From Pseudomonadota bacterium (GTDB taxonomy: Bacteria; Pseudomonadota; Gammaproteobacteria; Burkholderiales; SG8-39): a stretch of DNA of 64,000 bases. Below, piece by piece: positions 1-64,000 of the stretch. Every line of letters begins with the position of its first letter. The stretch's first letter is position 1. The stretch is from NCBI GenBank assembly GCA_025356665.1, contig JANXRV010000062.1, positions 1,866 through 65,865 on the forward strand, given 5' to 3'. The notes below the pieces were generated by a model, which was not told where the DNA came from, made no database searches, and worked only from the letters and a program-made list of their open reading frames with translations. A program made the position numbers and the translations under genes.

Positions 1-875
1 CGTTTGAGTTGGTTTAATGCAGCCCCTTTATTAGACCAACCCTCTGCATAATCAGACTTCAGAATAAGCGCCTTGTCGTGATGCGCAATCGCCTCTTCAT
101 AACGTTTGAGTTCATGCAAGCTGTTGCCTTTGTTAGACCAAGCCTCTGCATAGCCAGGCTTCAGGCTGAGCGCCTTATCGTAATGGGCCATCGCCTCTTC
201 ATAACGTTTGAGTTGGTTTAATGCGGCCCCTTTATTAGACCAGGCCTCCGCATAATCAGGATTCAGACTTAGCGCCTTATCACATGCCTCAGACGCTTCG
301 GCATATCGTTTTAATTTATTAAGGGGCACACTTTTGTTTGACCACGCCTCGAAATAAGTCGGATTGAGCTTAATCGCCTCGTCAAAAGCGAGGACCGACT
401 CATGATAAAAATTCAAATTGTTAAGCGCAATACCTTTATTAGACCAAGCCTCCGGGAGCTTGGGTTTTATGGCGATTGCCTTTTCAAGAACCTCCAATGC
501 CAGGGCGTAATTTTTAACATCATTACAGGTGGCGCCTTTATTAACTAACGTCTCAACATCGTCCGGCTTAATTTGCAGGGCAAGGTCGTACGCCTCTAAT
601 GCACCTTGATGATTACCTTGCAAGGAATGCACAAGGCCCAAGTTATATGAAATGCGTACATCATCCTTAACGCACGACTGTAAGCAATTAAAAATAAACA
701 AGGCCTCGCTTAGCCTATTGTTTTGAGCACAACTGATACCGAGCTTGAAAACCAACTCGATATTGCTCTCATCATCTTTTATTGCTTTTAAAATGACACC
801 TTCATTTCCGCCAAGTTTATTTTCACGGATTAATTTAACAATTTCTAAAACTATGGGGGGGGGAGTTTCATTCAT
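1..875 (-). CDS. TPR-repeat protein, partial (C-terminus lies beyond the window start)
   Basis: My reverse-strand translation starts at ATG (875): MNETPPPIVLEIVKLIRENK... It continues without a stop as 34-aa TPR units (YEEAIAHYDKALSLKPGYAEAWSNKGNSLHELKR) to position 1. It is missing from the ORF track because it has no stop in the window. GC is about 43% (26/60 in the first 60 nt). Confidence 0.85.
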   Translation of the reverse strand, partial: MNETPPPIVLEIVKLIRENKLGGNEGVILKAIKDDESNIELVFKLGISCAQNNRLSEALFIFNCLQSCVKDDVRISYNLGLVHSLQGNHQGALEAYDLALQIKPDDVETLVNKGATCNDVKNYALALEVLEKAIAIKPKLPEAWSNKGIALNNLNFYHESVLAFDEAIKLNPTYFEAWSNKSVPLNKLKRYAEASEACDKALSLNPDYAEAWSNKGAALNQLKRYEEAMAHYDKALSLKPGYAEAWSNKGNSLHELKRYEEAIAHHDKALILKSDYAEGWSNKGAALNQLK

Positions 876-945
876 ATTGGCCTGCCTGATTTCTTCGGCT
901 CACTCAGAGGTGGTTCCGCGCAGTTGGACAGTTTTTAGGCATTTA

Positions 946-2319
946 TCAGTGGGCGCGCACACGAAGCTTGTCCTTGAGCGTGACGAACTCCTCGGCGGCG
1001 GTGGGGTGGATACCCACGGTGGCGTCGAACTGGCTCTTGGTCAGGCCTGCGCGCACCGCGATGCCTATGCCCTGGATGATCTCGGGCGCATCAGCGCCGA
1101 CCATGTGCGCACCCACCACCCGCTGGCTCGCCGCGTCGACGATGAGCTTCATCAGCGTGCGCTCCTCGCGACCGGACAGGGTGTGCTTGAGCGCGCGAAA
1201 TGAGGTCTTGTAGACATCAAGTTCGCCATACTTCTTGAGCGCGGCAGATTCGCTGTCACCCACCGTTCCCACCGGCGGCTGGCTGAACACCGCGGTCGGA
1301 ATGTCGTTATGGTCGACAGCGGTTGGCGTGTTATTGAACAGGGTTGCGGCGAGCGCCGCGCCCTCGCGAATGGCAACGGGGGTCAATGCGATGCGGTTGG
1401 TCACGTCCCCCACGGCATGAATGCTCGCCACGCTGGTGTGCGAATGCGCATCGACAAGCACGCCCCCGCCCGCATCCAGGCGCACACCGGCGCCCTCGAG
1501 GCCCAGTCCCGCGGTGTTGGGTTTGCGCCCGGTGGCAAACATCACGGCATCAACCGTCAGCCGTGTTCCATCGGCGCAAGCCACCTCCAGCGCGCCGTCG
1601 GCGCGGGTGATGGCGGTCACCTCATGGTGCAGCAGGATACGAACGCCCTTTTTTTCCATTTCTTCGTGCAAATGCCGCTGCACATCGGCATCAAAACCAC
1701 GCAGGATTTCCTCACCCCGGTACGACAGCGTCACCTGGCTGCCCAGGCCGTTAAAGATGCCGGCGAATTCCACCGCGATATAACCGCCGCCGACCACCAG
1801 CACGCGCTGCGGCAGTTCGGGCAACTCAAACGCCTCGTTCGAGGTAATGGCCAGCTCCGCGCCCGGTATCGCCGGTTTGAGCGGCCAGCCCCCGGTGGCC
1901 AGCAGAATATGCGCGGCACTGAACTGTTTCTCACCCACGCTCACCGTGTGCGCATCGACGATCTGAGCGCGACCTTGCATCAGCTCAACGCCCGATCCTT
2001 GCAGCAGCTTGATGTAAATGGCCTCCAGGCGCGCAATCTCGCGGTCCTTGTTGGCGATCAGCGTTGGCCATGAAAACTGCGGCGGCGCCACCGTCCAGCC
2101 AAAGCCCCGCGCGTCTTCGAAGTCTTCATGAAAATGCGCAGCGTAAGAGAGCAGCTTTTTCGGCACACAGCCGCGAATGACGCAGGTTCCGCCGACGCGG
2201 TAATCCTCGGCTATCGCCACGCGGGCGCCATAGCCGGCGCTCATGCGACTGGCGCGCACGCCGCCCGATCCGGCGCCGATCACAAACAAGTCGTAGTCGT
2301 ATTTTTTATCCTGCTTCAT
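946..2319 (-). CDS. gor: Glutathione-disulfide reductase
   Basis: 457 aa. N-terminal FAD fold DLFVIGAGSGG, redox-active disulfide GGTCVIRGCVPKK, C-terminal HPTAAEEFVTL. Confidence 0.9.
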   Translation of the reverse strand: MKQDKKYDYDLFVIGAGSGGVRASRMSAGYGARVAIAEDYRVGGTCVIRGCVPKKLLSYAAHFHEDFEDARGFGWTVAPPQFSWPTLIANKDREIARLEAIYIKLLQGSGVELMQGRAQIVDAHTVSVGEKQFSAAHILLATGGWPLKPAIPGAELAITSNEAFELPELPQRVLVVGGGYIAVEFAGIFNGLGSQVTLSYRGEEILRGFDADVQRHLHEEMEKKGVRILLHHEVTAITRADGALEVACADGTRLTVDAVMFATGRKPNTAGLGLEGAGVRLDAGGGVLVDAHSHTSVASIHAVGDVTNRIALTPVAIREGAALAATLFNNTPTAVDHNDIPTAVFSQPPVGTVGDSESAALKKYGELDVYKTSFRALKHTLSGREERTLMKLIVDAASQRVVGAHMVGADAPEIIQGIGIAVRAGLTKSQFDATVGIHPTAAEEFVTLKDKLRVRAH

Positions 2320-2340
2320 ACCCTGCTCCTTTGCGTAGCC

Positions 2341-2416
2341 GTGCCTGCCCGTGCCTGCCCTTGTTTCCCCGGGTGCCTGAACATCTGCTTACCTGATTAC
2401 CTGATTACCCGATTAC
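2341..2416. repeat. Two short tandem repeats in the gor upstream spacer
   Basis: GTGCCTGCCC x2 (2341-2360) and TACCTGAT x3 (2390-2416). Confidence 0.8.
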
Positions 2417-2452
2417 AACGCAGCCCATTTTCCTACGATGCCGGGCGGCGTG

Positions 2453-2482
2453 AAAACAAAAACGCCCCGCAGGGCGGGGCGT
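2453..2482 (-). terminator. Intrinsic terminator downstream of rpoD
   Basis: Stem ACGCCCCGC / GCGGGGCGT (2462-2470 and 2474-2482), followed on the minus strand by TTTTTGTTTT (2453-2462). It lies 50 nt past the rpoD stop. Confidence 0.75.
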
Positions 2483-2531
2483 TGAAAATACCAAACTGCC
2501 GAAACAAACCCGACCGCGGCCGGGCCTGGCT

Positions 2532-4994
<2,463 letters not shown>

Positions 4995-5050
4995 GGTCGG
5001 TATCCTAACTAACGGAAATAAATGCGGAAAAGCTTTAAATTATACCACGG

Positions 5051-6844
5051 CTAAAGCGATTGGCCGGGGGCAGAAGCACTCGCCTTGTCCAGCACCGCTA
5101 TCTCCTTGATGATGCTGTTAAGTTCAGCCTTTTCATCCTGGGTCAGCGCCGCACCAGCGGCTTTGCCGAGCAGTTCATCGTGCCGCTCCTCGACGCGCCG
5201 GCGGCGCAAGCGCGGCAGCGCGTCGCGAAACTCCGCATCGGCCTGCTCGGCGGTAAGGTTGATGTCCATCAGCTCAGACAGCACCTGATTGAACAATGCC
5301 TCATGCTCGCCACCGCGAAACTGGTCAATGAGGCGTGCCTCGAAATTCGTGCCGGCATTCTCACGCGCGTACGCCGCCATGGACAGCAAACCCTGGGTTT
5401 CCGCGCCCCCACCCTCGAACAAGTCGAGCGGCAATTCGCCGGCCAGATCGGGCTTGACCATCAAAAAATTCAGGAATTTGCGCTCCAGGCTTTGCGTCGT
5501 GCGCCGCTGGACACGCGGCGGTGCACCGCGGCCCGAAGAGCGCGCGCCGCGCGATTCGGTCGCGATACCCCGAATTTCCACCAGCCCGGCCGCCTCCGCG
5601 GACGTCATGCCGCACAAATCGGCGAGCTGCTTGACCAGTTGCAATTGCAGCGCCGGAGCGGATATTTTTTGCAGCAGCGGCTTGGCCTCATGCAGGATGC
5701 GCGAGCGCCCCTCGAGCGTGCTCATATCGACGCGCGACTTGAGCTCGGATAACAGCACGTCGGACAGCGGGCGCGATTCGACCAGTTTTTTCTCGAACGT
5801 CTCCTTGCCATGGGCGCGGACAAAGGTGTCCGGATCGTCCTCGGCCGGCAGGAACAGGAACTTTACCGCCTTGTGATCGGCAAGGCAGGGCAGGCTGACC
5901 TCCAGCGCGTGCCAGGCGGCCTTGCGGCCGGCGTTGTCACCGTCAAAACAAAATACGATTTCATCGGTCTGGCGGAACAGTTTCTGGATGTGGATTGCCG
6001 AGGTCGCAGTGCCCAGGGTGGCCACGGCGTAGCCAACCTCGTGCTGCGCCAGCGCGATCACGTCCATATAGCCCTCGACAACGATGGCGCGACCCGCCTC
6101 GCGTATGCCCTGTCGCGCCTGCGACAAACCATAAAGCTCACGCCCTTTTTCGAACAGCGGCGTTTCCGGAGAGTTGAGGTATTTGGGCTCGCCGGCGTCC
6201 AGGATGCGGCCACCAAAACCGATCACCACGCCGCGCTGGTTCATGATCGGAAACATGATGCGATCGCGAAAACGATCGTAACGACGACCCTCGTCGTTCT
6301 CGATCACCAGTCCGACATCCTTGAGACTCTTGTCGTCGTATTTCGGAAACGCCGCCTGCAGGCTTTGCCAGCCATCGGGCGCGTAGCCAAGACCGTATTG
6401 CGCCGCGACCTTGCCCGACAGTCCGCGGCCCTTCAGGTAATCGACGGCGCGGGTGGAGTCCTTGAGTTTGTCGCGGTAAAACTGCATCGCCTGCTGCATG
6501 ATGGCGTACAGGTCGGGGCCCTCGGGCAGGGCCTTGGCACTGCCGCGCGCCTCGTATTCGGGCATTTTCATGCCGGCGTTCTCAGCCAGGTCTGTCACCG
6601 CCTCAACATAGCCAAGCCCGGAGTACTCCATCAAAAATCCGATGGCGTTACCGTGGGCGCCGCAGCCAAAACAATGATAAAACTGCTTGGCCGGACTGAC
6701 CGTGAACGAGGGCGATTTTTCGTTATGGAAGGGGCACAGCCCCATGAAATTGGCGCCACCCTTTTTGAGCTGCACGAAACGGCCGACCACATCGACGATA
6801 TCGACGCGATTGAGTAGGTCCTGCTTGAAGGAATCTGGAATCAC
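5051..6844 (-). CDS. dnaG: DNA primase
   Basis: 597 aa. Zinc-finger region CPFHNEKSPSFTVSPAKQFYHCFGCGAHG and a Toprim region (IVVEGYMDVIAL). It lies between yqeY and rpoD. Confidence 0.95.
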   Translation of the reverse strand: MIPDSFKQDLLNRVDIVDVVGRFVQLKKGGANFMGLCPFHNEKSPSFTVSPAKQFYHCFGCGAHGNAIGFLMEYSGLGYVEAVTDLAENAGMKMPEYEARGSAKALPEGPDLYAIMQQAMQFYRDKLKDSTRAVDYLKGRGLSGKVAAQYGLGYAPDGWQSLQAAFPKYDDKSLKDVGLVIENDEGRRYDRFRDRIMFPIMNQRGVVIGFGGRILDAGEPKYLNSPETPLFEKGRELYGLSQARQGIREAGRAIVVEGYMDVIALAQHEVGYAVATLGTATSAIHIQKLFRQTDEIVFCFDGDNAGRKAAWHALEVSLPCLADHKAVKFLFLPAEDDPDTFVRAHGKETFEKKLVESRPLSDVLLSELKSRVDMSTLEGRSRILHEAKPLLQKISAPALQLQLVKQLADLCGMTSAEAAGLVEIRGIATESRGARSSGRGAPPRVQRRTTQSLERKFLNFLMVKPDLAGELPLDLFEGGGAETQGLLSMAAYARENAGTNFEARLIDQFRGGEHEALFNQVLSELMDINLTAEQADAEFRDALPRLRRRRVEERHDELLGKAAGAALTQDEKAELNSIIKEIAVLDKASASAPGQSL

Positions 6845-7079
6845 CGGCGCGCAGGAGTAGTCTGGATTCTGTCAAAAATAGTGCATGAAAACGCGGTCTT
6901 GCCTGTCTGCTGCCCGCTGCCCGCTGCCTTGGATGCGCGGCATACGCAGAAAAACCGCCAAGGCCGAACGCGGTTTAAGGGTATTTATATCCAATACCGG
7001 TGGGAACGCAAGCACCACAAACCACCGCCCTGCCCGCCACCACCGCCCTGCCCGGGAAACTCGCCCGAGCCCCCGGCAA

Positions 7080-7547
7080 TCAGCCGGCCAGCTTGGCTTT
7101 CACCAGGGCTGAAACCGCACCAATATCTGCCTTGCCGGCAAGCTTGGGCTTGAGCACAGCCATCACCTTGCCCATATCCTGGGGCCCCGTGGCGCCCGCG
7201 GCGGTAATCGCCTCGGCAACCGCGGCGGCGACCTCTTCAGCGCTCAGTTGTTGGGGCATGTAGCCCGACAGCACGCTGATCTCGAATTTCTCCACGTCCG
7301 CCAGGTCCTGGCGGCCACCGGCCTCGTATTGGGCGATGGAATCGCGACGCTGTTTAAGCATTTTTTCCAGGATGGCCAGAATGTCGGCATCCGAGAGCTC
7401 GATGCGCTCGTCCACTTCACGCTGCTTCATCGCCGACAGGAGCAAGCGCACCGTGCCCAGGCGCTGCGCGTCCTTGGCCTTCATCGCGGCTTTCATGTCT
7501 TCGGTGATGCGTGTTTTCAGGGACATGGCGTAATCACTCCGCTTCAA
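7080..7547 (-). CDS. GatB/YqeY domain-containing protein
   Basis: 155 aa, LKTRITEDMKAAMKAKD...LSAMKQREVDE, in the typical position between rpsU and dnaG. Confidence 0.85.
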   Translation of the reverse strand: MKRSDYAMSLKTRITEDMKAAMKAKDAQRLGTVRLLLSAMKQREVDERIELSDADILAILEKMLKQRRDSIAQYEAGGRQDLADVEKFEISVLSGYMPQQLSAEEVAAAVAEAITAAGATGPQDMGKVMAVLKPKLAGKADIGAVSALVKAKLAG

Positions 7548-7672
7548 AATGGCGCCAGCTCAGAATCTCCCGGCACAAAAGATTACGGCGCGACAAGGGG
7601 CGCTACAGCGCCCACCCGATCGCGCCGAATTAATCCGGCGATATATCACGGCGTCAAGGACGCCGCCCCGAA

Positions 7673-7885
7673 TCAATACATCTTCGGCGGCAGTGTCTGG
7701 TTGCGCAGACGCTTGTAGTGGCGCTTCACCGCGGCGGCCAGCTTGCGCTTGCGCTCGGAGGTGGGCTTCTCATAGAACTCGCGCGCGCGCAGTTCGGTGA
7801 GCAGGCCGGTTTTCTCGACAGTGCGCTTGAAGCGGCGAAGCGCTACTTCAAACGGTTCGTTTTCCTTGACGCGTACGCTTGGCAT
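7673..7885 (-). CDS. rpsU: 30S ribosomal protein S21
   Basis: 70 aa, [48 protein letters not shown]. Confidence 0.97.
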
Positions 7886-8130
7886 GTAACAAAACCCCTC
7901 ACTAATGCAATTCCAGCCGATGTGGCTGAAACAAAGTCTGCAAGTTTAACCGATTCGGCCGCGAGACTGCAAGAGCCCTGTTCTTGCAGCCTGAAAGGGC
8001 CTTCCGCCGACCATGCCACCCCGGAAAGTGACGTTTAAGATACCATTTCCGACCGCACATCTGATCCCGGTTGCCACCGCCTGCGCGCAGCAGTTAAAGT
8101 CGCCCCATCTCATCTCAGAAAAAGCAAACC

Positions 8131-8460
8131 ATGACTTACCTTATGCTGCTGATCGCAATCATCGCCGAGGTTGCCGCCACATCCGCGCTCAAGGCTGCGG
8201 ACGGATTCACCAAACTGTGGCCGTCGGTCATCGTTGTGGTCGGTTATGCCACGGCATTTTATTTCCTGTCCCTTACGGTAAGGGTTATTCCGGTGGGCAT
8301 CGTCTACGCCATCTGGTCCGGCGTCGGCATCGCGCTCATTGCCCTTGTCGGATGGCTGATTCTGGGACAAAAACTCGATTTACCGGCGATTGCCGGTATC
8401 GGCCTGATCGCCTCCGGCGTCATGGTGATCAGTCTTTTTTCCGGATCCGTACCGGAGTAG
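8131..8460 (+). CDS. SMR-family multidrug efflux protein (EmrE/Qac-like)
   Basis: 109 aa with four TM segments and a membrane Glu in AIIAEVAATSALK. AIWSGVGI and QKLDLPAIAGI resemble EmrE more than Gdx/SugE. Confidence 0.85.
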   Translation: MTYLMLLIAIIAEVAATSALKAADGFTKLWPSVIVVVGYATAFYFLSLTVRVIPVGIVYAIWSGVGIALIALVGWLILGQKLDLPAIAGIGLIASGVMVISLFSGSVPE

Positions 8461-8484
8461 GCAACGCGGCTTTTCCCGGCGAAC

Positions 8485-9618
8485 CTATTTGAAATCAGAC
8501 GCCATCTGCTCCTGGATGCCGATTTCAGCGCTGGTCACCACGCAGCGGTCGATGTAATCAACCAGGCGCATCGGCGCACGCAGCCCTTCTTCGAGCAGGC
8601 GCCGGTTATCGAAAACAAAGTTCAACTCGGCAAATGCGCCGTACAGCTTGAGGGCGCGAACCAGCAGCCTGCGGTTGATGATGCCCAGTTGTTCCTCGCA
8701 CTGCCCGGCCAGGCTGGCCAGATCATCGACGGCGATTTTTCGGTAATTCTTGCCCATGGGCGAAAGGCCGGCCGCACGCGCGTAGGCGACGTCGATTTCA
8801 TCAAAACGGCAGGAGTCAAGCGACGAAGAAACGTGATACAGGTTGTGCTTCAACTGCGCCTTGAAGGTCAGTTCGATTAGAACCGAGGCGCAATAGTCAA
8901 CCGGAACCACATCAATGCATTCGGCCAGATCGCAGGTGAACTGCTTTAGCGCGTGCGCCATGCGAAAGACCCAAAAAATACTTCCCGAGGGTCCGCAGCC
9001 CAGGACGGTGTGCCCGACAATGATGGAGGGCCTGACCACCAACAAGGGCAGGGTGGGCAGTTCCTTGCGCAGCTTTTCTTCCGCCTCGAGCTTGGAGGCG
9101 GTATAGGGAACGAGGTGCTCCTCGATGTCTGCCGGCGAACCCCAGACTTCCTGAACCGGGCTGATGACATTGGGACCGCAGGACATCGCGGTGCCGACCT
9201 GGACAAAGCGATCCAGTTTCGCGCGCCTGTGAACCAGCGCCGCAAAGGCGAAGGTGCCATCGACATTGACCGGCCAGATCTTCGGGCTGTTGGAAAAGGT
9301 CGCCAGCGCGGCGCAATTGATGACGTGTGTGACCGTTGTCAGGCGGGTGCTTTGTTCCAGTTCATCGAGATACTCAAAGTCGCCGCAAATGACCTGGCCG
9401 GGACTGAGCGTGTTGATCTTTTGCTCGTCAATGTTGAATCTGGCCAGATTGGCCTGGACGCGCATCAGGCCCTCGATCTTGTTCTTGGCACGTACGAAAA
9501 AACTCATGTTTGGCGCGTGTTCGGCACCGAGCAATTCGGCAACGATGGCACCGCCCAGAAAACCGGTGGCCCCGGTAATCAAGAGATGCTTGCTTGCCAT
9601 TGGGGGCTTGATCATCAA
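8485..9618 (-). CDS. SDR-family NAD-binding protein (thioester/fatty-acyl reductase-like)
   Basis: 377 aa with Rossmann motif LLITGATGFLGG and YTASKLEAE (YxxxK). The start is uncertain; ATG at 9600 (MASKHLL) is an alternative. Confidence 0.7.
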   Translation of the reverse strand: MMIKPPMASKHLLITGATGFLGGAIVAELLGAEHAPNMSFFVRAKNKIEGLMRVQANLARFNIDEQKINTLSPGQVICGDFEYLDELEQSTRLTTVTHVINCAALATFSNSPKIWPVNVDGTFAFAALVHRRAKLDRFVQVGTAMSCGPNVISPVQEVWGSPADIEEHLVPYTASKLEAEEKLRKELPTLPLLVVRPSIIVGHTVLGCGPSGSIFWVFRMAHALKQFTCDLAECIDVVPVDYCASVLIELTFKAQLKHNLYHVSSSLDSCRFDEIDVAYARAAGLSPMGKNYRKIAVDDLASLAGQCEEQLGIINRRLLVRALKLYGAFAELNFVFDNRRLLEEGLRAPMRLVDYIDRCVVTSAEIGIQEQMASDFK

Positions 9619-9833
9619 TTCGTCCAGAAAAGTGCTTCCGATCGCATTGTATTCCTTATGACAGACGCGGGATGGTTTCTAGGCATTGCCCACGTTAGCG
9701 GCCTTGAATTGCGGCTCGCGGTGCCCATTAGCTCGACCTTGCAATTGAAAAAAGACCACTCGAACTCACCGGATAAGCCTTTCGCCAAAAAGAGCGCCAT
9801 CGTCCCGCCGCGATGATCGAGCCGCTACGAGCC

Positions 9834-12800
9834 TTAACCCGTAGACTCTTCATCGGCGAAGAACTTATAAAGTATCGGCAACAGCAGCAAGGTAAACGCT
9901 GTCGCGGACACGATGCCCCCGACAATAACCACCGCAAACGGGCGCTGCGTTTCCGATCCGATGCCGTGAGAAAGTGCCGCAGGGAGAAGTCCCAGTCCCG
10001 CCATCAGGGCCGTCATCAGAATGGGCCGCAATCGCATCACCGCGCCATCCATGATGCTTTCCCTGAGCGGGCGGCCGTTGCGCACGAATTCCATGATCTG
10101 CTCGACCATGATGACGCCGTTTTGCACTGAAATACCGGCAACGGCAATAAAGCCCACTGCGGCCGAGACAGACAGATGCAAGCCCGCCAACCCCAAGCCG
10201 GCGATGCCGCCTATCAATGTGAAAGGCACCATTAGCAACACCAGTAAAGCGCGCCTTACGGACCGGAAGGCCCAGAACAGCAGGCAAAAGATGATCAACA
10301 TTGAGAGCGGCACCACAACCTTCAATCGCGCCATGGCGCGCTGCTGGTTCTCAAACTGCCCTCCCCATGTGATCTGGTACCCGGGCGGCAGCTTGATCTG
10401 GTCTGCGACGCGCTTTTGCGCCTCAGCAACAAAGCTGCCCTGATCGCGCCCGACCAGATTGACCTTTACCGCGACGTTGCGTCCGCCCGCCTCGCGGGCG
10501 ATGCGCGTCGCACCTTGCCGAACCTCGATTTTCGCAATGTCCCCCAGTGCGATCGTGCTTGGCGCCCCGGTCTGGCCGCCGGCAGCGCCGGTTCCAGGCA
10601 AGGCCACCTGCAAATCGGACACATCGTCAACCGAGTCGCGATACCGCGCCTGCAGTCTGGCCGTCACATCAAACCGCCGGTCGCCGTCATAAAACGCATT
10701 GGCCGGATTCCCGGCAAGCGCCGTTTGTATGACGTTGTTGACGTCACTCACGTTAACCCCGTATCGCGCGGTCTTTTCGCGATCCACCGTAATGGTCAGC
10801 TCGCTCTGCCCGCCTATCTTGAAAGCCGCAACGTCCGTTGCACCGCGCACGTTGCTGAGGATGCTGACGATCTGCTCGCTTTTGCTCTCCAGAATATCCA
10901 GATCGGGACCGAAGAGCTTTACGACGATTTCCCCCTTCGCGCCCGAGAGCGCCTCCTCGACGTTGTCCTGGATTACCTGCGAAAAATTCGTCGGCACGCC
11001 CGGCAGGCGGCGGATTTTGGCGGACATGTCGGTCACCAGCGCATCCTTGCTCTCGAAACGCCATTCCCCCCTGGGTTTGAGATCGGCAAGCACCTCCAGA
11101 TTGTTCGGGCCCTTGGGGTCGGTGCCGTCATCCGGGCGACCCACCTGCGTCACCACCATGTTCACTTCGGGGTAGCTTCTGAGTATGGCCCGGACTTCTC
11201 GTTCCACTTCCTTTGTCTTGTCCAATCCGGTTGCCGGCGGCAGCGTAATCGTCAGCCAGATGTTGCCCTCGTCCAGTTTGGGGAGGAATTCGCTGCCCAG
11301 CAGGGGCGCGAAGCCAAGTGAAATGACCAGCAGCGCGACCGAGGCGGCAATGACCTTGCGGCTGTGGCGACCCGCCCATTCAAGCATGCCGCGGTAGCGA
11401 TTTTGCAGCGACACCATCCAGTTCGAGTGCGTCTCCGCCATGTCCTCGCGCCGCATCGCATAGGCGAGCAGGGTGGGAACCAGCGTCAAGGTCAGCAAAA
11501 TCGCCCCGAGCAGGGCAAACGCCAGCGTATAGGTCACCGGCGTGAATATCTTGCCCTCGACCCGCTGGAAGGTGAAGATCGGCAAAAAGGCGGTGATGAT
11601 GATCGCCTTGGAAAAAAGTATCGGATGGGCAAGCGTTGCGGCGGTATGCCGTAATTCATGCAATCGCCAGCCGACACCCGAATGCTTTGGATTGGGATCG
11701 GTTTGGGCAATGGCGAGGCGGACCATAAGCGCCTCGACCAGAACCACTGCGCTGTCAACGATGATGCCAAAATCCACGGCACCGAGTGAGATCAGGTTTG
11801 CCGAAACGCCGCGCGCATCCATGAGGATGAACGCAAACAGCAGCGACAGCGGTATCACCGAGGCGACGATCAGCGCCGCACGCCAGTTGCGCAGGAACAG
11901 CAGCAGGATGGCGATGACCAGGGCGGCGCCCACCGCAAGGTTCTCGATCACCGTCGCAACGGTGTGGCTCACAAGATCGCTGCGCTCGTAGGTCGGCCGT
12001 ATCCTGACACCGGCCGGAAGCTTCGCGTTGACGTCATTGACCCTCGCCCGCAACCGTTCCACCACCTTGGACGCGTTCTGCCCCTTGGTCATGACGACGA
12101 TGCCTTCGATTACATCGTCCCTATCGTTGTAGGCGACGATGCCAGAACGCGGCTTCTCGCCAACCTTGACTTCGGCGAGGTCGCTCACACGCACCGGCTT
12201 GCCACCCTGAGAGGAGACCACGGTCCGTCCGATGTCCGAAACATCGCGAAACAGGCCGATGCCGCGAATCACCAGCGCTTCATCACCGCGGCGCATGAGT
12301 CCGCCACCCACGTTGGCACTGTTATTGGCAAGCGCCGCACTGACCTGGTCCAGCGTGAGGCTGTAACGCTTTAGCGCGTAGGGGTTGACGAGCGCCTGGT
12401 ACTCCTTGATGGTTCCGCCAAAGCTGACCACATCCGCTATACCGGGGACAATGCGCAACGCCGGCTTGATGGTCCAATCCTGCAAGGCGCGAATCTCGGA
12501 GAGGGGCATGCCCTCAGGAGCGTCCAGCACATAACGGTATATCTCGCCCACTGCAGTCGAGAGCGGTCCGAGCGACGGCTGCACGCCGGCCGGCAGGATC
12601 ACCGTACCCAGTTTTTCCAGAACCTGTTGCCGGGCGAAATAATCGTCCGTGCCCTCAGCAAAGGTCAGCGTGACAACGGACAGACCCGTAATGGAGACAG
12701 AGCGCACCTGTGACTGGCGCGGTACACCGCTCATCTCACGTTCGATGGGCAGGGTCACGGTACGCTCGACCTCTTCGGGCGCCAGCCCGGGCAACTGCGT

Positions 12801-12950
12801 CACAACCTGCACCTGCACATCCTGCACATCCGGGAAGGCCTCGATAGGCAGGTCGCTAAGGGCGCGCCATCCGGCCAGCGCGATCGCCGCGGTCATGACC
12901 AGCACGAAAATCCGCTGGTGAAGTGCAAAGGCAATCAGGCGATCAAGCAT
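9834..12950 (-). CDS. czcA: CusA/CzcA-family heavy-metal efflux RND transporter
   Basis: 1038 aa with 12-TM RND architecture. The N-terminus MLDRLIAFALHQRIFVLV...PIEAFPDVQDVQVQVVTQ is typical of the HME-RND family. It is third in a C-B-A gene order. Confidence 0.9.
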   Translation of the reverse strand: MLDRLIAFALHQRIFVLVMTAAIALAGWRALSDLPIEAFPDVQDVQVQVVTQLPGLAPEEVERTVTLPIEREMSGVPRQSQVRSVSITGLSVVTLTFAEGTDDYFARQQVLEKLGTVILPAGVQPSLGPLSTAVGEIYRYVLDAPEGMPLSEIRALQDWTIKPALRIVPGIADVVSFGGTIKEYQALVNPYALKRYSLTLDQVSAALANNSANVGGGLMRRGDEALVIRGIGLFRDVSDIGRTVVSSQGGKPVRVSDLAEVKVGEKPRSGIVAYNDRDDVIEGIVVMTKGQNASKVVERLRARVNDVNAKLPAGVRIRPTYERSDLVSHTVATVIENLAVGAALVIAILLLFLRNWRAALIVASVIPLSLLFAFILMDARGVSANLISLGAVDFGIIVDSAVVLVEALMVRLAIAQTDPNPKHSGVGWRLHELRHTAATLAHPILFSKAIIITAFLPIFTFQRVEGKIFTPVTYTLAFALLGAILLTLTLVPTLLAYAMRREDMAETHSNWMVSLQNRYRGMLEWAGRHSRKVIAASVALLVISLGFAPLLGSEFLPKLDEGNIWLTITLPPATGLDKTKEVEREVRAILRSYPEVNMVVTQVGRPDDGTDPKGPNNLEVLADLKPRGEWRFESKDALVTDMSAKIRRLPGVPTNFSQVIQDNVEEALSGAKGEIVVKLFGPDLDILESKSEQIVSILSNVRGATDVAAFKIGGQSELTITVDREKTARYGVNVSDVNNVIQTALAGNPANAFYDGDRRFDVTARLQARYRDSVDDVSDLQVALPGTGAAGGQTGAPSTIALGDIAKIEVRQGATRIAREAGGRNVAVKVNLVGRDQGSFVAEAQKRVADQIKLPPGYQITWGGQFENQQRAMARLKVVVPLSMLIIFCLLFWAFRSVRRALLVLLMVPFTLIGGIAGLGLAGLHLSVSAAVGFIAVAGISVQNGVIMVEQIMEFVRNGRPLRESIMDGAVMRLRPILMTALMAGLGLLPAALSHGIGSETQRPFAVVIVGGIVSATAFTLLLLPILYKFFADEESTG

Positions 12951-12998
12951 GTCTGTTCAGTTCGGATTAGTAGCTGGCAATGAAGAGGCGCATGCGCC

Positions 12999-14150
12999 TC
13001 AGGATCCCGAGGCAAGCTCGGAGTTGAGCAGCAACGCACCGGTGGTAACCACGCGCTCGCCCGGCTTGATGCCTTCCCCGACGTAGCTGTATTCGCGATC
13101 CTGCACCGAGAGAGTCACTTTGCGACGCTGGAACACACCCGGCTCGATTTCGACAAAGGCGAAGGCATATACGCCCTGCGTGACCAGCGCCGAATTGGGA
13201 ACGCGAACGGTCCGTTGCTTCTCGTCTGCGATCAGCGTCACCCGCGCGTACATCTCCGGCTTGAGCCGACGGTCCGGATTGCTCACCGCGCAGCGAACCT
13301 GGATGCGGCGCGTTCCGGTATCGACCACCTCGCCAACGCGCTCTATGACGGCAAGAAAGCGCTCGCCCGGGTAGGCATCCACCTCAACCGTCACCGGCAG
13401 GCCCACTTTGACCTTGCCAAGGTTGCGCTCGGGCAGGTCGATCAGCACCCACAAGTGTCGCGGATCGGTAATAACGAACAAGGGCACCTGCATGTCGGGG
13501 CGCACCTCCATGCCTGGGTTCGCCTGCCGGTCGGCGACTATGCCGGACAGCGGTGCTCGGAGTGCGAGCTGGCCGGCCTCGGTCGGTTCTGCGCGCAAAT
13601 TACGCAGGCGCAAGCGAGTGCGCACAACCTCCGCCTGTGACTGGCGTAAATCCGCATCTGCCAGTTCCAGGTCCTTGCGCGCAAGCACCTGGCCTTCAAA
13701 CAGCGTTTTGGCGCGTTCGAACGATTGCTGCTTTCTCGCCTGGTCGGCTTCCGCCTTGCGCAGGTCGGCCACGGACGCCGCAAAATCAGGAGAATCCATG
13801 ACCATCAGCGTATCACCCTGCTTAACCACATCGCCGGGCTGCGCCTTGAGGACGACAACGCGCCCCGCCACCGGCGAACTGACGCGTGCGGTGACGTTTT
13901 CGTTGTAGGTGATGCGCCCACTCAGCGGCTCGGCAAGCGGAACCGGCGCCTCCTCTGCCGGATTTATTTTCAGCGATGCCAGTTGCGGCGCGCCGCTCGG
14001 AAAGCGCAACTGACCGGGCGACAGCACGGTCGCCGGCTGCTCCGACTTGGTCGCGACTGGAGCGGCAGCCGGCTTGGTGAGAAAATAGGCACCCGAGCCT
14101 ACCGCCGCAAATACGGCGAGGCCAAGGATCACCTTCTGGGTTTTGTTCAT
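12999..14150 (-). CDS. czcB: Efflux RND periplasmic adaptor (membrane fusion protein)
   Basis: I trimmed the ORF to ATG 14150 (MNKTQKVILGLAVFAAVGSGAYF signal/anchor). The upstream 63 codons overlap czcC. It has lipoyl/beta-barrel-like repeats. Confidence 0.85.
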   Translation of the reverse strand: MNKTQKVILGLAVFAAVGSGAYFLTKPAAAPVATKSEQPATVLSPGQLRFPSGAPQLASLKINPAEEAPVPLAEPLSGRITYNENVTARVSSPVAGRVVVLKAQPGDVVKQGDTLMVMDSPDFAASVADLRKAEADQARKQQSFERAKTLFEGQVLARKDLELADADLRQSQAEVVRTRLRLRNLRAEPTEAGQLALRAPLSGIVADRQANPGMEVRPDMQVPLFVITDPRHLWVLIDLPERNLGKVKVGLPVTVEVDAYPGERFLAVIERVGEVVDTGTRRIQVRCAVSNPDRRLKPEMYARVTLIADEKQRTVRVPNSALVTQGVYAFAFVEIEPGVFQRRKVTLSVQDREYSYVGEGIKPGERVVTTGALLLNSELASGS

Positions 14151-14151
14151 T

Positions 14152-15468
14152 TCAATCTTCCTTTGTTGCCATGCCAGCTTCCCACGAAGCGAGCGCCTTG
14201 CCATAATCCGCTTGCGCGGTAACCGCATCAATCTGCGTGGCGCGAAGAATGCGCCGCGCATCAAGCAGGTCCATGATCCCCAGTGCGCCATTCTTGTAGG
14301 CAAATTCGGCTGCATCGGCGGCCCGCTTCGCCTCGCCAATCAGACTGTCGTTGTAACGGCGTACGCGCTCCGAGGCCGATTGCAGGTCGGCCCACGCCCT
14401 TGAAAGCTCGCCTGTCGCCAAGGCTCGAACGCGCTCAAGTCCGTCCCGCGTCGCGTCAAGGTCCACCTCGGCGCGACGGATCTCGCCCTCGTAGGCGTGT
14501 CTTACAAAAAGCGGCACCGAAATGGCGATCCCAAAGCTGTTGCCCGTTCCCTGCTGATTGATCTCGCTTTGCGGCCAGTGCTCGAACTGCGCACCGACCG
14601 AAACATCGCGGGTGCGCAGCCGGCGCGCAAGTTCACGTGCGCTTTCCGCGGCGGCAACACGCTCTTTTGCCGCGCGCACGTCCGGACGACGCTCGATCAG
14701 GCCGTAGTCGAATCCGCCGGGAGGCGTCGTGGCATTCGGCCACGGATCCCCGGCGCGCAGGCCCTGCGCCGACGCCTCGGCGCCAATGAGGTAGGCAAGC
14801 GCAACCTGCGCGCGCGCCCGATCTGACTCCGCAGCACGCGCGTCGTTCATCGCCCGCAACGCATCCACGCGCATGCGCGAAAGATCGGCTGCGGAGATAT
14901 CACCCGCGCGCAGTCGGCGCTCCGCGGCGTCGAGGGAGCGGTCGAACAGCGCCGCGGTATCGCTAAGGATGGTCGCCTTTTCCTGAGCCAGCCCAAGATC
15001 GTAATAGGCGTAGCGCAGCGCCTGACGTTGCTGGCGCAGCGTATCCAGATAATCAGCATCGACGGCCGCCTCCAGTGTGCGCGCTGTTTTTACGCGCAAT
15101 TCACGTTTGTCCCCGCGTTCAATCAACTGGTCGATACGGACCGTCGTGTCGACGGTCTTTTCGCGCAAGCCACCGGCACCAACACCGAAGCGCGGATTGA
15201 TATTGGCCGTCTGCAGCGTGAGATTGGGATTGGGCGCCCTGTCGACTGTGGTCGAGTCGGCGCGGGCCGCCTCCTGGGCCCGGCGCGCGGCCTGCAGATC
15301 CCGGTTTTTCGCGAGCATCATGCGCTGCGCCTCGGCCAGTGACAGGTCAATGTTCGCGCGTCCAAGGCCCGTGGCCTGCGCATACACGCTGGCTGCAGGC
15401 GCCGCTAACAGCAGCGCAAGCGCAAAAAAAACCTGTAGGCTCCGCATCGGGCGTGTAAATCCTGTCAT
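14152..15468 (-). CDS. czcC: TolC-family outer membrane efflux protein
   Basis: 438 aa with a signal peptide (ALALLLAAPAASVYAQ) and two OEP-type repeats. It directly abuts the adaptor gene. Confidence 0.85.
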   Translation of the reverse strand: MTGFTRPMRSLQVFFALALLLAAPAASVYAQATGLGRANIDLSLAEAQRMMLAKNRDLQAARRAQEAARADSTTVDRAPNPNLTLQTANINPRFGVGAGGLREKTVDTTVRIDQLIERGDKRELRVKTARTLEAAVDADYLDTLRQQRQALRYAYYDLGLAQEKATILSDTAALFDRSLDAAERRLRAGDISAADLSRMRVDALRAMNDARAAESDRARAQVALAYLIGAEASAQGLRAGDPWPNATTPPGGFDYGLIERRPDVRAAKERVAAAESARELARRLRTRDVSVGAQFEHWPQSEINQQGTGNSFGIAISVPLFVRHAYEGEIRRAEVDLDATRDGLERVRALATGELSRAWADLQSASERVRRYNDSLIGEAKRAADAAEFAYKNGALGIMDLLDARRILRATQIDAVTAQADYGKALASWEAGMATKED

Positions 15469-15578
15469 TGCAAGCTTGCCTCAACACCGTGTTTGGAAAA
15501 CAATGCCGCACTCTAGACATCAAACCTGTCATTTACCTTTCAAAACCCTGTTTTTCCACGGAAGTACGCTCTAAACAA

Positions 15579-16259
15579 ATGGGTCTGCGCATTCTTATCG
15601 TCGAAGACGACGCCGTGCTCGCCGACGGCATGAGCAGCGCGTTGCGCAAATATGGCTACGTCGTCGACTGCCTCTCCGACGGCGCGCATGCCGACCAGGC
15701 CCTCACGACGGAAGACTACGACCTCGCCATCCTCGACATCGGCCTGCCGCGCATGGACGGCTTTGAGGTGTTGCAGCGCCTGCGTGCGCGCAAGCTGAAA
15801 ATGCCCGTGCTGGTGCTGACGGCGCGCGATGAACTGGCCGACCGGGTCAAGGGGCTTAACCTCGGCGCGGATGACTACGTCATCAAGCCGTTCGAACTGG
15901 TCGAACTGGAGGCGCGCATACGCGCCCTCATCCGTCGCAGCATGGGCGAAGCCTCGCCCGCCCTCGAAATCGGCGGCCTCACCCTGGATATGGCCGCAAG
16001 GCGTGTCCTGCTCGATGAAAAAACACTAGACCTTACGGCGCGCGAGTTCGGTGTGCTGGAAATCCTGATGAGCCGCGCCGGCCGCGTCGTCAGCAAGGAA
16101 CAACTCAACGAGCGGCTCGCCGGCGGCGCCGAAGATCTGGCGGAAAACGCCATTGAGGTCTATGTTTCGAGGCTGCGCAAAAAAATCAACGGCGCCAGGG
16201 TCACCATCCGCACCGTACGCGGTTTCGGCTACCTGCTCGAGCCCGTGCCAGGCGGCTGA
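15579..16259 (+). CDS. OmpR-family response regulator
   Basis: I trimmed to ATG 15579 (MGLRILIVEDD). Receiver Asp in DLAILDIGLPRMDG and a winged-helix C-terminus (IRTVRGFGYLL). It is divergent from czcC. Confidence 0.9.
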   Translation: MGLRILIVEDDAVLADGMSSALRKYGYVVDCLSDGAHADQALTTEDYDLAILDIGLPRMDGFEVLQRLRARKLKMPVLVLTARDELADRVKGLNLGADDYVIKPFELVELEARIRALIRRSMGEASPALEIGGLTLDMAARRVLLDEKTLDLTAREFGVLEILMSRAGRVVSKEQLNERLAGGAEDLAENAIEVYVSRLRKKINGARVTIRTVRGFGYLLEPVPGG

Positions 16260-16261
16260 CC

Positions 16262-17644
16262 ATGCCTGCGGCCCCAACCCTCAGCCTGCGCCGCCAACTG
16301 CTGTTGCGACTGCTGGTGCCGCTGGCCGCGCTGTTTTGCATAGGCGCCGCGGCTTCTTACTATATCGCCCTCGGCTTTGCCAACAACGCCTACGACCGCG
16401 CGCTGTACGACTCGGCGCGCGCGCTGGCGCAGCAGATCAAGGTGGTCAACGACCACCCCGTGGTCGACCTGCCGCGCGCCGCACTGGAAATGTTCGAATG
16501 GGACGACCTGGACACCACTTACTACCGCATCAGTTCGGCGAGCGAAGGCTTTCTTTTCGGGCACAAGGCGATGCCCGACTCACCAAAGGCCTTCGGCGAC
16601 GATGCCCGCGCCCATTACTACGATGGCAGCATGCTCGACCAGAAGGTGCGCGTTGTAGCCCTGCACCTGCCTGTGGGGCCGAACGGTTCGCCGGTGAACG
16701 TGCAGGTGGCTGAAACGCGCAACAAGCGCATTCACCTCGCAAACGACATCCTGTTGACACTGGTGCTGCCGCAATTGTTGCTGATCGCCATGGCCGGCGC
16801 ACTGGTCTGGTTTGGTGTGAGTAGCGGGCTTGGTCCATTGCTGCTGCTGGAGAAGGAGATCGCCACACGCACGCACCGCGACCTGTCGCCGCTGCCCGAT
16901 CACAGCGTACCGGCCGAGGCGCTGCCCCTCACCCATGCCATCAACAACCTGATGCAACGCCTGGGTCAGACCCTGTCGGTGCAGCACCGTTTTATCGCCG
17001 ACGCCGCACACCAGCTGCGCACCCCCATAGCCGGCCTCAAGATTCAGATCGAGCGCGCGCTCTTATCCACCGACATGGACGAGATCCGCCCGGCCTTGGG
17101 CCAGTTGCAAACCTCGGCCGAGCGCATCGCACACCTGTCAAACCAGTTGCTGACCCTCGCACGCGCCGAGCCAGGGGCAAGCGACGAGACGCGTTTTACC
17201 GATATCGACCTCAATGCGATTGCGCGCGAGACCGGTATGCTCTGGGTGCCGCGCGCGATCGAGCGCAACATCGACCTTGGCTTTTCCGGCAGCGACCGGC
17301 CGGCGCACATTCGCGGCGACGTGCTTTTGCTGCAGGAACTCATCTCCAACCTCATCGACAATGCCGTGCGTTACGGCCGCGATGGCGGCAGCATCACCGT
17401 TTTGGTTACGGCACGGCCGGTGCCGCAACTCATCATCGATGACGACGGGCCGGGAATTCCTGAACAGGAGCGGGGCAAGGTGTTCGAACGCTTCTACCGC
17501 ATGCCGGGCAGCCCGGGGGGTGGATCCGGACTGGGCCTTGCCATCGTGCGCGAGATCGCACAAGCGCACGGAGCCGAATTGCAGCTTGAAAAGCCCGAAG
17601 GCGGGACCGGAACCCGCGTTCGCATCACCTTCGCGCGCGCTTAA
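16262..17644 (+). CDS. Two-component sensor histidine kinase
   Basis: 460 aa. H-box FIADAAHQLRTP, N-box LIDNAVRYG, G-boxes DDDGPGIP and GSGLGLAIV. It starts 3 nt after the regulator gene. Confidence 0.9.
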   Translation: MPAAPTLSLRRQLLLRLLVPLAALFCIGAAASYYIALGFANNAYDRALYDSARALAQQIKVVNDHPVVDLPRAALEMFEWDDLDTTYYRISSASEGFLFGHKAMPDSPKAFGDDARAHYYDGSMLDQKVRVVALHLPVGPNGSPVNVQVAETRNKRIHLANDILLTLVLPQLLLIAMAGALVWFGVSSGLGPLLLLEKEIATRTHRDLSPLPDHSVPAEALPLTHAINNLMQRLGQTLSVQHRFIADAAHQLRTPIAGLKIQIERALLSTDMDEIRPALGQLQTSAERIAHLSNQLLTLARAEPGASDETRFTDIDLNAIARETGMLWVPRAIERNIDLGFSGSDRPAHIRGDVLLLQELISNLIDNAVRYGRDGGSITVLVTARPVPQLIIDDDGPGIPEQERGKVFERFYRMPGSPGGGSGLGLAIVREIAQAHGAELQLEKPEGGTGTRVRITFARA

Positions 17645-17656
17645 ACGGAACACACC

Positions 17657-18691
17657 ATGCTGGTATTGGGCATAGAAACCTCCTGCGACGAAACCGGTGT
17701 CGCCCTTTACGACACCGCGCGCGCGGGCGACACCCCCCTGGCAGGGCTGCTCGGGCACGCCATCCATTCGCAGGTCGCGATGCACAACGAATACGGCGGC
17801 GTCGTGCCCGAACTGGCTTCGCGCGACCACATCCGGCGCGTTCTGCCCCTGGTGCGCAAAATCGCCGCCGAAGCCGGCGTCGGCATAAACAATATCGAGG
17901 CCGTCGCCTACACCCAGGGTCCGGGCCTCTCCGGCGCCCTGCTGGTCGGCGCTGCGGTGGCGGCGGCGCTCGCCTACGGCCTGGGGGTTCGGGCCGTGCC
18001 GGTGCATCACCTTGAGGGTCATCTGCTCTCGCCGCTGCTGTCACGCGATCCGCCGTCCTTCCCCTTTGTCGCCCTGCTCGTCTCGGGCGGACACACGCAA
18101 TTGATGCGTGTTGCCGCAGTCGGCGACTACACGCTGCTTGGCGAAACGCTCGATGACGCCGCCGGCGAAGCCTTCGACAAAAGCGCGAAGCTGCTCGGGC
18201 TGCCCTACCCCGGCGGACCGGCGCTTTCGCAACTCGCCCAATCGGGCAAAACCGGGCGCTTTCGCCTGCCCCGTCCGATGCAAAAAAGCCGGGATCTGGA
18301 TTTCAGCTTCAGCGGACTGAAGACGGCGGTGATGCTGGCGGCAAGGGCACCCGGATTTGGCGAGGCCGACCGCCCGGACCTCGCACGCGCAGTCGAGGAG
18401 GCCATCGTCGACGTGCTGGTTTCAAAATCGCTCGCCGCGCTGGAACAAGCGGGCATGGACAGTCTTGTGGTGGCCGGCGGCGTCGGCGCAAACCGTCATC
18501 TGCGCGTCACGCTGAACGCCGCTGCGGCCCGGCTCGGCGCCCGGGTCTATTACCCGGAAATGGAGTTATGCACCGACAACGGTGCCATGATCGCGCTGGT
18601 GGGCGCGCTACGGCTTCAGGCTGGCACCGCCTCGGTAAATCCGTCGCGCGGATTTACCGTCAAGCCCCGCTGGGATCTCGCCTCGCTGTAA
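17657..18691 (+). CDS. tsaD: tRNA N6-adenosine threonylcarbamoyltransferase
   Basis: 344 aa, [19 protein letters not shown]...[10 protein letters not shown]...LVSGGHTQL. Confidence 0.95.
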
Positions 18692-18762
18692 ACAGCGACC
18701 GCCATCGCCCCCCATAACACTTGGGCAAAGGGGCACGGGGGCACGGGGGCAAGACTATCGAA

Positions 18763-19383
18763 TCAACGCGGATCGCCGGCCTTTTGCTTTTGGCCGATGC
18801 GGCTTTCCTGTCCGGCCAGCAACTTGCGGAGGTTAGCCTCATGCCGCCACACCAGCAGCAAGGAGACGCCCAGCACCGCAGCCGTGTAAGGCGACAAGCC
18901 GAACCACCAGAAGGTGCACAGGGGCGCAAACACGGCGGCAATGATGGCGGCCAGAGACGAGATGCGCAAGAACACCGCGATCATGACCCATGTCGCAAGC
19001 GTGGCCAGACCCAGCCACGCATTGATCGCCAGCAGGATGCCCAGTGCCGTTGCGACCCCCTTGCCGCCCTTGAACATAAAGTAAAGCGGGAAAAGATGGC
19101 CGATGAACACGGCCAAGGCAACCGCCGCGACGGTGCCCTCAGCCAGACCGTACCCAGGTGCAAACAACAGCGCCAGCATGACCGCAAGCCAGCCCTTGCC
19201 CGCGTCACCGGCCAGCGTCAGCACTGCGGCGAGTTTGCTGCCGCTGCGCAGCACGTTGGTCGCCCCGGGGTTGCCAGACCCGTAGCTGTGCGGATCGGGC
19301 AGGCCGAAAGCCTTGCTGACAATCACGGCGAAGGATAGCGATCCGATCAGGTAGGCGACAAGAACAAATACAGCAGTCAGCAT
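18763..19383 (-). CDS. plsY: Glycerol-3-phosphate acyltransferase PlsY
   Basis: 206 aa, an integral membrane protein. [14 protein letters not shown]...[12 protein letters not shown] is the PlsY signature. Confidence 0.93.
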
Positions 19384-19470
19384 GTTTCTGGTACCGTTAA
19401 AAATGCCTTGGGGGAATACGTAAACACGCGCGACAAGCCTTCAATCCATGCCCGCAGCAACGACACTTGC

Positions 19471-19524
19471 CACACATGCCACACATGCCACGCACGCCAC
19501 ACATACCAGGCGTACCAGGCGCAC
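19471..19524. repeat. Six-unit 9-bp tandem repeat in the plsY/folB divergent spacer
   Basis: CACACATGC CACACATGC CACGCACGC CACACATAC CAGGCGTAC CAGGCGCAC. Confidence 0.85.
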
Positions 19525-19651
19525 ATTGGCGATTGCCCGGGCGCTTACAGCCATATAGTCCGCACATAAAATCCGGCGTCGGCACTTGCAGTCAAAGCTA
19601 CAATGCAAGCGCCGCATTTTAACTTGTTAGAGCCCCGGGCCGCTTCCCCAT

Positions 19652-20008
19652 ATGGACATCATCTTCATCCGCGAACTCAGGCTCAACGCCTGGGTCGGCA
19701 TTTACAAGCGCGAAAAACTGGCGCCGCAACCGGTACAACTGGACATCGAAATCGGTGTCCCGACCGCGGTCTTCAAAACCGAACGCGTTGCCGACACCAT
19801 TGACTACGCGGTGGTGGTGGAACGCCTTCGCCAACTTTTCGCCGACACCCGCTTCGGGCTTGTGGAAAACATGGCCGAACGCATCGCCACTATCATCATT
19901 GACGACATGAACGCGCCATGGGTCAAGGTCAGCGTCGGAAAAATCGGCATCGTCAAAGAAGCCAAGCGGGTCGGTGTCACGATAGAGCGCAGCCGGAAAA
20001 TCGCTTGA
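19652..20008 (+). CDS. folB: Dihydroneopterin aldolase
   Basis: 118 aa, MDIIFIRELRLNAWVGIYKREK...QLDIEIG...DTIDYAVV. Confidence 0.88.
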   Translation: MDIIFIRELRLNAWVGIYKREKLAPQPVQLDIEIGVPTAVFKTERVADTIDYAVVVERLRQLFADTRFGLVENMAERIATIIIDDMNAPWVKVSVGKIGIVKEAKRVGVTIERSRKIA

Positions 20009-20226
20009 GCGCTGCGAACGAATTTCAATCATAAGCTGGAAACGCCCTACTGGCGGGCATTTCCAGTCATTACTGAAAAACCACGCCAGCAAAAAGTTTC
20101 CAGCTATCGGCATGTTTGAGACGCGTGCCGAGGCAGAGCTATGGCGTGGCTTTGGGCGGCGCCATGCCCTTTGGTAAGCAATAGCCACATCTGTCCCCAG
20201 GAGCGCGTTCGCCGCGTACTATTTTT

Positions 20227-20521
20227 GTCATTGCGAGCGCAGCAATCCCGTCGTCCTTGTGACCGCCGTCGCAATACCACAAGATTGCCGCGTCGGCTTC
20301 GCCTCCTCGCAATGACATGGATTTTTGTCATTGCGCGCGCAGCAATCCCGTTGTCCTTGTGAGCGCCGTCGCACTACCACAAGGTTGCCGCGTCGGCTTC
20401 GCCTCCTCGCAATGACATGGATTTTTGTCATTGCGAGCGCAGCGAAGCAATCCCGTCGTCCTTGTGACCGCTGTCGCAATACCACAAGATTGCCGCGTCG
20501 GCTTCGCCTCCTCGCAATGAC
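20227..20521. repeat. Three head-to-tail copies (100-bp period) of a palindromic element bounded by GTCATTGCGAG...CTCGCAATGAC
   Basis: Copies lie at 20227-20316, 20327-20416 and 20427-20521. Each has 11-bp terminal inverted repeats plus internal complementary arms (GCAATC.../...GATTGC). Confidence 0.95.
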
Positions 20522-20650
20522 ATGTGTTATACCCCGGGTATTGCATTCGGTTGTTGTATGGCAATGGCTGGAAAGCCCAGTAAAGGGTTTCCAGCGAGCA
20601 ATTGCAATCCGGCAGCGCGACCTCCACCGCCACCGTCTGCAGCACCCATG

Positions 20651-21574
20651 TCAGCCCCGCGGATGATGTTTCTGGTGCAACAGCTTGAGCCGCTCGCGCG
20701 CCACATGCGTGTAGATTTGTGTCGTCGATATGTCCGAGTGACCCAGCAGCATCTGCACCACGCGCAGGTCGGCACCGTGGTTGATTAGATGCGTGGCAAA
20801 GGCATGCCGCAGTGTATGTGGCGACACCAGCTTGCCCGGGATCGCCGTCGCTGCGTGGCGCTTGAGCAAATACCAGAAAGCCTGGCGCGTCATCGCCTCA
20901 CCGCGTCCGGTGACAAACACCGCGTCCGATTGCCGCCCCTTGAGCAGATCCGGGCGCGCCCCGACCATGTAGCGGTTGATCCAGTCGAGGGCCTCTTCTC
21001 CCAGCGGCACCAAGCGCTCCTTCGCGCCTTTGCCAAACACACGCACCACCCCCATGTCGAGGCTCACCTCGGCTATCTTCAATGCCACCAGCTCGGAAAC
21101 ACGCAAGCCGCTGGCGTAAAGCACTTCGAGCATGCTGCGGTCGCGCAGGCCCAGCGTGGTCTCCACCTGCGGCGCGCCAAGCAAGGCCTCAACGTCCGCC
21201 TCGGTCAGCGTTTTGGGAAAGCGCGGCGGCTTTTTCGGCGAGTCGAGCCTGGCCGTCGGGTCCGCAACAATACGATTGGCGCGCAAAGCAAAATGATAAA
21301 AGCGCTTGAGGCTGGAATGCAGCCGCGCCTGGGTGCTGGCCTTGACGACGCCGCGCGGCCCGGCGCCGACAGCCTTGCTTTTGCGCGCGGCAAGGTAGTT
21401 CGCGATATCCGCCTCCCCCGCCTCGAGCAGCGTCCTCCCGGTGTTGGCCGCGACCCATTGGGCAAACTGGCGCAGGTCACGACGATAAGATTCCAGCGTA
21501 TTCTTGGACAGCCCGTCCTCTAGCCAGAGCTGGTCGCCAAATTCATCCAGCAGCGCGCTGTCGCCGTCCTTCAT
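20651..21574 (-). CDS. xerD: Site-specific tyrosine recombinase XerD
   Basis: 307 aa. N-terminus LLDEFGDQLWLEDGLSKNTLESYRRDL and C-terminal catalytic HTLRHAFATHLINHGADLRVVQMLLGHSDISTTQIYTHV. Confidence 0.9.
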   Translation of the reverse strand: MKDGDSALLDEFGDQLWLEDGLSKNTLESYRRDLRQFAQWVAANTGRTLLEAGEADIANYLAARKSKAVGAGPRGVVKASTQARLHSSLKRFYHFALRANRIVADPTARLDSPKKPPRFPKTLTEADVEALLGAPQVETTLGLRDRSMLEVLYASGLRVSELVALKIAEVSLDMGVVRVFGKGAKERLVPLGEEALDWINRYMVGARPDLLKGRQSDAVFVTGRGEAMTRQAFWYLLKRHAATAIPGKLVSPHTLRHAFATHLINHGADLRVVQMLLGHSDISTTQIYTHVARERLKLLHQKHHPRG

Positions 21575-21578
21575 GGAC

Positions 21579-22217
21579 CTAGAAAAGACGCCTGGTCGCG
21601 CCCGGGATCACGCCCGGGGTCACGTCCTGGGTCACGTCCTGGGTGACGCCCTGAATGACCCCTTCGTGCGCCAGCAGGCGGCGCTTGACCTCGATCAGGT
21701 AGCCACCGCCGCTGTGCGCAAAGCCGCCCAGGCCCGTCGCCGCAACAACGCGGTGGCACGGAATGACCAGCGGGAAATAATTGCTGCCACAGGCCTGTCC
21801 GACGGCGCGTGCCGCCGAACCCAGGCTGCGCGCCATGCGCCCGTAGCTCAGCGTCTGCCCGCCGGGTACGGCGGATATGGCGGCCCAGACACGGCGCTGA
21901 AAATCGGTGCCGACGGTTTTCAGCGGCAGGCGAAATCTGAATTCCGGATCGTCGGCGTATTTTTCGATTTGCGCGCAAGCCCGCTCGGCAAGCCTGTTCA
22001 GCGGCGGCAACGCACCCATGGACAAAGGCAGGAACATGATCTCGGCCAGCACATCGCCCTCGGTGCGCACACCGACCAGGGCAAACGGCGTGGGCAGCCG
22101 CGCCTGAAATGAACCGTCGGCACGGGGCTTTATGCGGCGCGGCACGATGGTCGGGCTGCCCTCGGCAGCACTGGTGGGGCCTGGACGCACAGAACGCACG
22201 AAAACCCCGTTACTCAC
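21579..22217 (-). CDS. ogt: Methylated-DNA--protein-cysteine methyltransferase
   Basis: Active site IPCHRVV preceded by TDFQRRVWAAISAVPGGQTLSYG. The GTG start overlaps the stop of the upstream gene, and the true start may be internal. The C-terminal tail is repeat-derived. Confidence 0.85.
   Translation of the reverse strand: MSNGVFVRSVRPGPTSAAEGSPTIVPRRIKPRADGSFQARLPTPFALVGVRTEGDVLAEIMFLPLSMGALPPLNRLAERACAQIEKYADDPEFRFRLPLKTVGTDFQRRVWAAISAVPGGQTLSYGRMARSLGSAARAVGQACGSNYFPLVIPCHRVVAATGLGGFAHSGGGYLIEVKRRLLAHEGVIQGVTQDVTQDVTPGVIPGATRRLF
21602..21661. repeat. Five-unit 12-bp tandem repeat inside the 3' end of ogt
   Basis: CCGGGATCACGC CCGGGGTCACGT CCTGGGTCACGT CCTGGGTGACGC CCTGAATGACCC. It encodes GVIQGVTQDVTQDVTPGVIPG. 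Confidence 0.85.
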
Positions 22218-23221
22218 GTGCCGGCGAGTTCGCGCAACTTATGCAGCAAGGCATCGGGCACATCGACCCCCTGCGCCATCGCCAGGCGCTGTGCGTCAAA
22301 ACGCCGGCCGCCTGGCAGACGCACGCCCTCTTCAGACAACATCATCGCGATCAGCGTCTCTAGCCTTTGGTCGTAGACGGCGCGCCCCGCCGCCGCACCC
22401 GGGTCTATGGCGATAAAACCCTGCCCGAGGCTAGGCCGGTTGCCCTGCTCAACCCAGAACGAATCGTTGTCGCGGCTGATGGCCGCGCCGGTGAGCGCGG
22501 TGCACAGCAGTTCGAACACCAGCGCCAGCATGGCCCCCTTGCTGCCACCCACCGGAAAGAGCGTGCCCGCCTCCAGCACCTCCTGCGGATCGGTGGTCGG
22601 CTTGCCGTGACGGTCGAGCGCCCAGCCCTCCGGAATGCGCTCGCCTTTTTGCGCCGCCAGCATGATGCGGCCGCGCGTCACCGTGGTCATGGACAAGTCA
22701 ACGACCAGCGGATCGGCGCCGGCACGCGGAAAAATCGCCGCCACCGGATTGGTTCCGAGCGTGGCGGCCTGCCCGCCCCACACCGGCATGGCCGCCGGTG
22801 AGTTCGACAGCGCAATGCCGATCTGCCCGGCCGCAACCATCGGCTCGAGCGCCAGCGCCAGCGCGCCGATGTGATGGCCGTTGGTCACGCCAGCGTAGCC
22901 TATGCCAAACTCGCGTGCACGCCGCACCGCCTCGCCTGCAGCCATTGCGCAGCCCTCGTAGCCCAGACCGCCGGCATTATCGATGACGCAGACCGCCTTG
23001 TGATCGGACATGACACGCGGGTGGGCGCTGCCGTCTGCCCGACCGTTTTTGAGCATGCCGCAATAAAACGGCACGCGCGACACGCCGTGCGAGGGCAGCC
23101 CCTGCATGTCGGCGGCCACCAGCGCGCGCGCGCTCGCCTGCGCCATTGCCTGGTGCGCGCCGGCACGGGAGAAGGCTTCGCGGGCGATTTCGGTAAGCGT
23201 GTGTTGGTCTATTTTTGCCAT
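22214..23221 (-). CDS. Ldh_2-family (malate/L-lactate/sulfolactate dehydrogenase-type) oxidoreductase
   Basis: 335 aa. MQGLPSHGVSRVPFY...NGHHIGALA...NPVAAIFP are typical of the type-2 Ldh family. Confidence 0.75.
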   Translation of the reverse strand: MAKIDQHTLTEIAREAFSRAGAHQAMAQASARALVAADMQGLPSHGVSRVPFYCGMLKNGRADGSAHPRVMSDHKAVCVIDNAGGLGYEGCAMAAGEAVRRAREFGIGYAGVTNGHHIGALALALEPMVAAGQIGIALSNSPAAMPVWGGQAATLGTNPVAAIFPRAGADPLVVDLSMTTVTRGRIMLAAQKGERIPEGWALDRHGKPTTDPQEVLEAGTLFPVGGSKGAMLALVFELLCTALTGAAISRDNDSFWVEQGNRPSLGQGFIAIDPGAAAGRAVYDQRLETLIAMMLSEEGVRLPGGRRFDAQRLAMAQGVDVPDALLHKLRELAGT

Positions 23222-23231
23222 AGCATGGATT

Positions 23232-24122
23232 TTATTTCAGCGGCCGGATCGGCATCTTGCGCCCGATGGCAACGGTGGCCACCACCGCTGCGGCAAAGAT
23301 TATCATGCCCATGCTGACCTTCTCGCCGAGCAATAGCGCAGAGGCGATCAGCGTCAGGAAAGGCTGCGTCAACTGCACCTGTGAAACGCGCGCGACGCCG
23401 CCCAGCGCAAGCCCGTGGTACCAGGGGAAAAAGCCCAAGTACTGGCTGAATAGGCTGACGTAGGCAAAACACAACCAGGCCGTGATCGAAGCGTTGACGC
23501 CGTGCTCGGCCGCCGACCAGAGCACCGGCGGCAACAAAAAGGGCACCGACACGACCAGCACCCAGCTGATCACCACCCAGCCCGGCATTTCGCGGGTGAG
23601 CCGCGCACCCTCGGCGTAACCGAGCGCGCCCACCGCCACCGCCAGCAACAGGGCAAGGTCGGCCAGATGCAAAGTGCCGCCCCCTTCGATCAGCGCAAAC
23701 GCCACCACCAGCAGCGCACCAAAGCCGGCGGCAAACCAGAAGCCCCGCGACGGTCTCTCCCTTCCGGACAAAGCCACGATCGCCGCCGTCGCCAGCGGCA
23801 GCAAGCCAATCACGATTGCGCCGTGCGCCGAGGGCAGATAGCGCATCGCATAAGCGGTGATAAGCGGAAAGCCCAGCACGACGCCAAAAGCGGTCAGGAT
23901 CATGCGCAGGATCTGGTCGCGCCGCGGCAAGGGCTGGCGCGTGATCAGCAAGACCAGCGCGGCGAGCACGGACGCGGCGAGCGAACGGCCAAGACCGACC
24001 AGCACCGGATCGAGTTCGGCGACGGCAACGCGCGTCGCCGGCAGGGTCAGGCTGAATATGGCGACGCCGATAAACCCCCATGCAAGCCCCTGCAATTCGC
24101 GCTTGCGCCACGCCGCCTCCAT
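23232..24122 (-). CDS. DMT-superfamily (EamA-like) transporter
   Basis: 296 aa with about 10 TM segments and two EamA-like halves. Confidence 0.8.
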   Translation of the reverse strand: MEAAWRKRELQGLAWGFIGVAIFSLTLPATRVAVAELDPVLVGLGRSLAASVLAALVLLITRQPLPRRDQILRMILTAFGVVLGFPLITAYAMRYLPSAHGAIVIGLLPLATAAIVALSGRERPSRGFWFAAGFGALLVVAFALIEGGGTLHLADLALLLAVAVGALGYAEGARLTREMPGWVVISWVLVVSVPFLLPPVLWSAAEHGVNASITAWLCFAYVSLFSQYLGFFPWYHGLALGGVARVSQVQLTQPFLTLIASALLLGEKVSMGMIIFAAAVVATVAIGRKMPIRPLK

Positions 24123-24761
24123 TCAGGACTTCATCGCCTGCCGGACGAGGCCTGCCATCGCGGCGGCATCCTCGCCGCTACTTTGCGCTAGGCCTTGCAC
24201 CACGCCTTCACGATCCGCGACCGTGCGGTTCTGGCTGACTTTCCACTTGCCGGTGATGGTGGTGATCGGAATTTCGATACCGACAATCGCTCGCAGCATC
24301 TGCTCGATGTACTCGGCCGGGGCGTCGTCCACTTTCCATGGCATCTGCCTTGCCCCTTCGTGCCGGTCGGTCAGTTGCGCGACAAAATTGCGCAGCCAGG
24401 CGCGGTCTTCGATCACGCGCAGCGAACCCTGGACATGTACCACGGCGTAATTCCAGGTCGGCACGACTTTGCCGGTTTCTTTCTTGGTGACGTACCACGA
24501 GGGCGTGACATAAATCTGCGGCCCCTGAAACACCGCCAGCGCGCCTTGCGCCGCCGCGTGATCGTGCCAGACTGGATTGGCGCGTGCGACATGCCCGCGC
24601 AGCGTCCCGAACGGGGCGGGATGCGGATCGAATTCAAGCGGGATATGGTTGGCCTCCAGACCCGACGAGCCCAGCGTAACCAGCGTCGCCAGTGGGTGCA
24701 TGCGAATCAGCTCATGCATCACTGCGGCCCGCATTTCCTCGAATTGCAGCGTTTGATACAT
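24123..24761 (-). CDS. FMN-binding negative transcriptional regulator (PaiB-like)
   Basis: I trimmed to ATG 24761 (MYQTLQFEEMRAAVMHELIRMHPLATLVT...). The N-terminus and YAVVHVQGSLRVIED match the PaiB family pattern. Confidence 0.75.
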   Translation of the reverse strand: MYQTLQFEEMRAAVMHELIRMHPLATLVTLGSSGLEANHIPLEFDPHPAPFGTLRGHVARANPVWHDHAAAQGALAVFQGPQIYVTPSWYVTKKETGKVVPTWNYAVVHVQGSLRVIEDRAWLRNFVAQLTDRHEGARQMPWKVDDAPAEYIEQMLRAIVGIEIPITTITGKWKVSQNRTVADREGVVQGLAQSSGEDAAAMAGLVRQAMKS

Positions 24762-24822
24762 GGCTATCCTCCCATCCGGAATCCTGAATTGCGTGACGCG
24801 ATAAAAAACCCGCAGGAATCGA

Positions 24823-26847
24823 TCAGGCCGGGGTCGCCGGAATCGCATTTCGCCGCAAATACTGCATGGCCAGTGCCGCAATCACCAGCCCGAATCCAAC
24901 CAGGTCGGCGCTTGCGCTCGGGTACACCAGTGCAAAGCCCGCCACCACCAGCATCACGCGTTCTATGCTCGTTGTTTTCTTTATCGCCCAGCCCTGGAAA
25001 CCGGCGGCGAGCGCGGCAATACCCACCGCGGCGGTCAACGTAACCTCGGCGATAGACCACCAATTGGCCGCGCCCAATGCCTTGGTCGAACCCATTAACA
25101 GCAGGCCCTGTCCACTCGGATCGAGCACAAACATGAAGGGCACGAGAAAAGCCGGAACGGTGTACTTCCAGCACTGCATGGTCGTTTTGTACGGATCACC
25201 GCCGGTGATCGCGGCCGCGGCAAAAGGCGACAGTGCCGTCGGCGGGGAAACTTCGGACAGCACGGCGTAGTAAAAAATGAACATGTGGGCGGCAAAATCG
25301 GGAACGCCCAGCTTGATCAGCGCCGGCGCCGCTATCACCGCGCAGATGATGTAGGACGCGGTCACCGGCACGGCGAGTCCGACTACCCACACGACCAGCG
25401 AGGTAAAAATGGCGGTCAACAGCAGGGAACCGCCGGCGTAGTCGATGACAATGGAACTGAATTTGAGGCCAAGGCCGGTGAGCGTAACCACCCCGACGAT
25501 GATACCGGCGCCGGCGCAGGTCGCGCCAACGTTGAGCATCCCGACCGAACCGCCCTCCAAGGCCTTGATGAAAGGCGACTGAAAGACCAGCTTGCTGATC
25601 GAACCCTTGAGGCTGAAAAGGTCGTAGGAGAACAGTGCGCACTCACGCCGCAGGAAACTGGTGACGAAGGACACCACGGTCGCCCAGAACACCGACAGCA
25701 CCGGCGAGAATCCCCACATCATGAAAACGACGATCGATATCAGCGACAGGAAATGAAACCAGTAGCGCCTGGTGAGATTCCACACCGAATCGGGTTTTGC
25801 GAAAACCGTGTTGCCCATGCCGTATTTACGCGCATCAATCTCGACCATCAGGAACAATGCGAGATAGAACAGGATGGTCGGAATGCAGGCCATCAGCAAC
25901 ACGTCGAGATAGGATATTTTCAGGTACTCGGCGATAAGGAATGCCGCGGCACCCAGCACCGGCGGGGAGATGATGGCGCCCAGGCCGCCGGCCGCAAGCA
26001 AGCCGCCCGCCGCGTTCTTTTCATACCCGACCTTCTCGAGCATGGGCCAGGCCACCGCACCCAGCGTCACCGTCGTCGCCACACCCGAACCGGAGGGGCC
26101 GCCCAGCAGGAAGGAGGCGAGCACCACGGTGCGCCCGGCTCCCGTTGGCTTGCCACCCATGGCGGAGAAGGAAAAATCGATATAAAACTTTCCCGCGCCC
26201 GAGTACTGCAAAAATGCGCCGAATATCGTAAAGAGAATGATCAGCGACGAGGACACATCCACGGCCGAACCGTAAATCCCCTCGAGCGTCATGTACATCT
26301 GCCCGATAAGCCGACCGACCTCGTAGCCCTTGTGCGTCCAGGGCTGCGGCAGGTAGGCGCCGAACAGCGCGTAAAGGACAAAGGCCATGGTTATGGCGGG
26401 CATGATCCAGCCGTTGATGCGGCGCATCGCCTCCATCACCAGGCCGATCAGCATCACGCCAAAGAAAATATCCCAGCCATTGGGCGATGTGTTGCGGTCG
26501 GTAAAGTCATCCCCGCCCATGATCAGGTAGACAACGATGCCGATGGCCATCAAGGAGGCGACACAGTCCCACCACATGATGCGGTGGCGAAAACGGCTGG
26601 AAAGCGGAAACAGCAGAAAGGAAAGGAACAGCACAAAGCCAACGTGCACCGGGCGCAGCGTCTGCGTCGGGACAATGGCGTAGGCGGTGTAGAGGTGAAA
26701 CACCGACATCACCACCGCTGCAAGGGTCAGGAAGGCGGCCAGCCAGCCGGTGAATTTATTGGCGGCGCCCTCCTCCTCCTCGATGAACTCCTCGGCCTTC
26801 TTGAGTTTCTCGCTATCGATCGCCGACTGCACATTCGCGTCGATCAT
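24823..26847 (-). CDS. TRAP transporter fused permease (TAXI-type)
   Basis: I trimmed to ATG 26847 (MIDANVQSAIDSEKLKKAEEFIEEEEGAANKFTGWLAAFLTLAAVVMSVFHLYTAY), a characteristic TAXI-TRAP permease N-terminus. About 674 aa and highly hydrophobic. Confidence 0.88.
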   Translation of the reverse strand: MIDANVQSAIDSEKLKKAEEFIEEEEGAANKFTGWLAAFLTLAAVVMSVFHLYTAYAIVPTQTLRPVHVGFVLFLSFLLFPLSSRFRHRIMWWDCVASLMAIGIVVYLIMGGDDFTDRNTSPNGWDIFFGVMLIGLVMEAMRRINGWIMPAITMAFVLYALFGAYLPQPWTHKGYEVGRLIGQMYMTLEGIYGSAVDVSSSLIILFTIFGAFLQYSGAGKFYIDFSFSAMGGKPTGAGRTVVLASFLLGGPSGSGVATTVTLGAVAWPMLEKVGYEKNAAGGLLAAGGLGAIISPPVLGAAAFLIAEYLKISYLDVLLMACIPTILFYLALFLMVEIDARKYGMGNTVFAKPDSVWNLTRRYWFHFLSLISIVVFMMWGFSPVLSVFWATVVSFVTSFLRRECALFSYDLFSLKGSISKLVFQSPFIKALEGGSVGMLNVGATCAGAGIIVGVVTLTGLGLKFSSIVIDYAGGSLLLTAIFTSLVVWVVGLAVPVTASYIICAVIAAPALIKLGVPDFAAHMFIFYYAVLSEVSPPTALSPFAAAAITGGDPYKTTMQCWKYTVPAFLVPFMFVLDPSGQGLLLMGSTKALGAANWWSIAEVTLTAAVGIAALAAGFQGWAIKKTTSIERVMLVVAGFALVYPSASADLVGFGLVIAALAMQYLRRNAIPATPA

Positions 26848-26892
26848 TGGGTTTTGGTCTGCCACGGCATCCTCCCTTTGCGCCAGCCCAGG

Positions 26893-26928
26893 CGCTGTTT
26901 TGTCCCGTCCCGCTGTTTTGTCCCGTCC
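26893..26928. repeat. 18-bp tandem duplication in the TRAP permease leader
   Basis: CGCTGTTTTGTCCCGTCC x2. Confidence 0.8.
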
Positions 26929-27078
26929 TTGTGAAGCTTGGCTCGGTGAGCCTCGGAACGGGGTGTCCCTGTTTTTTGCTAGTCTAGCAGACCGCCCTGC
27001 CGGTTCCGCTGACAATTCACCGGGATGTTCCCGCTGATGCCTGCGGCGCGACAGCCTCCTCCGGCAACCCCCAAAACT

Positions 27079-27216
27079 CAAGGTTTCAAAGGTTCAAAGA
27101 TTCAAATATTCAAAGGTTCAAAGGTTCAAAGACACCAAGACACCAAGACACCAAGACAGCACACCGCACCCATTGCCTGCCACACAAGGGCCCACACAAG
27201 GGCCCACACAAGGGCC
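27079..27216. repeat. Three consecutive tandem-repeat arrays
   Basis: CAAAGGTT-like 8-mer x6.5 (27079-27132), CACCAAGA x3 (27133-27156) and CACACAAGGGCC x3 (27181-27216). Confidence 0.95.
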
Positions 27217-27220
27217 AAGG

Positions 27221-27249
27221 TTGTCCGAGGCTGGCACGGGGAATATACT
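27221..27249 (+). promoter_or_regulatory. Candidate sigma-70 promoter for the RLP-cupin operon
   Basis: TTGTCC (27221-27226), 17-nt spacer, TATACT (27244-27249), about 29 nt upstream of the RLP ATG. This is a pattern match only. Confidence 0.4.
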
Positions 27250-27277
27250 GCGCCCGCCCCAACCGCTAAGCACCGTC

Positions 27278-28375
27278 ATGGAACGCATTCTCGTCACGTA
27301 CCAGGTTACTGCCCCGGAGACTGCGATCGCCGCACGGGCCGCATCCATTGCGGTCGAACAAAGCATCGAAATGCCGCTGTCGGCGGTGCGCGAGCAACGC
27401 ATTCTTGATGATTACACCGGACGCGTCGCGTCGATCACGCCGCTTGCCCCCGGGCTGCACCGCGTGCTCATCGCGCTCTCCGCCGGCACGCTCGACGAAG
27501 ATCCGGGCCAGCTGATGAACATGCTCTTTGGCAACACCTCGCTGCAGCCCGACGTTGAACTGGTCGACATCGAACTGGGTGGGTCGGTGGCGGCGAATTT
27601 TCCCGGTCCGCGCTTTGGCATCGAGGGCTTGCGCCGCCTCACCGGCGCGAGCGCACGCGCACTGACCTGTAGCGCCCTGAAACCGCAAGGCAGTTCGCCC
27701 GCGCAACTGGCCGCCATTGCCAGGACGTTCGCCCTGGCGGGCATAGACATCATCAAGGATGATCATGGCATCGCCGATCAGGCTTATGCGCCCTTTGCCG
27801 CGCGCGTGAAGGCCGTGCAGGCCGCCGTCACCGCCGCCAATCGCGAAACCGGCGGGCGCACGCTTTACGCCCCCAGCCTGTCTGGAGGGCCGTCGCGCCT
27901 CGCCGCGCAGGCGGCTGTTCTACGCGACGAGGGCGCCGGCATGGCCCTCGTTGCGCCCATGCTGATCGGCCTGCCGGCTTTTTCCGAACTGGTTGCCACA
28001 CTAGGCGTGCCGGTGCTCGCCCATCCGGCACTGGGCGGCGCGACGCGCATTGCGCCAGCCTTGCTCATCGGCAAACTATTCCGGCTGTTTGGCGCCGATG
28101 CGGTGATCTATCCCAATCACGGTGGGCGCTTCAGTTACACGCCGCAAGAATGCCTGGACATCGCCGGATCGGCGCGCGGCGCGTGGATGCACATACGCCC
28201 CGCGCTCCCCGTTCCCGCAGGGGGCATGACCGTCGAGCGCGCGCCCGAAATGCTAGACTTTTACGGCAATGACAGCATGCTGCTGATCGGCGGCGGCCTG
28301 CTCGCCGCGGGCGATGCGTTGCTCGAGCGTACCCGCGAGTTCGTCAATACAGTGGCCCAAGGTCAAGGTATATGA
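27278..28375 (+). CDS. RuBisCO-like protein (form IV large-subunit homologue, not a carboxylase)
   Basis: I trimmed to ATG 27278 (MERILVTYQV). RuBisCO large-chain motifs are present: FPGPRFGIEGLRRL, LKPQG (for IKPKLG), DIIKDDHG (for KDDE), NHGGRF, PVPAGG, LLIGGGLL. Confidence 0.85.
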   Translation: MERILVTYQVTAPETAIAARAASIAVEQSIEMPLSAVREQRILDDYTGRVASITPLAPGLHRVLIALSAGTLDEDPGQLMNMLFGNTSLQPDVELVDIELGGSVAANFPGPRFGIEGLRRLTGASARALTCSALKPQGSSPAQLAAIARTFALAGIDIIKDDHGIADQAYAPFAARVKAVQAAVTAANRETGGRTLYAPSLSGGPSRLAAQAAVLRDEGAGMALVAPMLIGLPAFSELVATLGVPVLAHPALGGATRIAPALLIGKLFRLFGADAVIYPNHGGRFSYTPQECLDIAGSARGAWMHIRPALPVPAGGMTVERAPEMLDFYGNDSMLLIGGGLLAAGDALLERTREFVNTVAQGQGI

Positions 28376-28881
28376 GCATCAAATCATCTGTCGCAAGCGT
28401 AACAGCAGGCAAGCTGAAGCCGGAAAACACAACAGCACACCGCCCGAACGCCGGACCGGGCCTCTGGACCGGCGTTGAACCGCATCATTACAAACAGGAA
28501 GGCAGCGCGCCGTTTCGCGCTGTCAGCCGGCGAGTACTGTTTGCCGATCCGCAACTCGCCGCTCAATTACGCTACTTCGAGGTGCAAGCGGGCGGATACA
28601 CCACACTGGAACGCCATCAGCACATGCACGCCGTGATGGTGCTGCACGGCGGCGGCAGGGCCTTGGTGGGGGAAGAGCTTTTCGAGCTTGCCCAACATGA
28701 CCTCATCACGGTGCCCCCCCTGACATGGCACCAATTCCGCGCGCGCAAAGACGCGCCGCTGGGTTTTCTGTGCATGGTCAACACAGACCGCGACCGCCCG
28801 CAGTTGCCGGGTCCGGAAGAACTCGACGCCATGCTGTCCAATCCGAAACTGGCCGCTTTTTTGCAAGAACAGTCCGCATAA
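28372..28881 (+). CDS. Cupin-domain protein
   Basis: 169 aa with cupin metal motif LERHQHMHAVMVLHG...WHQF. Its ATG overlaps the RLP stop (ATGA), which implies translational coupling. Confidence 0.75.
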   Translation: MSIKSSVASVTAGKLKPENTTAHRPNAGPGLWTGVEPHHYKQEGSAPFRAVSRRVLFADPQLAAQLRYFEVQAGGYTTLERHQHMHAVMVLHGGGRALVGEELFELAQHDLITVPPLTWHQFRARKDAPLGFLCMVNTDRDRPQLPGPEELDAMLSNPKLAAFLQEQSA

Positions 28882-28888
28882 CAGGCGC

Positions 28889-28915
28889 AAAAAAACCCGC
28901 TTAAGGCGGGTTTTT
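28889..28915. terminator. Bidirectional intrinsic terminator between the convergent cupin and TAXI binding-protein genes
   Basis: AAAAAAACCCGC TTAAG GCGGGTTTTT: a stem flanked by an A-run and a T-run. Confidence 0.75.
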
Positions 28916-28967
28916 CCGGTGCTGGGAAGGTTTCACCCACCCTGTCAGCGGCCGCCAGCCAGCAGCC

Positions 28968-29924
28968 TCAATTGAGCTTGACGCCCTTTTCTGCAAAGTA
29001 CTTCAATGCACCCGGATGGAAGGGAATGGGCGAGGCGGCGTATTTCTGGCTTTCGAGCCTGATGTTTTCCGCCTCCTTGTGAACCGCAATCACATCGGCG
29101 CGCTTGTCAAAGATGGCCTTGACGATGTTGTATGCGGTCTTGTCGTCCATCGATTCATGCACGAGAAGAATATTCATCACCGTCGCCTGCTTGTTGTCGG
29201 TGTCCATGCCCTTGTAGACCGCCTTCGCTATGCTGTCCTCAACGTACAGGTCGCCGTATTTTTTGTTCATCGCCGCAACCACTTCGGAATGATCGATCAT
29301 CTTCAGCTTGGTGCCCGGCGTGTTCGCAAGATCGGTCACCGCAGCAGTGGGCAGTCCACCGACCCAGAAAAAAGCGTCGATCTTGCCATCCTTGATGGCA
29401 TTGACCGACTCGGCGACGCCCAGGCGTTCGCGCTTCAGGTCGCGGTCCTTGTCCAGGCCGGCCGCCTCAATGATGCGAAAAGCCATCACTTCGGTCGCGC
29501 TGCCGGGCGAACCGGTCGAAACACGCTTGCCCTTGAGGTCGGACATCTTGTTCACGCCGCGGCCGTCGATGGAAACGACATGCATGCGGTTAGGGTACAA
29601 AATCATCAGGGTCCTGAGCGCAACTTTGCCGCCCTTGAACTTGTCCTCTCCGCGGTAGGCATCAAGGGCGGCATCGGTCATTGAAAATCCGACGTAGGAT
29701 TTACCGCTGCCAATGAGCTTGAGATTGTCAACCGAACCACCGGTCACTTCAGCGGTGGCCTGCATGCCCGGAACGACCTTGGACAGCACGGCGGCGATAC
29801 CCCCACCCATCGGATAGTAGACACCGCCGGTACCGCCGGTCGCGATCGAAATATTTTGCGCCGTGGCGAGTGCCGCAAACGACATCGCCGCCAGCGCCAG
29901 ACCTGCGCGCAAAAACTGTTTCAT
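28968..29924 (-). CDS. TAXI-family TRAP transporter solute-binding protein
   Basis: I trimmed to ATG 29924 (MKQFLRAGLALAAMSFAALATAQNISIATGGTGGVYYPMGGGIA), the hallmark TAXI N-terminus. GGAGG lies upstream. Confidence 0.88.
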   Translation of the reverse strand: MKQFLRAGLALAAMSFAALATAQNISIATGGTGGVYYPMGGGIAAVLSKVVPGMQATAEVTGGSVDNLKLIGSGKSYVGFSMTDAALDAYRGEDKFKGGKVALRTLMILYPNRMHVVSIDGRGVNKMSDLKGKRVSTGSPGSATEVMAFRIIEAAGLDKDRDLKRERLGVAESVNAIKDGKIDAFFWVGGLPTAAVTDLANTPGTKLKMIDHSEVVAAMNKKYGDLYVEDSIAKAVYKGMDTDNKQATVMNILLVHESMDDKTAYNIVKAIFDKRADVIAVHKEAENIRLESQKYAASPIPFHPGALKYFAEKGVKLN

Positions 29925-30078
29925 TTTGAGTCCTCCGATATGTAAGCGACACCATGCAGCCAAGCGCTGGCCAAGCAGGGTTATTTTACCAACGCCCTGT
30001 GGCCTAATTATAGAGCGGCCCGCGCCGTTTGCGCCGCCGCATCAAGCCGGCCTGCCGCCGGACGCTCCGCAGCACAGC

Positions 30079-30501
30079 TTACTTCGCGAACAAGCGGCCT
30101 ATGTCCTTGAATGCCTTGAATTCAATCGCATTGCCGCACGGATCAAGAAAAAACATCGTAGCCTGCTCACCGACCTCGCCCTTGAAACGAATTTGCGGCT
30201 CGATGATAAATTGGGTGCCGGCGCGAATGAGCTTTTCCGACAAGGCCTCCCACTCGCCCATCGACAACACCAGGCCGAAATGCCGCACCGGCACGTTCTC
30301 GCCATCGACCGCACTGGTATTGCGATGCCCGGCCTCCTCGGGCGACAGGTGGGCCACGATCTGGTGTCCGTAGAAATCAAAATCAACCCAGTCCGGGGCG
30401 CTGCGCCCTTCGGGGCAACCGAGCAATTCGCCGTAAAACGCACGCGCCTTTTGCAGGCTGGTGACCGGGAAGGCAAGGTGAAAAGGATGGGCGACAGACA
30501 T
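30079..30501 (-). CDS. VOC-family (glyoxalase/bleomycin-resistance/dioxygenase fold) protein
   Basis: MSVAHPFHLAFPVTSLQKARAFYGELLGC...HFGLVL...DPCGNAIEFK. An alternative TTG start is at 30525. Confidence 0.75.
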   Translation of the reverse strand: MSVAHPFHLAFPVTSLQKARAFYGELLGCPEGRSAPDWVDFDFYGHQIVAHLSPEEAGHRNTSAVDGENVPVRHFGLVLSMGEWEALSEKLIRAGTQFIIEPQIRFKGEVGEQATMFFLDPCGNAIEFKAFKDIGRLFAK

Positions 30502-30692
30502 GATGGCAACCTGCGTAATGAACAAAGAAAGCTGATTATCGCGGATTTTCTATTGCCAAGGACAGGGCGCGCGCGGTCTTCCGCCCTCAGCGTGCGTCGT
30601 CCCCGGCCAAGCCCCTGCGACCCTGCTAAGATTGCATCATCAATCGCAGTAGGGCGCCAGGGCATTAAAACATTGGGTCTTCTGCAAAGTGA

Positions 30693-30932
30693 GTGGGGCA
30701 TTTTGACGAATGGGTGCGCCTGGTCGAGGGCATTAGCGATGTGCAGACCATACACGCAACCGCCCTGCGGCTCAAAGACATCGACTACAGCATCCATTTT
30801 CACGTCTGGGACTTCGACAGTTTTCTTTACTTCGTTGATCTGGTGCGCGACCAGAACCCGGGGCTTGAATTCGACTGGTCCCACATCGAACTCAACCAGC
30901 ACGAAATCATTTCCATCTTCACCAAACGCTGA
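30693..30932 (+). pseudogene. Possible C-terminal remnant of a SAM-dependent methyltransferase-like gene
   Basis: 79-aa ORF beginning at GTG directly after an in-frame stop. The HFHVWDFDSFLYFV motif resembles the C-terminal part of some class I methyltransferases. Local GC (about 52%) is below the window average. Weak evidence. Confidence 0.25.
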
Positions 30933-30993
30933 GGCCGCGTCCGCCTTCAGGCGGCCGCGGCCCCATGACATCCCGAAAAAGCAAGCCGGGAAC

Positions 30994-32163
30994 TCAGGCG
31001 CTCTCGTAAAGCCGCGTCAGCACGAATTCGCGATGTCCCAGCGCCTCGGCCGCGGTGAGCCGGCCGTTGGCCGTGCGGAACATGCAATCGAGCAACTTGT
31101 CGCCGGCATCATCGGGCGACATCTCGCGGCGCAGCAGGCCCGACACATCGACGTCGACGTGTTCCGACATGGTGCGAACGGTGCGCGGATTGGCGCAGAT
31201 CTTGATCACCGGCAGGATCGGGTTGCCGATCACGTTGCCCTGCCCGGTGGGAAAGAGATGCACCACATAGCCGGAGGCCGCACACAGCGTGACCATCTCC
31301 GCCGCGGCCGAAGACGAGTCCATGAACCACAGCCCCGGACCGGTCGGCTCCTCGGCCTTGTCGAGCACGCCGTCGATGAGGCATTTGCGCCCGATCTTCT
31401 GGATGTTGCCCAGCGCCTTTTCCTCGATCGTGGTCAAGCCGCCAAGGATGTTGCCCTTGGTCGGCTGCGAGTCCGACAGGTCGCTGGTCTTGTGGCGGTT
31501 GATGACATCCTGGTAGCGGTCAAACATGAACTGGAATTTTTTGCGCACTTCGTCTGTGCGGCACCGCGCGGCGACAAGGTGCTCACCGCCGGTAAGTTCG
31601 GTTGTCTCGCCAAAGACCAGCGTGGTGCCGTGCGGATAAAGCTTGTCGAAGGCGTTGCCAACGGTGGGATTGGCACCGCAACCCGACGTGGTATCCGACT
31701 CGCCGCATTTGGTGGAAACCCACAGATCCTTGAGCGGACGCGTTTCACGCTGCAGTTCCGAGGCCCATTGCACATACTCCTTGGCCACTTTGGAGGCGCG
31801 TAGGATGGTGTCATGGTCGCCATGCTGCTCGATGCCAAAACCGACCACCGGCTTGCCGGTCTTGGCAATGCCATCGACGATCAGCTTGGTCCAGCCGTCC
31901 TCAATGCCGATCACCACCACCGCCGCCACGTTGGGATTGGAACCGGTGCCGATCAGCGTGCGAAAATGCAGCTCCAGGTCGGCGCCAAACTGCAGCCGGC
32001 CATAGGGATGCGGGATCGCCATCGCGCCCTTGATATTGTGCGCCACCGCCTCGGCAGCGGCATTGGAAAGGTCATCAACCGGCAGGATGATGACGTGGTT
32101 GCGCACGCCGACACGGCCGTTCTCGCGCTTGTAGCCCTGAAAAGTCGCTTTGGAGAGATCCAC
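30994..32163 (-). CDS. UxaA-family (altronate/galactarate dehydratase-like) hydro-lyase, large subunit
   Basis: I trimmed to GTG 32163 ([28 protein letters not shown]...[12 protein letters not shown]...). The long N-terminal extension in the ORF track overlaps the small-subunit gene. Confidence 0.8.
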
Positions 32164-32165
32164 GC

Positions 32166-32447
32166 TTACCACCTCTTGGTTTTGATGTTGTGCACATGGG
32201 CGTGCTCGCCCAGCTTGATGGCCGCGACAGTGCGGCCGATGTCGACACCGTATTTGATCACCGTGTCCTTGTCCTTGAGTTCGCGTATCGCCAGCTTGTG
32301 ACCGATGGGGATGTCGTTGAGCGCCTTGATCTTGAGATCTTTGTTCTGGTCCATGATCCAGCCGGCCAGATCCTGCCCCGCCTTCACCCCCTCGACCACC
32401 ACCACACCGACCGAGTCGTGCTCGTCGTGCACCACGAAATGAATCAT
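32166..32447 (-). CDS. UxaA-family hydro-lyase small subunit (SAF domain)
   Basis: I trimmed to ATG 32447 ([27 protein letters not shown]...[22 protein letters not shown]). It ends 2 nt before the large-subunit start. Confidence 0.8.
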
Positions 32448-32579
32448 TGCCGTATCCCTCGCTAAAGACAAAAAACCCTGAAGACCAATGGCTGCGAAGC
32501 AACCCTGAATCCGCGATAATACGCGCGCCCCTTGTTCCGCGTCGACCGCCATGCGCAAGGGCCCCCTTCGAAGGCCCGC

Positions 32580-33752
32580 ATGATCGTATTACTACCCATC
32601 GTCCGCTCCATCCCCCTGGGACTTTTCTACCAGGACATCGCCAACGGCATCCAGGATGCGCTGCAGGAACTGGGGCATACCGTGCAATGGTTCCCGCTTG
32701 GTGAAATCGGCGTGCTTAGCGCCGCTGAAGCCGAAACGGCTGTGCGCTGGGCGCGTGACGGAAAAGCCAAGCTGGTCCTCGACCTTTGCTGCTGGGGTCA
32801 CGCCCTGTCGCAGGCCAGGCTCGACAGCGAAGAAAACGCTGCCCGCGTCTACGACGTCGGCGGCGTCAGCTGCGTCGCGATGCTGCTCGACCAGGCCTAT
32901 TTCCAGCCCATCGCCTCCATTCATGCACGCCGCCTGTATGCCGCCTTTCCCGCCCCCAGTGTGCTCGAACAACTGGGCATGATCGAACCGTCGCTGCCGC
33001 TTGCAGGCAGCGTATTCGCCCCGCCCGGGGTGCGGCCGCAAAACGACCGCTCGACCCTCTGGCCCGACCGCGACATTGATGTGCTTTACGCCGGAAACCT
33101 GCAGATTCAGGCGCTCAGTCGCGAATGGGGTCCCCAGGCAGACCACGAATTATGCGATGCGCTTGCCGATGCCACCAGCGGCGACGTTCCGCTTCACCAG
33201 ACAGCCATCGACATAGCCCACAGCCTGGGACGGTCCCCAGACGCCGGGCAATGGTGCGCTTTGCTGCGTGACGTGGAATTTTTCCTGCGCGCAAAAAACC
33301 GCCTTGCCGTGGTGCGCGCTGCGGCGCAGTCGGGCGCACAGATCCATGTCGTCGGCGACGGATGGGACAAAATTGAACTACCCGCCAACGTCACCGTGCT
33401 GCCGCTGATGCGTTATGCCGGCATGCTCGATCTGGCGGGGCGCGCCCGTTTGTGCATCGATTCGTCCTCTTATCCTGACGGCGCCAACGACCGGATTTTC
33501 AATTACGCGCTCAACGGCACACCCTGCCTCACCAATTCACGCAGCTGGGTGGAGTCGCAGTTCGGGCCCGGCCAAGGCATGCATTTTTATCTGGGCGCGG
33601 AGACGCAAACCCTGAGCGAACGCATCCCGGCGCTGTTATCGCAGCGCGAACAACTGCGCCAGCAAGGTGAGGCGGCCCGCGCCATCACGCTCGCCGGCCA
33701 TACCTGGCGGCACCGGGTCGAGGACATCCTGGCTCTGCTCGATCCGGCCTGA
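32580..33752 (+). CDS. Hypothetical protein, CgeB/glycosyltransferase-like C-terminal region
   Basis: I trimmed to ATG 32580 (MIVLLPIV). The C-terminal part ([14 protein letters not shown]...[14 protein letters not shown]) resembles the Glyco_trans_1_2/CgeB family. The assignment is tentative. Confidence 0.5.
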
Positions 33753-33798
33753 ACGGGACGTTTGCGTTTAGCCGCGGCATTTCATCGCCAGCGCATCT

Positions 33799-34170
33799 TC
33801 AGCGGCAACTGACATTGCCGGCGCTGTATTCGATCGGCCTGGTGCAATCCTGAATGTTGATTTTTCGGTCTTCCGCCAAGGGCGGGGCGGCGCGCGTCCA
33901 GCGCCCGGTGCCGCGAACATAGTCCACGCCATCGGCAATCATCACCCCGATAACAATGACCCCGAACAACGGCCCCGACCCGGAACTGATGTTTGCACGC
34001 ACGCCGTTGGAACCGCTACTAATACTGTTGGCGCTACTGTTGGCGGAGCCGGACGCGGAAGGCGCGGATGGGGGAACGCCGCTGCGCAGCGCAAACGACC
34101 CCGAACAGGCGCCAAGCAGCAGCAGGCAGGACAGCGCAGCGGTCATTCGTATGGCACGAAAATTCTTCAT
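33799..34170 (-). CDS. Putative lipoprotein with a Ser/Gly/Asn-rich linker
   Basis: 123 aa with lipobox LLLGAC after a basic N-terminus. Confidence 0.6.
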   Translation of the reverse strand: MKNFRAIRMTAALSCLLLLGACSGSFALRSGVPPSAPSASGSANSSANSISSGSNGVRANISSGSGPLFGVIVIGVMIADGVDYVRGTGRWTRAAPPLAEDRKINIQDCTRPIEYSAGNVSCR

Positions 34171-34448
34171 GAGCTGAGATGATTCTTCATGAACTGAGAT
34201 GATTCTAGCGCCAATTGGCGGCGATGATTACCGCCGATGTGAGAAAGGGGGACGTGCCGCTAACGACACACCCAACGCGGGGCAGACACCGCGATACCGC
34301 AGGTGGGGACGGCATAAAAATCGTACGACCCTGCTGCACACTCCGGTAAAATGTGGCGCAGTCCAAGATTCAGTCTCAGTCTCAGTTTAAGTCTTTGTGC
34401 CGACGGCCCCGCCCGGACGCAAATAAAAACCATTCAGGAGCCAACTCC

Positions 34449-35471
34449 ATGCTGTTTCCCACCACGCTCGTCGGCAGCTATCCGCAACCGGAATGGCTGA
34501 TCGATCGCGCTAAACTCGCCGGACGTTTTCCGCCGCGTACGCGCGCCAAGGAGTTGTGGCGCATCCCCGAGGCCTACCTCGAGGAAGCGCAAAGAGATGC
34601 GACACTGATCGCCATTCGCGCCCAGGAAGAGGCCGGATTGGACATCCTTACAGACGGTGAGATCCGGCGCGAAAGTTATTCCAACCGCTTTGCCACCGCG
34701 CTCTCAGGCATTGACATCGACAATCCGGGGACCGGCCTGGACCGCTCCGGCCACCCCAACCCGGTGCCGCGCATCACCGGCAAGATCAAGCGCCTGCGCC
34801 CGGTGGAGGTCGAGGATATGAAGTTCTTGCGCGCCAACACCACGCGAATGGTCAAGATCACCGTGCCCGGCCCGTTCACCATGAGCCAACAGGCACAAAA
34901 CGATTTCTACAAGACCGAAGCCGAGGCGGCGATGGATTACGCCCAGGCCGTGAACGAGGAAATTCGCGACCTCTTCGCCGCCGGCGCCGACATCGTGCAA
35001 ATCGACGAGCCGTATATGCAGGCTCGTCCGGAAAAAGCGCGCGAGTACGGCCTTGCCGCGCTCAATCGCGCGCTCGAGGGCATCACCGGTACCACCGCCG
35101 TGCACATCTGCTTCGGCTACGCGGCGGTGATCCACGCCCGGCCGGAGGGCTATTCCTTCCTGCCCGAATTTGCCAACTGCACGTGCAAACAGGTGTCGAT
35201 CGAAACGGCGCAATCCAATCTCGATTGTTCGGTGCTGACCAAACTGGCGGGCAAGAAGGTCATGGTCGGCTGTATCGACCTGTTGGACATGAGCATAGAA
35301 ACGCCGCAAATCGTCGTCGCGCGCATCAAGCGCGCGCTACCTTTCATCGCCAAGGAAGACGTCATTCTCGCCCCCGACTGCGGCATGAAATACCTGCCGC
35401 GCGATGTCGCCGACGGCAAGATGCGCGCGATGGTGGCAGCTGCAAAAATACTGCGCGCCGAGTACGCCTGA
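34449..35471 (+). CDS. Cobalamin-independent methionine synthase family protein, catalytic-domain-only (core-MetE type)
   Basis: I trimmed to ATG 34449 (MLFPTTLVGSYPQPEWL). MetE zinc-ligand motifs are present: HICFGY, SIETAQS, PDCGMKY. At 340 aa, the N-terminal MetE barrel is absent. Confidence 0.8.
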   Translation: MLFPTTLVGSYPQPEWLIDRAKLAGRFPPRTRAKELWRIPEAYLEEAQRDATLIAIRAQEEAGLDILTDGEIRRESYSNRFATALSGIDIDNPGTGLDRSGHPNPVPRITGKIKRLRPVEVEDMKFLRANTTRMVKITVPGPFTMSQQAQNDFYKTEAEAAMDYAQAVNEEIRDLFAAGADIVQIDEPYMQARPEKAREYGLAALNRALEGITGTTAVHICFGYAAVIHARPEGYSFLPEFANCTCKQVSIETAQSNLDCSVLTKLAGKKVMVGCIDLLDMSIETPQIVVARIKRALPFIAKEDVILAPDCGMKYLPRDVADGKMRAMVAAAKILRAEYA

Positions 35472-35502
35472 CTGGAAAAGCCCGCCCAGTGCGGGTTTCC
35501 AG
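35472..35502. terminator. Hairpin immediately 3' of the MetE-like gene (CTGGAAA...TTTCCAG family)
   Basis: CTGGAAAAGCCCGC CCAGT GCGGGTTTCCAG, with no clear T-run. Confidence 0.4.
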
Positions 35503-35531
35503 TCGGTTTGCAAGGCCGGAAAGACAGTCGT

Positions 35532-36821
35532 TTAGCGGAATCGGGCGGCGCTGAAGGGCTGCGGGGACACGCACGGCGTGCGCCCCGCCACCATATCCGC
35601 AATAAGCCTTCCGGTCGTCGATCCGGCACACATACCGACGTGGCCGTGACCGAAGGCGTAATAGGCGTTGGTAAGGCGCGAAGCCGGTCCTATGACTGGC
35701 AGTGAATCGGGCATGCTCGGGCGAAAGCCCATCCAGCGCGTGACCCGCATTACATCGTCCTCGGGCAGCAGTCCGGGATAAAGACGGCGCGCGCCGCGCA
35801 ACAACAGGTCGGCCCGGCGCCAGTTCGGCGCCGCATCCAGTCCGGCCAACTCGACCGTGCCGGTGACCCGCAGGCCCATGTCCATGGGGGTCGCACCAAA
35901 ATTGCCGTCGACAAACAGCGTGGGCGTACGCGGACCTTTTTCCGGATTCTTGACGATAACGTGATAACCGCGCTCGGTGTCCAGCGGCAGGCGGTCGCCA
36001 AGCTGTTCGGCCAACACTTTGGACCACGCGCCGCAGGCGAGCACGACCTGGCTCGCCGCATGCCAGCCCTCGCTAGTGCGCACCGCACTCAAGGCCACGC
36101 CGTTGTGCTCAAAACCGGTAACGCGCTCGCGCAGCACCAGGGCACCGCGCGAAACGACGCCGGCGACCAGCGCGCGCACCAGCGCACGCGGATCGGAGGT
36201 GTGGCCGTTGGCGCGAACCAGGCGCGCATGGGTGAACTGCGGCCCCAGGTCGGGCTCAAGATCGCGCAAGGCCGGCCCGGTCACATCCTCGATCACGATG
36301 CCGTTGCGACGGCGAATATCAGTCTTGAGCGCGTCCTCGCGCCAGCTTTTCTCTCCGCCATAGAGATAGAGCGTGCCCTGCTGATGCAGCAGATGCAGCG
36401 CGCCCGCATCGCGAAGCAAGGGCGTGTAATTTTCCAGCGACCCGGCCAGCAAGGCGCGCAGCGCGCTTGCCTGCGCCTCCACCTTGTCCCGCGTGGCCGA
36501 GCGCAAAAACCGCCACAGCCAGGGCGCGATGTGCGGCAGGTAGCGCCAGCGAATGGTGAGCGGCCCTTCGGGGTTCATTAACCAGCCGGGAACTTTTGCC
36601 GCCACCCCCGGCATGCCCACCGGAATAATGGACGATGCGGAGAGCATGCCACCGTTCCCCGAAGAGGCGCCCGCTCCGGGCTCGTTGTGGTCGATCAGCG
36701 TGACGGCGTGCCCGTCGCGCTGCAAATACGCCGCGGCACAGGCACCGACAATGCCGGCACCGATGACGATAACGCGCGGTGGCCCGGCCGGCGTGCTCAC
36801 GCCCTCACTCTTCCAGAACAA
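35532..36821 (-). CDS. FAD-dependent oxidoreductase (D-amino-acid dehydrogenase-like, DAO family)
   Basis: 429 aa with dinucleotide fold VIVIGAGIVGACAAAYL. The start overlaps the upstream Bug gene by 17 nt and may be a downstream GTG. Confidence 0.8.
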   Translation of the reverse strand: MFWKSEGVSTPAGPPRVIVIGAGIVGACAAAYLQRDGHAVTLIDHNEPGAGASSGNGGMLSASSIIPVGMPGVAAKVPGWLMNPEGPLTIRWRYLPHIAPWLWRFLRSATRDKVEAQASALRALLAGSLENYTPLLRDAGALHLLHQQGTLYLYGGEKSWREDALKTDIRRRNGIVIEDVTGPALRDLEPDLGPQFTHARLVRANGHTSDPRALVRALVAGVVSRGALVLRERVTGFEHNGVALSAVRTSEGWHAASQVVLACGAWSKVLAEQLGDRLPLDTERGYHVIVKNPEKGPRTPTLFVDGNFGATPMDMGLRVTGTVELAGLDAAPNWRRADLLLRGARRLYPGLLPEDDVMRVTRWMGFRPSMPDSLPVIGPASRLTNAYYAFGHGHVGMCAGSTTGRLIADMVAGRTPCVSPQPFSAARFR

Positions 36822-37788
36822 TACCGTTGCGTTTAATGAAGGCGGCCCAGCCGTCGCGCTCTTTTTTCAGGCTGACGGCAAACACCTCAGGCGTGTCGAA
36901 CACGGCGTTGAGCGCCTGCGCCTGGAGTTTTTCCGCCAGTGCCGGTGCTTTCATGGCTCTGTTAATCTCGGCCGACAGGCGTTGCACGATCGCCGCCGGC
37001 GTTCCGGTCGGCGCGACAACACTGAACGAACTGGTTGCGTCGACCGCGGGCAAACCCGCCTCTGCCAGGGTTGGCACACCGGGCAGCAGCTCGGTGCGTT
37101 CGGTGACCGCCAAAGGCACGGCCTTGCCCGACTTGATGTGCCCGAGCACCGACGCGACATCGGGGAACATGAATTTAATCTGTCCGCCGAGCAGGTCCTG
37201 GTAGGCCTGACCCATGCCCTTATAAGGAATGTGCAGAAATTTTATCCCTGCAGTCTCTTCCAGTTGGCGCACACCGAGGTAGGTGGTGCTGCCCGAACCG
37301 GCCGAACCGTAAGCGAGCCTGCCCGGTTCGCGTTTGGCGAGGGCGATAAATTCGGCCATTGTTTTGGCCGGGACGCTGGAGGCCACGACAATCACCTGCG
37401 GCGCGACCACGCCGCGCGCCACCGGCACAAAGTCGCGCTCGACGTTATACGAAAGATTCTTGTAGAGACTGGGATTGACCGTCAGCGCCGGATTGGCCGA
37501 CAGCAAAAACGTATAGCCGTCGGCAGCGGACTTGGCGACGATATCGGCACCGATGTTGCCGCTGGCGCCAGGCTTGTTCTCGACGACGAACTGGCGCTTG
37601 AGCGAGTCGTTCAGCGCCTGCGCCAGCAAGCGCGCGTAGGTGTCGGTGCCCCCGCCCGGCGAGGAGGGAACAACGAACCTGACCGGCCGCGCGGGCCAGG
37701 CTTCCTGTGCGAACACGGTCCCGGCAAGCAATATGTGAATGAGGCCAGCGATGGCTGCAAAGATACGAATCATGATTACTCCCGACAT
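36805..37788 (-). CDS. Bug-family (TctC-like) tripartite tricarboxylate transporter substrate-binding protein
   Basis: 327 aa with a signal peptide, then QEAWPARPVRFVVPSSPGGGTDTYARLLAQ, the Bug family signature. Confidence 0.9.
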   Translation of the reverse strand: MSGVIMIRIFAAIAGLIHILLAGTVFAQEAWPARPVRFVVPSSPGGGTDTYARLLAQALNDSLKRQFVVENKPGASGNIGADIVAKSAADGYTFLLSANPALTVNPSLYKNLSYNVERDFVPVARGVVAPQVIVVASSVPAKTMAEFIALAKREPGRLAYGSAGSGSTTYLGVRQLEETAGIKFLHIPYKGMGQAYQDLLGGQIKFMFPDVASVLGHIKSGKAVPLAVTERTELLPGVPTLAEAGLPAVDATSSFSVVAPTGTPAAIVQRLSAEINRAMKAPALAEKLQAQALNAVFDTPEVFAVSLKKERDGWAAFIKRNGIVLEE

Positions 37789-37812
37789 TTCAATTCATAA
37801 AAACAGTCTTCC

Positions 37813-37897
37813 GTCATTGCGAGCGCTGCGAAGCAATCTCGTAGCACTGTGCAAGATCGACGAGATTGCCGCGTCGACTTCGCCTCCTCGCAATGAC
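37813..37897. repeat. Single copy of the GTCATTGCGAG palindromic element
   Basis: GTCATTGCGAGCGCTGCGAAGCAATC...GATTGCCGCGTCGACTTCGCCTCCTCGCAATGAC. Confidence 0.9.
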
Positions 37898-37908
37898 CGC
37901 AAAAACAA

Positions 37909-38880
37909 CTATTCGGCCTTGATGCCCGCGGCCTTGATGATCTCGGCATTTTGCGCCAACTCTTCCTTGATGTAGCTGTCGAACTGCTCGGGGCTCAGGC
38001 TGAACGGCTCGGCACCCAGCTTGGCCAGGCGCTCGCGCACATCGGCGGTCTGCAGCGCCTTGATGGTGGCCTGGTTGAGACGGTTAATCACATCGCGCGG
38101 CGTTTTCGCCGGCACCAGCAAACCGATCCAGAACACATAGTCGGCCTTGGCAACGCCCGCCTCCAGCGCAGTGGGCACATCGGGCAGCAACGCGGAGCGC
38201 TTGCTGGTGCCCACCGCAAGCGCCAGCAGCCTGCCGTCCTTGATCAGCGGCAGCGCCGATACCAGCGGCGCAAAAAAATAATCAACGCGTCCGGTCATGG
38301 TTTCAGTGATGGCCTCGGGCGAACCCTTGTAGGGAACATGCACAGCATCAATGCCGGCGCTGGCGCGGAATTTTTCGGCGTTCATGTAAGTCGCCGTGCC
38401 AACGCCAACGGAGGCGTAGTTGAGCTTGCCCGGATTGGCCTTGCCCGCGGCAACCAGATCCTTCACCGACTTGTAGCCTTTTTCGGCCGAGACCACGAGC
38501 ACGTTGGGCACCACGGCGAGCGGCGTAACGCCGGCGAAATCGCGCACCGGGTCGTAGGGCACCTTGGAGATCAGCGGCGTCACCGTATGGGCGGCGGTGT
38601 AGACAAACACGGTGTAGCCGTCCGGTGCCGAGGTGGCGACATGCTGCGCGGCGATCACGCCGCCGGCGCCCATCTTGTTCTCGAGGATCACCGCCACGCC
38701 CAGTTCGGCCTGTATTTTTTCAGACACGGCACGGCCGACAAGGTCGGAGGCGCTGCCCGGGGAGGCGCCCGACACCAGCCTGATCGTCTTCGCAGGCCAG
38801 GCCTGGGCCATGACCTGCTGCGATGCCCCAAGCGCCAGCAAAGCGGCCGCAACAGCAATACTTATTCCACGCTTGCACAT
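37909..38880 (-). CDS. Bug-family (TctC-like) substrate-binding protein
   Basis: I trimmed to ATG 38880 (MCKRGISIAVAAALLALGASQQVMAQAWPAKTIRLVSGASPGSASDLVGR). Confidence 0.9.
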   Translation of the reverse strand: MCKRGISIAVAAALLALGASQQVMAQAWPAKTIRLVSGASPGSASDLVGRAVSEKIQAELGVAVILENKMGAGGVIAAQHVATSAPDGYTVFVYTAAHTVTPLISKVPYDPVRDFAGVTPLAVVPNVLVVSAEKGYKSVKDLVAAGKANPGKLNYASVGVGTATYMNAEKFRASAGIDAVHVPYKGSPEAITETMTGRVDYFFAPLVSALPLIKDGRLLALAVGTSKRSALLPDVPTALEAGVAKADYVFWIGLLVPAKTPRDVINRLNQATIKALQTADVRERLAKLGAEPFSLSPEQFDSYIKEELAQNAEIIKAAGIKAE

Positions 38881-38905
38881 CAATGCTCTCCTCAAAGTCC
38901 GCCCT

Positions 38906-39994
38906 CTACTGCTGCGGCAAACCCAACTGCGTCGCCATCCAGTCGGCGCTGCGCGAACGCCAGCGGTAAGGACGGTTGTTGGCGATGTGGTTGCCGTCCT
39001 CGACGATGAGCAGTTCCGTCGGCCCTGATGCCTCGTCAACCAGGCGCTGTGCATCCTGCCACGCAATCAGGCGGTCCTGCTTGCCGGTGACGATGAACAG
39101 CGGACACTCAATCTGCCTGGCAATGCCATTCTTCATTGTCAACGTGCTGCTGTGGCGCCTGGCCTCTTCCTGCGTAGCGCAATGGCTGCGCACGCGAAAC
39201 GCTTCGCGCGTCAAATCGGGAAGCTTGTCCCATTGGTCGGAAAAATCGTAGGGGCCGGCCAGACCGATACAGGCCTTGAGGCGTTTCTCGAACGCCGCGG
39301 CGCGCGGTGCGTAATAGCCCCCCAGGCTCACGCCCCACAAGCCGATGCGGCTGCTATCAACATCGGTGCGCTGCATCACCCAGTCGACCATGGCCTTGAC
39401 CGGCACTTCGTAGTCACCGCGAATCGGGAAGTCGTATTCAGCTTCGCCCTGCCCCGGACCATCAACCATCAGCGTCGCCATGCCGCGCGCAAGAAAGGGC
39501 AGCTCGTAGGCTTCCAGCTCCTCCTTCGCCGAATCGAGTCCGGGAACCATGATCAGGACGGGCGGCTTGGCCGCGCTCCGGTCCGAAGATGCGGGCAAAC
39601 GCAGGAAGCCGGCGAGAAATTTTCCCTCGTAGGGAATCTCCACGCGCACGGCCGGCGGACGTTGGTGCGGCAGCGCCAGTTGGCGGCACTCGACCGCCTT
39701 CATGTGCGCCGCGCGCATCTCTGCGATGTCATGCACCGCGAGGAACTTGCCAAAGTGATAATAGACGGCGGCACGCGACAAATGTTCGGCCGCAGTCAGC
39801 TTGTAGCCGGCGGCAAGCATTTCGCGTCCGAGATTCTCGTGTACGGCAGCACGTGCGCTCCATGCGCCGCACCAGTCCTCCCAGCGCTCAATGCCCGCGG
39901 TAACGTCCTCGAAGTCGGCGAGAATCACGCCATTGGAAATAAACCGCGGCGCCCAGTGGGCCGTCGCCGAGGCAACTCTTGCGTCCTTAGTCAT
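38906..39994 (-). CDS. Alpha/beta hydrolase (dihydroxypseudooxynicotine-hydrolase-like fold), paralogue 1
   Basis: 362 aa. Nucleophile elbow GVSLGG, and KQDRL and DGNH as Asp/His candidates. The helical N-terminal domain HWAPRF...ERWEDWC is shared with the paralogue at 40193-41287. Confidence 0.75.
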   Translation of the reverse strand: MTKDARVASATAHWAPRFISNGVILADFEDVTAGIERWEDWCGAWSARAAVHENLGREMLAAGYKLTAAEHLSRAAVYYHFGKFLAVHDIAEMRAAHMKAVECRQLALPHQRPPAVRVEIPYEGKFLAGFLRLPASSDRSAAKPPVLIMVPGLDSAKEELEAYELPFLARGMATLMVDGPGQGEAEYDFPIRGDYEVPVKAMVDWVMQRTDVDSSRIGLWGVSLGGYYAPRAAAFEKRLKACIGLAGPYDFSDQWDKLPDLTREAFRVRSHCATQEEARRHSSTLTMKNGIARQIECPLFIVTGKQDRLIAWQDAQRLVDEASGPTELLIVEDGNHIANNRPYRWRSRSADWMATQLGLPQQ

Positions 39995-40032
39995 GCTTCC
40001 TCACTCGTGAAAATTGCTAAAAATGGCGTTAG

Positions 40033-40143
40033 TACGTCCCCTCGCCCCTTGCGGGAGAGGGGCAGGGGAAATTCCGGCAACTGCGATCGAGCCAGCATTC
40101 ACCCTCTCCCCAACCCTCCCCCCGTCAAGGGGGAGGGGGCAGG
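40033..40143. repeat. Copy of a G/C-rich structured dispersed repeat (CCCTCCCCCTTGACGGGGGAGGG family), inverted relative to the 62046 copy
   Basis: The reverse complement matches 62046-62093 almost base for base (CCCCCTCCCCCTTGACGGGGG(G)AGGG(T/C)TGGGGAGAGGGTGAATGC). It has nested inverted repeats. Confidence 0.85.
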
Positions 40144-40192
40144 CTTGTCGCTGAATTGAAGATTGCACGATGCATGAACAGCCAAATGCGGT

Positions 40193-41287
40193 TCAACGCG
40201 CTGCCACGCCCAACTGCGTCGCCATCCAGTCGGCGGTCTGGTCGCGGTAGCGGTACCAGAGATTATTAACCACATGGTTGCCGCCCTCGATCACCGACAG
40301 CACGCAGGGGCCGGACACTTCCGCGGCAAGTTTTTCCGCCGCGGTATGCGGCGTCAACCGGTCCTTGGTGCCAGCCACGAGATAAATCGGGCAAGTGATG
40401 TTCTTGGCAATGCCGGCAAGCGACATACGCAGCGCGACCTTGCCCGCCTCATCGAGATTGGCGCTGCCGCTGCGCACGCGAAAGGCCTCGACGTTGATAA
40501 TCGGCCGACCGTCAAAATTGCTCGAGCGCTGGTAGGCGCCAGACAGCGCGACGCAGGCCTTGATGCGCTTTTCAAAGCACGCGGCGCGCGGCGCGAAATA
40601 ACCGCCCAGCGACACGCCCCAGATACCGATGTGCGCCAAGTCAATATCCACGCGCTTTTCCAGGCAGTCGATCACCGCCTTGACCGGCTTTTCATATTCC
40701 GGGCAGAGCGAAAAATCGTACTCACCCTCACCCTGCCCGGGGCCGTCAAAAGCAAACGTCGCCAGGCCGCGCTTGAGGAAGCGGTTTTCGTAATCATCCA
40801 TCTCCTCCTTGGCCGAATCCAGGCCCATGCACATCACCACCACCGGTGGCTTCGCAATACCCGCCGGTTTGCGCAGGTTGCCGTAAAGGAACTTACCCTC
40901 GTAAGGGATGGCCACGCGCTCGCCCGGCGGATCGATCAGCGGCAGCGCACGGTTACGGCACTCCACCGCCTTCATGTTTGCGGCCTTCATCTGCGCAAGG
41001 TCGTTGACGAATAAAAATTTGCCAAAGTGATAGCACACCGCGGCGCGGGTGAAATGCGCGCCGGCCGACAGTTTGTAGCCTTGCGCCAGTGCCTCGATGC
41101 CCAGCGCCTCGTGCTGCGCGGCGCGCGCCGACCAGGCGCTGCACCAGTCCTCCCAGCGCTCACAGCTCGAGGTGACCTGCTCGAAATCGCTGAGCGGCAC
41201 ACCGTTGGCAACGAAGCGCGGCGCCCAGTGCGAAATGGCCGATTGGACGCGGGGGTCTTTTTCTGCGGACTGCGGTGATGCGGACAT
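40193..41287 (-). CDS. Alpha/beta hydrolase, paralogue 2
   Basis: 364 aa, collinear with 38906-39994 at roughly half identical residues by eye. Motifs GVSLGG, KDRL and GGNH are conserved. Confidence 0.75.
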   Translation of the reverse strand: MSASPQSAEKDPRVQSAISHWAPRFVANGVPLSDFEQVTSSCERWEDWCSAWSARAAQHEALGIEALAQGYKLSAGAHFTRAAVCYHFGKFLFVNDLAQMKAANMKAVECRNRALPLIDPPGERVAIPYEGKFLYGNLRKPAGIAKPPVVVMCMGLDSAKEEMDDYENRFLKRGLATFAFDGPGQGEGEYDFSLCPEYEKPVKAVIDCLEKRVDIDLAHIGIWGVSLGGYFAPRAACFEKRIKACVALSGAYQRSSNFDGRPIINVEAFRVRSGSANLDEAGKVALRMSLAGIAKNITCPIYLVAGTKDRLTPHTAAEKLAAEVSGPCVLSVIEGGNHVVNNLWYRYRDQTADWMATQLGVAAR

Positions 41288-41342
41288 GGGTAGATTCCTG
41301 ATTTTTTTTGGGGGGCTGCGAGCCCTTGATTACAGCGCCGGA

Positions 41343-42326
41343 TCAGGCGCCCAGGGTGACAAAATAACCGGGGTTGTAACGCTCGCCGGCGCGGGCGCCG
41401 GGCTTGAAGGTCTCGGACAGCAGGTCGATCTCATCCTTGTCAAGAACAAGGTCGGCCGCGGCGACGTTTTGTTCCAGCCATTTTTTCTGCTTGGTGCCGG
41501 GAATGGGCACGATGTCGTCGCCGCGCGACAACAGCCAGGCGAGCGACACCTGCGCCGTGCTCACGCCGCGTTTCTCGGCAATCGCCTCGATTGGCTTGAG
41601 CAGCTCCAGGTTTTTTTCCATGTTGCCGGGTTGAAACCGCGGCTGCTTGCGCCGCAGGTCGTGCGGCGCAATGTCATCGAGGCTGCGCACCCTGCCCGTA
41701 AGCAGGCCGCGCCCAAGCGGCGAATAGGGCACAAAGCCGATACCCAGTTCGCGGCAGGCGGGCAGGATTTCATCCTCGACATCACGCGCCCAAAGTGAAT
41801 ATTCTGTCTGCAGCGCCGCGATCGGATGGATCTTGCAGGCGCGCGCGAGCGTTTTTGGTCCGGCCTCGGAAAGGCCCAACCAGCGCACCTTGCCGGCCTC
41901 AACGAGGCGCGACATCGCGCCCACCGTCTCCTCGATCGGCACGTCCGGGTCAATACGATGCAGGTAGTAAAGGTCGATCACATCAACGCCAAGCTGCTTG
42001 AGGCTGGCGTCGCAGGCCTGCGGTACGTAATCGGGACGGCCGTTATAGCCCTTCGTGCCATCGGGCAGATCGAAGTTGCCAAATTTGGTCGCGATCACCA
42101 CCTCGTCGCGCCGCCCCTTGAGCGCGCGCCCGACAATGCGCTCGTGCCGGCCACCCATGTAGCGGTTGGCGGTGTCAAACAGCGTCACCCCCAGATCGAG
42201 CGCACGGTGAATGGTTTCTATCTGCACATCATCGTCGCGCTCGCCAAAGTCCGTGGTCGTACTGCCCGCGCCAAGGCCCACAGCCGAAACCAGGGGACCA
42301 TTTTTTCCCAGCCTGCGTTGTTGCAT
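41343..42326 (-). CDS. Aldo/keto reductase
   Basis: 327 aa, MQQRRLGKNGPLVSAVGLG...LFDTANRYMGG...HRIDPDVPIEET. Confidence 0.88.
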   Translation of the reverse strand: MQQRRLGKNGPLVSAVGLGAGSTTTDFGERDDDVQIETIHRALDLGVTLFDTANRYMGGRHERIVGRALKGRRDEVVIATKFGNFDLPDGTKGYNGRPDYVPQACDASLKQLGVDVIDLYYLHRIDPDVPIEETVGAMSRLVEAGKVRWLGLSEAGPKTLARACKIHPIAALQTEYSLWARDVEDEILPACRELGIGFVPYSPLGRGLLTGRVRSLDDIAPHDLRRKQPRFQPGNMEKNLELLKPIEAIAEKRGVSTAQVSLAWLLSRGDDIVPIPGTKQKKWLEQNVAAADLVLDKDEIDLLSETFKPGARAGERYNPGYFVTLGA

Positions 42327-42377
42327 CGATGCTTCCTTTTCGATATCAGGTTTTACCGCCCGGACGGGCAGTCGTGC

Positions 42378-43355
42378 CTAGTCGGCGGTGATGCCGGCCT
42401 TGCGAATGAGCGGTGTCCATTTGTCTATTTCGGTCTTCACCCATTCGCCCAACTCCTCGGGCGAGGAGGGTGTGGGCTCGGCGCCCTGTGCCAGCAATTG
42501 CTCGCGCGTTTCGGGGCGCCGCAAAATATCACCGATTTCGCGATTGAGCTTGATCACCACCGAACGCGGCGTCTTTGCCGGCGCAAACAAGCCGAACCAT
42601 AGCTTGGCTTCCATACCGGGGATACCCGCCTCTACGGCACTGGGAATTTCGGGCGCGCCGGCAAAACGCGTCGCGCTGGACACCGCCAGCGCCTTGACCT
42701 TGCCCGCTTTCAACTGGCCGTGCGCCGTCAAGGCCGACAAAAACGACACCTGCACCTCGCCTGCGAGCAGGGCGGTCAGCGCGTTGCCCGCGCTCTTGTA
42801 GGGAATATGCTGCAAGGGCACACCGGTGACGCTCTTGAGCAGTTCGGCGGCCAGATGGCTGATGGTGCCGTTACCCGCCGACGAATAAGTCAGCGTGCCT
42901 TTTTGCTTGGCATAGGCGATGAACTCTTTGGCGTTGGACACCGGCACCGACGGATGCACCACCAGCACCACAACGCCGGTGGCGACCATGCTGATCGGCT
43001 CGAAATCCTTGACCGGGTCGTACTGCAGGTCCTTGCTGTAAAGGGTGAGCGCGCTGACAAACGGCCCGGCGTGGCCCATCACCAGGTTGTGCCCGTCCGG
43101 CGGTGACTTGGCCACCACATCGGTTGGAATGGTACCGCCGGCCCCGGCGCGGCTGTCGACCACCACCGCCTGGCCCCAGCGCTCCTGCAGACGCTGCGCG
43201 AGAAATCGCGACAGGTAATCGGCAGTGCTGCCCTGCCCCTGGCCCATGATACGAATCGGGCGCGACGGAAAACCCGTCGCCGGATCCTGGGCGAAACCAC
43301 CCGCCGCGTGCGCCAGCAACAACGCCGAGAAAAAAACCTTCGACAACAGTTTCAT
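42378..43355 (-). CDS. Bug-family (TctC-like) substrate-binding protein
   Basis: I trimmed to ATG 43355 (MKLLSKVFFSALLLAHAAGGFAQ...FPSRPIRIMGQGQGSTADYLSR). Confidence 0.88.
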   Translation of the reverse strand: MKLLSKVFFSALLLAHAAGGFAQDPATGFPSRPIRIMGQGQGSTADYLSRFLAQRLQERWGQAVVVDSRAGAGGTIPTDVVAKSPPDGHNLVMGHAGPFVSALTLYSKDLQYDPVKDFEPISMVATGVVVLVVHPSVPVSNAKEFIAYAKQKGTLTYSSAGNGTISHLAAELLKSVTGVPLQHIPYKSAGNALTALLAGEVQVSFLSALTAHGQLKAGKVKALAVSSATRFAGAPEIPSAVEAGIPGMEAKLWFGLFAPAKTPRSVVIKLNREIGDILRRPETREQLLAQGAEPTPSSPEELGEWVKTEIDKWTPLIRKAGITAD

Positions 43356-43432
43356 ATCCCCTCCCCGCAAAACCGCGATCTTGTCCGCCACGGTGACCTG
43401 ATTATTATCTGCCGGCCGTGTTCATCACAGCA

Positions 43433-44614
43433 TTATTTTGCCAATCGCACGAACCCGGCTTCAAGATCGGCAATCAGGTCGTCCACATGCTCAAGGCCGG
43501 CGTGAATTCTGAACGCCGGTCCGCTGTAAGGCCATTTTGTCGCATTGCGCGCATCGGCCAGGCTGAAGGGCATGGCGAGGCTCTCAAAACCGCCCCAGGA
43601 CGCACCTATGCCATAGAGCTGCAGGCCATCCATGAACGCGGCGAACGCCTGGTGCGAAACCGGCTTGAGCACCACGCTGAACAATCCCGATGCGCCGCTA
43701 AAGTTGCGCTTCCAGATGGCGTGTCCGGGGTCGCCGGGCAAAGCCGGATGCAACACGCGCTCGACCTCGGGGCGCCGGGCCAGCCACGCGGCGAGCGCCA
43801 GGCCGGTTTCGCCGTGCTGCTTGAGCCGCACCGCCATGGTACGAAGTCCGCGCAGCGCGAGGAACACATCACCGGGTCCTGCGGTCTGACCCAGATCGAC
43901 ATGCGTGTCCTTGAGCGCCTTCCAGGCCTCGCGCGTCGTGGTGACCACGCCGAGCATCGCGTCGGAATGACCGACGATATATTTGGTCGCGGCATGAATC
44001 GACACATCGACACCGTGCTCGAACGGTTTGAAATACAGCGGCGTCGCCCAGGTGTTGTCCATGATCACCGTCGCGCCCTGCTGGTGCACCACCGCCGCGA
44101 TGGCGGGAATATCCTGCATCTCGAAACTGAGCGAACCGGGCGCCTCCACGACAACGACGCTCGTGTTCGAGCGCATCAGCGCGGCAATGCCCGCGCCGAC
44201 CAGCGGATCGTAAAACTCAACCTCGACGCCGAATCGGCGCAAAAACCGCCAGCCCACACGGCGCATCGGACCATAGGCACTGTCGCTGATAAGCACATGA
44301 TCACCGGCCTTGACGTACGCGAGCAGCGCGCAGGAGCAGGCGGCGAGCCCGGAGGGATATAGCATGCTGCGATAGCCGCCCTCCAGATCGGCAACGGCCT
44401 CCTCCAAGGCGGCGAGCGTCGGCGTGCCATGACGGCCGTAATACACGCCCGGTTTGTCAGCGGCGTAATCCTTGTGCTTTTGCTCCCACTCGGCGAGCGT
44501 TGGCGAGAGCACCGTGGAGGCGTGATACACGGGGGTGTTTACGACACCATGCTGGTCCTCAGGGTGACGTCCGGCATGGACGAGCCTGGTTTCTTCTTTT
44601 CCGGATTTGCTCAT
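43433..44614 (-). CDS. metC: Cystathionine beta-lyase (PLP-dependent)
   Basis: I trimmed to ATG 44614 (MSKSGKEETRLVHAGRHPEDQHGVVNTPVYHASTV). The PLP lysine context is SIHAATKYIVGHSD. Confidence 0.85.
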   Translation of the reverse strand: MSKSGKEETRLVHAGRHPEDQHGVVNTPVYHASTVLSPTLAEWEQKHKDYAADKPGVYYGRHGTPTLAALEEAVADLEGGYRSMLYPSGLAACSCALLAYVKAGDHVLISDSAYGPMRRVGWRFLRRFGVEVEFYDPLVGAGIAALMRSNTSVVVVEAPGSLSFEMQDIPAIAAVVHQQGATVIMDNTWATPLYFKPFEHGVDVSIHAATKYIVGHSDAMLGVVTTTREAWKALKDTHVDLGQTAGPGDVFLALRGLRTMAVRLKQHGETGLALAAWLARRPEVERVLHPALPGDPGHAIWKRNFSGASGLFSVVLKPVSHQAFAAFMDGLQLYGIGASWGGFESLAMPFSLADARNATKWPYSGPAFRIHAGLEHVDDLIADLEAGFVRLAK

Positions 44615-44786
44615 GTTCGATGTGCGTGACCGACATGCCCCGCGGGGCGATGAAGCGTATTCTCGCAGAAAGCCGCCTCGCCCAGCACGCGCGCGATACC
44701 TCATGTGCAGGTACCGGGTACCATGAACCGAATACCTTGCACCGGGGCGCGGCGGGGCCAACGCTGAGACACAAAAAAGGAACAGC

Positions 44787-45377
44787 ATGAACGAGCGCAT
44801 ACGCAAGCTGATGAACGACATGAACGCGCTGGAGGGGGAGTTGCGCACCGCGCTGCACGAGCAGGAAGAGCGGATGTTTTTCCAGATCAAGGGCAAGCGC
44901 GTCGAGTTCGAGCGCAATGTGCGCGACGCACACCTGAAGTTGAAGCGCAATTTCTTCCGCTGGGTGCTCACCGACCGGCCGCAGAACCTTCTCACCGCGC
45001 CCTTCATCTATGGACTTATCCTACCGCTAGTCTTTGCAGACCTGTGTGTCACGCTCTACCAGGCGGCGTGTTTTCCGGTCTACGGCATAGGCAGGGTGCG
45101 TCGTGCCGATTACATCGTTTTCGACCGGCAGGAACTGGGCTATTTAAACTGGTTCGAGCGCTTTCACTGCACTTACTGCGCCTACGCCAACGGACTCATC
45201 GCCTATATCGGCGAGATCAGCGCACGCACCGAGCAGTATTTTTGCCCGATCAAGCATGCGCGCAAGGCCCTTGGCACGCATGCCCGGTATGCGCATTTTC
45301 TCGGGTTTGGCGAGGCCCAGAACTACCACGCCAGGCTGGAGGGCTTCCGCGTGGCACTCGGCGAAGAAAAAAATTGA
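44787..45377 (+). CDS. Hypothetical protein (coiled-coil N-terminus, one or two TM segments, Cys-rich C-terminal region)
   Basis: 196 aa with coding-like codon usage. It has a CTYCAYANG...YFCPIKHA motif. I recognise no family. Confidence 0.6.
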   Translation: MNERIRKLMNDMNALEGELRTALHEQEERMFFQIKGKRVEFERNVRDAHLKLKRNFFRWVLTDRPQNLLTAPFIYGLILPLVFADLCVTLYQAACFPVYGIGRVRRADYIVFDRQELGYLNWFERFHCTYCAYANGLIAYIGEISARTEQYFCPIKHARKALGTHARYAHFLGFGEAQNYHARLEGFRVALGEEKN

Positions 45378-45413
45378 CCGGCCGGATGATTGCATCCGCC
45401 GGTCGGGATATCT

Positions 45414-45434
45414 AAGGGGGTAGCCCCCTTTTTC
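45414..45434 (+). terminator. Intrinsic terminator after the hypothetical gene
   Basis: AAGGGGG TAG CCCCCTT followed by TTT. Confidence 0.6.
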
Positions 45435-45443
45435 AGCAGCGCC

Positions 45444-45899
45444 TCAGCGCTTGCCTGGCGCCCGCACCAGCAGCACCGGCACAGTGGCCGAGCGCACCAC
45501 GCCTTCGGCATCACTGCCCATCAACAAGCGTGATATGCCGCGCCGGCCGTGCGTGCCGATCACAATGACATCGGCCTTGAGCTTTTTGGCCTGCGACACG
45601 ATGACCTCGTACACCGGCAGTCCGATGTCCTCGATCAGCACCGGCTTGACCGTGACCTGCTGCTTTTTCGCCTCAGCCACCGCCTTGGCGAGGACTTTCT
45701 TCCCGTTCTCGAGCAAGCCCTCGAGCAAGCCCTCGATGAAATAGCCGCCGCCCAGTGCGCTTTGCGTGACGACATTCTCATCCACAACGTGCAACACGAT
45801 CAGGGTCGCATTTTGCGCCTTGGCCAACCTGACGGCCTGCTGCAAGCCCTTGCCGGAGGTCGGACTTCCATCCACAGGGACTAGTATTTTTTTGAACAT
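45444..45899 (-). CDS. Universal stress protein (UspA family)
   Basis: I trimmed to ATG 45899 (MFKKILVPVDGSPTSGKGLQQAVRLAK...VIGTHGRRGISRLLMGSDAEGVVR). Confidence 0.88.
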   Translation of the reverse strand: MFKKILVPVDGSPTSGKGLQQAVRLAKAQNATLIVLHVVDENVVTQSALGGGYFIEGLLEGLLENGKKVLAKAVAEAKKQQVTVKPVLIEDIGLPVYEVIVSQAKKLKADVIVIGTHGRRGISRLLMGSDAEGVVRSATVPVLLVRAPGKR

Positions 45900-45945
45900 G
45901 ATCAAGTGCTCCTTGAAAGCAAATATTGCAAACTGGTTGCCGGTT

Positions 45946-46248
45946 TTACAGGCCCAGCATCCTGCCAATGCGTCCGGCGTAATCGGCGGCCTTGAGGGCA
46001 TCGTCAATGACGACATCCACCGCATTGTCGATGATGCCATGGATGGTGCGCAGCCGATGGCCGACCCGCTCCTGGTCCGGTGACGCACCCAGTATCGCAC
46101 CCAGTGCGCGCACCTCGTCGCGCAAGGCCTGCAGGTCGCCTGATCCGGCCTTTACGCCGGCAAGATCTTTTTCCAGGGAAGCGACCAGCTTGGCCACCTC
46201 ATCGAGATCGACCGGAGCCGGGCCTGCGGATTTGGATTGTTCTGACAA
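45946..46248 (-). CDS. Small conserved hypothetical protein (DUF4404-like)
   Basis: I chose the TTG start at 46248 because GGAGGA lies 6 nt upstream. The start and family are tentative. Confidence 0.5.
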   Translation of the reverse strand: MSEQSKSAGPAPVDLDEVAKLVASLEKDLAGVKAGSGDLQALRDEVRALGAILGASPDQERVGHRLRTIHGIIDNAVDVVIDDALKAADYAGRIGRMLGL

Positions 46249-46649
46249 GGCTGATCCTCCCAATGGCTGCAACGACAAAACCCACGCCGCGCTCAAGGGC
46301 GCCGCAGCGTTAAATATAGCGCAAGCACGACCAACAGGTCGCGCTAAACAACAAAATAAGCGCACAGGCCACAACCCTCAGCACGCGTCCTGTGCGTACG
46401 AAAGCCCGGACAGCAAAGGCGTCGGTGCCACAGGCCACCCTATTGTTCTGCGTTGTTTTGCGGCGCATTCTCCGGCCAGTTCAGGGCATCAGTACGTTTC
46501 CATACTAGGCGGCTGGAACTCACGCCTGCTTGACATGGATCAAACGACCCTGTCAACGCATGCGCATCCCTTCACAAACCGAGCCACCCCATATTAGCGC
46601 TCTAAGCGGCGACGACGGCGGGGCTGCGGCCGTGGGCGCGATGCACGAA

Positions 46650-47255
46650 TTATTGCGGCGGTTTGACGCCGTCCTTGCTGACTGCGATGCGCGCGGCGGT
46701 GATCTTGCCCTCCGGCGATACCGATGCGCCGGTGAAAATGCTCGCACCCGGCACCAGCAGCGATTTGTCAGCGGGTACAAAGTCGACAATAGGCGTGCCC
46801 TCGGGCACCACGATCTGCTTGGAGCCGCCCTTGAATTCCATGGTGAGCTCGTTACCCGCCGCGGTCTTGACCACCTTGACCATGTTGGCGTTGGTCATGG
46901 TGTCCCCGGGCGCGCTGTCCCAGGGCGTGTGTCCGGGCGCGGCTGCCGGCGGCAGCGCGTGCACCTCGCTCGCCACCAGGGCGCCCGCGGCATTCACACG
47001 CGCCGTCACGCCGACGTAGGCATCCGCCTTGAAATCCGACAGCTTCACCGCCTTGGCCGCCGACACCGCGACGTTGTCAGGCATATTGATCTTGATGTCC
47101 TGGCCTTCGCGCGTCTTGACCGCGAGCACATTGCCCTCGACCGCGGTGATGATGCCGCGAATGCGCTGATTGGTGTTCTGTGCGACAGCCAACTGCGCGG
47201 CCAGCATAAAACCGAGGCCGGCGATTGCGGCGGCAAACCATTGATGCGTTTTCAT
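46650..47255 (-). CDS. Secreted hypothetical protein
   Basis: I trimmed to ATG 47255 (MKTHQWFAAAIAGLGFMLAAQLAVAQ signal peptide). Mature part is two similar beta-rich halves. Confidence 0.6.
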   Translation of the reverse strand: MKTHQWFAAAIAGLGFMLAAQLAVAQNTNQRIRGIITAVEGNVLAVKTREGQDIKINMPDNVAVSAAKAVKLSDFKADAYVGVTARVNAAGALVASEVHALPPAAAPGHTPWDSAPGDTMTNANMVKVVKTAAGNELTMEFKGGSKQIVVPEGTPIVDFVPADKSLLVPGASIFTGASVSPEGKITAARIAVSKDGVKPPQ

Positions 47256-47422
47256 GTTCAATCTCCCTGGTGTTTTCAACGATCCGTTACGATCAGTTGC
47301 GAATGAATGTTTCGAACGGACGTTTCGAGCCCATGACATTCGAAACCAATCGCCCATCCCCGAGGCCATACTCGAGGCAATATGATGCGTTAACAGCGGC
47401 CGGCGCCCAATTCTTCCATTTT

Positions 47423-48847
47423 TTAATTTTGCGAACAACCTGCGGCGATACGTGCCGGCAAAGCGGCCGCCACCGCAGCGAGCACCGTCCCCCAATCGCC
47501 CGGAACGGTCTGGCGAAACAAGCGCAGCCCCGGGTACCAGGGTGTGCCGGCAGCTCCAGAAACACCCGACCAGCGCCAGTCACAGGGGTGGTGCAGCAAC
47601 ACCCAGGCGTCCAGGCCGAGCGCGCCGAGCAGGTGCGCCAGTCCGGTATCGCTGCTGATCACCAGGTCAAGCGCACAGGCCAGCGCTGCGCTGTCGGCAA
47701 AATCAGCGATCTCGCCGCCAAGATCGGCAATGCCGCTGCTCGCGGCAAGTTGCGCCGCCGCCGGACCTTTTTGCATTGAAACGAGTTGCACGCGCCCCTC
47801 CGCCTGCCCGGCCAACCCGGCCAACCCAGCCAACATGGTCAAGGGCACGCCGCGCTGCGGTTCCAGCGAATTGTCGGCGCGCCCCGCCCAGTTGATGCCG
47901 ATGCGAAAGCGCCGCGCCGGATCGATTTCACCAAGGCGCTGCCGCCAGCGCGCGACCGCGGCGGCATCGGCCTTGAGATAGGCCGCCGCCGGCACATTGG
48001 CCGGCGTGACACCGAGCACCCGCGGCAAACTGAACAGCGCCAGCTTGAAATCGCAGCGCGGCGGCACCAGGCCGGCGCCGTCGAAAGCGACGAACTCGGC
48101 CACCCCGGCAAGGCCCTGCAGGATGCGCGTGAGTTCACGCGGCACCAGCAAGCGCACCTGCGCGCCGCGTGCCGCCAGCGGCGCGACAAAGCGCGCAAAC
48201 ATCAGCAGGTCGCCGAAACCGCCCTCCGGGTAGACCAGCACCGATTTGCCCTGCAGCGACGCGACGCCATCCCATTCGGGCGCGGCATCGGCGCGCCAAG
48301 GCGCCTGCGCCGCCGCAAGCTCGGGCCGCTCAAAGCGCGCGCCATACTGCGCCCAGCCCTCGCGCCAATCACCTGTGGCCAGCGCCAGATCGGCCAGATT
48401 CCAGCGCGCATCGGCGTAATCGGGCTGCAGCCTGAGCGCGATTGCGTAATGGTGCCGCGCCTCTTCGTAATGCCCGCCGGCGTGCAGCCTGGCGCCAAGA
48501 TTGAAATGCGCGACAGCGAAGGTCGGATCGATATCGATGGCACGCACAAAGCTGGCGATGGCGGCATCGCCATGGCCGGCCGCAGCATGGGCCAGACCGA
48601 GATTGGAATGAATAAAAGCGACATCGGGCGCCACCGCCAGCGCCTGCCCGAACAAGGCTATCGCCTCGTCATGCCGCCCTTGCTGGTAAGCCAGCAACCC
48701 GGAGAAATGCAGCGCATCGGCATGATCAGCTTGTACAACAAGCACGGCGCGGTACAAAACACCGGCCTGATCGAGTTGCCCGGACTGGTGCAGCGCGAGT
48801 GCACGCTGGAACAGGTCACCGCTGTTGTCGGGGCTGGGGGAGCTCAT
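47423..48847 (-). CDS. TPR-repeat protein fused to a glycosyltransferase family 9 (heptosyltransferase-like) domain
   Basis: 474 aa. The N-terminal half is TPR units (ALHFSGLLAYQQGRHDEAIALFGQALAVAPD...). The C-terminal half has GT9-like motifs (FGDLLMF..., LISSDTGLAHL). Confidence 0.7.
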   Translation of the reverse strand: MSSPSPDNSGDLFQRALALHQSGQLDQAGVLYRAVLVVQADHADALHFSGLLAYQQGRHDEAIALFGQALAVAPDVAFIHSNLGLAHAAAGHGDAAIASFVRAIDIDPTFAVAHFNLGARLHAGGHYEEARHHYAIALRLQPDYADARWNLADLALATGDWREGWAQYGARFERPELAAAQAPWRADAAPEWDGVASLQGKSVLVYPEGGFGDLLMFARFVAPLAARGAQVRLLVPRELTRILQGLAGVAEFVAFDGAGLVPPRCDFKLALFSLPRVLGVTPANVPAAAYLKADAAAVARWRQRLGEIDPARRFRIGINWAGRADNSLEPQRGVPLTMLAGLAGLAGQAEGRVQLVSMQKGPAAAQLAASSGIADLGGEIADFADSAALACALDLVISSDTGLAHLLGALGLDAWVLLHHPCDWRWSGVSGAAGTPWYPGLRLFRQTVPGDWGTVLAAVAAALPARIAAGCSQN

Positions 48848-48884
48848 AAAGAGTGGTCAGTGCCAACGCGCGGAAATAAATACT

Positions 48885-48960
48885 TGGTGCCGGATGCAGG
48901 AATCGAACCCGCGACCTTCGGTTTACAAAACCGCTGCTCTACCAACTGAGCTAATCCGGC
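48885..48960 (-). tRNA. tRNA-Thr (anticodon UGU)
   Basis: A 76-nt cloverleaf folded by hand: acceptor GCCGGAT/ATCCGGC, D-arm GCTC-AGTTGGTA-GAGC, anticodon loop TTTGTAA, T-arm GCGGG-TTCGATT-CCTGC, encoded CCA. Confidence 0.92.
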
Positions 48961-49257
48961 GAGCTACGCATTATAGCGACTCGCGGCATCTAAAGGTCAC
49001 GGTGTGTGTCCGGCCCGCACAAAACCGGGCGGCGGCAGGCGAGGTGCCCGCTTGAATTAGCTAAATTTATCGACATTGATTATTTAAAACCAGCTTCGGT
49101 AAGGGCTTTCCGGTTATATTTGGTGACGTTTTTGTCACATTACGCGGGAGCGTACCGGCGCCAAAGGCGGGCATGGGCAAGCGCCCGAATTTTGATGCAA
49201 ACTACACGCTGATTTAAACCGGCATCCGGCATACCGGAATTCTTCATAGGAGGACAC

Positions 49258-50115
49258 ATGAAATTCACACCATTACAGAAACTATCCGTCGCACTGTCGC
49301 TCACCGCGCTGATCATCACCGGCTGCGCCACGCAAGCGCAGACGCCCGCGGCCGCACCCATGGCGGGCAAAACCGAGGTGCTGTGGCTGGGCCAGGCGGC
49401 CTTTCGCATCAAAACACCGGGCGGCAAGATCATCGTCATCGACCCCTGGCTGACTGGCGGCCCCAAGGCGCCCGGGGCCTACAAACAAGACCTGGCCGCG
49501 CTGGGCAAGGTGGATGTCTTGCTGGTGACGCACGCGCACGTCGATCACCTCGGTGACGCGCCGGCCATCGCCAAACTCAACAACACCATCCTCTACGGCC
49601 CGGCCGACATGCTGACGCCGATGAATACGCTGGGCATCCTGCCGCCCAACCTGACGCACCGCTTCAACAAGTCGGGCAGCGTCACGCCGTCCGGCATCAA
49701 GGTGACCGCGGTCAAGGCCGAACATTCGTCCCTGCTAGTCTGGAACAACCCGGTCACCGGCAAGAACGAGTCGCACCCCGCCGGTGAAGCCATGGGTTAT
49801 ATCATCGAGATGGAAAACGGCTTCAAGATCTGGCACATGGGTGACACGGGCATGTTCCCGGACATGGAGTTCATCGCCAATTACTACAAGCCAGACCTGG
49901 TGCTCGCGCCCATTGGCGGCAACTTCACCATGGACCCGGTCGGCGCGGCCTATGTCACCAAGACCTGGATCAAGCCAAAGTTCATTACGCCCATCCACTA
50001 CAACTCCAACCCCATCGCCAAGGGCACGCTGGCCGAGTTCCAGGCGGCGATGCAGGGCGCCCCGAGTGGCATCACCGTCATGCCGATGACCGAGGGCCAG
50101 ACCCTGAGTTACTGA
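49258..50115 (+). CDS. Metal-dependent hydrolase (MBL fold, UPF0173-like) with lipoprotein-type signal
   Basis: 285 aa with LTALIITGC lipobox and VLLVTHAHVDHLGD metallo-beta-lactamase motif. AGGAGG lies upstream. Confidence 0.8.
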   Translation: MKFTPLQKLSVALSLTALIITGCATQAQTPAAAPMAGKTEVLWLGQAAFRIKTPGGKIIVIDPWLTGGPKAPGAYKQDLAALGKVDVLLVTHAHVDHLGDAPAIAKLNNTILYGPADMLTPMNTLGILPPNLTHRFNKSGSVTPSGIKVTAVKAEHSSLLVWNNPVTGKNESHPAGEAMGYIIEMENGFKIWHMGDTGMFPDMEFIANYYKPDLVLAPIGGNFTMDPVGAAYVTKTWIKPKFITPIHYNSNPIAKGTLAEFQAAMQGAPSGITVMPMTEGQTLSY

Positions 50116-50143
50116 ACCGTTTCGATCGGCACGCTGTTCGGCC

Positions 50144-50175
50144 GAAAAAAAGCCCGGAATCCCCGGGCTTTTTTA
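50144..50175. terminator. Bidirectional intrinsic terminator
   Basis: AAAAAAAGCCCGG AATCC CCGGGCTTTTTT, between the convergent MBL hydrolase and cytochrome c genes. Confidence 0.8.
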
Positions 50176-50189
50176 TTTCGTGCGACGGC

Positions 50190-50585
50190 CTACTTGAACA
50201 CCTCCCGCATGTATTCGATGAGGTCGGCGCGATCACCGGCTCCCGGCAGCCCGGCGTAAGGCATGCGGTTGGCCGGCACCACGGCCTGCGGATCGGCGAG
50301 ATACGCATCCAGGGTCTGCGCACTCCAGTTGATGTTGCTGCGTTTCATCGCCGGTGAGAAACGAAAATCACCGGCCGTTCCGGCGCGACGGCCGAACAGG
50401 CCGTGCAGCGCCGGCCCAACCTGCCCGTCGACGCCGCGCTCCACGGCGTGGCAGGCGCGGCATTCTTCGAACACTTTTCCCCCGCGCCTGGCATCACCCG
50501 CGGCCTGCGCCGCACACACCCCCGCAAGCAAACCGGCCAGCAGCAGAGCGCCTTTCACCCTTGCGCCCTTCATCTGCGCGCTCAT
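50190..50585 (-). CDS. Monohaem c-type cytochrome (class I)
   Basis: 131 aa with a signal peptide and a single CRACH haem site with a distal Met (NRMPYAG). Its start overlaps the flavoprotein stop (ATGA). Confidence 0.85.
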   Translation of the reverse strand: MSAQMKGARVKGALLLAGLLAGVCAAQAAGDARRGGKVFEECRACHAVERGVDGQVGPALHGLFGRRAGTAGDFRFSPAMKRSNINWSAQTLDAYLADPQAVVPANRMPYAGLPGAGDRADLIEYMREVFK

Positions 50586-52354
50586 GCCGACACCAGCGGG
50601 CCGGGGTTCTTGGCGTAGCGCTTGACCGCCTCGGCCGTCCAGTAGGCAAGCGCGCCCACCGGGCCGGTGGGGTTGTAGGCGGCGTTGTGCGGAAACACAT
50701 TGGCGCCGACCACGAACAGGTTGTGGCAGTCCCAGCTTTGCAGGTATTTGTTGAGCGCGCTGTTGCCCGGGTTGGTGCCCATGATGGTGCCGCCGGTGTT
50801 GTGCGTGCTCTGGTAGGGCACCACCGTCCAGGGGTCGGTGCGCGCTGTGGCCGGATTGAGGCGCGTCGGGTTCATCGACTTGGCGAGTTCATTTATCTTT
50901 TGCGCTGCGTGACGGCCCATCTTGTGCTCGTTGTCCTTGTAATCAAAGGTCATGCGCATCAGCGGCAAGCCGAAGGCGTTGCGGTAGGTCGGGTCAAGGT
51001 CGTAGTAGTTGTAGCGGTTGGCCATGACACTGCCGCTCATGCCGATCTGCATCGCCGTGTCGTACCACTTGGCGGTGGCCGCCTTCCATGCGCTGCCCCA
51101 GGCGGGCGTGCCCGCCGGTACCGGCCGGTAGCCGATGGGCAATACCGTGTTGAAACGACCGTCCATGATATAGCCGCCGACAAAGCCGGCCTTGGCCCGG
51201 TCAAATTCCGCGTTGGCGTGAAAATCATCGATGGTCATGCTCGAGCCGCCGGCGTTCATGAAGGGGTTGAAGTGCCGTCCCTCGAAAAACAATGTGGCAG
51301 CCGCGCCGGTCTGATAGCAGTAGTTTTTCCCGATCACGCCCTTTTGTGTCGCCGGGTCGTAAGGCGTGCCGATACCCGAGAGCAGCATCAGGTGCACGTT
51401 GTTTATGGCATAAGCGGTGAGCATCACCATCGAGGCGGGCTGCTCGAACTCTTCGCCGGTCAGCAGGTTCGTGTAGGTCACACCGGTGACGCGCTTGCCG
51501 CTCGCGTCCTTAAGGATTTTCGTCACCCACATATGGGTGCGCAACTCGAAGTTGGGGTTGCGCATGGCAATCGGAATCACCGTGATATGCGCGCTACCCT
51601 TGGCATTGGCCTCGCAGCCAAAGCGCTGGCAGTGACCGCAGTACTGGCAGGCGCCAAAGCGCGATCCGTCCGGGTTGGTGTAGGCGCGAGAAGCATTGGC
51701 GCTGGGACGCGGGAACGGGTGGTAGCCGTTTTTCAGCGCCGCCTCCCTGAACATTTCGTTGCATAGCAGCGGCGTCAGCGGCGGCAGCGGATAGTCGCGC
51801 GCACGCGGCGCCTCGAACGGGTTGCCCCCGGGCTGCAGCTTCCCGTTGATGTTGCCGGCCTTGCCGGATATCGCGGCGACGTATTCGAACTTATCGTAAT
51901 AAGGCTCGAGTTCGGCGTAGGTAATGCCCCAATCCTGGATGGTCATGTCCTCGGGGATGTGTTTCTTGCCGTAGCGCTCTTCGTAATGGCTGCGGATTTT
52001 AAGATCCTGGTCTGTCCAGCGCCAGGTATGACCGCTCCAGTGCACGCCCGAACCGCCCACAACGTCCCCGGGCAGGAAGGAACCGAGCCTGCGCATGGGC
52101 AGCGCCTCTTGCGAAATGTTGTTGCGCACCGTCAGCGTGTCGCGCTGCGTGTTCATCATCAGGTCCTGGCGCACGACGTAGCGCAACTCGTCGCGCACCG
52201 CCGGCACGGCAAAATCGCTTTCGGTGCTGCGCATGGCGCCACGCTCCAGGGCCACCACCTTCATGCCCGCCGCGCTCAATTCCTTGGCGAGAATACCGCC
52301 GGTCCATCCCAGACCGACAATGACGACGTCGACTTCCTTGAGTTTGGTCGCCAT
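50582..52354 (-). CDS. GMC-family FAD flavoprotein dehydrogenase, catalytic subunit (gluconate 2-dehydrogenase / FAD-GDH alpha type)
   Basis: 590 aa with FAD fold VDVVIVGLGWTGG and Cys cluster GACQYCGHCQRFGCE (the 3Fe-4S motif of this family). Confidence 0.85.
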   Translation of the reverse strand: MATKLKEVDVVIVGLGWTGGILAKELSAAGMKVVALERGAMRSTESDFAVPAVRDELRYVVRQDLMMNTQRDTLTVRNNISQEALPMRRLGSFLPGDVVGGSGVHWSGHTWRWTDQDLKIRSHYEERYGKKHIPEDMTIQDWGITYAELEPYYDKFEYVAAISGKAGNINGKLQPGGNPFEAPRARDYPLPPLTPLLCNEMFREAALKNGYHPFPRPSANASRAYTNPDGSRFGACQYCGHCQRFGCEANAKGSAHITVIPIAMRNPNFELRTHMWVTKILKDASGKRVTGVTYTNLLTGEEFEQPASMVMLTAYAINNVHLMLLSGIGTPYDPATQKGVIGKNYCYQTGAAATLFFEGRHFNPFMNAGGSSMTIDDFHANAEFDRAKAGFVGGYIMDGRFNTVLPIGYRPVPAGTPAWGSAWKAATAKWYDTAMQIGMSGSVMANRYNYYDLDPTYRNAFGLPLMRMTFDYKDNEHKMGRHAAQKINELAKSMNPTRLNPATARTDPWTVVPYQSTHNTGGTIMGTNPGNSALNKYLQSWDCHNLFVVGANVFPHNAAYNPTGPVGALAYWTAEAVKRYAKNPGPLVSA

Positions 52355-52357
52355 GGT

Positions 52358-53086
52358 TCAGCTCATGTCCGAAATGCTGACCGGATCAACGGCGTATTTC
52401 TTGTCGCGGTACTTCTCGATGTTCTGGTGATGAACTGCAATCACACCGGGAAAGCCGATCATTTTCCAGGCCGCCTTGTCGCGATTGCCGCCGTGTATCG
52501 GGTCGGCGAACATGCCTTCCATGACGTTCTGGTAGACCATGGTGAAAAACGCGCCCGCCGGCGGCCCCTTGTCGAATACCACCTTGCCCGCCTGCAGGCC
52601 GAGCAGGCATTCCTCGCGTTGCGCCGCATCGATCTTGTCGAAGCGCTTGCCCCAGGTCTTGACGCAATAAGCGTTGGCGGCGCTGATGCCGGCGCGATAA
52701 AGCTCGGCCGGCGTCAAGGGCAACTGGTAACCCTGGCTGGGCACGCCAGCCTTCCACGGACCCTGCATGTACAGGCGCTCGCCCTTGCCCCAGCCCCCGG
52801 CGAGGGCGCGGTCGATGTAGATGCTGAGCCCGAGGTCGGTGCCCTTGGGCGTGTACTGGTCGGCCGGCACCATGTGATCGACCAGGGCCTCGACAAAGGC
52901 CGCCTCGTCCGAACTGAGAAAGGAATACGCTGGACCGGTGCTGGCAGGCGCGGACGCAGGGGCGGCCGCTTTGGCAGCGACCTGCTGCGCGTCAGCGGCG
53001 TGCGGGATCGATACGGTTGCCGCGGCGGCACTGCCGGCGACGGCGCTTTTCAGAAAAGCGCGGCGATTGAACGCGTCGTTCTTCAT
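52358..53086 (-). CDS. Gluconate 2-dehydrogenase subunit 3 (gamma) family protein with Tat signal
   Basis: I trimmed to ATG 53086 (MKNDAFNRRAFLKSAVAGSAAAA). A twin-arginine motif is present. Confidence 0.8.
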   Translation of the reverse strand: MKNDAFNRRAFLKSAVAGSAAAATVSIPHAADAQQVAAKAAAPASAPASTGPAYSFLSSDEAAFVEALVDHMVPADQYTPKGTDLGLSIYIDRALAGGWGKGERLYMQGPWKAGVPSQGYQLPLTPAELYRAGISAANAYCVKTWGKRFDKIDAAQREECLLGLQAGKVVFDKGPPAGAFFTMVYQNVMEGMFADPIHGGNRDKAAWKMIGFPGVIAVHHQNIEKYRDKKYAVDPVSISDMS

Positions 53087-53279
53087 CGGTTTCTCCCCTT
53101 TTTTTACGGACCACAGTCGTTGCCACGACCGCACTTATTGTCGGTGCAGTATATGCCTGCGCAGGGTGTTTGCAACGCTGCACCGCCGTCATCGGGCGCG
53201 CGCTGCTGCGTCCGGACTGCGTGGTTATACTGCCGTGCCGGACGGGCGCGTCCGCGCATTACGCACTACAGGAGGCGGC

Positions 53280-54209
53280 ATGAAAATAGTCATGATGGGT
53301 TCGGGCGGCGTCGGCGGCTTTTTCGGCGGCCGCATGGCGCAGGCAGGCTACGACGTGAGCTTTATCGCACGCGGCGCGCATCTAGCCGCAATGCGCGATC
53401 ACGGCCTGCTCATCGAGAACGCCCCGCAGGGCAATATCCACATACCCAAGGTGCGCGTCACCGACGACCCGGCCACGCTAGGCAAGGCAGATATCGTCAT
53501 CCTGTCGGTCAAGCTTTGGGATACCGAGACAGCGGCGCGCGCGATCAAACCACTGCTCGGCCCCGACACCGGCGTGCTGTCGCTGCAAAACGGCGTGATC
53601 AAGGACGACATCATGCGGCGCGAACTGGGCGATGCCGCGGTGATGGGCGGCGTCGGCTATATCGCCTCCCACATCGCGCGCGCCGGGGTCATCCAGCAGA
53701 CCGGCACCATGCAGCGCATCGTGCAGGGCGAGTACGACGGACGCGCATCGGCACGCGCCACCTTCTTGCACGAGGCCCTGCTCAAGGCCGGCGTCAAGGC
53801 GGAGCTCTCGACCGACGTGCGCAAGTCGATCTGGGAGAAATACGTCTTCCTCGTCGGCCTGTCGGGGACCACAACGACAACGCGCCTGCCGCTCGGGCCG
53901 GTTCGCACCAACGCGCAATCGCGCAGTTTTTTGCTGCAACTGATGAGCGAGACGGTTGCGGTGGGCCGCGCCCACGGCGTGGCGCTGCCGGCGGACTTTG
54001 CCGAAAATCGCCTCGCCTTTGCCGACTCGCTGCCCGAGGACATGACCTCGTCCATGCACCACGACCTCGAGCGCGGCAATCCACTTGAGGTGAACTGGCT
54101 CTCGGGCGGCGTGGTGCAACTGGGTCGCGCCAAGGGAATACTGACCCCGGCCAACGAGGCGGTGTGCAATATCCTCGCCCTGCGCGCCGCCGGCAAGGGC
54201 ACGAAATAG
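53280..54209 (+). CDS. 2-Dehydropantoate 2-reductase family (PanE/ApbA-like) oxidoreductase
   Basis: I trimmed to ATG 53280 after AGGAGG (MKIVMMGSGGVGGFFGGRMAQAGYDVSFIARG). Confidence 0.8.
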   Translation: MKIVMMGSGGVGGFFGGRMAQAGYDVSFIARGAHLAAMRDHGLLIENAPQGNIHIPKVRVTDDPATLGKADIVILSVKLWDTETAARAIKPLLGPDTGVLSLQNGVIKDDIMRRELGDAAVMGGVGYIASHIARAGVIQQTGTMQRIVQGEYDGRASARATFLHEALLKAGVKAELSTDVRKSIWEKYVFLVGLSGTTTTTRLPLGPVRTNAQSRSFLLQLMSETVAVGRAHGVALPADFAENRLAFADSLPEDMTSSMHHDLERGNPLEVNWLSGGVVQLGRAKGILTPANEAVCNILALRAAGKGTK

Positions 54210-54210
54210 C

Positions 54211-55305
54211 ATGGCCGCCGCAACGCTGACGCTGCGCGCGGTGCGCAGCACCGCGGTCGAAGTGCCGATGACGTTTCCGCTCGGCACCAGCGCCCTGACC
54301 TTGCGCACGGCGCCGCTGCTGCTGATCGACGTCGAGACCGAGCAAGGCATCACCGGCCACGCCTACCTGTTTTGCTATGTGCCGGCGGCCGCCAAAGCGA
54401 TCGCGGTCATGCTCGACGAAGTCATGCGTTCAGTCAAAGGAGAAACGGTGGCGCCGGCCGATTTGTGGGGAAAACTCTCACGCCGCTTTCGCCTGATCGG
54501 TGTGCAAGGCATTGTGCGCATGGCCATGGCCGGCTTTGATGTCGCCTGCTGGGACGCGCTCGCCGTGGCCGCCGGAAAACCGCTCGCCGCGCTGCTCGGG
54601 GGGGCGACGCGCAGCGTCCAGGCTTACAACAGCAACGGCCTCGGCCTGATGGCGCCCGCCGCCGCGGCCGACGAGGCGGAAAAACTGCTCGCCGGAGGCT
54701 TCAAGGCGGTCAAACTACGCCTCGGCTATGCCACTCTGGAGGAAGACCTTGCGGCGGTGCGCGCGGTAAGAAAGCGCCTGCCCGATGCTGTGGCGCTGAT
54801 GACCGACTACAACCAGGCGCTCAGCACGGTCGAGGCCATCCGCCGCGGCCGCGCCCTGGATGGCGAGGGTGTCTGCTGGATTGAGGAACCGATACGCCAC
54901 GACGACTACCGCGGCTGCGCCCGCCTTGCGCGCGAACTCGCCACGCCGGTGCAGATCGGTGAAAATTTTTCGCTGAGTTACGCGATGGAGGAATCGCTCG
55001 CGGCCGGCGCCTCCGACTACGTGATGCCCGACCTCGAGCGCATCGGCGGTGTCACAGGCTGGATGCGCGCGGCTGCACTGGCCGACGCGGCCGGGATAGA
55101 AATGTCCTCTCACCTGTTTCCAGAGGTCAGCGCACACCTGCTTGCGGTGACGCCGACGCGCCACTGGCTCGAATACGTCGACTGGGCCAACGCCATCCTC
55201 GCCGAACCGCTGGCGATCAGAGACGGCATGGCCGTCATTGCCGACCGTCCCGGCAACGGCCTTAGCTGGAACGCGGACGCGGTGGCGCGCTACCGCATCG
55301 CATGA
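54211..55305 (+). CDS. Enolase-superfamily enzyme (mandelate racemase / muconate lactonizing family)
   Basis: 364 aa. FKAVKLRLG...TDYNQAL...CWIEEP...DLERIGG pattern. It starts 1 nt after the panE-like stop. Confidence 0.8.
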   Translation: MAAATLTLRAVRSTAVEVPMTFPLGTSALTLRTAPLLLIDVETEQGITGHAYLFCYVPAAAKAIAVMLDEVMRSVKGETVAPADLWGKLSRRFRLIGVQGIVRMAMAGFDVACWDALAVAAGKPLAALLGGATRSVQAYNSNGLGLMAPAAAADEAEKLLAGGFKAVKLRLGYATLEEDLAAVRAVRKRLPDAVALMTDYNQALSTVEAIRRGRALDGEGVCWIEEPIRHDDYRGCARLARELATPVQIGENFSLSYAMEESLAAGASDYVMPDLERIGGVTGWMRAAALADAAGIEMSSHLFPEVSAHLLAVTPTRHWLEYVDWANAILAEPLAIRDGMAVIADRPGNGLSWNADAVARYRIA

Positions 55306-55429
55306 GACAGCCAGGCGCAGCAAAAATCATCAACATTTAAAAATTAAAAACCGCGTTCAGCATGGCTTTCAGGTCATTTTAGGTGACAATTTTGTCATGT
55401 TTTTAATTGGAAGCGTCGATTGGCTGCGC

Positions 55430-56197
55430 CTAGTGCTCGCGCACCAGCATGCCAAAGCCCTCGATGCGGTCCTTGATGCCCAGTCGGCGCAACGCCGCCC
55501 AGTAGGTGGCGACGTTGACGCCGATCAGCGGTTTGCCGCAGCGTTTTTCGATCGCCTCGGTGATGCCGCTCACCGGCAGGTTGGTGCCAACGTGGATCAG
55601 CGCCTCGACATCGGGCGTGTTGATGGCATCAAAGGCGGCCATGATCACCTCCGGCCTGACCATCGCCACCGAAATCGGCCCGACGGTTTTCAGCCCGCTT
55701 GAATGCACCGGCTTGTAACCGGCCGAGCGGAACCAGTTGGCGATCATCTCGTCCGCGGGCGGCCAGTAGGGCGTCAGGATGCCCAGATTGCGCGGCTTGC
55801 CTATGGCCTCCAGGCCGGCAAGAAGGCTCAGCGAGGGCGTCATAAAGGGCAGCTTGCAATAATTTTCGAGGTGCTCCTTTTCAGCCATGGCACGATCGAC
55901 ATCGCCACGGAACGAATGTATCGAGTGCCCGTGCGCGACCGCCTGCGGTTCGCACAACAGCAGCGTATCGAGGGCCTCCTCGAGGTTGCCATGCTCGGTC
56001 TCGAGCGCTTGTTGGTAGTTTTTCATATCATCGTAGGGGCGAGCCGGCAGCAGCATGCGCATGACGTGGTTGCTCACCCCCGGCGGCTTGAGCGCCTCAT
56101 ATTCGGGCTGCACAATGGTATTGGTGCCGGGGACAACCACGCCGATTTTTGCGCGATAGCCCAGGGCGTCGTAGGGCAGGTATAGCTCTGCGCTCAT
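55430..56197 (-). CDS. Asp/Glu/hydantoin racemase superfamily protein (maleate isomerase / arylmalonate decarboxylase-like)
   Basis: I trimmed to ATG 56197 after AAGGAG (MSAELYLPYDALGYRAKIGVVVPGTNTIVQPEY). Confidence 0.7.
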   Translation of the reverse strand: MSAELYLPYDALGYRAKIGVVVPGTNTIVQPEYEALKPPGVSNHVMRMLLPARPYDDMKNYQQALETEHGNLEEALDTLLLCEPQAVAHGHSIHSFRGDVDRAMAEKEHLENYCKLPFMTPSLSLLAGLEAIGKPRNLGILTPYWPPADEMIANWFRSAGYKPVHSSGLKTVGPISVAMVRPEVIMAAFDAINTPDVEALIHVGTNLPVSGITEAIEKRCGKPLIGVNVATYWAALRRLGIKDRIEGFGMLVREH

Positions 56198-56290
56198 GAG
56201 CACTCCTTGATCAAGCATGAAAAAGATTCGAAAGCGTTGTTTGATACTATTTGGCGGGACGCCGTTTATCAGTCTGCCTGGGCATTATCT

Positions 56291-56385
56291 GTCATTGCGA
56301 GGAGGCAAAGCCAACGCGGCCATTTTGTGACATTGCTAGGGCGGTCACAAGTACGAGGAGATTACTTCGCTGCGCTCGCAATGAC
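56291..56385. repeat. Copy of the GTCATTGCGAG palindromic element (inverted orientation)
   Basis: GTCATTGCGAGGAGGC...CGCTGCGCTCGCAATGAC. Confidence 0.85.
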
Positions 56386-56505
56386 ATAAGTTTTTTAAAT
56401 TTTTAACCCTTCACAGATAATTGAGCCAATGGCGAACTCAAGGTATAGCACGGCGTATTCCGATTTGTAAATCCGTCCAACGCAAGCCTATCGAATCGAC
56501 GCGAC

Positions 56506-56709
56506 ATGAATGACGCCGCAGCAAAAAAACTCGACCTTGCACTAGCCGGCCGCATGGTCGAAGCCGCGCTTGGCGCGGCGCAGATCAGCGCGGATGAGCG
56601 CCAGCGGCTTGCCTGCGCCAAGGCGCTGCTGCGCCTCGAACCGGCACCAGACGCGAAGCTCAAGCCCGGCGATTTTGCCAAAGCGCTGCAGGACATCGGC
56701 CTTGGTTGA
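56506..56709 (+). CDS. Small hypothetical protein, possible GatC/AtzG-like amidase partner
   Basis: 67 aa with GC-rich third codon positions. Its stop overlaps the probable TTG start of the amidase by 8 nt. Homology is not demonstrable by eye. Confidence 0.45.
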   Translation: MNDAAAKKLDLALAGRMVEAALGAAQISADERQRLACAKALLRLEPAPDAKLKPGDFAKALQDIGLG

Positions 56710-57997
56710 GTTGCCGGCCACGCTGCTGGAACTGCGCGCGGCGATCAGCGAACGGCGCATCAGCGTTGCCGAAGCCCTGGCGGCACAGTTCGCCCGTATC
56801 GAGCCGATCAATGCGAGCAGCCATTGCGTGGTCACCGCGCTGCCCCGGCCTGACACCACAAGGGCCGGCCCGCTCGCCGGCATCGCCCTCGCCCACAAGG
56901 ATATTTTCAGCCTGCAGCGCCGCGCGCCCGGCTGCGGCGTACATAGCGGTAGGGAAGATGCGGCAAGCCGCCCCGCGGTGGTGATCGCCGCTTTGCAACA
57001 AGCCGGCGCGGCGCAATCGGCGACGCTGGTGATGGCGCCCCTTGCCTGTGGCGCCACCGGCGAGAACGCCAACAGCGCCCAGCGCGTGATCAACCCGGCC
57101 GACGCCGCTGCCGCCGTCGGCGGATCATCCAGCGGCTCGGCGGTCGCCGTGGCCGCAGGCCTCTGTTACGTTTCACTCGGCACCGACACCGCCGGTTCGG
57201 TGCGCATTCCGGCCGCCAGCTGCGGCGTAATCGGGCTCAAGACCACCGCAGGGCTGCTCGGCACCGAGGGGGTGATGCCGCTCTCACCCTCACTCGACAG
57301 CGTCGGCCTGCTCGCGCGCAACGCCGCAGATGCGGCCGCCGTGCTGCGCGTGCTGGCGCCGCAGCTGCGCGAAGCGCCCGGCGATGCGCATTGGGCGCCG
57401 CGACTGAGCGCACGCCTGTCGATCAAATCATTGGATGGCGAGGTGGCGGGCGCGCTTTCCGCCTTCTGCGAAGCCATCGGGCTTGCTCCGGGTGCCGATG
57501 CACAAGGCGAGATCGCCGCTCACGCCGAACTGACACGCCTCGCCGACACCCTGCTGCATGTCGAGGCCTCGCGCCTGCACCGCGGCGGGCTGCAGCAACA
57601 AGACCTGCCCGATGGCGCCCGCGCCGTCGCGCTGCCCGGGGTGGCCATTCCCGACGCATGGCACAACGCGGCCAAAGCCGCACGGGCGCAACACGCGCGC
57701 GATTTTGCAATGCGCTATTTCAGTGACAGCGACATCCTGCTGGTACCCGCGCTGCCCGAAGCGCTGCCCGACTGGGACGCCGTGGACACGCGCAGCACGG
57801 GTTTTGCGCCGCGCCGCCTGCTTGCACTGCATCGCTTCATGGGCTTCGTCAATTACCTCGGCTTTCCGGCGCTGGTGCTGCCGGTGGCGCAAGACCGCCG
57901 CGGCCGGCCGATCTGCATGCAAGCCCTGGCACGCCCCTTTCACGAACACACGCTGCTGCGCTTTGCCATCGACTTTACCCACGCCAGGGCACGCTGA
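56702..57997 (+). CDS. Amidase-signature family amidase
   Basis: Signature GGSSSGSAVAVAAGLCYVSLGTDTAGSVRIPAASCG, with the catalytic Lys in AHKDIF. I placed the start at TTG 56702; the upstream part of the ORF is Arg/Ser-rich and overlaps the small ORF. Confidence 0.85.
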   Translation: MVELPATLLELRAAISERRISVAEALAAQFARIEPINASSHCVVTALPRPDTTRAGPLAGIALAHKDIFSLQRRAPGCGVHSGREDAASRPAVVIAALQQAGAAQSATLVMAPLACGATGENANSAQRVINPADAAAAVGGSSSGSAVAVAAGLCYVSLGTDTAGSVRIPAASCGVIGLKTTAGLLGTEGVMPLSPSLDSVGLLARNAADAAAVLRVLAPQLREAPGDAHWAPRLSARLSIKSLDGEVAGALSAFCEAIGLAPGADAQGEIAAHAELTRLADTLLHVEASRLHRGGLQQQDLPDGARAVALPGVAIPDAWHNAAKAARAQHARDFAMRYFSDSDILLVPALPEALPDWDAVDTRSTGFAPRRLLALHRFMGFVNYLGFPALVLPVAQDRRGRPICMQALARPFHEHTLLRFAIDFTHARAR

Positions 57998-58056
57998 AGG
58001 CAAGCTCGGGGCACACTCGGGGCACAATCGGAGGCACAATCGGAGGCACAATCGGG
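57998..58056. repeat. About five units of an 11-12-bp tandem repeat directly after the amidase stop
   Basis: AGGCAAGCTCGG GGCACACTCGG GGCACAATCGGA GGCACAATCGGA GGCACAATCGGG. Confidence 0.85.
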
Positions 58057-58187
58057 GGACGCGTTTAGGGCAGGATTAGGCTGAAAGAGCCCCTAAATAA
58101 GCAGAATAGGCACAATAGTCACAATAGGCACACCCGATTGCGGTTATCGTCTGGCGCAAGACCCGCAGTTCAGTTACGGTATGCCCT

Positions 58188-58202
58188 TGGCACGCCAATT
58201 GC
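58188..58202 (+). promoter_or_regulatory. Sigma-54 (RpoN) promoter upstream of the ABC transporter operon
   Basis: TGGCACGCCAATTGC matches TGGCAC-N5-TTGC exactly, including the GG/GC spacing. It lies 183 nt upstream of the binding-protein ATG. Confidence 0.7.
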
Positions 58203-58384
58203 TGGTGTTGTACCGGGACTGAGCAAGTTCGCCGACCGCCCCGATACTTTGGTGTAATGGCCATGTTTGCGCAGCGGCGCAATGCCCGTTGCGGCAGCCG
58301 TTGCGACAGTAATGGATTGTTTTATCCGTACCACCTTGGCTCCACCCCGGCTCCACCTGTTCCACTTCTCTAGAGGAATTCATC

Positions 58385-59359
58385 ATGAAACTGAATCGTT
58401 GGCTGGTATTGCTGCTCGCTGCGGCGAGCTCCCTGGCGCAGGCGGTCTCACCCGAACCCGCACCTCTGCCGCAAAAAGAAACCCTGACCGTGGGCTTCGT
58501 TAAGGTCGGGCACGTCTCGCCCATCGTTGGCATCGAAGAAGCCCTGAAAAAGATGAATATCGAGGTCAAGCGCGCCGAATTCGTGCGCTACGCCGATGCA
58601 CGCACCGCACTGCTTTCGGGCTCGGTCGACGTTTCGATCATCGGCCCCGGGGACCTCGCCATCGCCGCATCGCAGGGCAGCAACGCCCTGATCGGCCTGA
58701 CCGGCGTGGCCGGATCGCCCAAATACCTGGTGGTGCGCAAAGGCGTGCAGATCAACGACTGGAAAGACATTGCCGGCAAGAAAATCGGCATCGCCCCCGG
58801 TTCGGCCGTCTGGTTCCAGTGGGCCATGACCCTGGTCGAGAACAACATCCCCTACACCAGCTTTAACGCCGTCAACGTGCAGGGCGGGGGCACCGCCTTT
58901 GTGCAGGCGCTCAAGCGCGGCGACGTCGATGCCATCGTGCTGTGGGAGCCGTTTGAGTCGCAACTGGTCGCTGATGACTCGGCCTACTTCGCCAAGAAGC
59001 TCGACTACAGCCAGTCCAAGTCGGTGGGTGCCGAACTGGGCATGCTCGCCACCACGCGCACCGCCCTGACCACCAAGCGCGAAGCGGTGAAGCGCTTCCT
59101 CTGGGCTTATCTCAAGGCCGAGGAGGACATGATCAAGAATCCCGCGCTGTTTGCTGACGCCTACTCGCGCTACACCGGGCTGCCGCTCGATGTCACCAAG
59201 GAGTCCTCCAAGATCATCAAGCTTGGCGGCGTCATCAACACCGAGCAGGTCAAACTGCAGGCGGCGGCCGCTTTCAAGCAGGGCATCATCCAAAAAGACG
59301 TCACCAACGAGGTCGCCGCGCTGTACGACGATTCGCTGGCGCGTGAAATCAAGCGCTGA
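58385..59359 (+). CDS. ABC transporter substrate-binding protein (NMT1/NitT/TauT family)
   Basis: 324 aa with signal peptide MKLNRWLVLLLAAASSLAQA and an NMT1-like fold pattern. Confidence 0.85.
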   Translation: MKLNRWLVLLLAAASSLAQAVSPEPAPLPQKETLTVGFVKVGHVSPIVGIEEALKKMNIEVKRAEFVRYADARTALLSGSVDVSIIGPGDLAIAASQGSNALIGLTGVAGSPKYLVVRKGVQINDWKDIAGKKIGIAPGSAVWFQWAMTLVENNIPYTSFNAVNVQGGGTAFVQALKRGDVDAIVLWEPFESQLVADDSAYFAKKLDYSQSKSVGAELGMLATTRTALTTKREAVKRFLWAYLKAEEDMIKNPALFADAYSRYTGLPLDVTKESSKIIKLGGVINTEQVKLQAAAAFKQGIIQKDVTNEVAALYDDSLAREIKR

Positions 59360-59377
59360 GCTGTTGCGCCTGAATCA

Positions 59378-60199
59378 ATGAAAGGCATTGCCATCGCCGG
59401 CGCCAACGCCGGCCGCTTCGCCAGTGTTGGTACAGGACTGCTGATCCCGGTGCTGGCGCTGATCGCATGGCAGGTGATCGGCAGCGCCCCGGACCTCGCC
59501 AGCATCGTACCCACGCCGCTGGCGGTGCTCAGGGGCTGGGATCAGTGGCTGTTCGCCAAACCGGGGATGGGGCTCAATCCCTACCTGGGCACCTGGCTGT
59601 CCAACGTGCAGTACTCGGCCTACCGTGTGCTGCAGGGCTTTACCCTCGCCGCGCTGATCGGCGTGCCGCTCGGCCTGCTGATCGGCTGGAGCCGGCTGAT
59701 GGCGCACTTGTTCGACCCCATGATCCAAGGCCTGCGGCCGATACCCATCACTGCATGGCTGCCGTTCTCGATCGCGATCTTCGGCATTCGCGACATGGGC
59801 TCGATATTCCTGATTTTCCTCGGCGGCTTTTACGCCATTGTGGTCAACACCACCCAGGGGGCGCGCGACGTCGAGCGCAACCTGATGCGTGCGGCGCTGA
59901 TGATGGGCGCAACGCGCGTGCAGATACTGCGCCGCGTGGTGCTGCCCGCCGCCATGCCCTCCATTTTCACCGGCCTGCGCATCGGCCTTGGCATCGCCTG
60001 GACTGCGGTTATCGTTTCCGAGATGGTCGCGGTCAAGTCCGGCCTCGGCTATGTGCTGTGGGACGCCTATTACGTCGGGCGCATGGACATCGTCATCGCC
60101 GATATGGCCTCCATCGGCATCATGGGCTACCTCAGCGACCGCTTGATCGTGTTTATCGAACGCCGCACCCTGGTCTGGCGCCAGATGCAAAGCCACTAG
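59378..60199 (+). CDS. ABC transporter permease (NitT/TauT family)
   Basis: 273 aa with six TM segments and an EAA-like loop (ARDVERNLMRAALMMGATRVQILRRVVLP). Confidence 0.88.
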   Translation: MKGIAIAGANAGRFASVGTGLLIPVLALIAWQVIGSAPDLASIVPTPLAVLRGWDQWLFAKPGMGLNPYLGTWLSNVQYSAYRVLQGFTLAALIGVPLGLLIGWSRLMAHLFDPMIQGLRPIPITAWLPFSIAIFGIRDMGSIFLIFLGGFYAIVVNTTQGARDVERNLMRAALMMGATRVQILRRVVLPAAMPSIFTGLRIGLGIAWTAVIVSEMVAVKSGLGYVLWDAYYVGRMDIVIADMASIGIMGYLSDRLIVFIERRTLVWRQMQSH

Positions 60200-60210
60200 C
60201 CCGCCCGACC

Positions 60211-60250
60211 GACCGATTGAACCGAGCCGAACCGAGCCGAACCCAGCTGC
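60211..60250. repeat. 10-bp tandem repeat between the permease and ATPase genes
   Basis: GACCGATTGA ACCGAGCCGA ACCGAGCCGA ACCCAGCTGC. Confidence 0.75.
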
Positions 60251-60270
60251 CCCGAACAAACTGAACCGCC

Positions 60271-61029
60271 ATGTCTGAAATTCACATCACCGGCCTCGAT
60301 AAGGCCTATCCGGGCAAGAACCCGGCGCAAGACGTGCAGGCGCTGCAAGGCATAGACCTGCACATCAACACCGGCGAGTTCGTCGCGCTGCTGGGCCCCT
60401 CGGGTTGCGGCAAATCAACGCTGCTCAATCTTGTTGCCGGCTTCGAACAACCCAGCGCAGGCACCCTGCTCGTCGACGGCCAGCCGGTGACCAAGCCCGG
60501 CCCGCAGCGCGGCGTGGTGTTCCAGGAAGCGGCGCTGCTGCCCTGGCTGGATGTGTGGGAAAACGTCGTCTTCGGCCCGAAAGTGCAGGGGCTGCCCGCG
60601 GCAGACTACGAACCGCGCGCCGAGGAGATGCTGCGCATCGTCGGCCTCGCCGATTTCAAGAAACACCTGCCGGTGCAGCTATCGGGCGGCATGCGCCAGC
60701 GCGTGGGCATCGCCCGCGTGCTGACCCTCGGTTCGCGCGTGCTGCTGATGGACGAGCCCTTCGGTGCACTCGACGCGCAGACGCGCCTGACCATGCAGGA
60801 GTTGCTGCTCACGGTATGGCAAAAACTCAAACCGACCATCGTCTTTGTCACCCACGACATCGACGAGGCGCTGTTCCTGTCGGACAAAATTTATGTGATG
60901 TCGGCGCGCCCCGGACGCATCCAGAGCGAGGTACCGGTACCCATTTCGCGACCGCGCGCCATCGAGGTCACCACCTCGGACGGCTTTAATGCGATGAAGC
61001 GCGAAATCCTGCACCTCATCCGTCACTAG
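60271..61029 (+). CDS. ABC transporter ATP-binding protein
   Basis: 252 aa. Walker A GPSGCGKST, signature LSGGMRQR, Walker B LLMDEP. Confidence 0.93.
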   Translation: MSEIHITGLDKAYPGKNPAQDVQALQGIDLHINTGEFVALLGPSGCGKSTLLNLVAGFEQPSAGTLLVDGQPVTKPGPQRGVVFQEAALLPWLDVWENVVFGPKVQGLPAADYEPRAEEMLRIVGLADFKKHLPVQLSGGMRQRVGIARVLTLGSRVLLMDEPFGALDAQTRLTMQELLLTVWQKLKPTIVFVTHDIDEALFLSDKIYVMSARPGRIQSEVPVPISRPRAIEVTTSDGFNAMKREILHLIRH

Positions 61030-61119
61030 CCGCCGCGTTCAATACACCAGACAATCTGGCGCCGGACACCTCCATTCGCCACCGATTTTCGCCGCCCATT
61101 TCTCCAGAGCTCCCCAAAC

Positions 61120-61995
61120 ATGGCCAATCCCCGCGTCCCCTATGGTTTTTCCGATGAAGGCCCGGCACTCAGCGCGCCCGCAGACCAGCGCATCATGGTT
61201 CACCTGGTGGTCAACGTCGAGCACTGGCAGTTTGACGCCGCCATGCCGCGCACCATCATCACGCCGCCGCACGGCAAGGAAACCGTGCCCGATGTGCCCA
61301 ACTTCAGCTGGGCCGACTACGGCATGCGCGCCGGCCTGCCGCGCATCCTGCGCGCAATCACCGAGCGCGGCCTGCCCGCCTCAACCAGCTTCAACGCCGG
61401 GGTCATCAACGCCTACCCGCGCGCCGCCGAGGCGATGCTGGCGGCAAACTGGGAGTTCATCGGCCACGGCGTGCACCAGAAGGCACTCAACCACGCCGGT
61501 GCCGAGCCCGAAGTCATCGCCACGACGCTAGACATGATAGAAAAATTCACCGGCACGCGCCCGCGCGGCTGGCTCGGCCCGGGCCTGCGCGAAAGCCATG
61601 AAACGCCTGACCTGCTCGCCGCCGCCGGCATCGACTACGTCTGCGACTGGTGCATAGACGACGTGCCCAACTGGATGAGCACCAAGACGGGCAGGCTCGT
61701 TGCCCTGCCCTACAACCTCGAGGTCAACGATTCCATCATCTACGCCGTCGAGCGCCACGCCACGGACGAAATGCTACGCCGCCTGGAAAACACCCTTGCG
61801 CTATTTGTGCGCGAATCGGCAACGCGGCCGCGCGTGCTGGCCATCGGCCTGCACCCCCACCTGATAGGCGTGCCACACCGCTTTGGCAGCCTGGAGACCA
61901 TGCTAGACCTGCTGATGAAAACCCCCGGTGTGTGCTTCATGCAGGGCAGCCAGATCTGCGACTGGTTCACCAAGCAAGTGCCGTTCACGAAATAA
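61120..61995 (+). CDS. Polysaccharide deacetylase family protein (PuuE/allantoinase-like subgroup possible)
   Basis: 291 aa. HLVVNVEHW...FSWADYGMRAG...WEFIGHG pattern. Confidence 0.7.
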   Translation: MANPRVPYGFSDEGPALSAPADQRIMVHLVVNVEHWQFDAAMPRTIITPPHGKETVPDVPNFSWADYGMRAGLPRILRAITERGLPASTSFNAGVINAYPRAAEAMLAANWEFIGHGVHQKALNHAGAEPEVIATTLDMIEKFTGTRPRGWLGPGLRESHETPDLLAAAGIDYVCDWCIDDVPNWMSTKTGRLVALPYNLEVNDSIIYAVERHATDEMLRRLENTLALFVRESATRPRVLAIGLHPHLIGVPHRFGSLETMLDLLMKTPGVCFMQGSQICDWFTKQVPFTK

Positions 61996-62045
61996 TTTTT
62001 CAGGATTTCCATCATTTGCGACATAACCGAAACCGCGACCAATCT

Positions 62046-62143
62046 ACCCCCTCCCCCTTGACGGGGGAGGGCTGGGGAGAGGGTGAATGCATGCGATTGC
62101 GAACCTGTCGGCACTCCCCCTCTCCCTGACCCTCCCTTGCAGC
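62046..62143. repeat. Second copy of the G/C-rich structured dispersed repeat
   Basis: CCCCCTCCCCCTTGACGGGGGAGGGCTGGGGAGAGGGTGAATGC...CCCCCTCTCCC. Further hairpins follow up to 62230. Confidence 0.85.
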
Positions 62144-62283
62144 GCGCGCATCGGCCGATAGGCCGATGCCGTTCCGCCGGCGCGAAGCTGCACTTCGCGA
62201 AACCCCGGCTTCACCCCGCCGGGGGGAGGGAACGTACTATTGATATTCTTCCACGCAGTCAACGCGTCACTAAAGGAACAACA

Positions 62284-63063
62284 ATGGATCTGCAACTCAA
62301 GGGCAAACGCGTCGTCGTTACCGGCGCATCCAAAGGCATAGGCTTTGCCATCGCCAAAACCTTCGCACGCGAAGGCGCGGTGGTGTTCATGGCCGCGCGC
62401 AACGCCGAGCGCCTCGAGGCCGCTGCGGCGCAAATCCGCGCCGAGACCGGTGCAAAGGTATCGGCACTGGCCCTTGACGCCTCGGCCGCCGACGCCGGCG
62501 AACGCCTGCTCAAGTTCGGCGGCGACATCGACGTGCTGGTCAACAACGCCGGCGCCATTCCCGGCGGCGACCTGGTCAAGATCGACGACGCGCGCTGGCG
62601 CGAGGCCTGGGAGCTCAAGCTCTACGGTTACATCAACATCACACGCAGCGTGCTGCCCTCAATGGCGGCGCGAAAGTCCGGCGTCATCGCCAACATCATC
62701 GGCATGGCCGGCGCCGCGCCGCGTTACGAATACATCTGCGGCTCAACCGCCAACGCCGCGCTGATGGCCTTTACCCAGGCGACAGGCGCGGCGAGCCCGC
62801 GCGACGGTGTGCGCGTGTTCGGCATCAACCCACCGCCCACGCGCAGCGACCGCATGATGGTCATGATGAAGCAAACGGCCGAACAGAAATTGGGTGATGC
62901 ATCGCGTTGGCTGGAACTGACCACCGGCCTGCCCTTTGGCCGCCTGGCCGAGCCCGAGGAGATTTCCGAGATGACGGCCTTTTGCTGCTCGCCGCTCGCC
63001 GGCTACCTTTCGGGCACCGTCATCAACGTCGATGGCGGCAACATGTACGCCGCCGCCAGGTAA
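62284..63063 (+). CDS. Short-chain dehydrogenase/reductase (SDR)
   Basis: I trimmed to ATG 62284 (MDLQLKGKRVVVTGASKGIGFAIAKTFAREGA). The upstream part of the ORF runs through the repeat element. Confidence 0.88.
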   Translation: MDLQLKGKRVVVTGASKGIGFAIAKTFAREGAVVFMAARNAERLEAAAAQIRAETGAKVSALALDASAADAGERLLKFGGDIDVLVNNAGAIPGGDLVKIDDARWREAWELKLYGYINITRSVLPSMAARKSGVIANIIGMAGAAPRYEYICGSTANAALMAFTQATGAASPRDGVRVFGINPPPTRSDRMMVMMKQTAEQKLGDASRWLELTTGLPFGRLAEPEEISEMTAFCCSPLAGYLSGTVINVDGGNMYAAAR

Positions 63064-63111
63064 GAAACGGCTGCCTGAGGCCATGTCTGGGATAAACTTC
63101 ATCCCTTCACT

Positions 63112-63256
63112 GTCATTGCGAGCGAAGTATTTTCCGTCATTGCGAGCGTAGCGAAGCAATCCCGTCGCCATCGGGGAGTGCGCCAACCACGCAACGAAAT
63201 TGCTTCGTCCCCTCCGGGGATTACCTTCGGGGCATCGCTACGCTCCTCGCAATGAC
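63112..63256. repeat. Compound copy of the GTCATTGCGAG element (two left ends, one right end)
   Basis: GTCATTGCGAGCGAAG at 63112, GTCATTGCGAGCGTAGCGAAGCAATCCCGTCG at 63136, and CTCGCAATGAC ending at 63256. Confidence 0.85.
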
Positions 63257-63302
63257 ATTCCATGAATTGTAAGAAAATAACGGCATCAGCGATGGAGCAA
63301 TC

Positions 63303-64000
63303 ATGAAACGCATCATGGACGACAAATACCTGGACATACGCGAAGGCGTGCGCGCCCAGGTGCTGCAATTTGATTCACAGTACTGGCAAAAAATCGACGA
63401 GGCGCGCACCTTCCCCGAGGAATTCGTCAACGCCCTCACTGCCGGCGGCTGGTTGTCGGCACTGATCCCCGAAGAATACGGTGGCGCCAACCTCAGCCTG
63501 ACCGAGGCGAGCGTGATCATGGAGGAGATCAACCGCGCCGGCGGCAACTCGGGCGCCTGCCACGGCCAGATGTACGTCATGGGCTGCGTGCTGCGCCACG
63601 GCTCCAAGGCGCAAAAGGACATGATCCTGCCAAAAATCGTCACCGGCGAACTGCGCATGCAGGCGATGGCCGTGACCGAGCCCACCACCGGCACCGACAC
63701 CACCAAGTTAAAGACCACGGCGGTGCGCAAAGGCGACAAGTACATCGTCAACGGCCAGAAAGTCTGGACCTCGCGCGTGCAGCATTCCGATTACATGCTG
63801 TTGCTCGCACGCACCACACCGCTTGCCGAAGTGAAGAAAAAAACCGAGGGCTTGTCGGTGTTTCTCGTCGACCTGCGCCAGGCTGTGGGCGAGGGCAAGG
63901 GCATCACCGTGCGGCCGATCCGTAACATGGTGAACCATGAGACGAACGAATTGTTTATCGACAACCTCGAGATCCCGGTGGAGAACCGCATCGGCGAGGA
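63303..64000 (+). CDS. Acyl-CoA dehydrogenase family protein, partial (continues beyond the window end)
   Basis: My translation from ATG 63303: MKRIMDDKYLDIREGVRAQV...EEYGGANLSLTEASVIMEEINRAGG...AMAVTEPTTGTDTT...IVNGQKVWTS. There is no stop before 64000, so it is absent from the ORF track. Confidence 0.88.
   Translation, partial: MKRIMDDKYLDIREGVRAQVLQFDSQYWQKIDEARTFPEEFVNALTAGGWLSALIPEEYGGANLSLTEASVIMEEINRAGGNSGACHGQMYVMGCVLRHGSKAQKDMILPKIVTGELRMQAMAVTEPTTGTDTTKLKTTAVRKGDKYIVNGQKVWTSRVQHSDYMLLLARTTPLAEVKKKTEGLSVFLVDLRQAVGEGKGITVRPIRNMVNHETNELFIDNLEIPVENRIGE

Follow-up and report, generated by a model that had tools for sequence, protein, structure and literature searches.

A RuBisCO-like protein/cupin gene pair of predicted MTA-isoprenoid shunt function, lodged between the two genes of a TAXI-TRAP transporter in a Burkholderiales lineage

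The genes of a RuBisCO-like protein (RLP) and a cupin, located in opposite orientation between the two genes of a TAXI-TRAP transporter, most probably form a self-contained two-gene MTA-isoprenoid shunt cassette of methionine/sulfur salvage that is unlinked to the transporter in its pathway. Judged in this way, the locus opens no new RLP function; it presents a known pair in an unusual position. Along the window (the whole analysed stretch of 64 kb), the gene order is TRAP fused permease (minus strand), RLP and cupin (both plus strand), hairpin terminator and TAXI binding protein (minus strand), with further minus-strand genes adjoining the cluster:

24823-26865, minus strand: TAXI-TRAP fused DctQM-type permease, 680 aa, GTG start (TIGR02123, PF06808)
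27278-28375, plus strand: RuBisCO-like protein, 365 aa (PF00016)
28372-28881, plus strand: cupin, 169 aa (PF07883), ATGA overlap with the RLP stop codon
28968-29924, minus strand: TAXI-family TRAP solute-binding protein, 318 aa (TIGR02122, PF16868)
30079-30501, minus strand: VOC (glyoxalase-fold) protein, 140 aa (PF00903)
30994-32163 (large) and 32166-32447 (small), minus strand: split UxaA-type enzyme, adjoining the cluster

The four gene identities proposed in an earlier, sequence-only reading of this DNA were confirmed by profile matches at essentially the same coordinates, and the gene calls bore out the VOC-fold and split dehydratase (UxaA-type) genes as neighbours. Solely the permease start required correction: instead of the ATG at position 26847, the conserved GTG at 26865 was assigned, resulting in a protein of 680 aa (relatives are called at 679-682 aa); its start context GTGGCAGACC is also kept in L090, a relative without the cassette. 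With regard to the proteins, both transporter components exceeded the NCBIfam cut-offs (binding protein: TIGR02122, 286 bits, cut-off 84; permease: TIGR02123, 535 bits, cut-off 321) and matched PF16868 and PF06808, respectively. The adjacency and co-transcription of a TAXI-TRAP system are missing here, which concerns the gene layout and not the protein membership: 2.1 kb separate the binding-protein gene from the permease gene, a stretch that contains the terminator, the convergent RLP-cupin operon and a divergent promoter region. The overlap of the cupin ATG with the RLP stop as ATGA was seen in the sequence as described before, and the cupin is predicted to be translationally coupled to the RLP by it.

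The affiliation of the RLP with the DeepYkr type is indicated by its proximity to the characterised and structural members of this clade, its short length (365 aa) and its active-site motifs. The match to PDB entry 3QFW, which we take to be R. palustris RLP1, extended over the full length (residues 3-361; 380 bits, E 1.2e-112, 51% identity), versus 134 bits for YkrW (2OEK; E 5e-38, the best match outside the clade of 3QFW), 96 bits for Photo, 72 bits for the NonPhoto-like 3NWR and 95 bits for form III. K135-P-Q (LKPQG) and K160-D-D-H-G (KDDHG, including the carbamate lysine) align with the same residues of 3QFW, and both motifs are invariant across 16 clade members; a 61%-identical homologue carries the JGI name S-methyl-5-thioribulose 1-phosphate isomerase. 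The activity of DeepYkr proteins is the 1,3-isomerisation of methylthioribulose-1-P to methylthioxylulose-5-P and methylthioribulose-5-P, and the RLP is predicted to be a 5-methylthioribulose-1-phosphate 1,3-isomerase of this type. An assignment as YkrW/MtnW enolase was rejected (PRK09549: 179 bits versus a cut-off of 409; TIGR03332: 131 bits versus 514), as was that as apionate-type RLP (OiaX: partial match, 83 bits versus 700); beside the RLP, none of the kinase or dehydrogenase partners of the apionate-type RLP pathways is present.

The cupin is 54% identical to 3KGZ (E 3.6e-49) and 52% identical to 3JZV (E 2.5e-46), i.e. Rru_A2000, with which it has the ERHxHxH and WHQFRA motifs in common; Rru_A2000 is the methylthioxylulose-5-P methylsulfurylase of R. 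rubrum (PMC4958253). By this similarity, the protein is predicted to be a 1-methylthioxylulose-5-phosphate methylsulfurylase, and the Rru_A2000-type cupin beside the RLP that marks the MTA-isoprenoid shunt is found here in overlapping arrangement. The conclusion of the sequence-only reading that substrate and pathway are open is not supported: as the first half of what would refute it, that reading had named a placement within the characterised DeepYkr/MTA-shunt clade, and both proteins do fall into the characterised DeepYkr/Rru_A2000 group. In the proposed pathway, in which two enzymes take part in recycling sulfur from methylthioadenosine (MTA), the RLP would convert 5-methylthioribulose-1-phosphate to 1-methylthioxylulose-5-phosphate, and the cupin, using a thiol reductant, would release the methylthio group of the latter; the resulting 1-deoxyxylulose-5-phosphate would proceed to isoprenoids, while methionine would be rebuilt from methanethiol. 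We infer these enzyme activities, as well as the actual transcription units of the cassette, from the genes.

A pair of the DeepYkr/cupin group might instead act on a related substrate (e.g. another 5-substituted ribulose-1-phosphate) in a role other than MTA salvage. We consider this unlikely: the identity to the characterised enzymes is admittedly only about 51-54%, evolution is faster in the cassette than in its flanks (with a cupin dN/dS of up to 0.30), and functional diversity is known for RLP clades (PMC5893883), but a divergence just as large separates the two validated orthologue pairs (identity of RLPs 53%, of cupins 56%; PMC5893883), signature motifs have been preserved, and the RLP-cupin coupling is kept in most of 80 other genomes.

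Among the scanned genes of the window (several short ORFs and a 597-aa ORF at 5051-6844 lay outside the scan), none encoded MtnA, MtnP, MtnK or MtnN, in agreement with the previous statement that mtnA, mtnK and mtnP are lacking here. O-acetylhomoserine sulfhydrylase was likewise not found in the 64 kb, the sole Cys/Met PLP enzyme of which is a cystathionine beta-lyase (TIGR01324, 502 bits, cut-off 366), and mtnA/mtnP were absent from the annotated recurrent gene families around the pair in the 80 other genomes. Their absence near the pair is normal, since they are also remote in R. rubrum (mtnP/mtnA Rru_A0360/0361 versus RLP/cupin A1998/A2000; PMC4958253) and in R. palustris (RPA4820/4821 versus rlp1/cupin at RPA2169/2170; PMC5893883), for which this remoteness is documented along with the roles of Rru_A1998 and Rru_A2000 (PMC4958253, PMC5893883). 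As in these two characterised organisms, the upstream enzymes (MtnP or MtnN/MtnK, plus MtnA) would be expected at other sites of the genome.

The pair was compared with the loci of 80 other genomes from several phyla that possess this RLP, with inclusion of all neighbours within 10 kb. A cupin gene followed the RLP gene on the same strand in 72 of the 80 genomes, in 69 of them directly (gap of up to about 200 nt); TAXI, TRAP permease, VOC, UxaA, Ldh_2 and EamA genes occurred at none of the 80 loci. The RLP-cupin pair is a portable two-gene cassette in varied genomic contexts, and at these 80 loci solely the RLP-cupin part of the RLP-cupin-TAXI co-occurrence in question recurs.

The transporter, in turn, is common without the cassette. 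Its binding protein has 80-92% identical counterparts in many Burkholderiales, where the TAXI-permease pair is found with varied neighbours; in L088 (Ramlibacter sp. XY19), L089 and L091, both genes are co-oriented and adjacent (ranging from a 4-nt overlap to a distance of 19 nt), which is the arrangement that had been presumed to be the normal one. The syntenic relative L090, with flanks 87-90% identical to the window, retains the VOC, TAXI, permease and UxaA genes and lacks the RLP-cupin pair; its empty site is a spacer of 244 nt with the terminator and the GTCTGCTAGACT motif, in which no cassette remnants were detected. The VOC gene adjoins the TAXI gene in the carriers as well as in L090 and is a syntenic neighbour of the latter gene outside the cassette, and two carriers, L001 and L086, lack UxaA genes beside the cluster.

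The possibility that TAXI-TRAP transporter, VOC protein, split UxaA-type enzyme, RLP and cupin together constitute a new pathway on an imported substrate is to be weighed against these data, and we regard it as very improbable. The genes are contiguous, their layout is kept in about five lineages with RLPs of 74-83% identity, and permease and RLP have a divergent control region in common; however, none of the 80 other RLP-cupin loci has these neighbours, the same TAXI-permease pair, 80-92% identical, is widespread without the cassette, L090 has all of the proposed partners except RLP and cupin, and two carriers do without adjoining UxaA genes. Moreover, the RLP acts on a sugar phosphate that the cell produces internally, whereas characterised TRAP systems carry mainly organic acids (PMC11574862). 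The assumption of a TRAP importer dedicated to the RLP-cupin pair is not supported: transporter, VOC protein and split UxaA-type enzyme are positional neighbours of the shunt cassette and not its pathway partners, and no functional link between cassette and transporter was found.

The following elements were located in the permease/RLP spacer and behind the cupin gene:

26893-26928: 18-nt tandem duplication, CGCTGTTTTGTCCCGTCC x 2, in the permease leader (TRF)
26980-26992, minus strand: conserved motif, GTCTGCTAGACTA on the permease strand (alignment of carriers, strains and L090)
27078-27132: array of 8 nt x 6.4, (AAGGTTCA)~6 (TRF)
27129-27158: array of 8 nt x 3.8, (AAGACACC)~4 (TRF)
27180-27216: array of 12 nt x 3.1, (CCACACAAGGGC)3 (TRF)
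27221-27249, plus strand: putative sigma-70-type promoter of the RLP-cupin operon, TTGTCC-17-TATACT (consensus scan)
28889-28915, both strands: bidirectional intrinsic terminator of the convergent cupin and TAXI genes (A-run, GC stem, T-run)

Tandem repeats are indeed present in the spacer, but TRF finds four arrays and not three as counted previously. Conspecific strains possess one (L092, L093, L095) or two (L094) copies of the 18-nt unit, and about 2, 1 and 1 copies of the three adjoining arrays at 27078-27216; the latter are missing or degenerate in L001, L002 and L086 and are strain-variable repeats in junction DNA. The core of the motif at 26980-26992, TCTAGCAGAC (plus strand), is nearly invariant in four aligned carrier lineages (L001: TTTAGCAGAC), and the motif occurs in every conspecific strain. 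It is already contained in the empty-site spacer of L090 and predates the cassette; for the permease, it may act as promoter or operator. The suggestion of a plausible sigma-70 promoter was supported by the consensus scan and by conservation, the -35 and -10 hexamers being invariant at almost every position in the four aligned carrier lineages and all strains. The proposed bidirectional terminator was substantiated by its A-run/stem/T-run architecture, by folding on both strands (-21 and -19.9 kcal/mol, z about -3.4) and by its preservation in relatives with compensatory stem changes; it is likewise located behind the TAXI gene in the L090 locus. The cassette would be expressed from its own promoter, and its transcription would end at the same hairpin as that of the convergent TAXI gene.

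The split of the transporter genes by an opposite-strand pair is genuine: identical order and orientation were recovered in more than 10 independent assemblies (NCBI, ENA, JGI, Logan) with RLP identities of 74-100%, representing about five lineages. It is not unique to one strain, the second possibility that had been named as refuting, but conserved, though only within one narrow Burkholderiales lineage. Nothing but the rarity of split TAXI-TRAP pairs speaks for an assembly artefact or for a rearrangement that is recent and confined to one strain. This explanation is refuted by the recurrence in independent assemblies, and the dS of the cassette (0.8-1.3) matches that of the flanks (0.78-0.92). 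The closeness of these dS values rather suggests one old insertion. At the protein level, the cassette is more diverged than its surroundings (identities: RLP 74-83%, cupin 65-79%, flanks 87-96%); it is under purifying selection (dN/dS 0.12-0.30; RLP 0.12-0.20, cupin 0.14-0.30).

According to the proposed scenario, the cassette would have come into the TAXI/permease spacer in an ancestor of this Burkholderiales lineage, landing between the pre-existing terminator and the pre-existing motif upstream of the permease, and would thereafter have been inherited together with the flanks; the event may have been a gain in the carriers or a later loss in L090. Its retention in about five diverged lineages may reflect some selective benefit of the position, one possibility being its divergent co-regulation with the permease. 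There is only a slight chance that the locus is a small sulfur-salvage island of adaptive position, in which the divergent region couples the expression of TRAP permease and shunt and the transporter imports an organosulfur carboxylate; such cargo may be sulfolactate for the adjacent SuyAB-like lyase, or a methylthio-acid.

As a shunt cassette, the pair would extend the RLP-cupin MTA-isoprenoid module to an uncultured Burkholderiales lineage, and its occurrence in varied contexts of several phyla shows this module to be a portable unit of two genes. The locus further provides a clean empty-site example of a cassette lodged in a binding-protein-dependent transporter locus without destruction of the latter, and a lesson for annotation, as the gene neighbourhood would here suggest a false link between RLP and TRAP importer.

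Compared with known systems, the transporter genes deviate from the canonical TAXI-TRAP layout, in which the binding-protein gene is directly followed by the fused permease gene (so arranged in orthologues of 82-87% identity), by their separation of 2.1 kb. OiaX (3-oxo-isoapionate-4-phosphate decarboxylase) belongs to the RuBisCO superfamily like the RLP. The same superfamily comprises YkrW/MtnW (2,3-diketo-5-methylthiopentyl-1-phosphate enolase of Bacillus and Geobacillus), which also serves methionine salvage and is the source of the best NCBIfam match of the RLP (PRK09549, far under its cut-off); MtnW proteins, however, are longer (about 410 aa versus 365 aa) and do not have this cupin as a partner. 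In contrast to the pairs of R. rubrum (Rru_A1998/Rru_A2000) and R. palustris (rlp1 RPA2169/cupin RPA2170), whose pathway is characterised, the present pair has predicted activities, resides in a non-phototrophic-looking Burkholderiales host and occupies the opposite strand within a TAXI-TRAP locus. Nevertheless, all three have a same-strand cupin of roughly 160-170 aa located 3' of a short RLP and mtnP/mtnA genes that are not adjacent to the pair, and the identities found here (cupin to Rru_A2000 52%, RLP to 3QFW 51%; 51-54% overall) equal those between the validated pairs.

The RLP (RuBisCO-like protein) and cupin genes are located between the two genes of a TAXI-type TRAP transporter, and the ORF listing together with profile searches confirmed all four genes proposed by the sequence-only reading as real:

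start most likely at GTG 26865, minus strand: fused TRAP permease (TIGR02123, 535 bits versus a cut-off of 321)
27278-28375, plus strand: RLP, 365 aa
28372-28881, plus strand: cupin, 169 aa
28968-29924, minus strand: TAXI binding protein (TIGR02122, 286 bits versus a cut-off of 84)

The cupin ATG overlaps the RLP stop codon as ATGA, and the TAXI gene is followed by the VOC gene and a split enzyme of UxaA type (93 aa and 389 aa), as had been described. The permease start was revised from 26847 to the GTG at 26865, the start context being kept in relatives, with products called at 679-682 aa.

In a search of solved structures, the RLP aligned end to end (residues 3-361) with PDB entry 3QFW at 51% identity (E 1.2e-112), compared with approximately E 5e-38 for the YkrW enolases, E 3e-26 for the Photo RLPs and E 5e-26 for form III RuBisCO; 3QFW is presumably RLP1 of R. 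palustris, the structure entry itself bearing a generic molecule name. Both proteins have the KDDHG and LKPQG motifs, which do not vary among 16 clade members. Every RLP and RuBisCO equivalog of NCBIfam scored far under its cut-off, and a look-up returned no database record for the window's RLP itself; JGI gives the name S-methyl-5-thioribulose 1-phosphate isomerase to a homologue of 61% identity. The cupin matched 3JZV ("uncharacterized protein Rru_A2000"; E 2.5e-46, 52% identity) and 3KGZ (54% identity). Rru_A2000 is the 1-methylthioxylulose-5-phosphate sulfurylase of R. rubrum, and its substrate is produced by the DeepYkr RLP Rru_A1998 (PMC4958253); in R. palustris, rlp1 (RPA2169) adjoins the cupin gene (RPA2170), both having been validated in vivo and in vitro, and the two proteins are 53% and 56% identical, respectively, to those of R. 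rubrum (PMC5893883). With identities of 51-54%, the window's pair thus differs from the validated enzymes no more than these differ from each other. The substrate had been regarded as open; the cupin matches a known enzyme of the MTA-isoprenoid shunt (Rru_A2000) and the RLP matches 3QFW, presumably another, and the same function is predicted for them. Glutathione has been proposed as reductant in the cupin reaction (PMC5893883); a glutathione-disulfide reductase gene (946-2319, minus strand; TIGR01424, 662 bits), which is ubiquitous, lies 25 kb from the cassette.

The Pfam or NCBIfam scan, which covered most of the window (several short ORFs and a 597-aa ORF at 5051-6844 were left out), detected no mtnA, mtnP, mtnK or mtnN. 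For the ORFs scanned, the earlier observation that mtnA, mtnK and mtnP are absent stands, but not its weight as an argument against the shunt: mtnP and mtnA are far from the RLP-cupin genes in both R. palustris (RPA4821 and RPA4820) and R. rubrum (Rru_A0361 and Rru_A0360) (PMC5893883, PMC4958253), so that their lack near the pair is uninformative. Other genes of the window comprise a MetE-like short methionine synthase (34353-35471, plus strand; PF01717; PRK09121 with 255 bits, under the cut-off of 392), which is syntenic in relatives too, a cystathionine beta-lyase (43433-45007, minus strand; TIGR01324 with 502 bits, over the cut-off; the listed ORF extends too far at its N-terminus), and the housekeeping genes rpoD (2532-4994, minus strand) and a tRNA (48888-48960, minus strand).

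The gene neighbourhood was compared at 80 further loci with RLPs of 52-65% identity, obtained by scanning one genome per species with an RLP alignment; by record title, these belong to Burkholderiales and Usitatibacter, Meiothermus, Caldilineaceae, Eremiobacterota-type MAGs, one Acidobacteriota MAG and Alphaproteobacteria. Searches by tblastn with the window's proteins placed a cupin downstream of the RLP on the same strand at 72 of the 80 loci (directly downstream at 69), and none of TAXI, permease, VOC, both UxaA subunits, Ldh_2 and EamA within 10 kb of the RLP at any of them. The RLP-cupin-TAXI association does recur, but only in one narrow Burkholderiales lineage, at loci that carry the cassette between the TAXI and permease genes (hereafter carriers). 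Neighbour clustering of the same loci was confounded by long antisense ORFs in high-GC DNA when naive longest-ORF calls were used and was still imperfect when redone with a codon-position GC score, the tblastn test being the robust result; the sole other recurrent neighbours were efflux genes of MacAB/HlyD type at about ten related loci, which are probably clade synteny and not pathway partners. At loci L011, L016 and about ten others, genes for a MacB-type ABC protein, an FtsX permease and HlyD immediately precede the RLP-cupin pair. In consequence of the variable surroundings and the steady pairing, RLP and cupin constitute a portable two-gene module; the same gene organisation has already been noted in Meiothermus and other organisms (PMC4958253).

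The transporter, in turn, also occurs apart from the cassette. Across very many Burkholderiales the TAXI protein has 80-92% identity, and at L088 (Ramlibacter sp. XY19), L089 and L091 the genes for binding protein and permease run in the same direction, with anything from an overlap of 4 nt to a gap of 19 nt between them and with differing remaining neighbours. The fused permease is called truncated in L089 (10978-12534; 518 aa) and split in L091 (8957-10972; 498 and 96 aa), probably as a result of frameshifts or assembly errors; a second contig with the L091 context has an intact permease of 671 aa. The relative L090 has the synteny of the window (methyltransferase, UxaA small and large subunits, YeiH-family gene, VOC, TAXI, permease; proteins 87-90% identical to the window's) and no RLP-cupin pair. 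Its TAXI-permease spacer of 244 nt contains a terminator of A-run, hairpin and T-run after the TAXI gene and, about 110 nt before the permease begins, the motif GTCTGCTAGACT; beyond these two elements it shares nothing with the cassette region, and no cassette remnants were detected in it. Since L090 has both, the cassette occupies precisely the interval between two elements that existed before it, the terminator and the upstream element of the permease. The proposal of a dedicated TRAP importer for the pair is not supported: the same transporter occurs without the cassette in relatives, and TRAP genes are lacking within 10 kb at all 80 other RLP loci.

The split layout was present in the window and its conspecific strains L092-L097 (approximately 97% nucleotide identity), in L001, in L002-L005, in the pair L086 and L087, and, according to gene calls, on one further contig. 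Among the carriers, the RLPs are 74-83%, the cupins 65-79% and the flanks 87-96% identical, apart from the divergent permease of L001 (4779-6806). The latter shares just 71-75% identity with the permeases of L090 and the remaining carriers, the TAXI (90-92%) and VOC (91-92%) proteins of L001 being conserved as elsewhere, which points to accelerated evolution or to replacement of this single gene. The dS values of the cassette (0.8-1.3) are close to those of the flanks (0.78-0.92), and this similarity suggests one old insertion that would have been inherited with its surroundings. The dN/dS values (0.12-0.30 for the cassette versus 0.06-0.09 for the transporter) indicate that the cassette is under purifying selection, albeit weaker than that on the transporter. 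The carriers are no closer to one another than to L090; the cassette-free state of L090 may reflect gain in the carriers or later loss. Only short, chance-level matches were obtained in the search for terminal inverted repeats and target-site duplications around the cassette, without transposon-like ends.

The hairpin at 28889-28915 was confirmed as a terminator-like structure of A-run, GC stem and T-run (-21 and -19.9 kcal/mol on the two strands, z approximately -3.4), and its stem exhibits compensatory changes between lineages; it did not arise to isolate the binding-protein gene, as L090 has the terminator without the cassette. The promoter-like site TTGTCC-17-TATACT at 27221-27249 was likewise recovered, and since its -35 and -10 hexamers are nearly invariant in the aligned carriers, it supports a putative dedicated promoter for RLP-cupin. 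Rfam scans of the complete window and, with permissive settings, of the spacer detected no RNA family, the SAM riboswitch included, ahead of either the RLP or the permease gene; the tRNA was the sole match in the window. The motif GTCTGCTAGACT(A), which contains GTCT-N3-AGAC (26980-26992 in the window, 5547-5559 in L090), is nearly invariant in four aligned carrier lineages and could represent a candidate operator or an unusual promoter of the permease. For TAGACT as a permease -10 box, no -35 element at canonical spacing was detected. Instead of the three tandem arrays reported, the divergent spacer contains four (one at 26893-26928, three within 27078-27216):

18-mer array: two copies in the window, one in conspecific strains (two in L094)
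AAGGTTCA array: about six copies in the window, two in conspecific strains
AAGACACC array: about four copies in the window, about one, degenerate, in conspecific strains
CCACACAAGGGC array: three copies in the window, one in conspecific strains

As their copy number differs among conspecific strains, the four arrays are variable-number repeats; they are missing or degenerate in the other aligned carrier lineages and resemble expansions by slippage in junction DNA that is not essential, rather than conserved regulatory sites. Between the end of the 12-mer array and the -35 hexamer of the RLP promoter there are 4 nt.

On the VOC-UxaA side, the split UxaA-type enzyme (30994-32163, 389 aa, and 32166-32447, 93 aa; both minus strand) is 88-100% identical across many Burkholderiales; homologues are named "(2R)-sulfolactate sulfo-lyase subunit beta" by JGI and "UxaA family hydrolase" by NCBI. 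The best NCBIfam match of the Ldh_2 protein (22214-23221) is L-sulfolactate dehydrogenase, with 183 bits far under the cut-off of 500. Judged from such names and matches, there are hints of a possible organosulfonate metabolism. Compared with the conspecific L093 (approximately 97% nucleotide identity), about 546 bp are missing from the window at the 30666-30698 junction, and the ORF at 30669-30929 (plus strand), between the VOC and UxaA genes, is a remnant that encodes just the last 87 of the 219 aa of a methyltransferase.

Taken together, the locus is most probably a known module of the MTA-isoprenoid shunt, as predicted for the pair, situated in the spacer within the locus of a TAXI-TRAP system that is widely conserved and unrelated to it. 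A functional link of the cassette to the transporter, for which the retained position is the sole argument, appears very improbable, and the reading that the substrate is open and the importer dedicated to the pair cannot be upheld. The sequence-only reading was correct in the genes and their layout and also in the parallel that it named, the RLP and cupin of R. rubrum: the pair most probably represents a known kind of module, and it is its position that is unusual.
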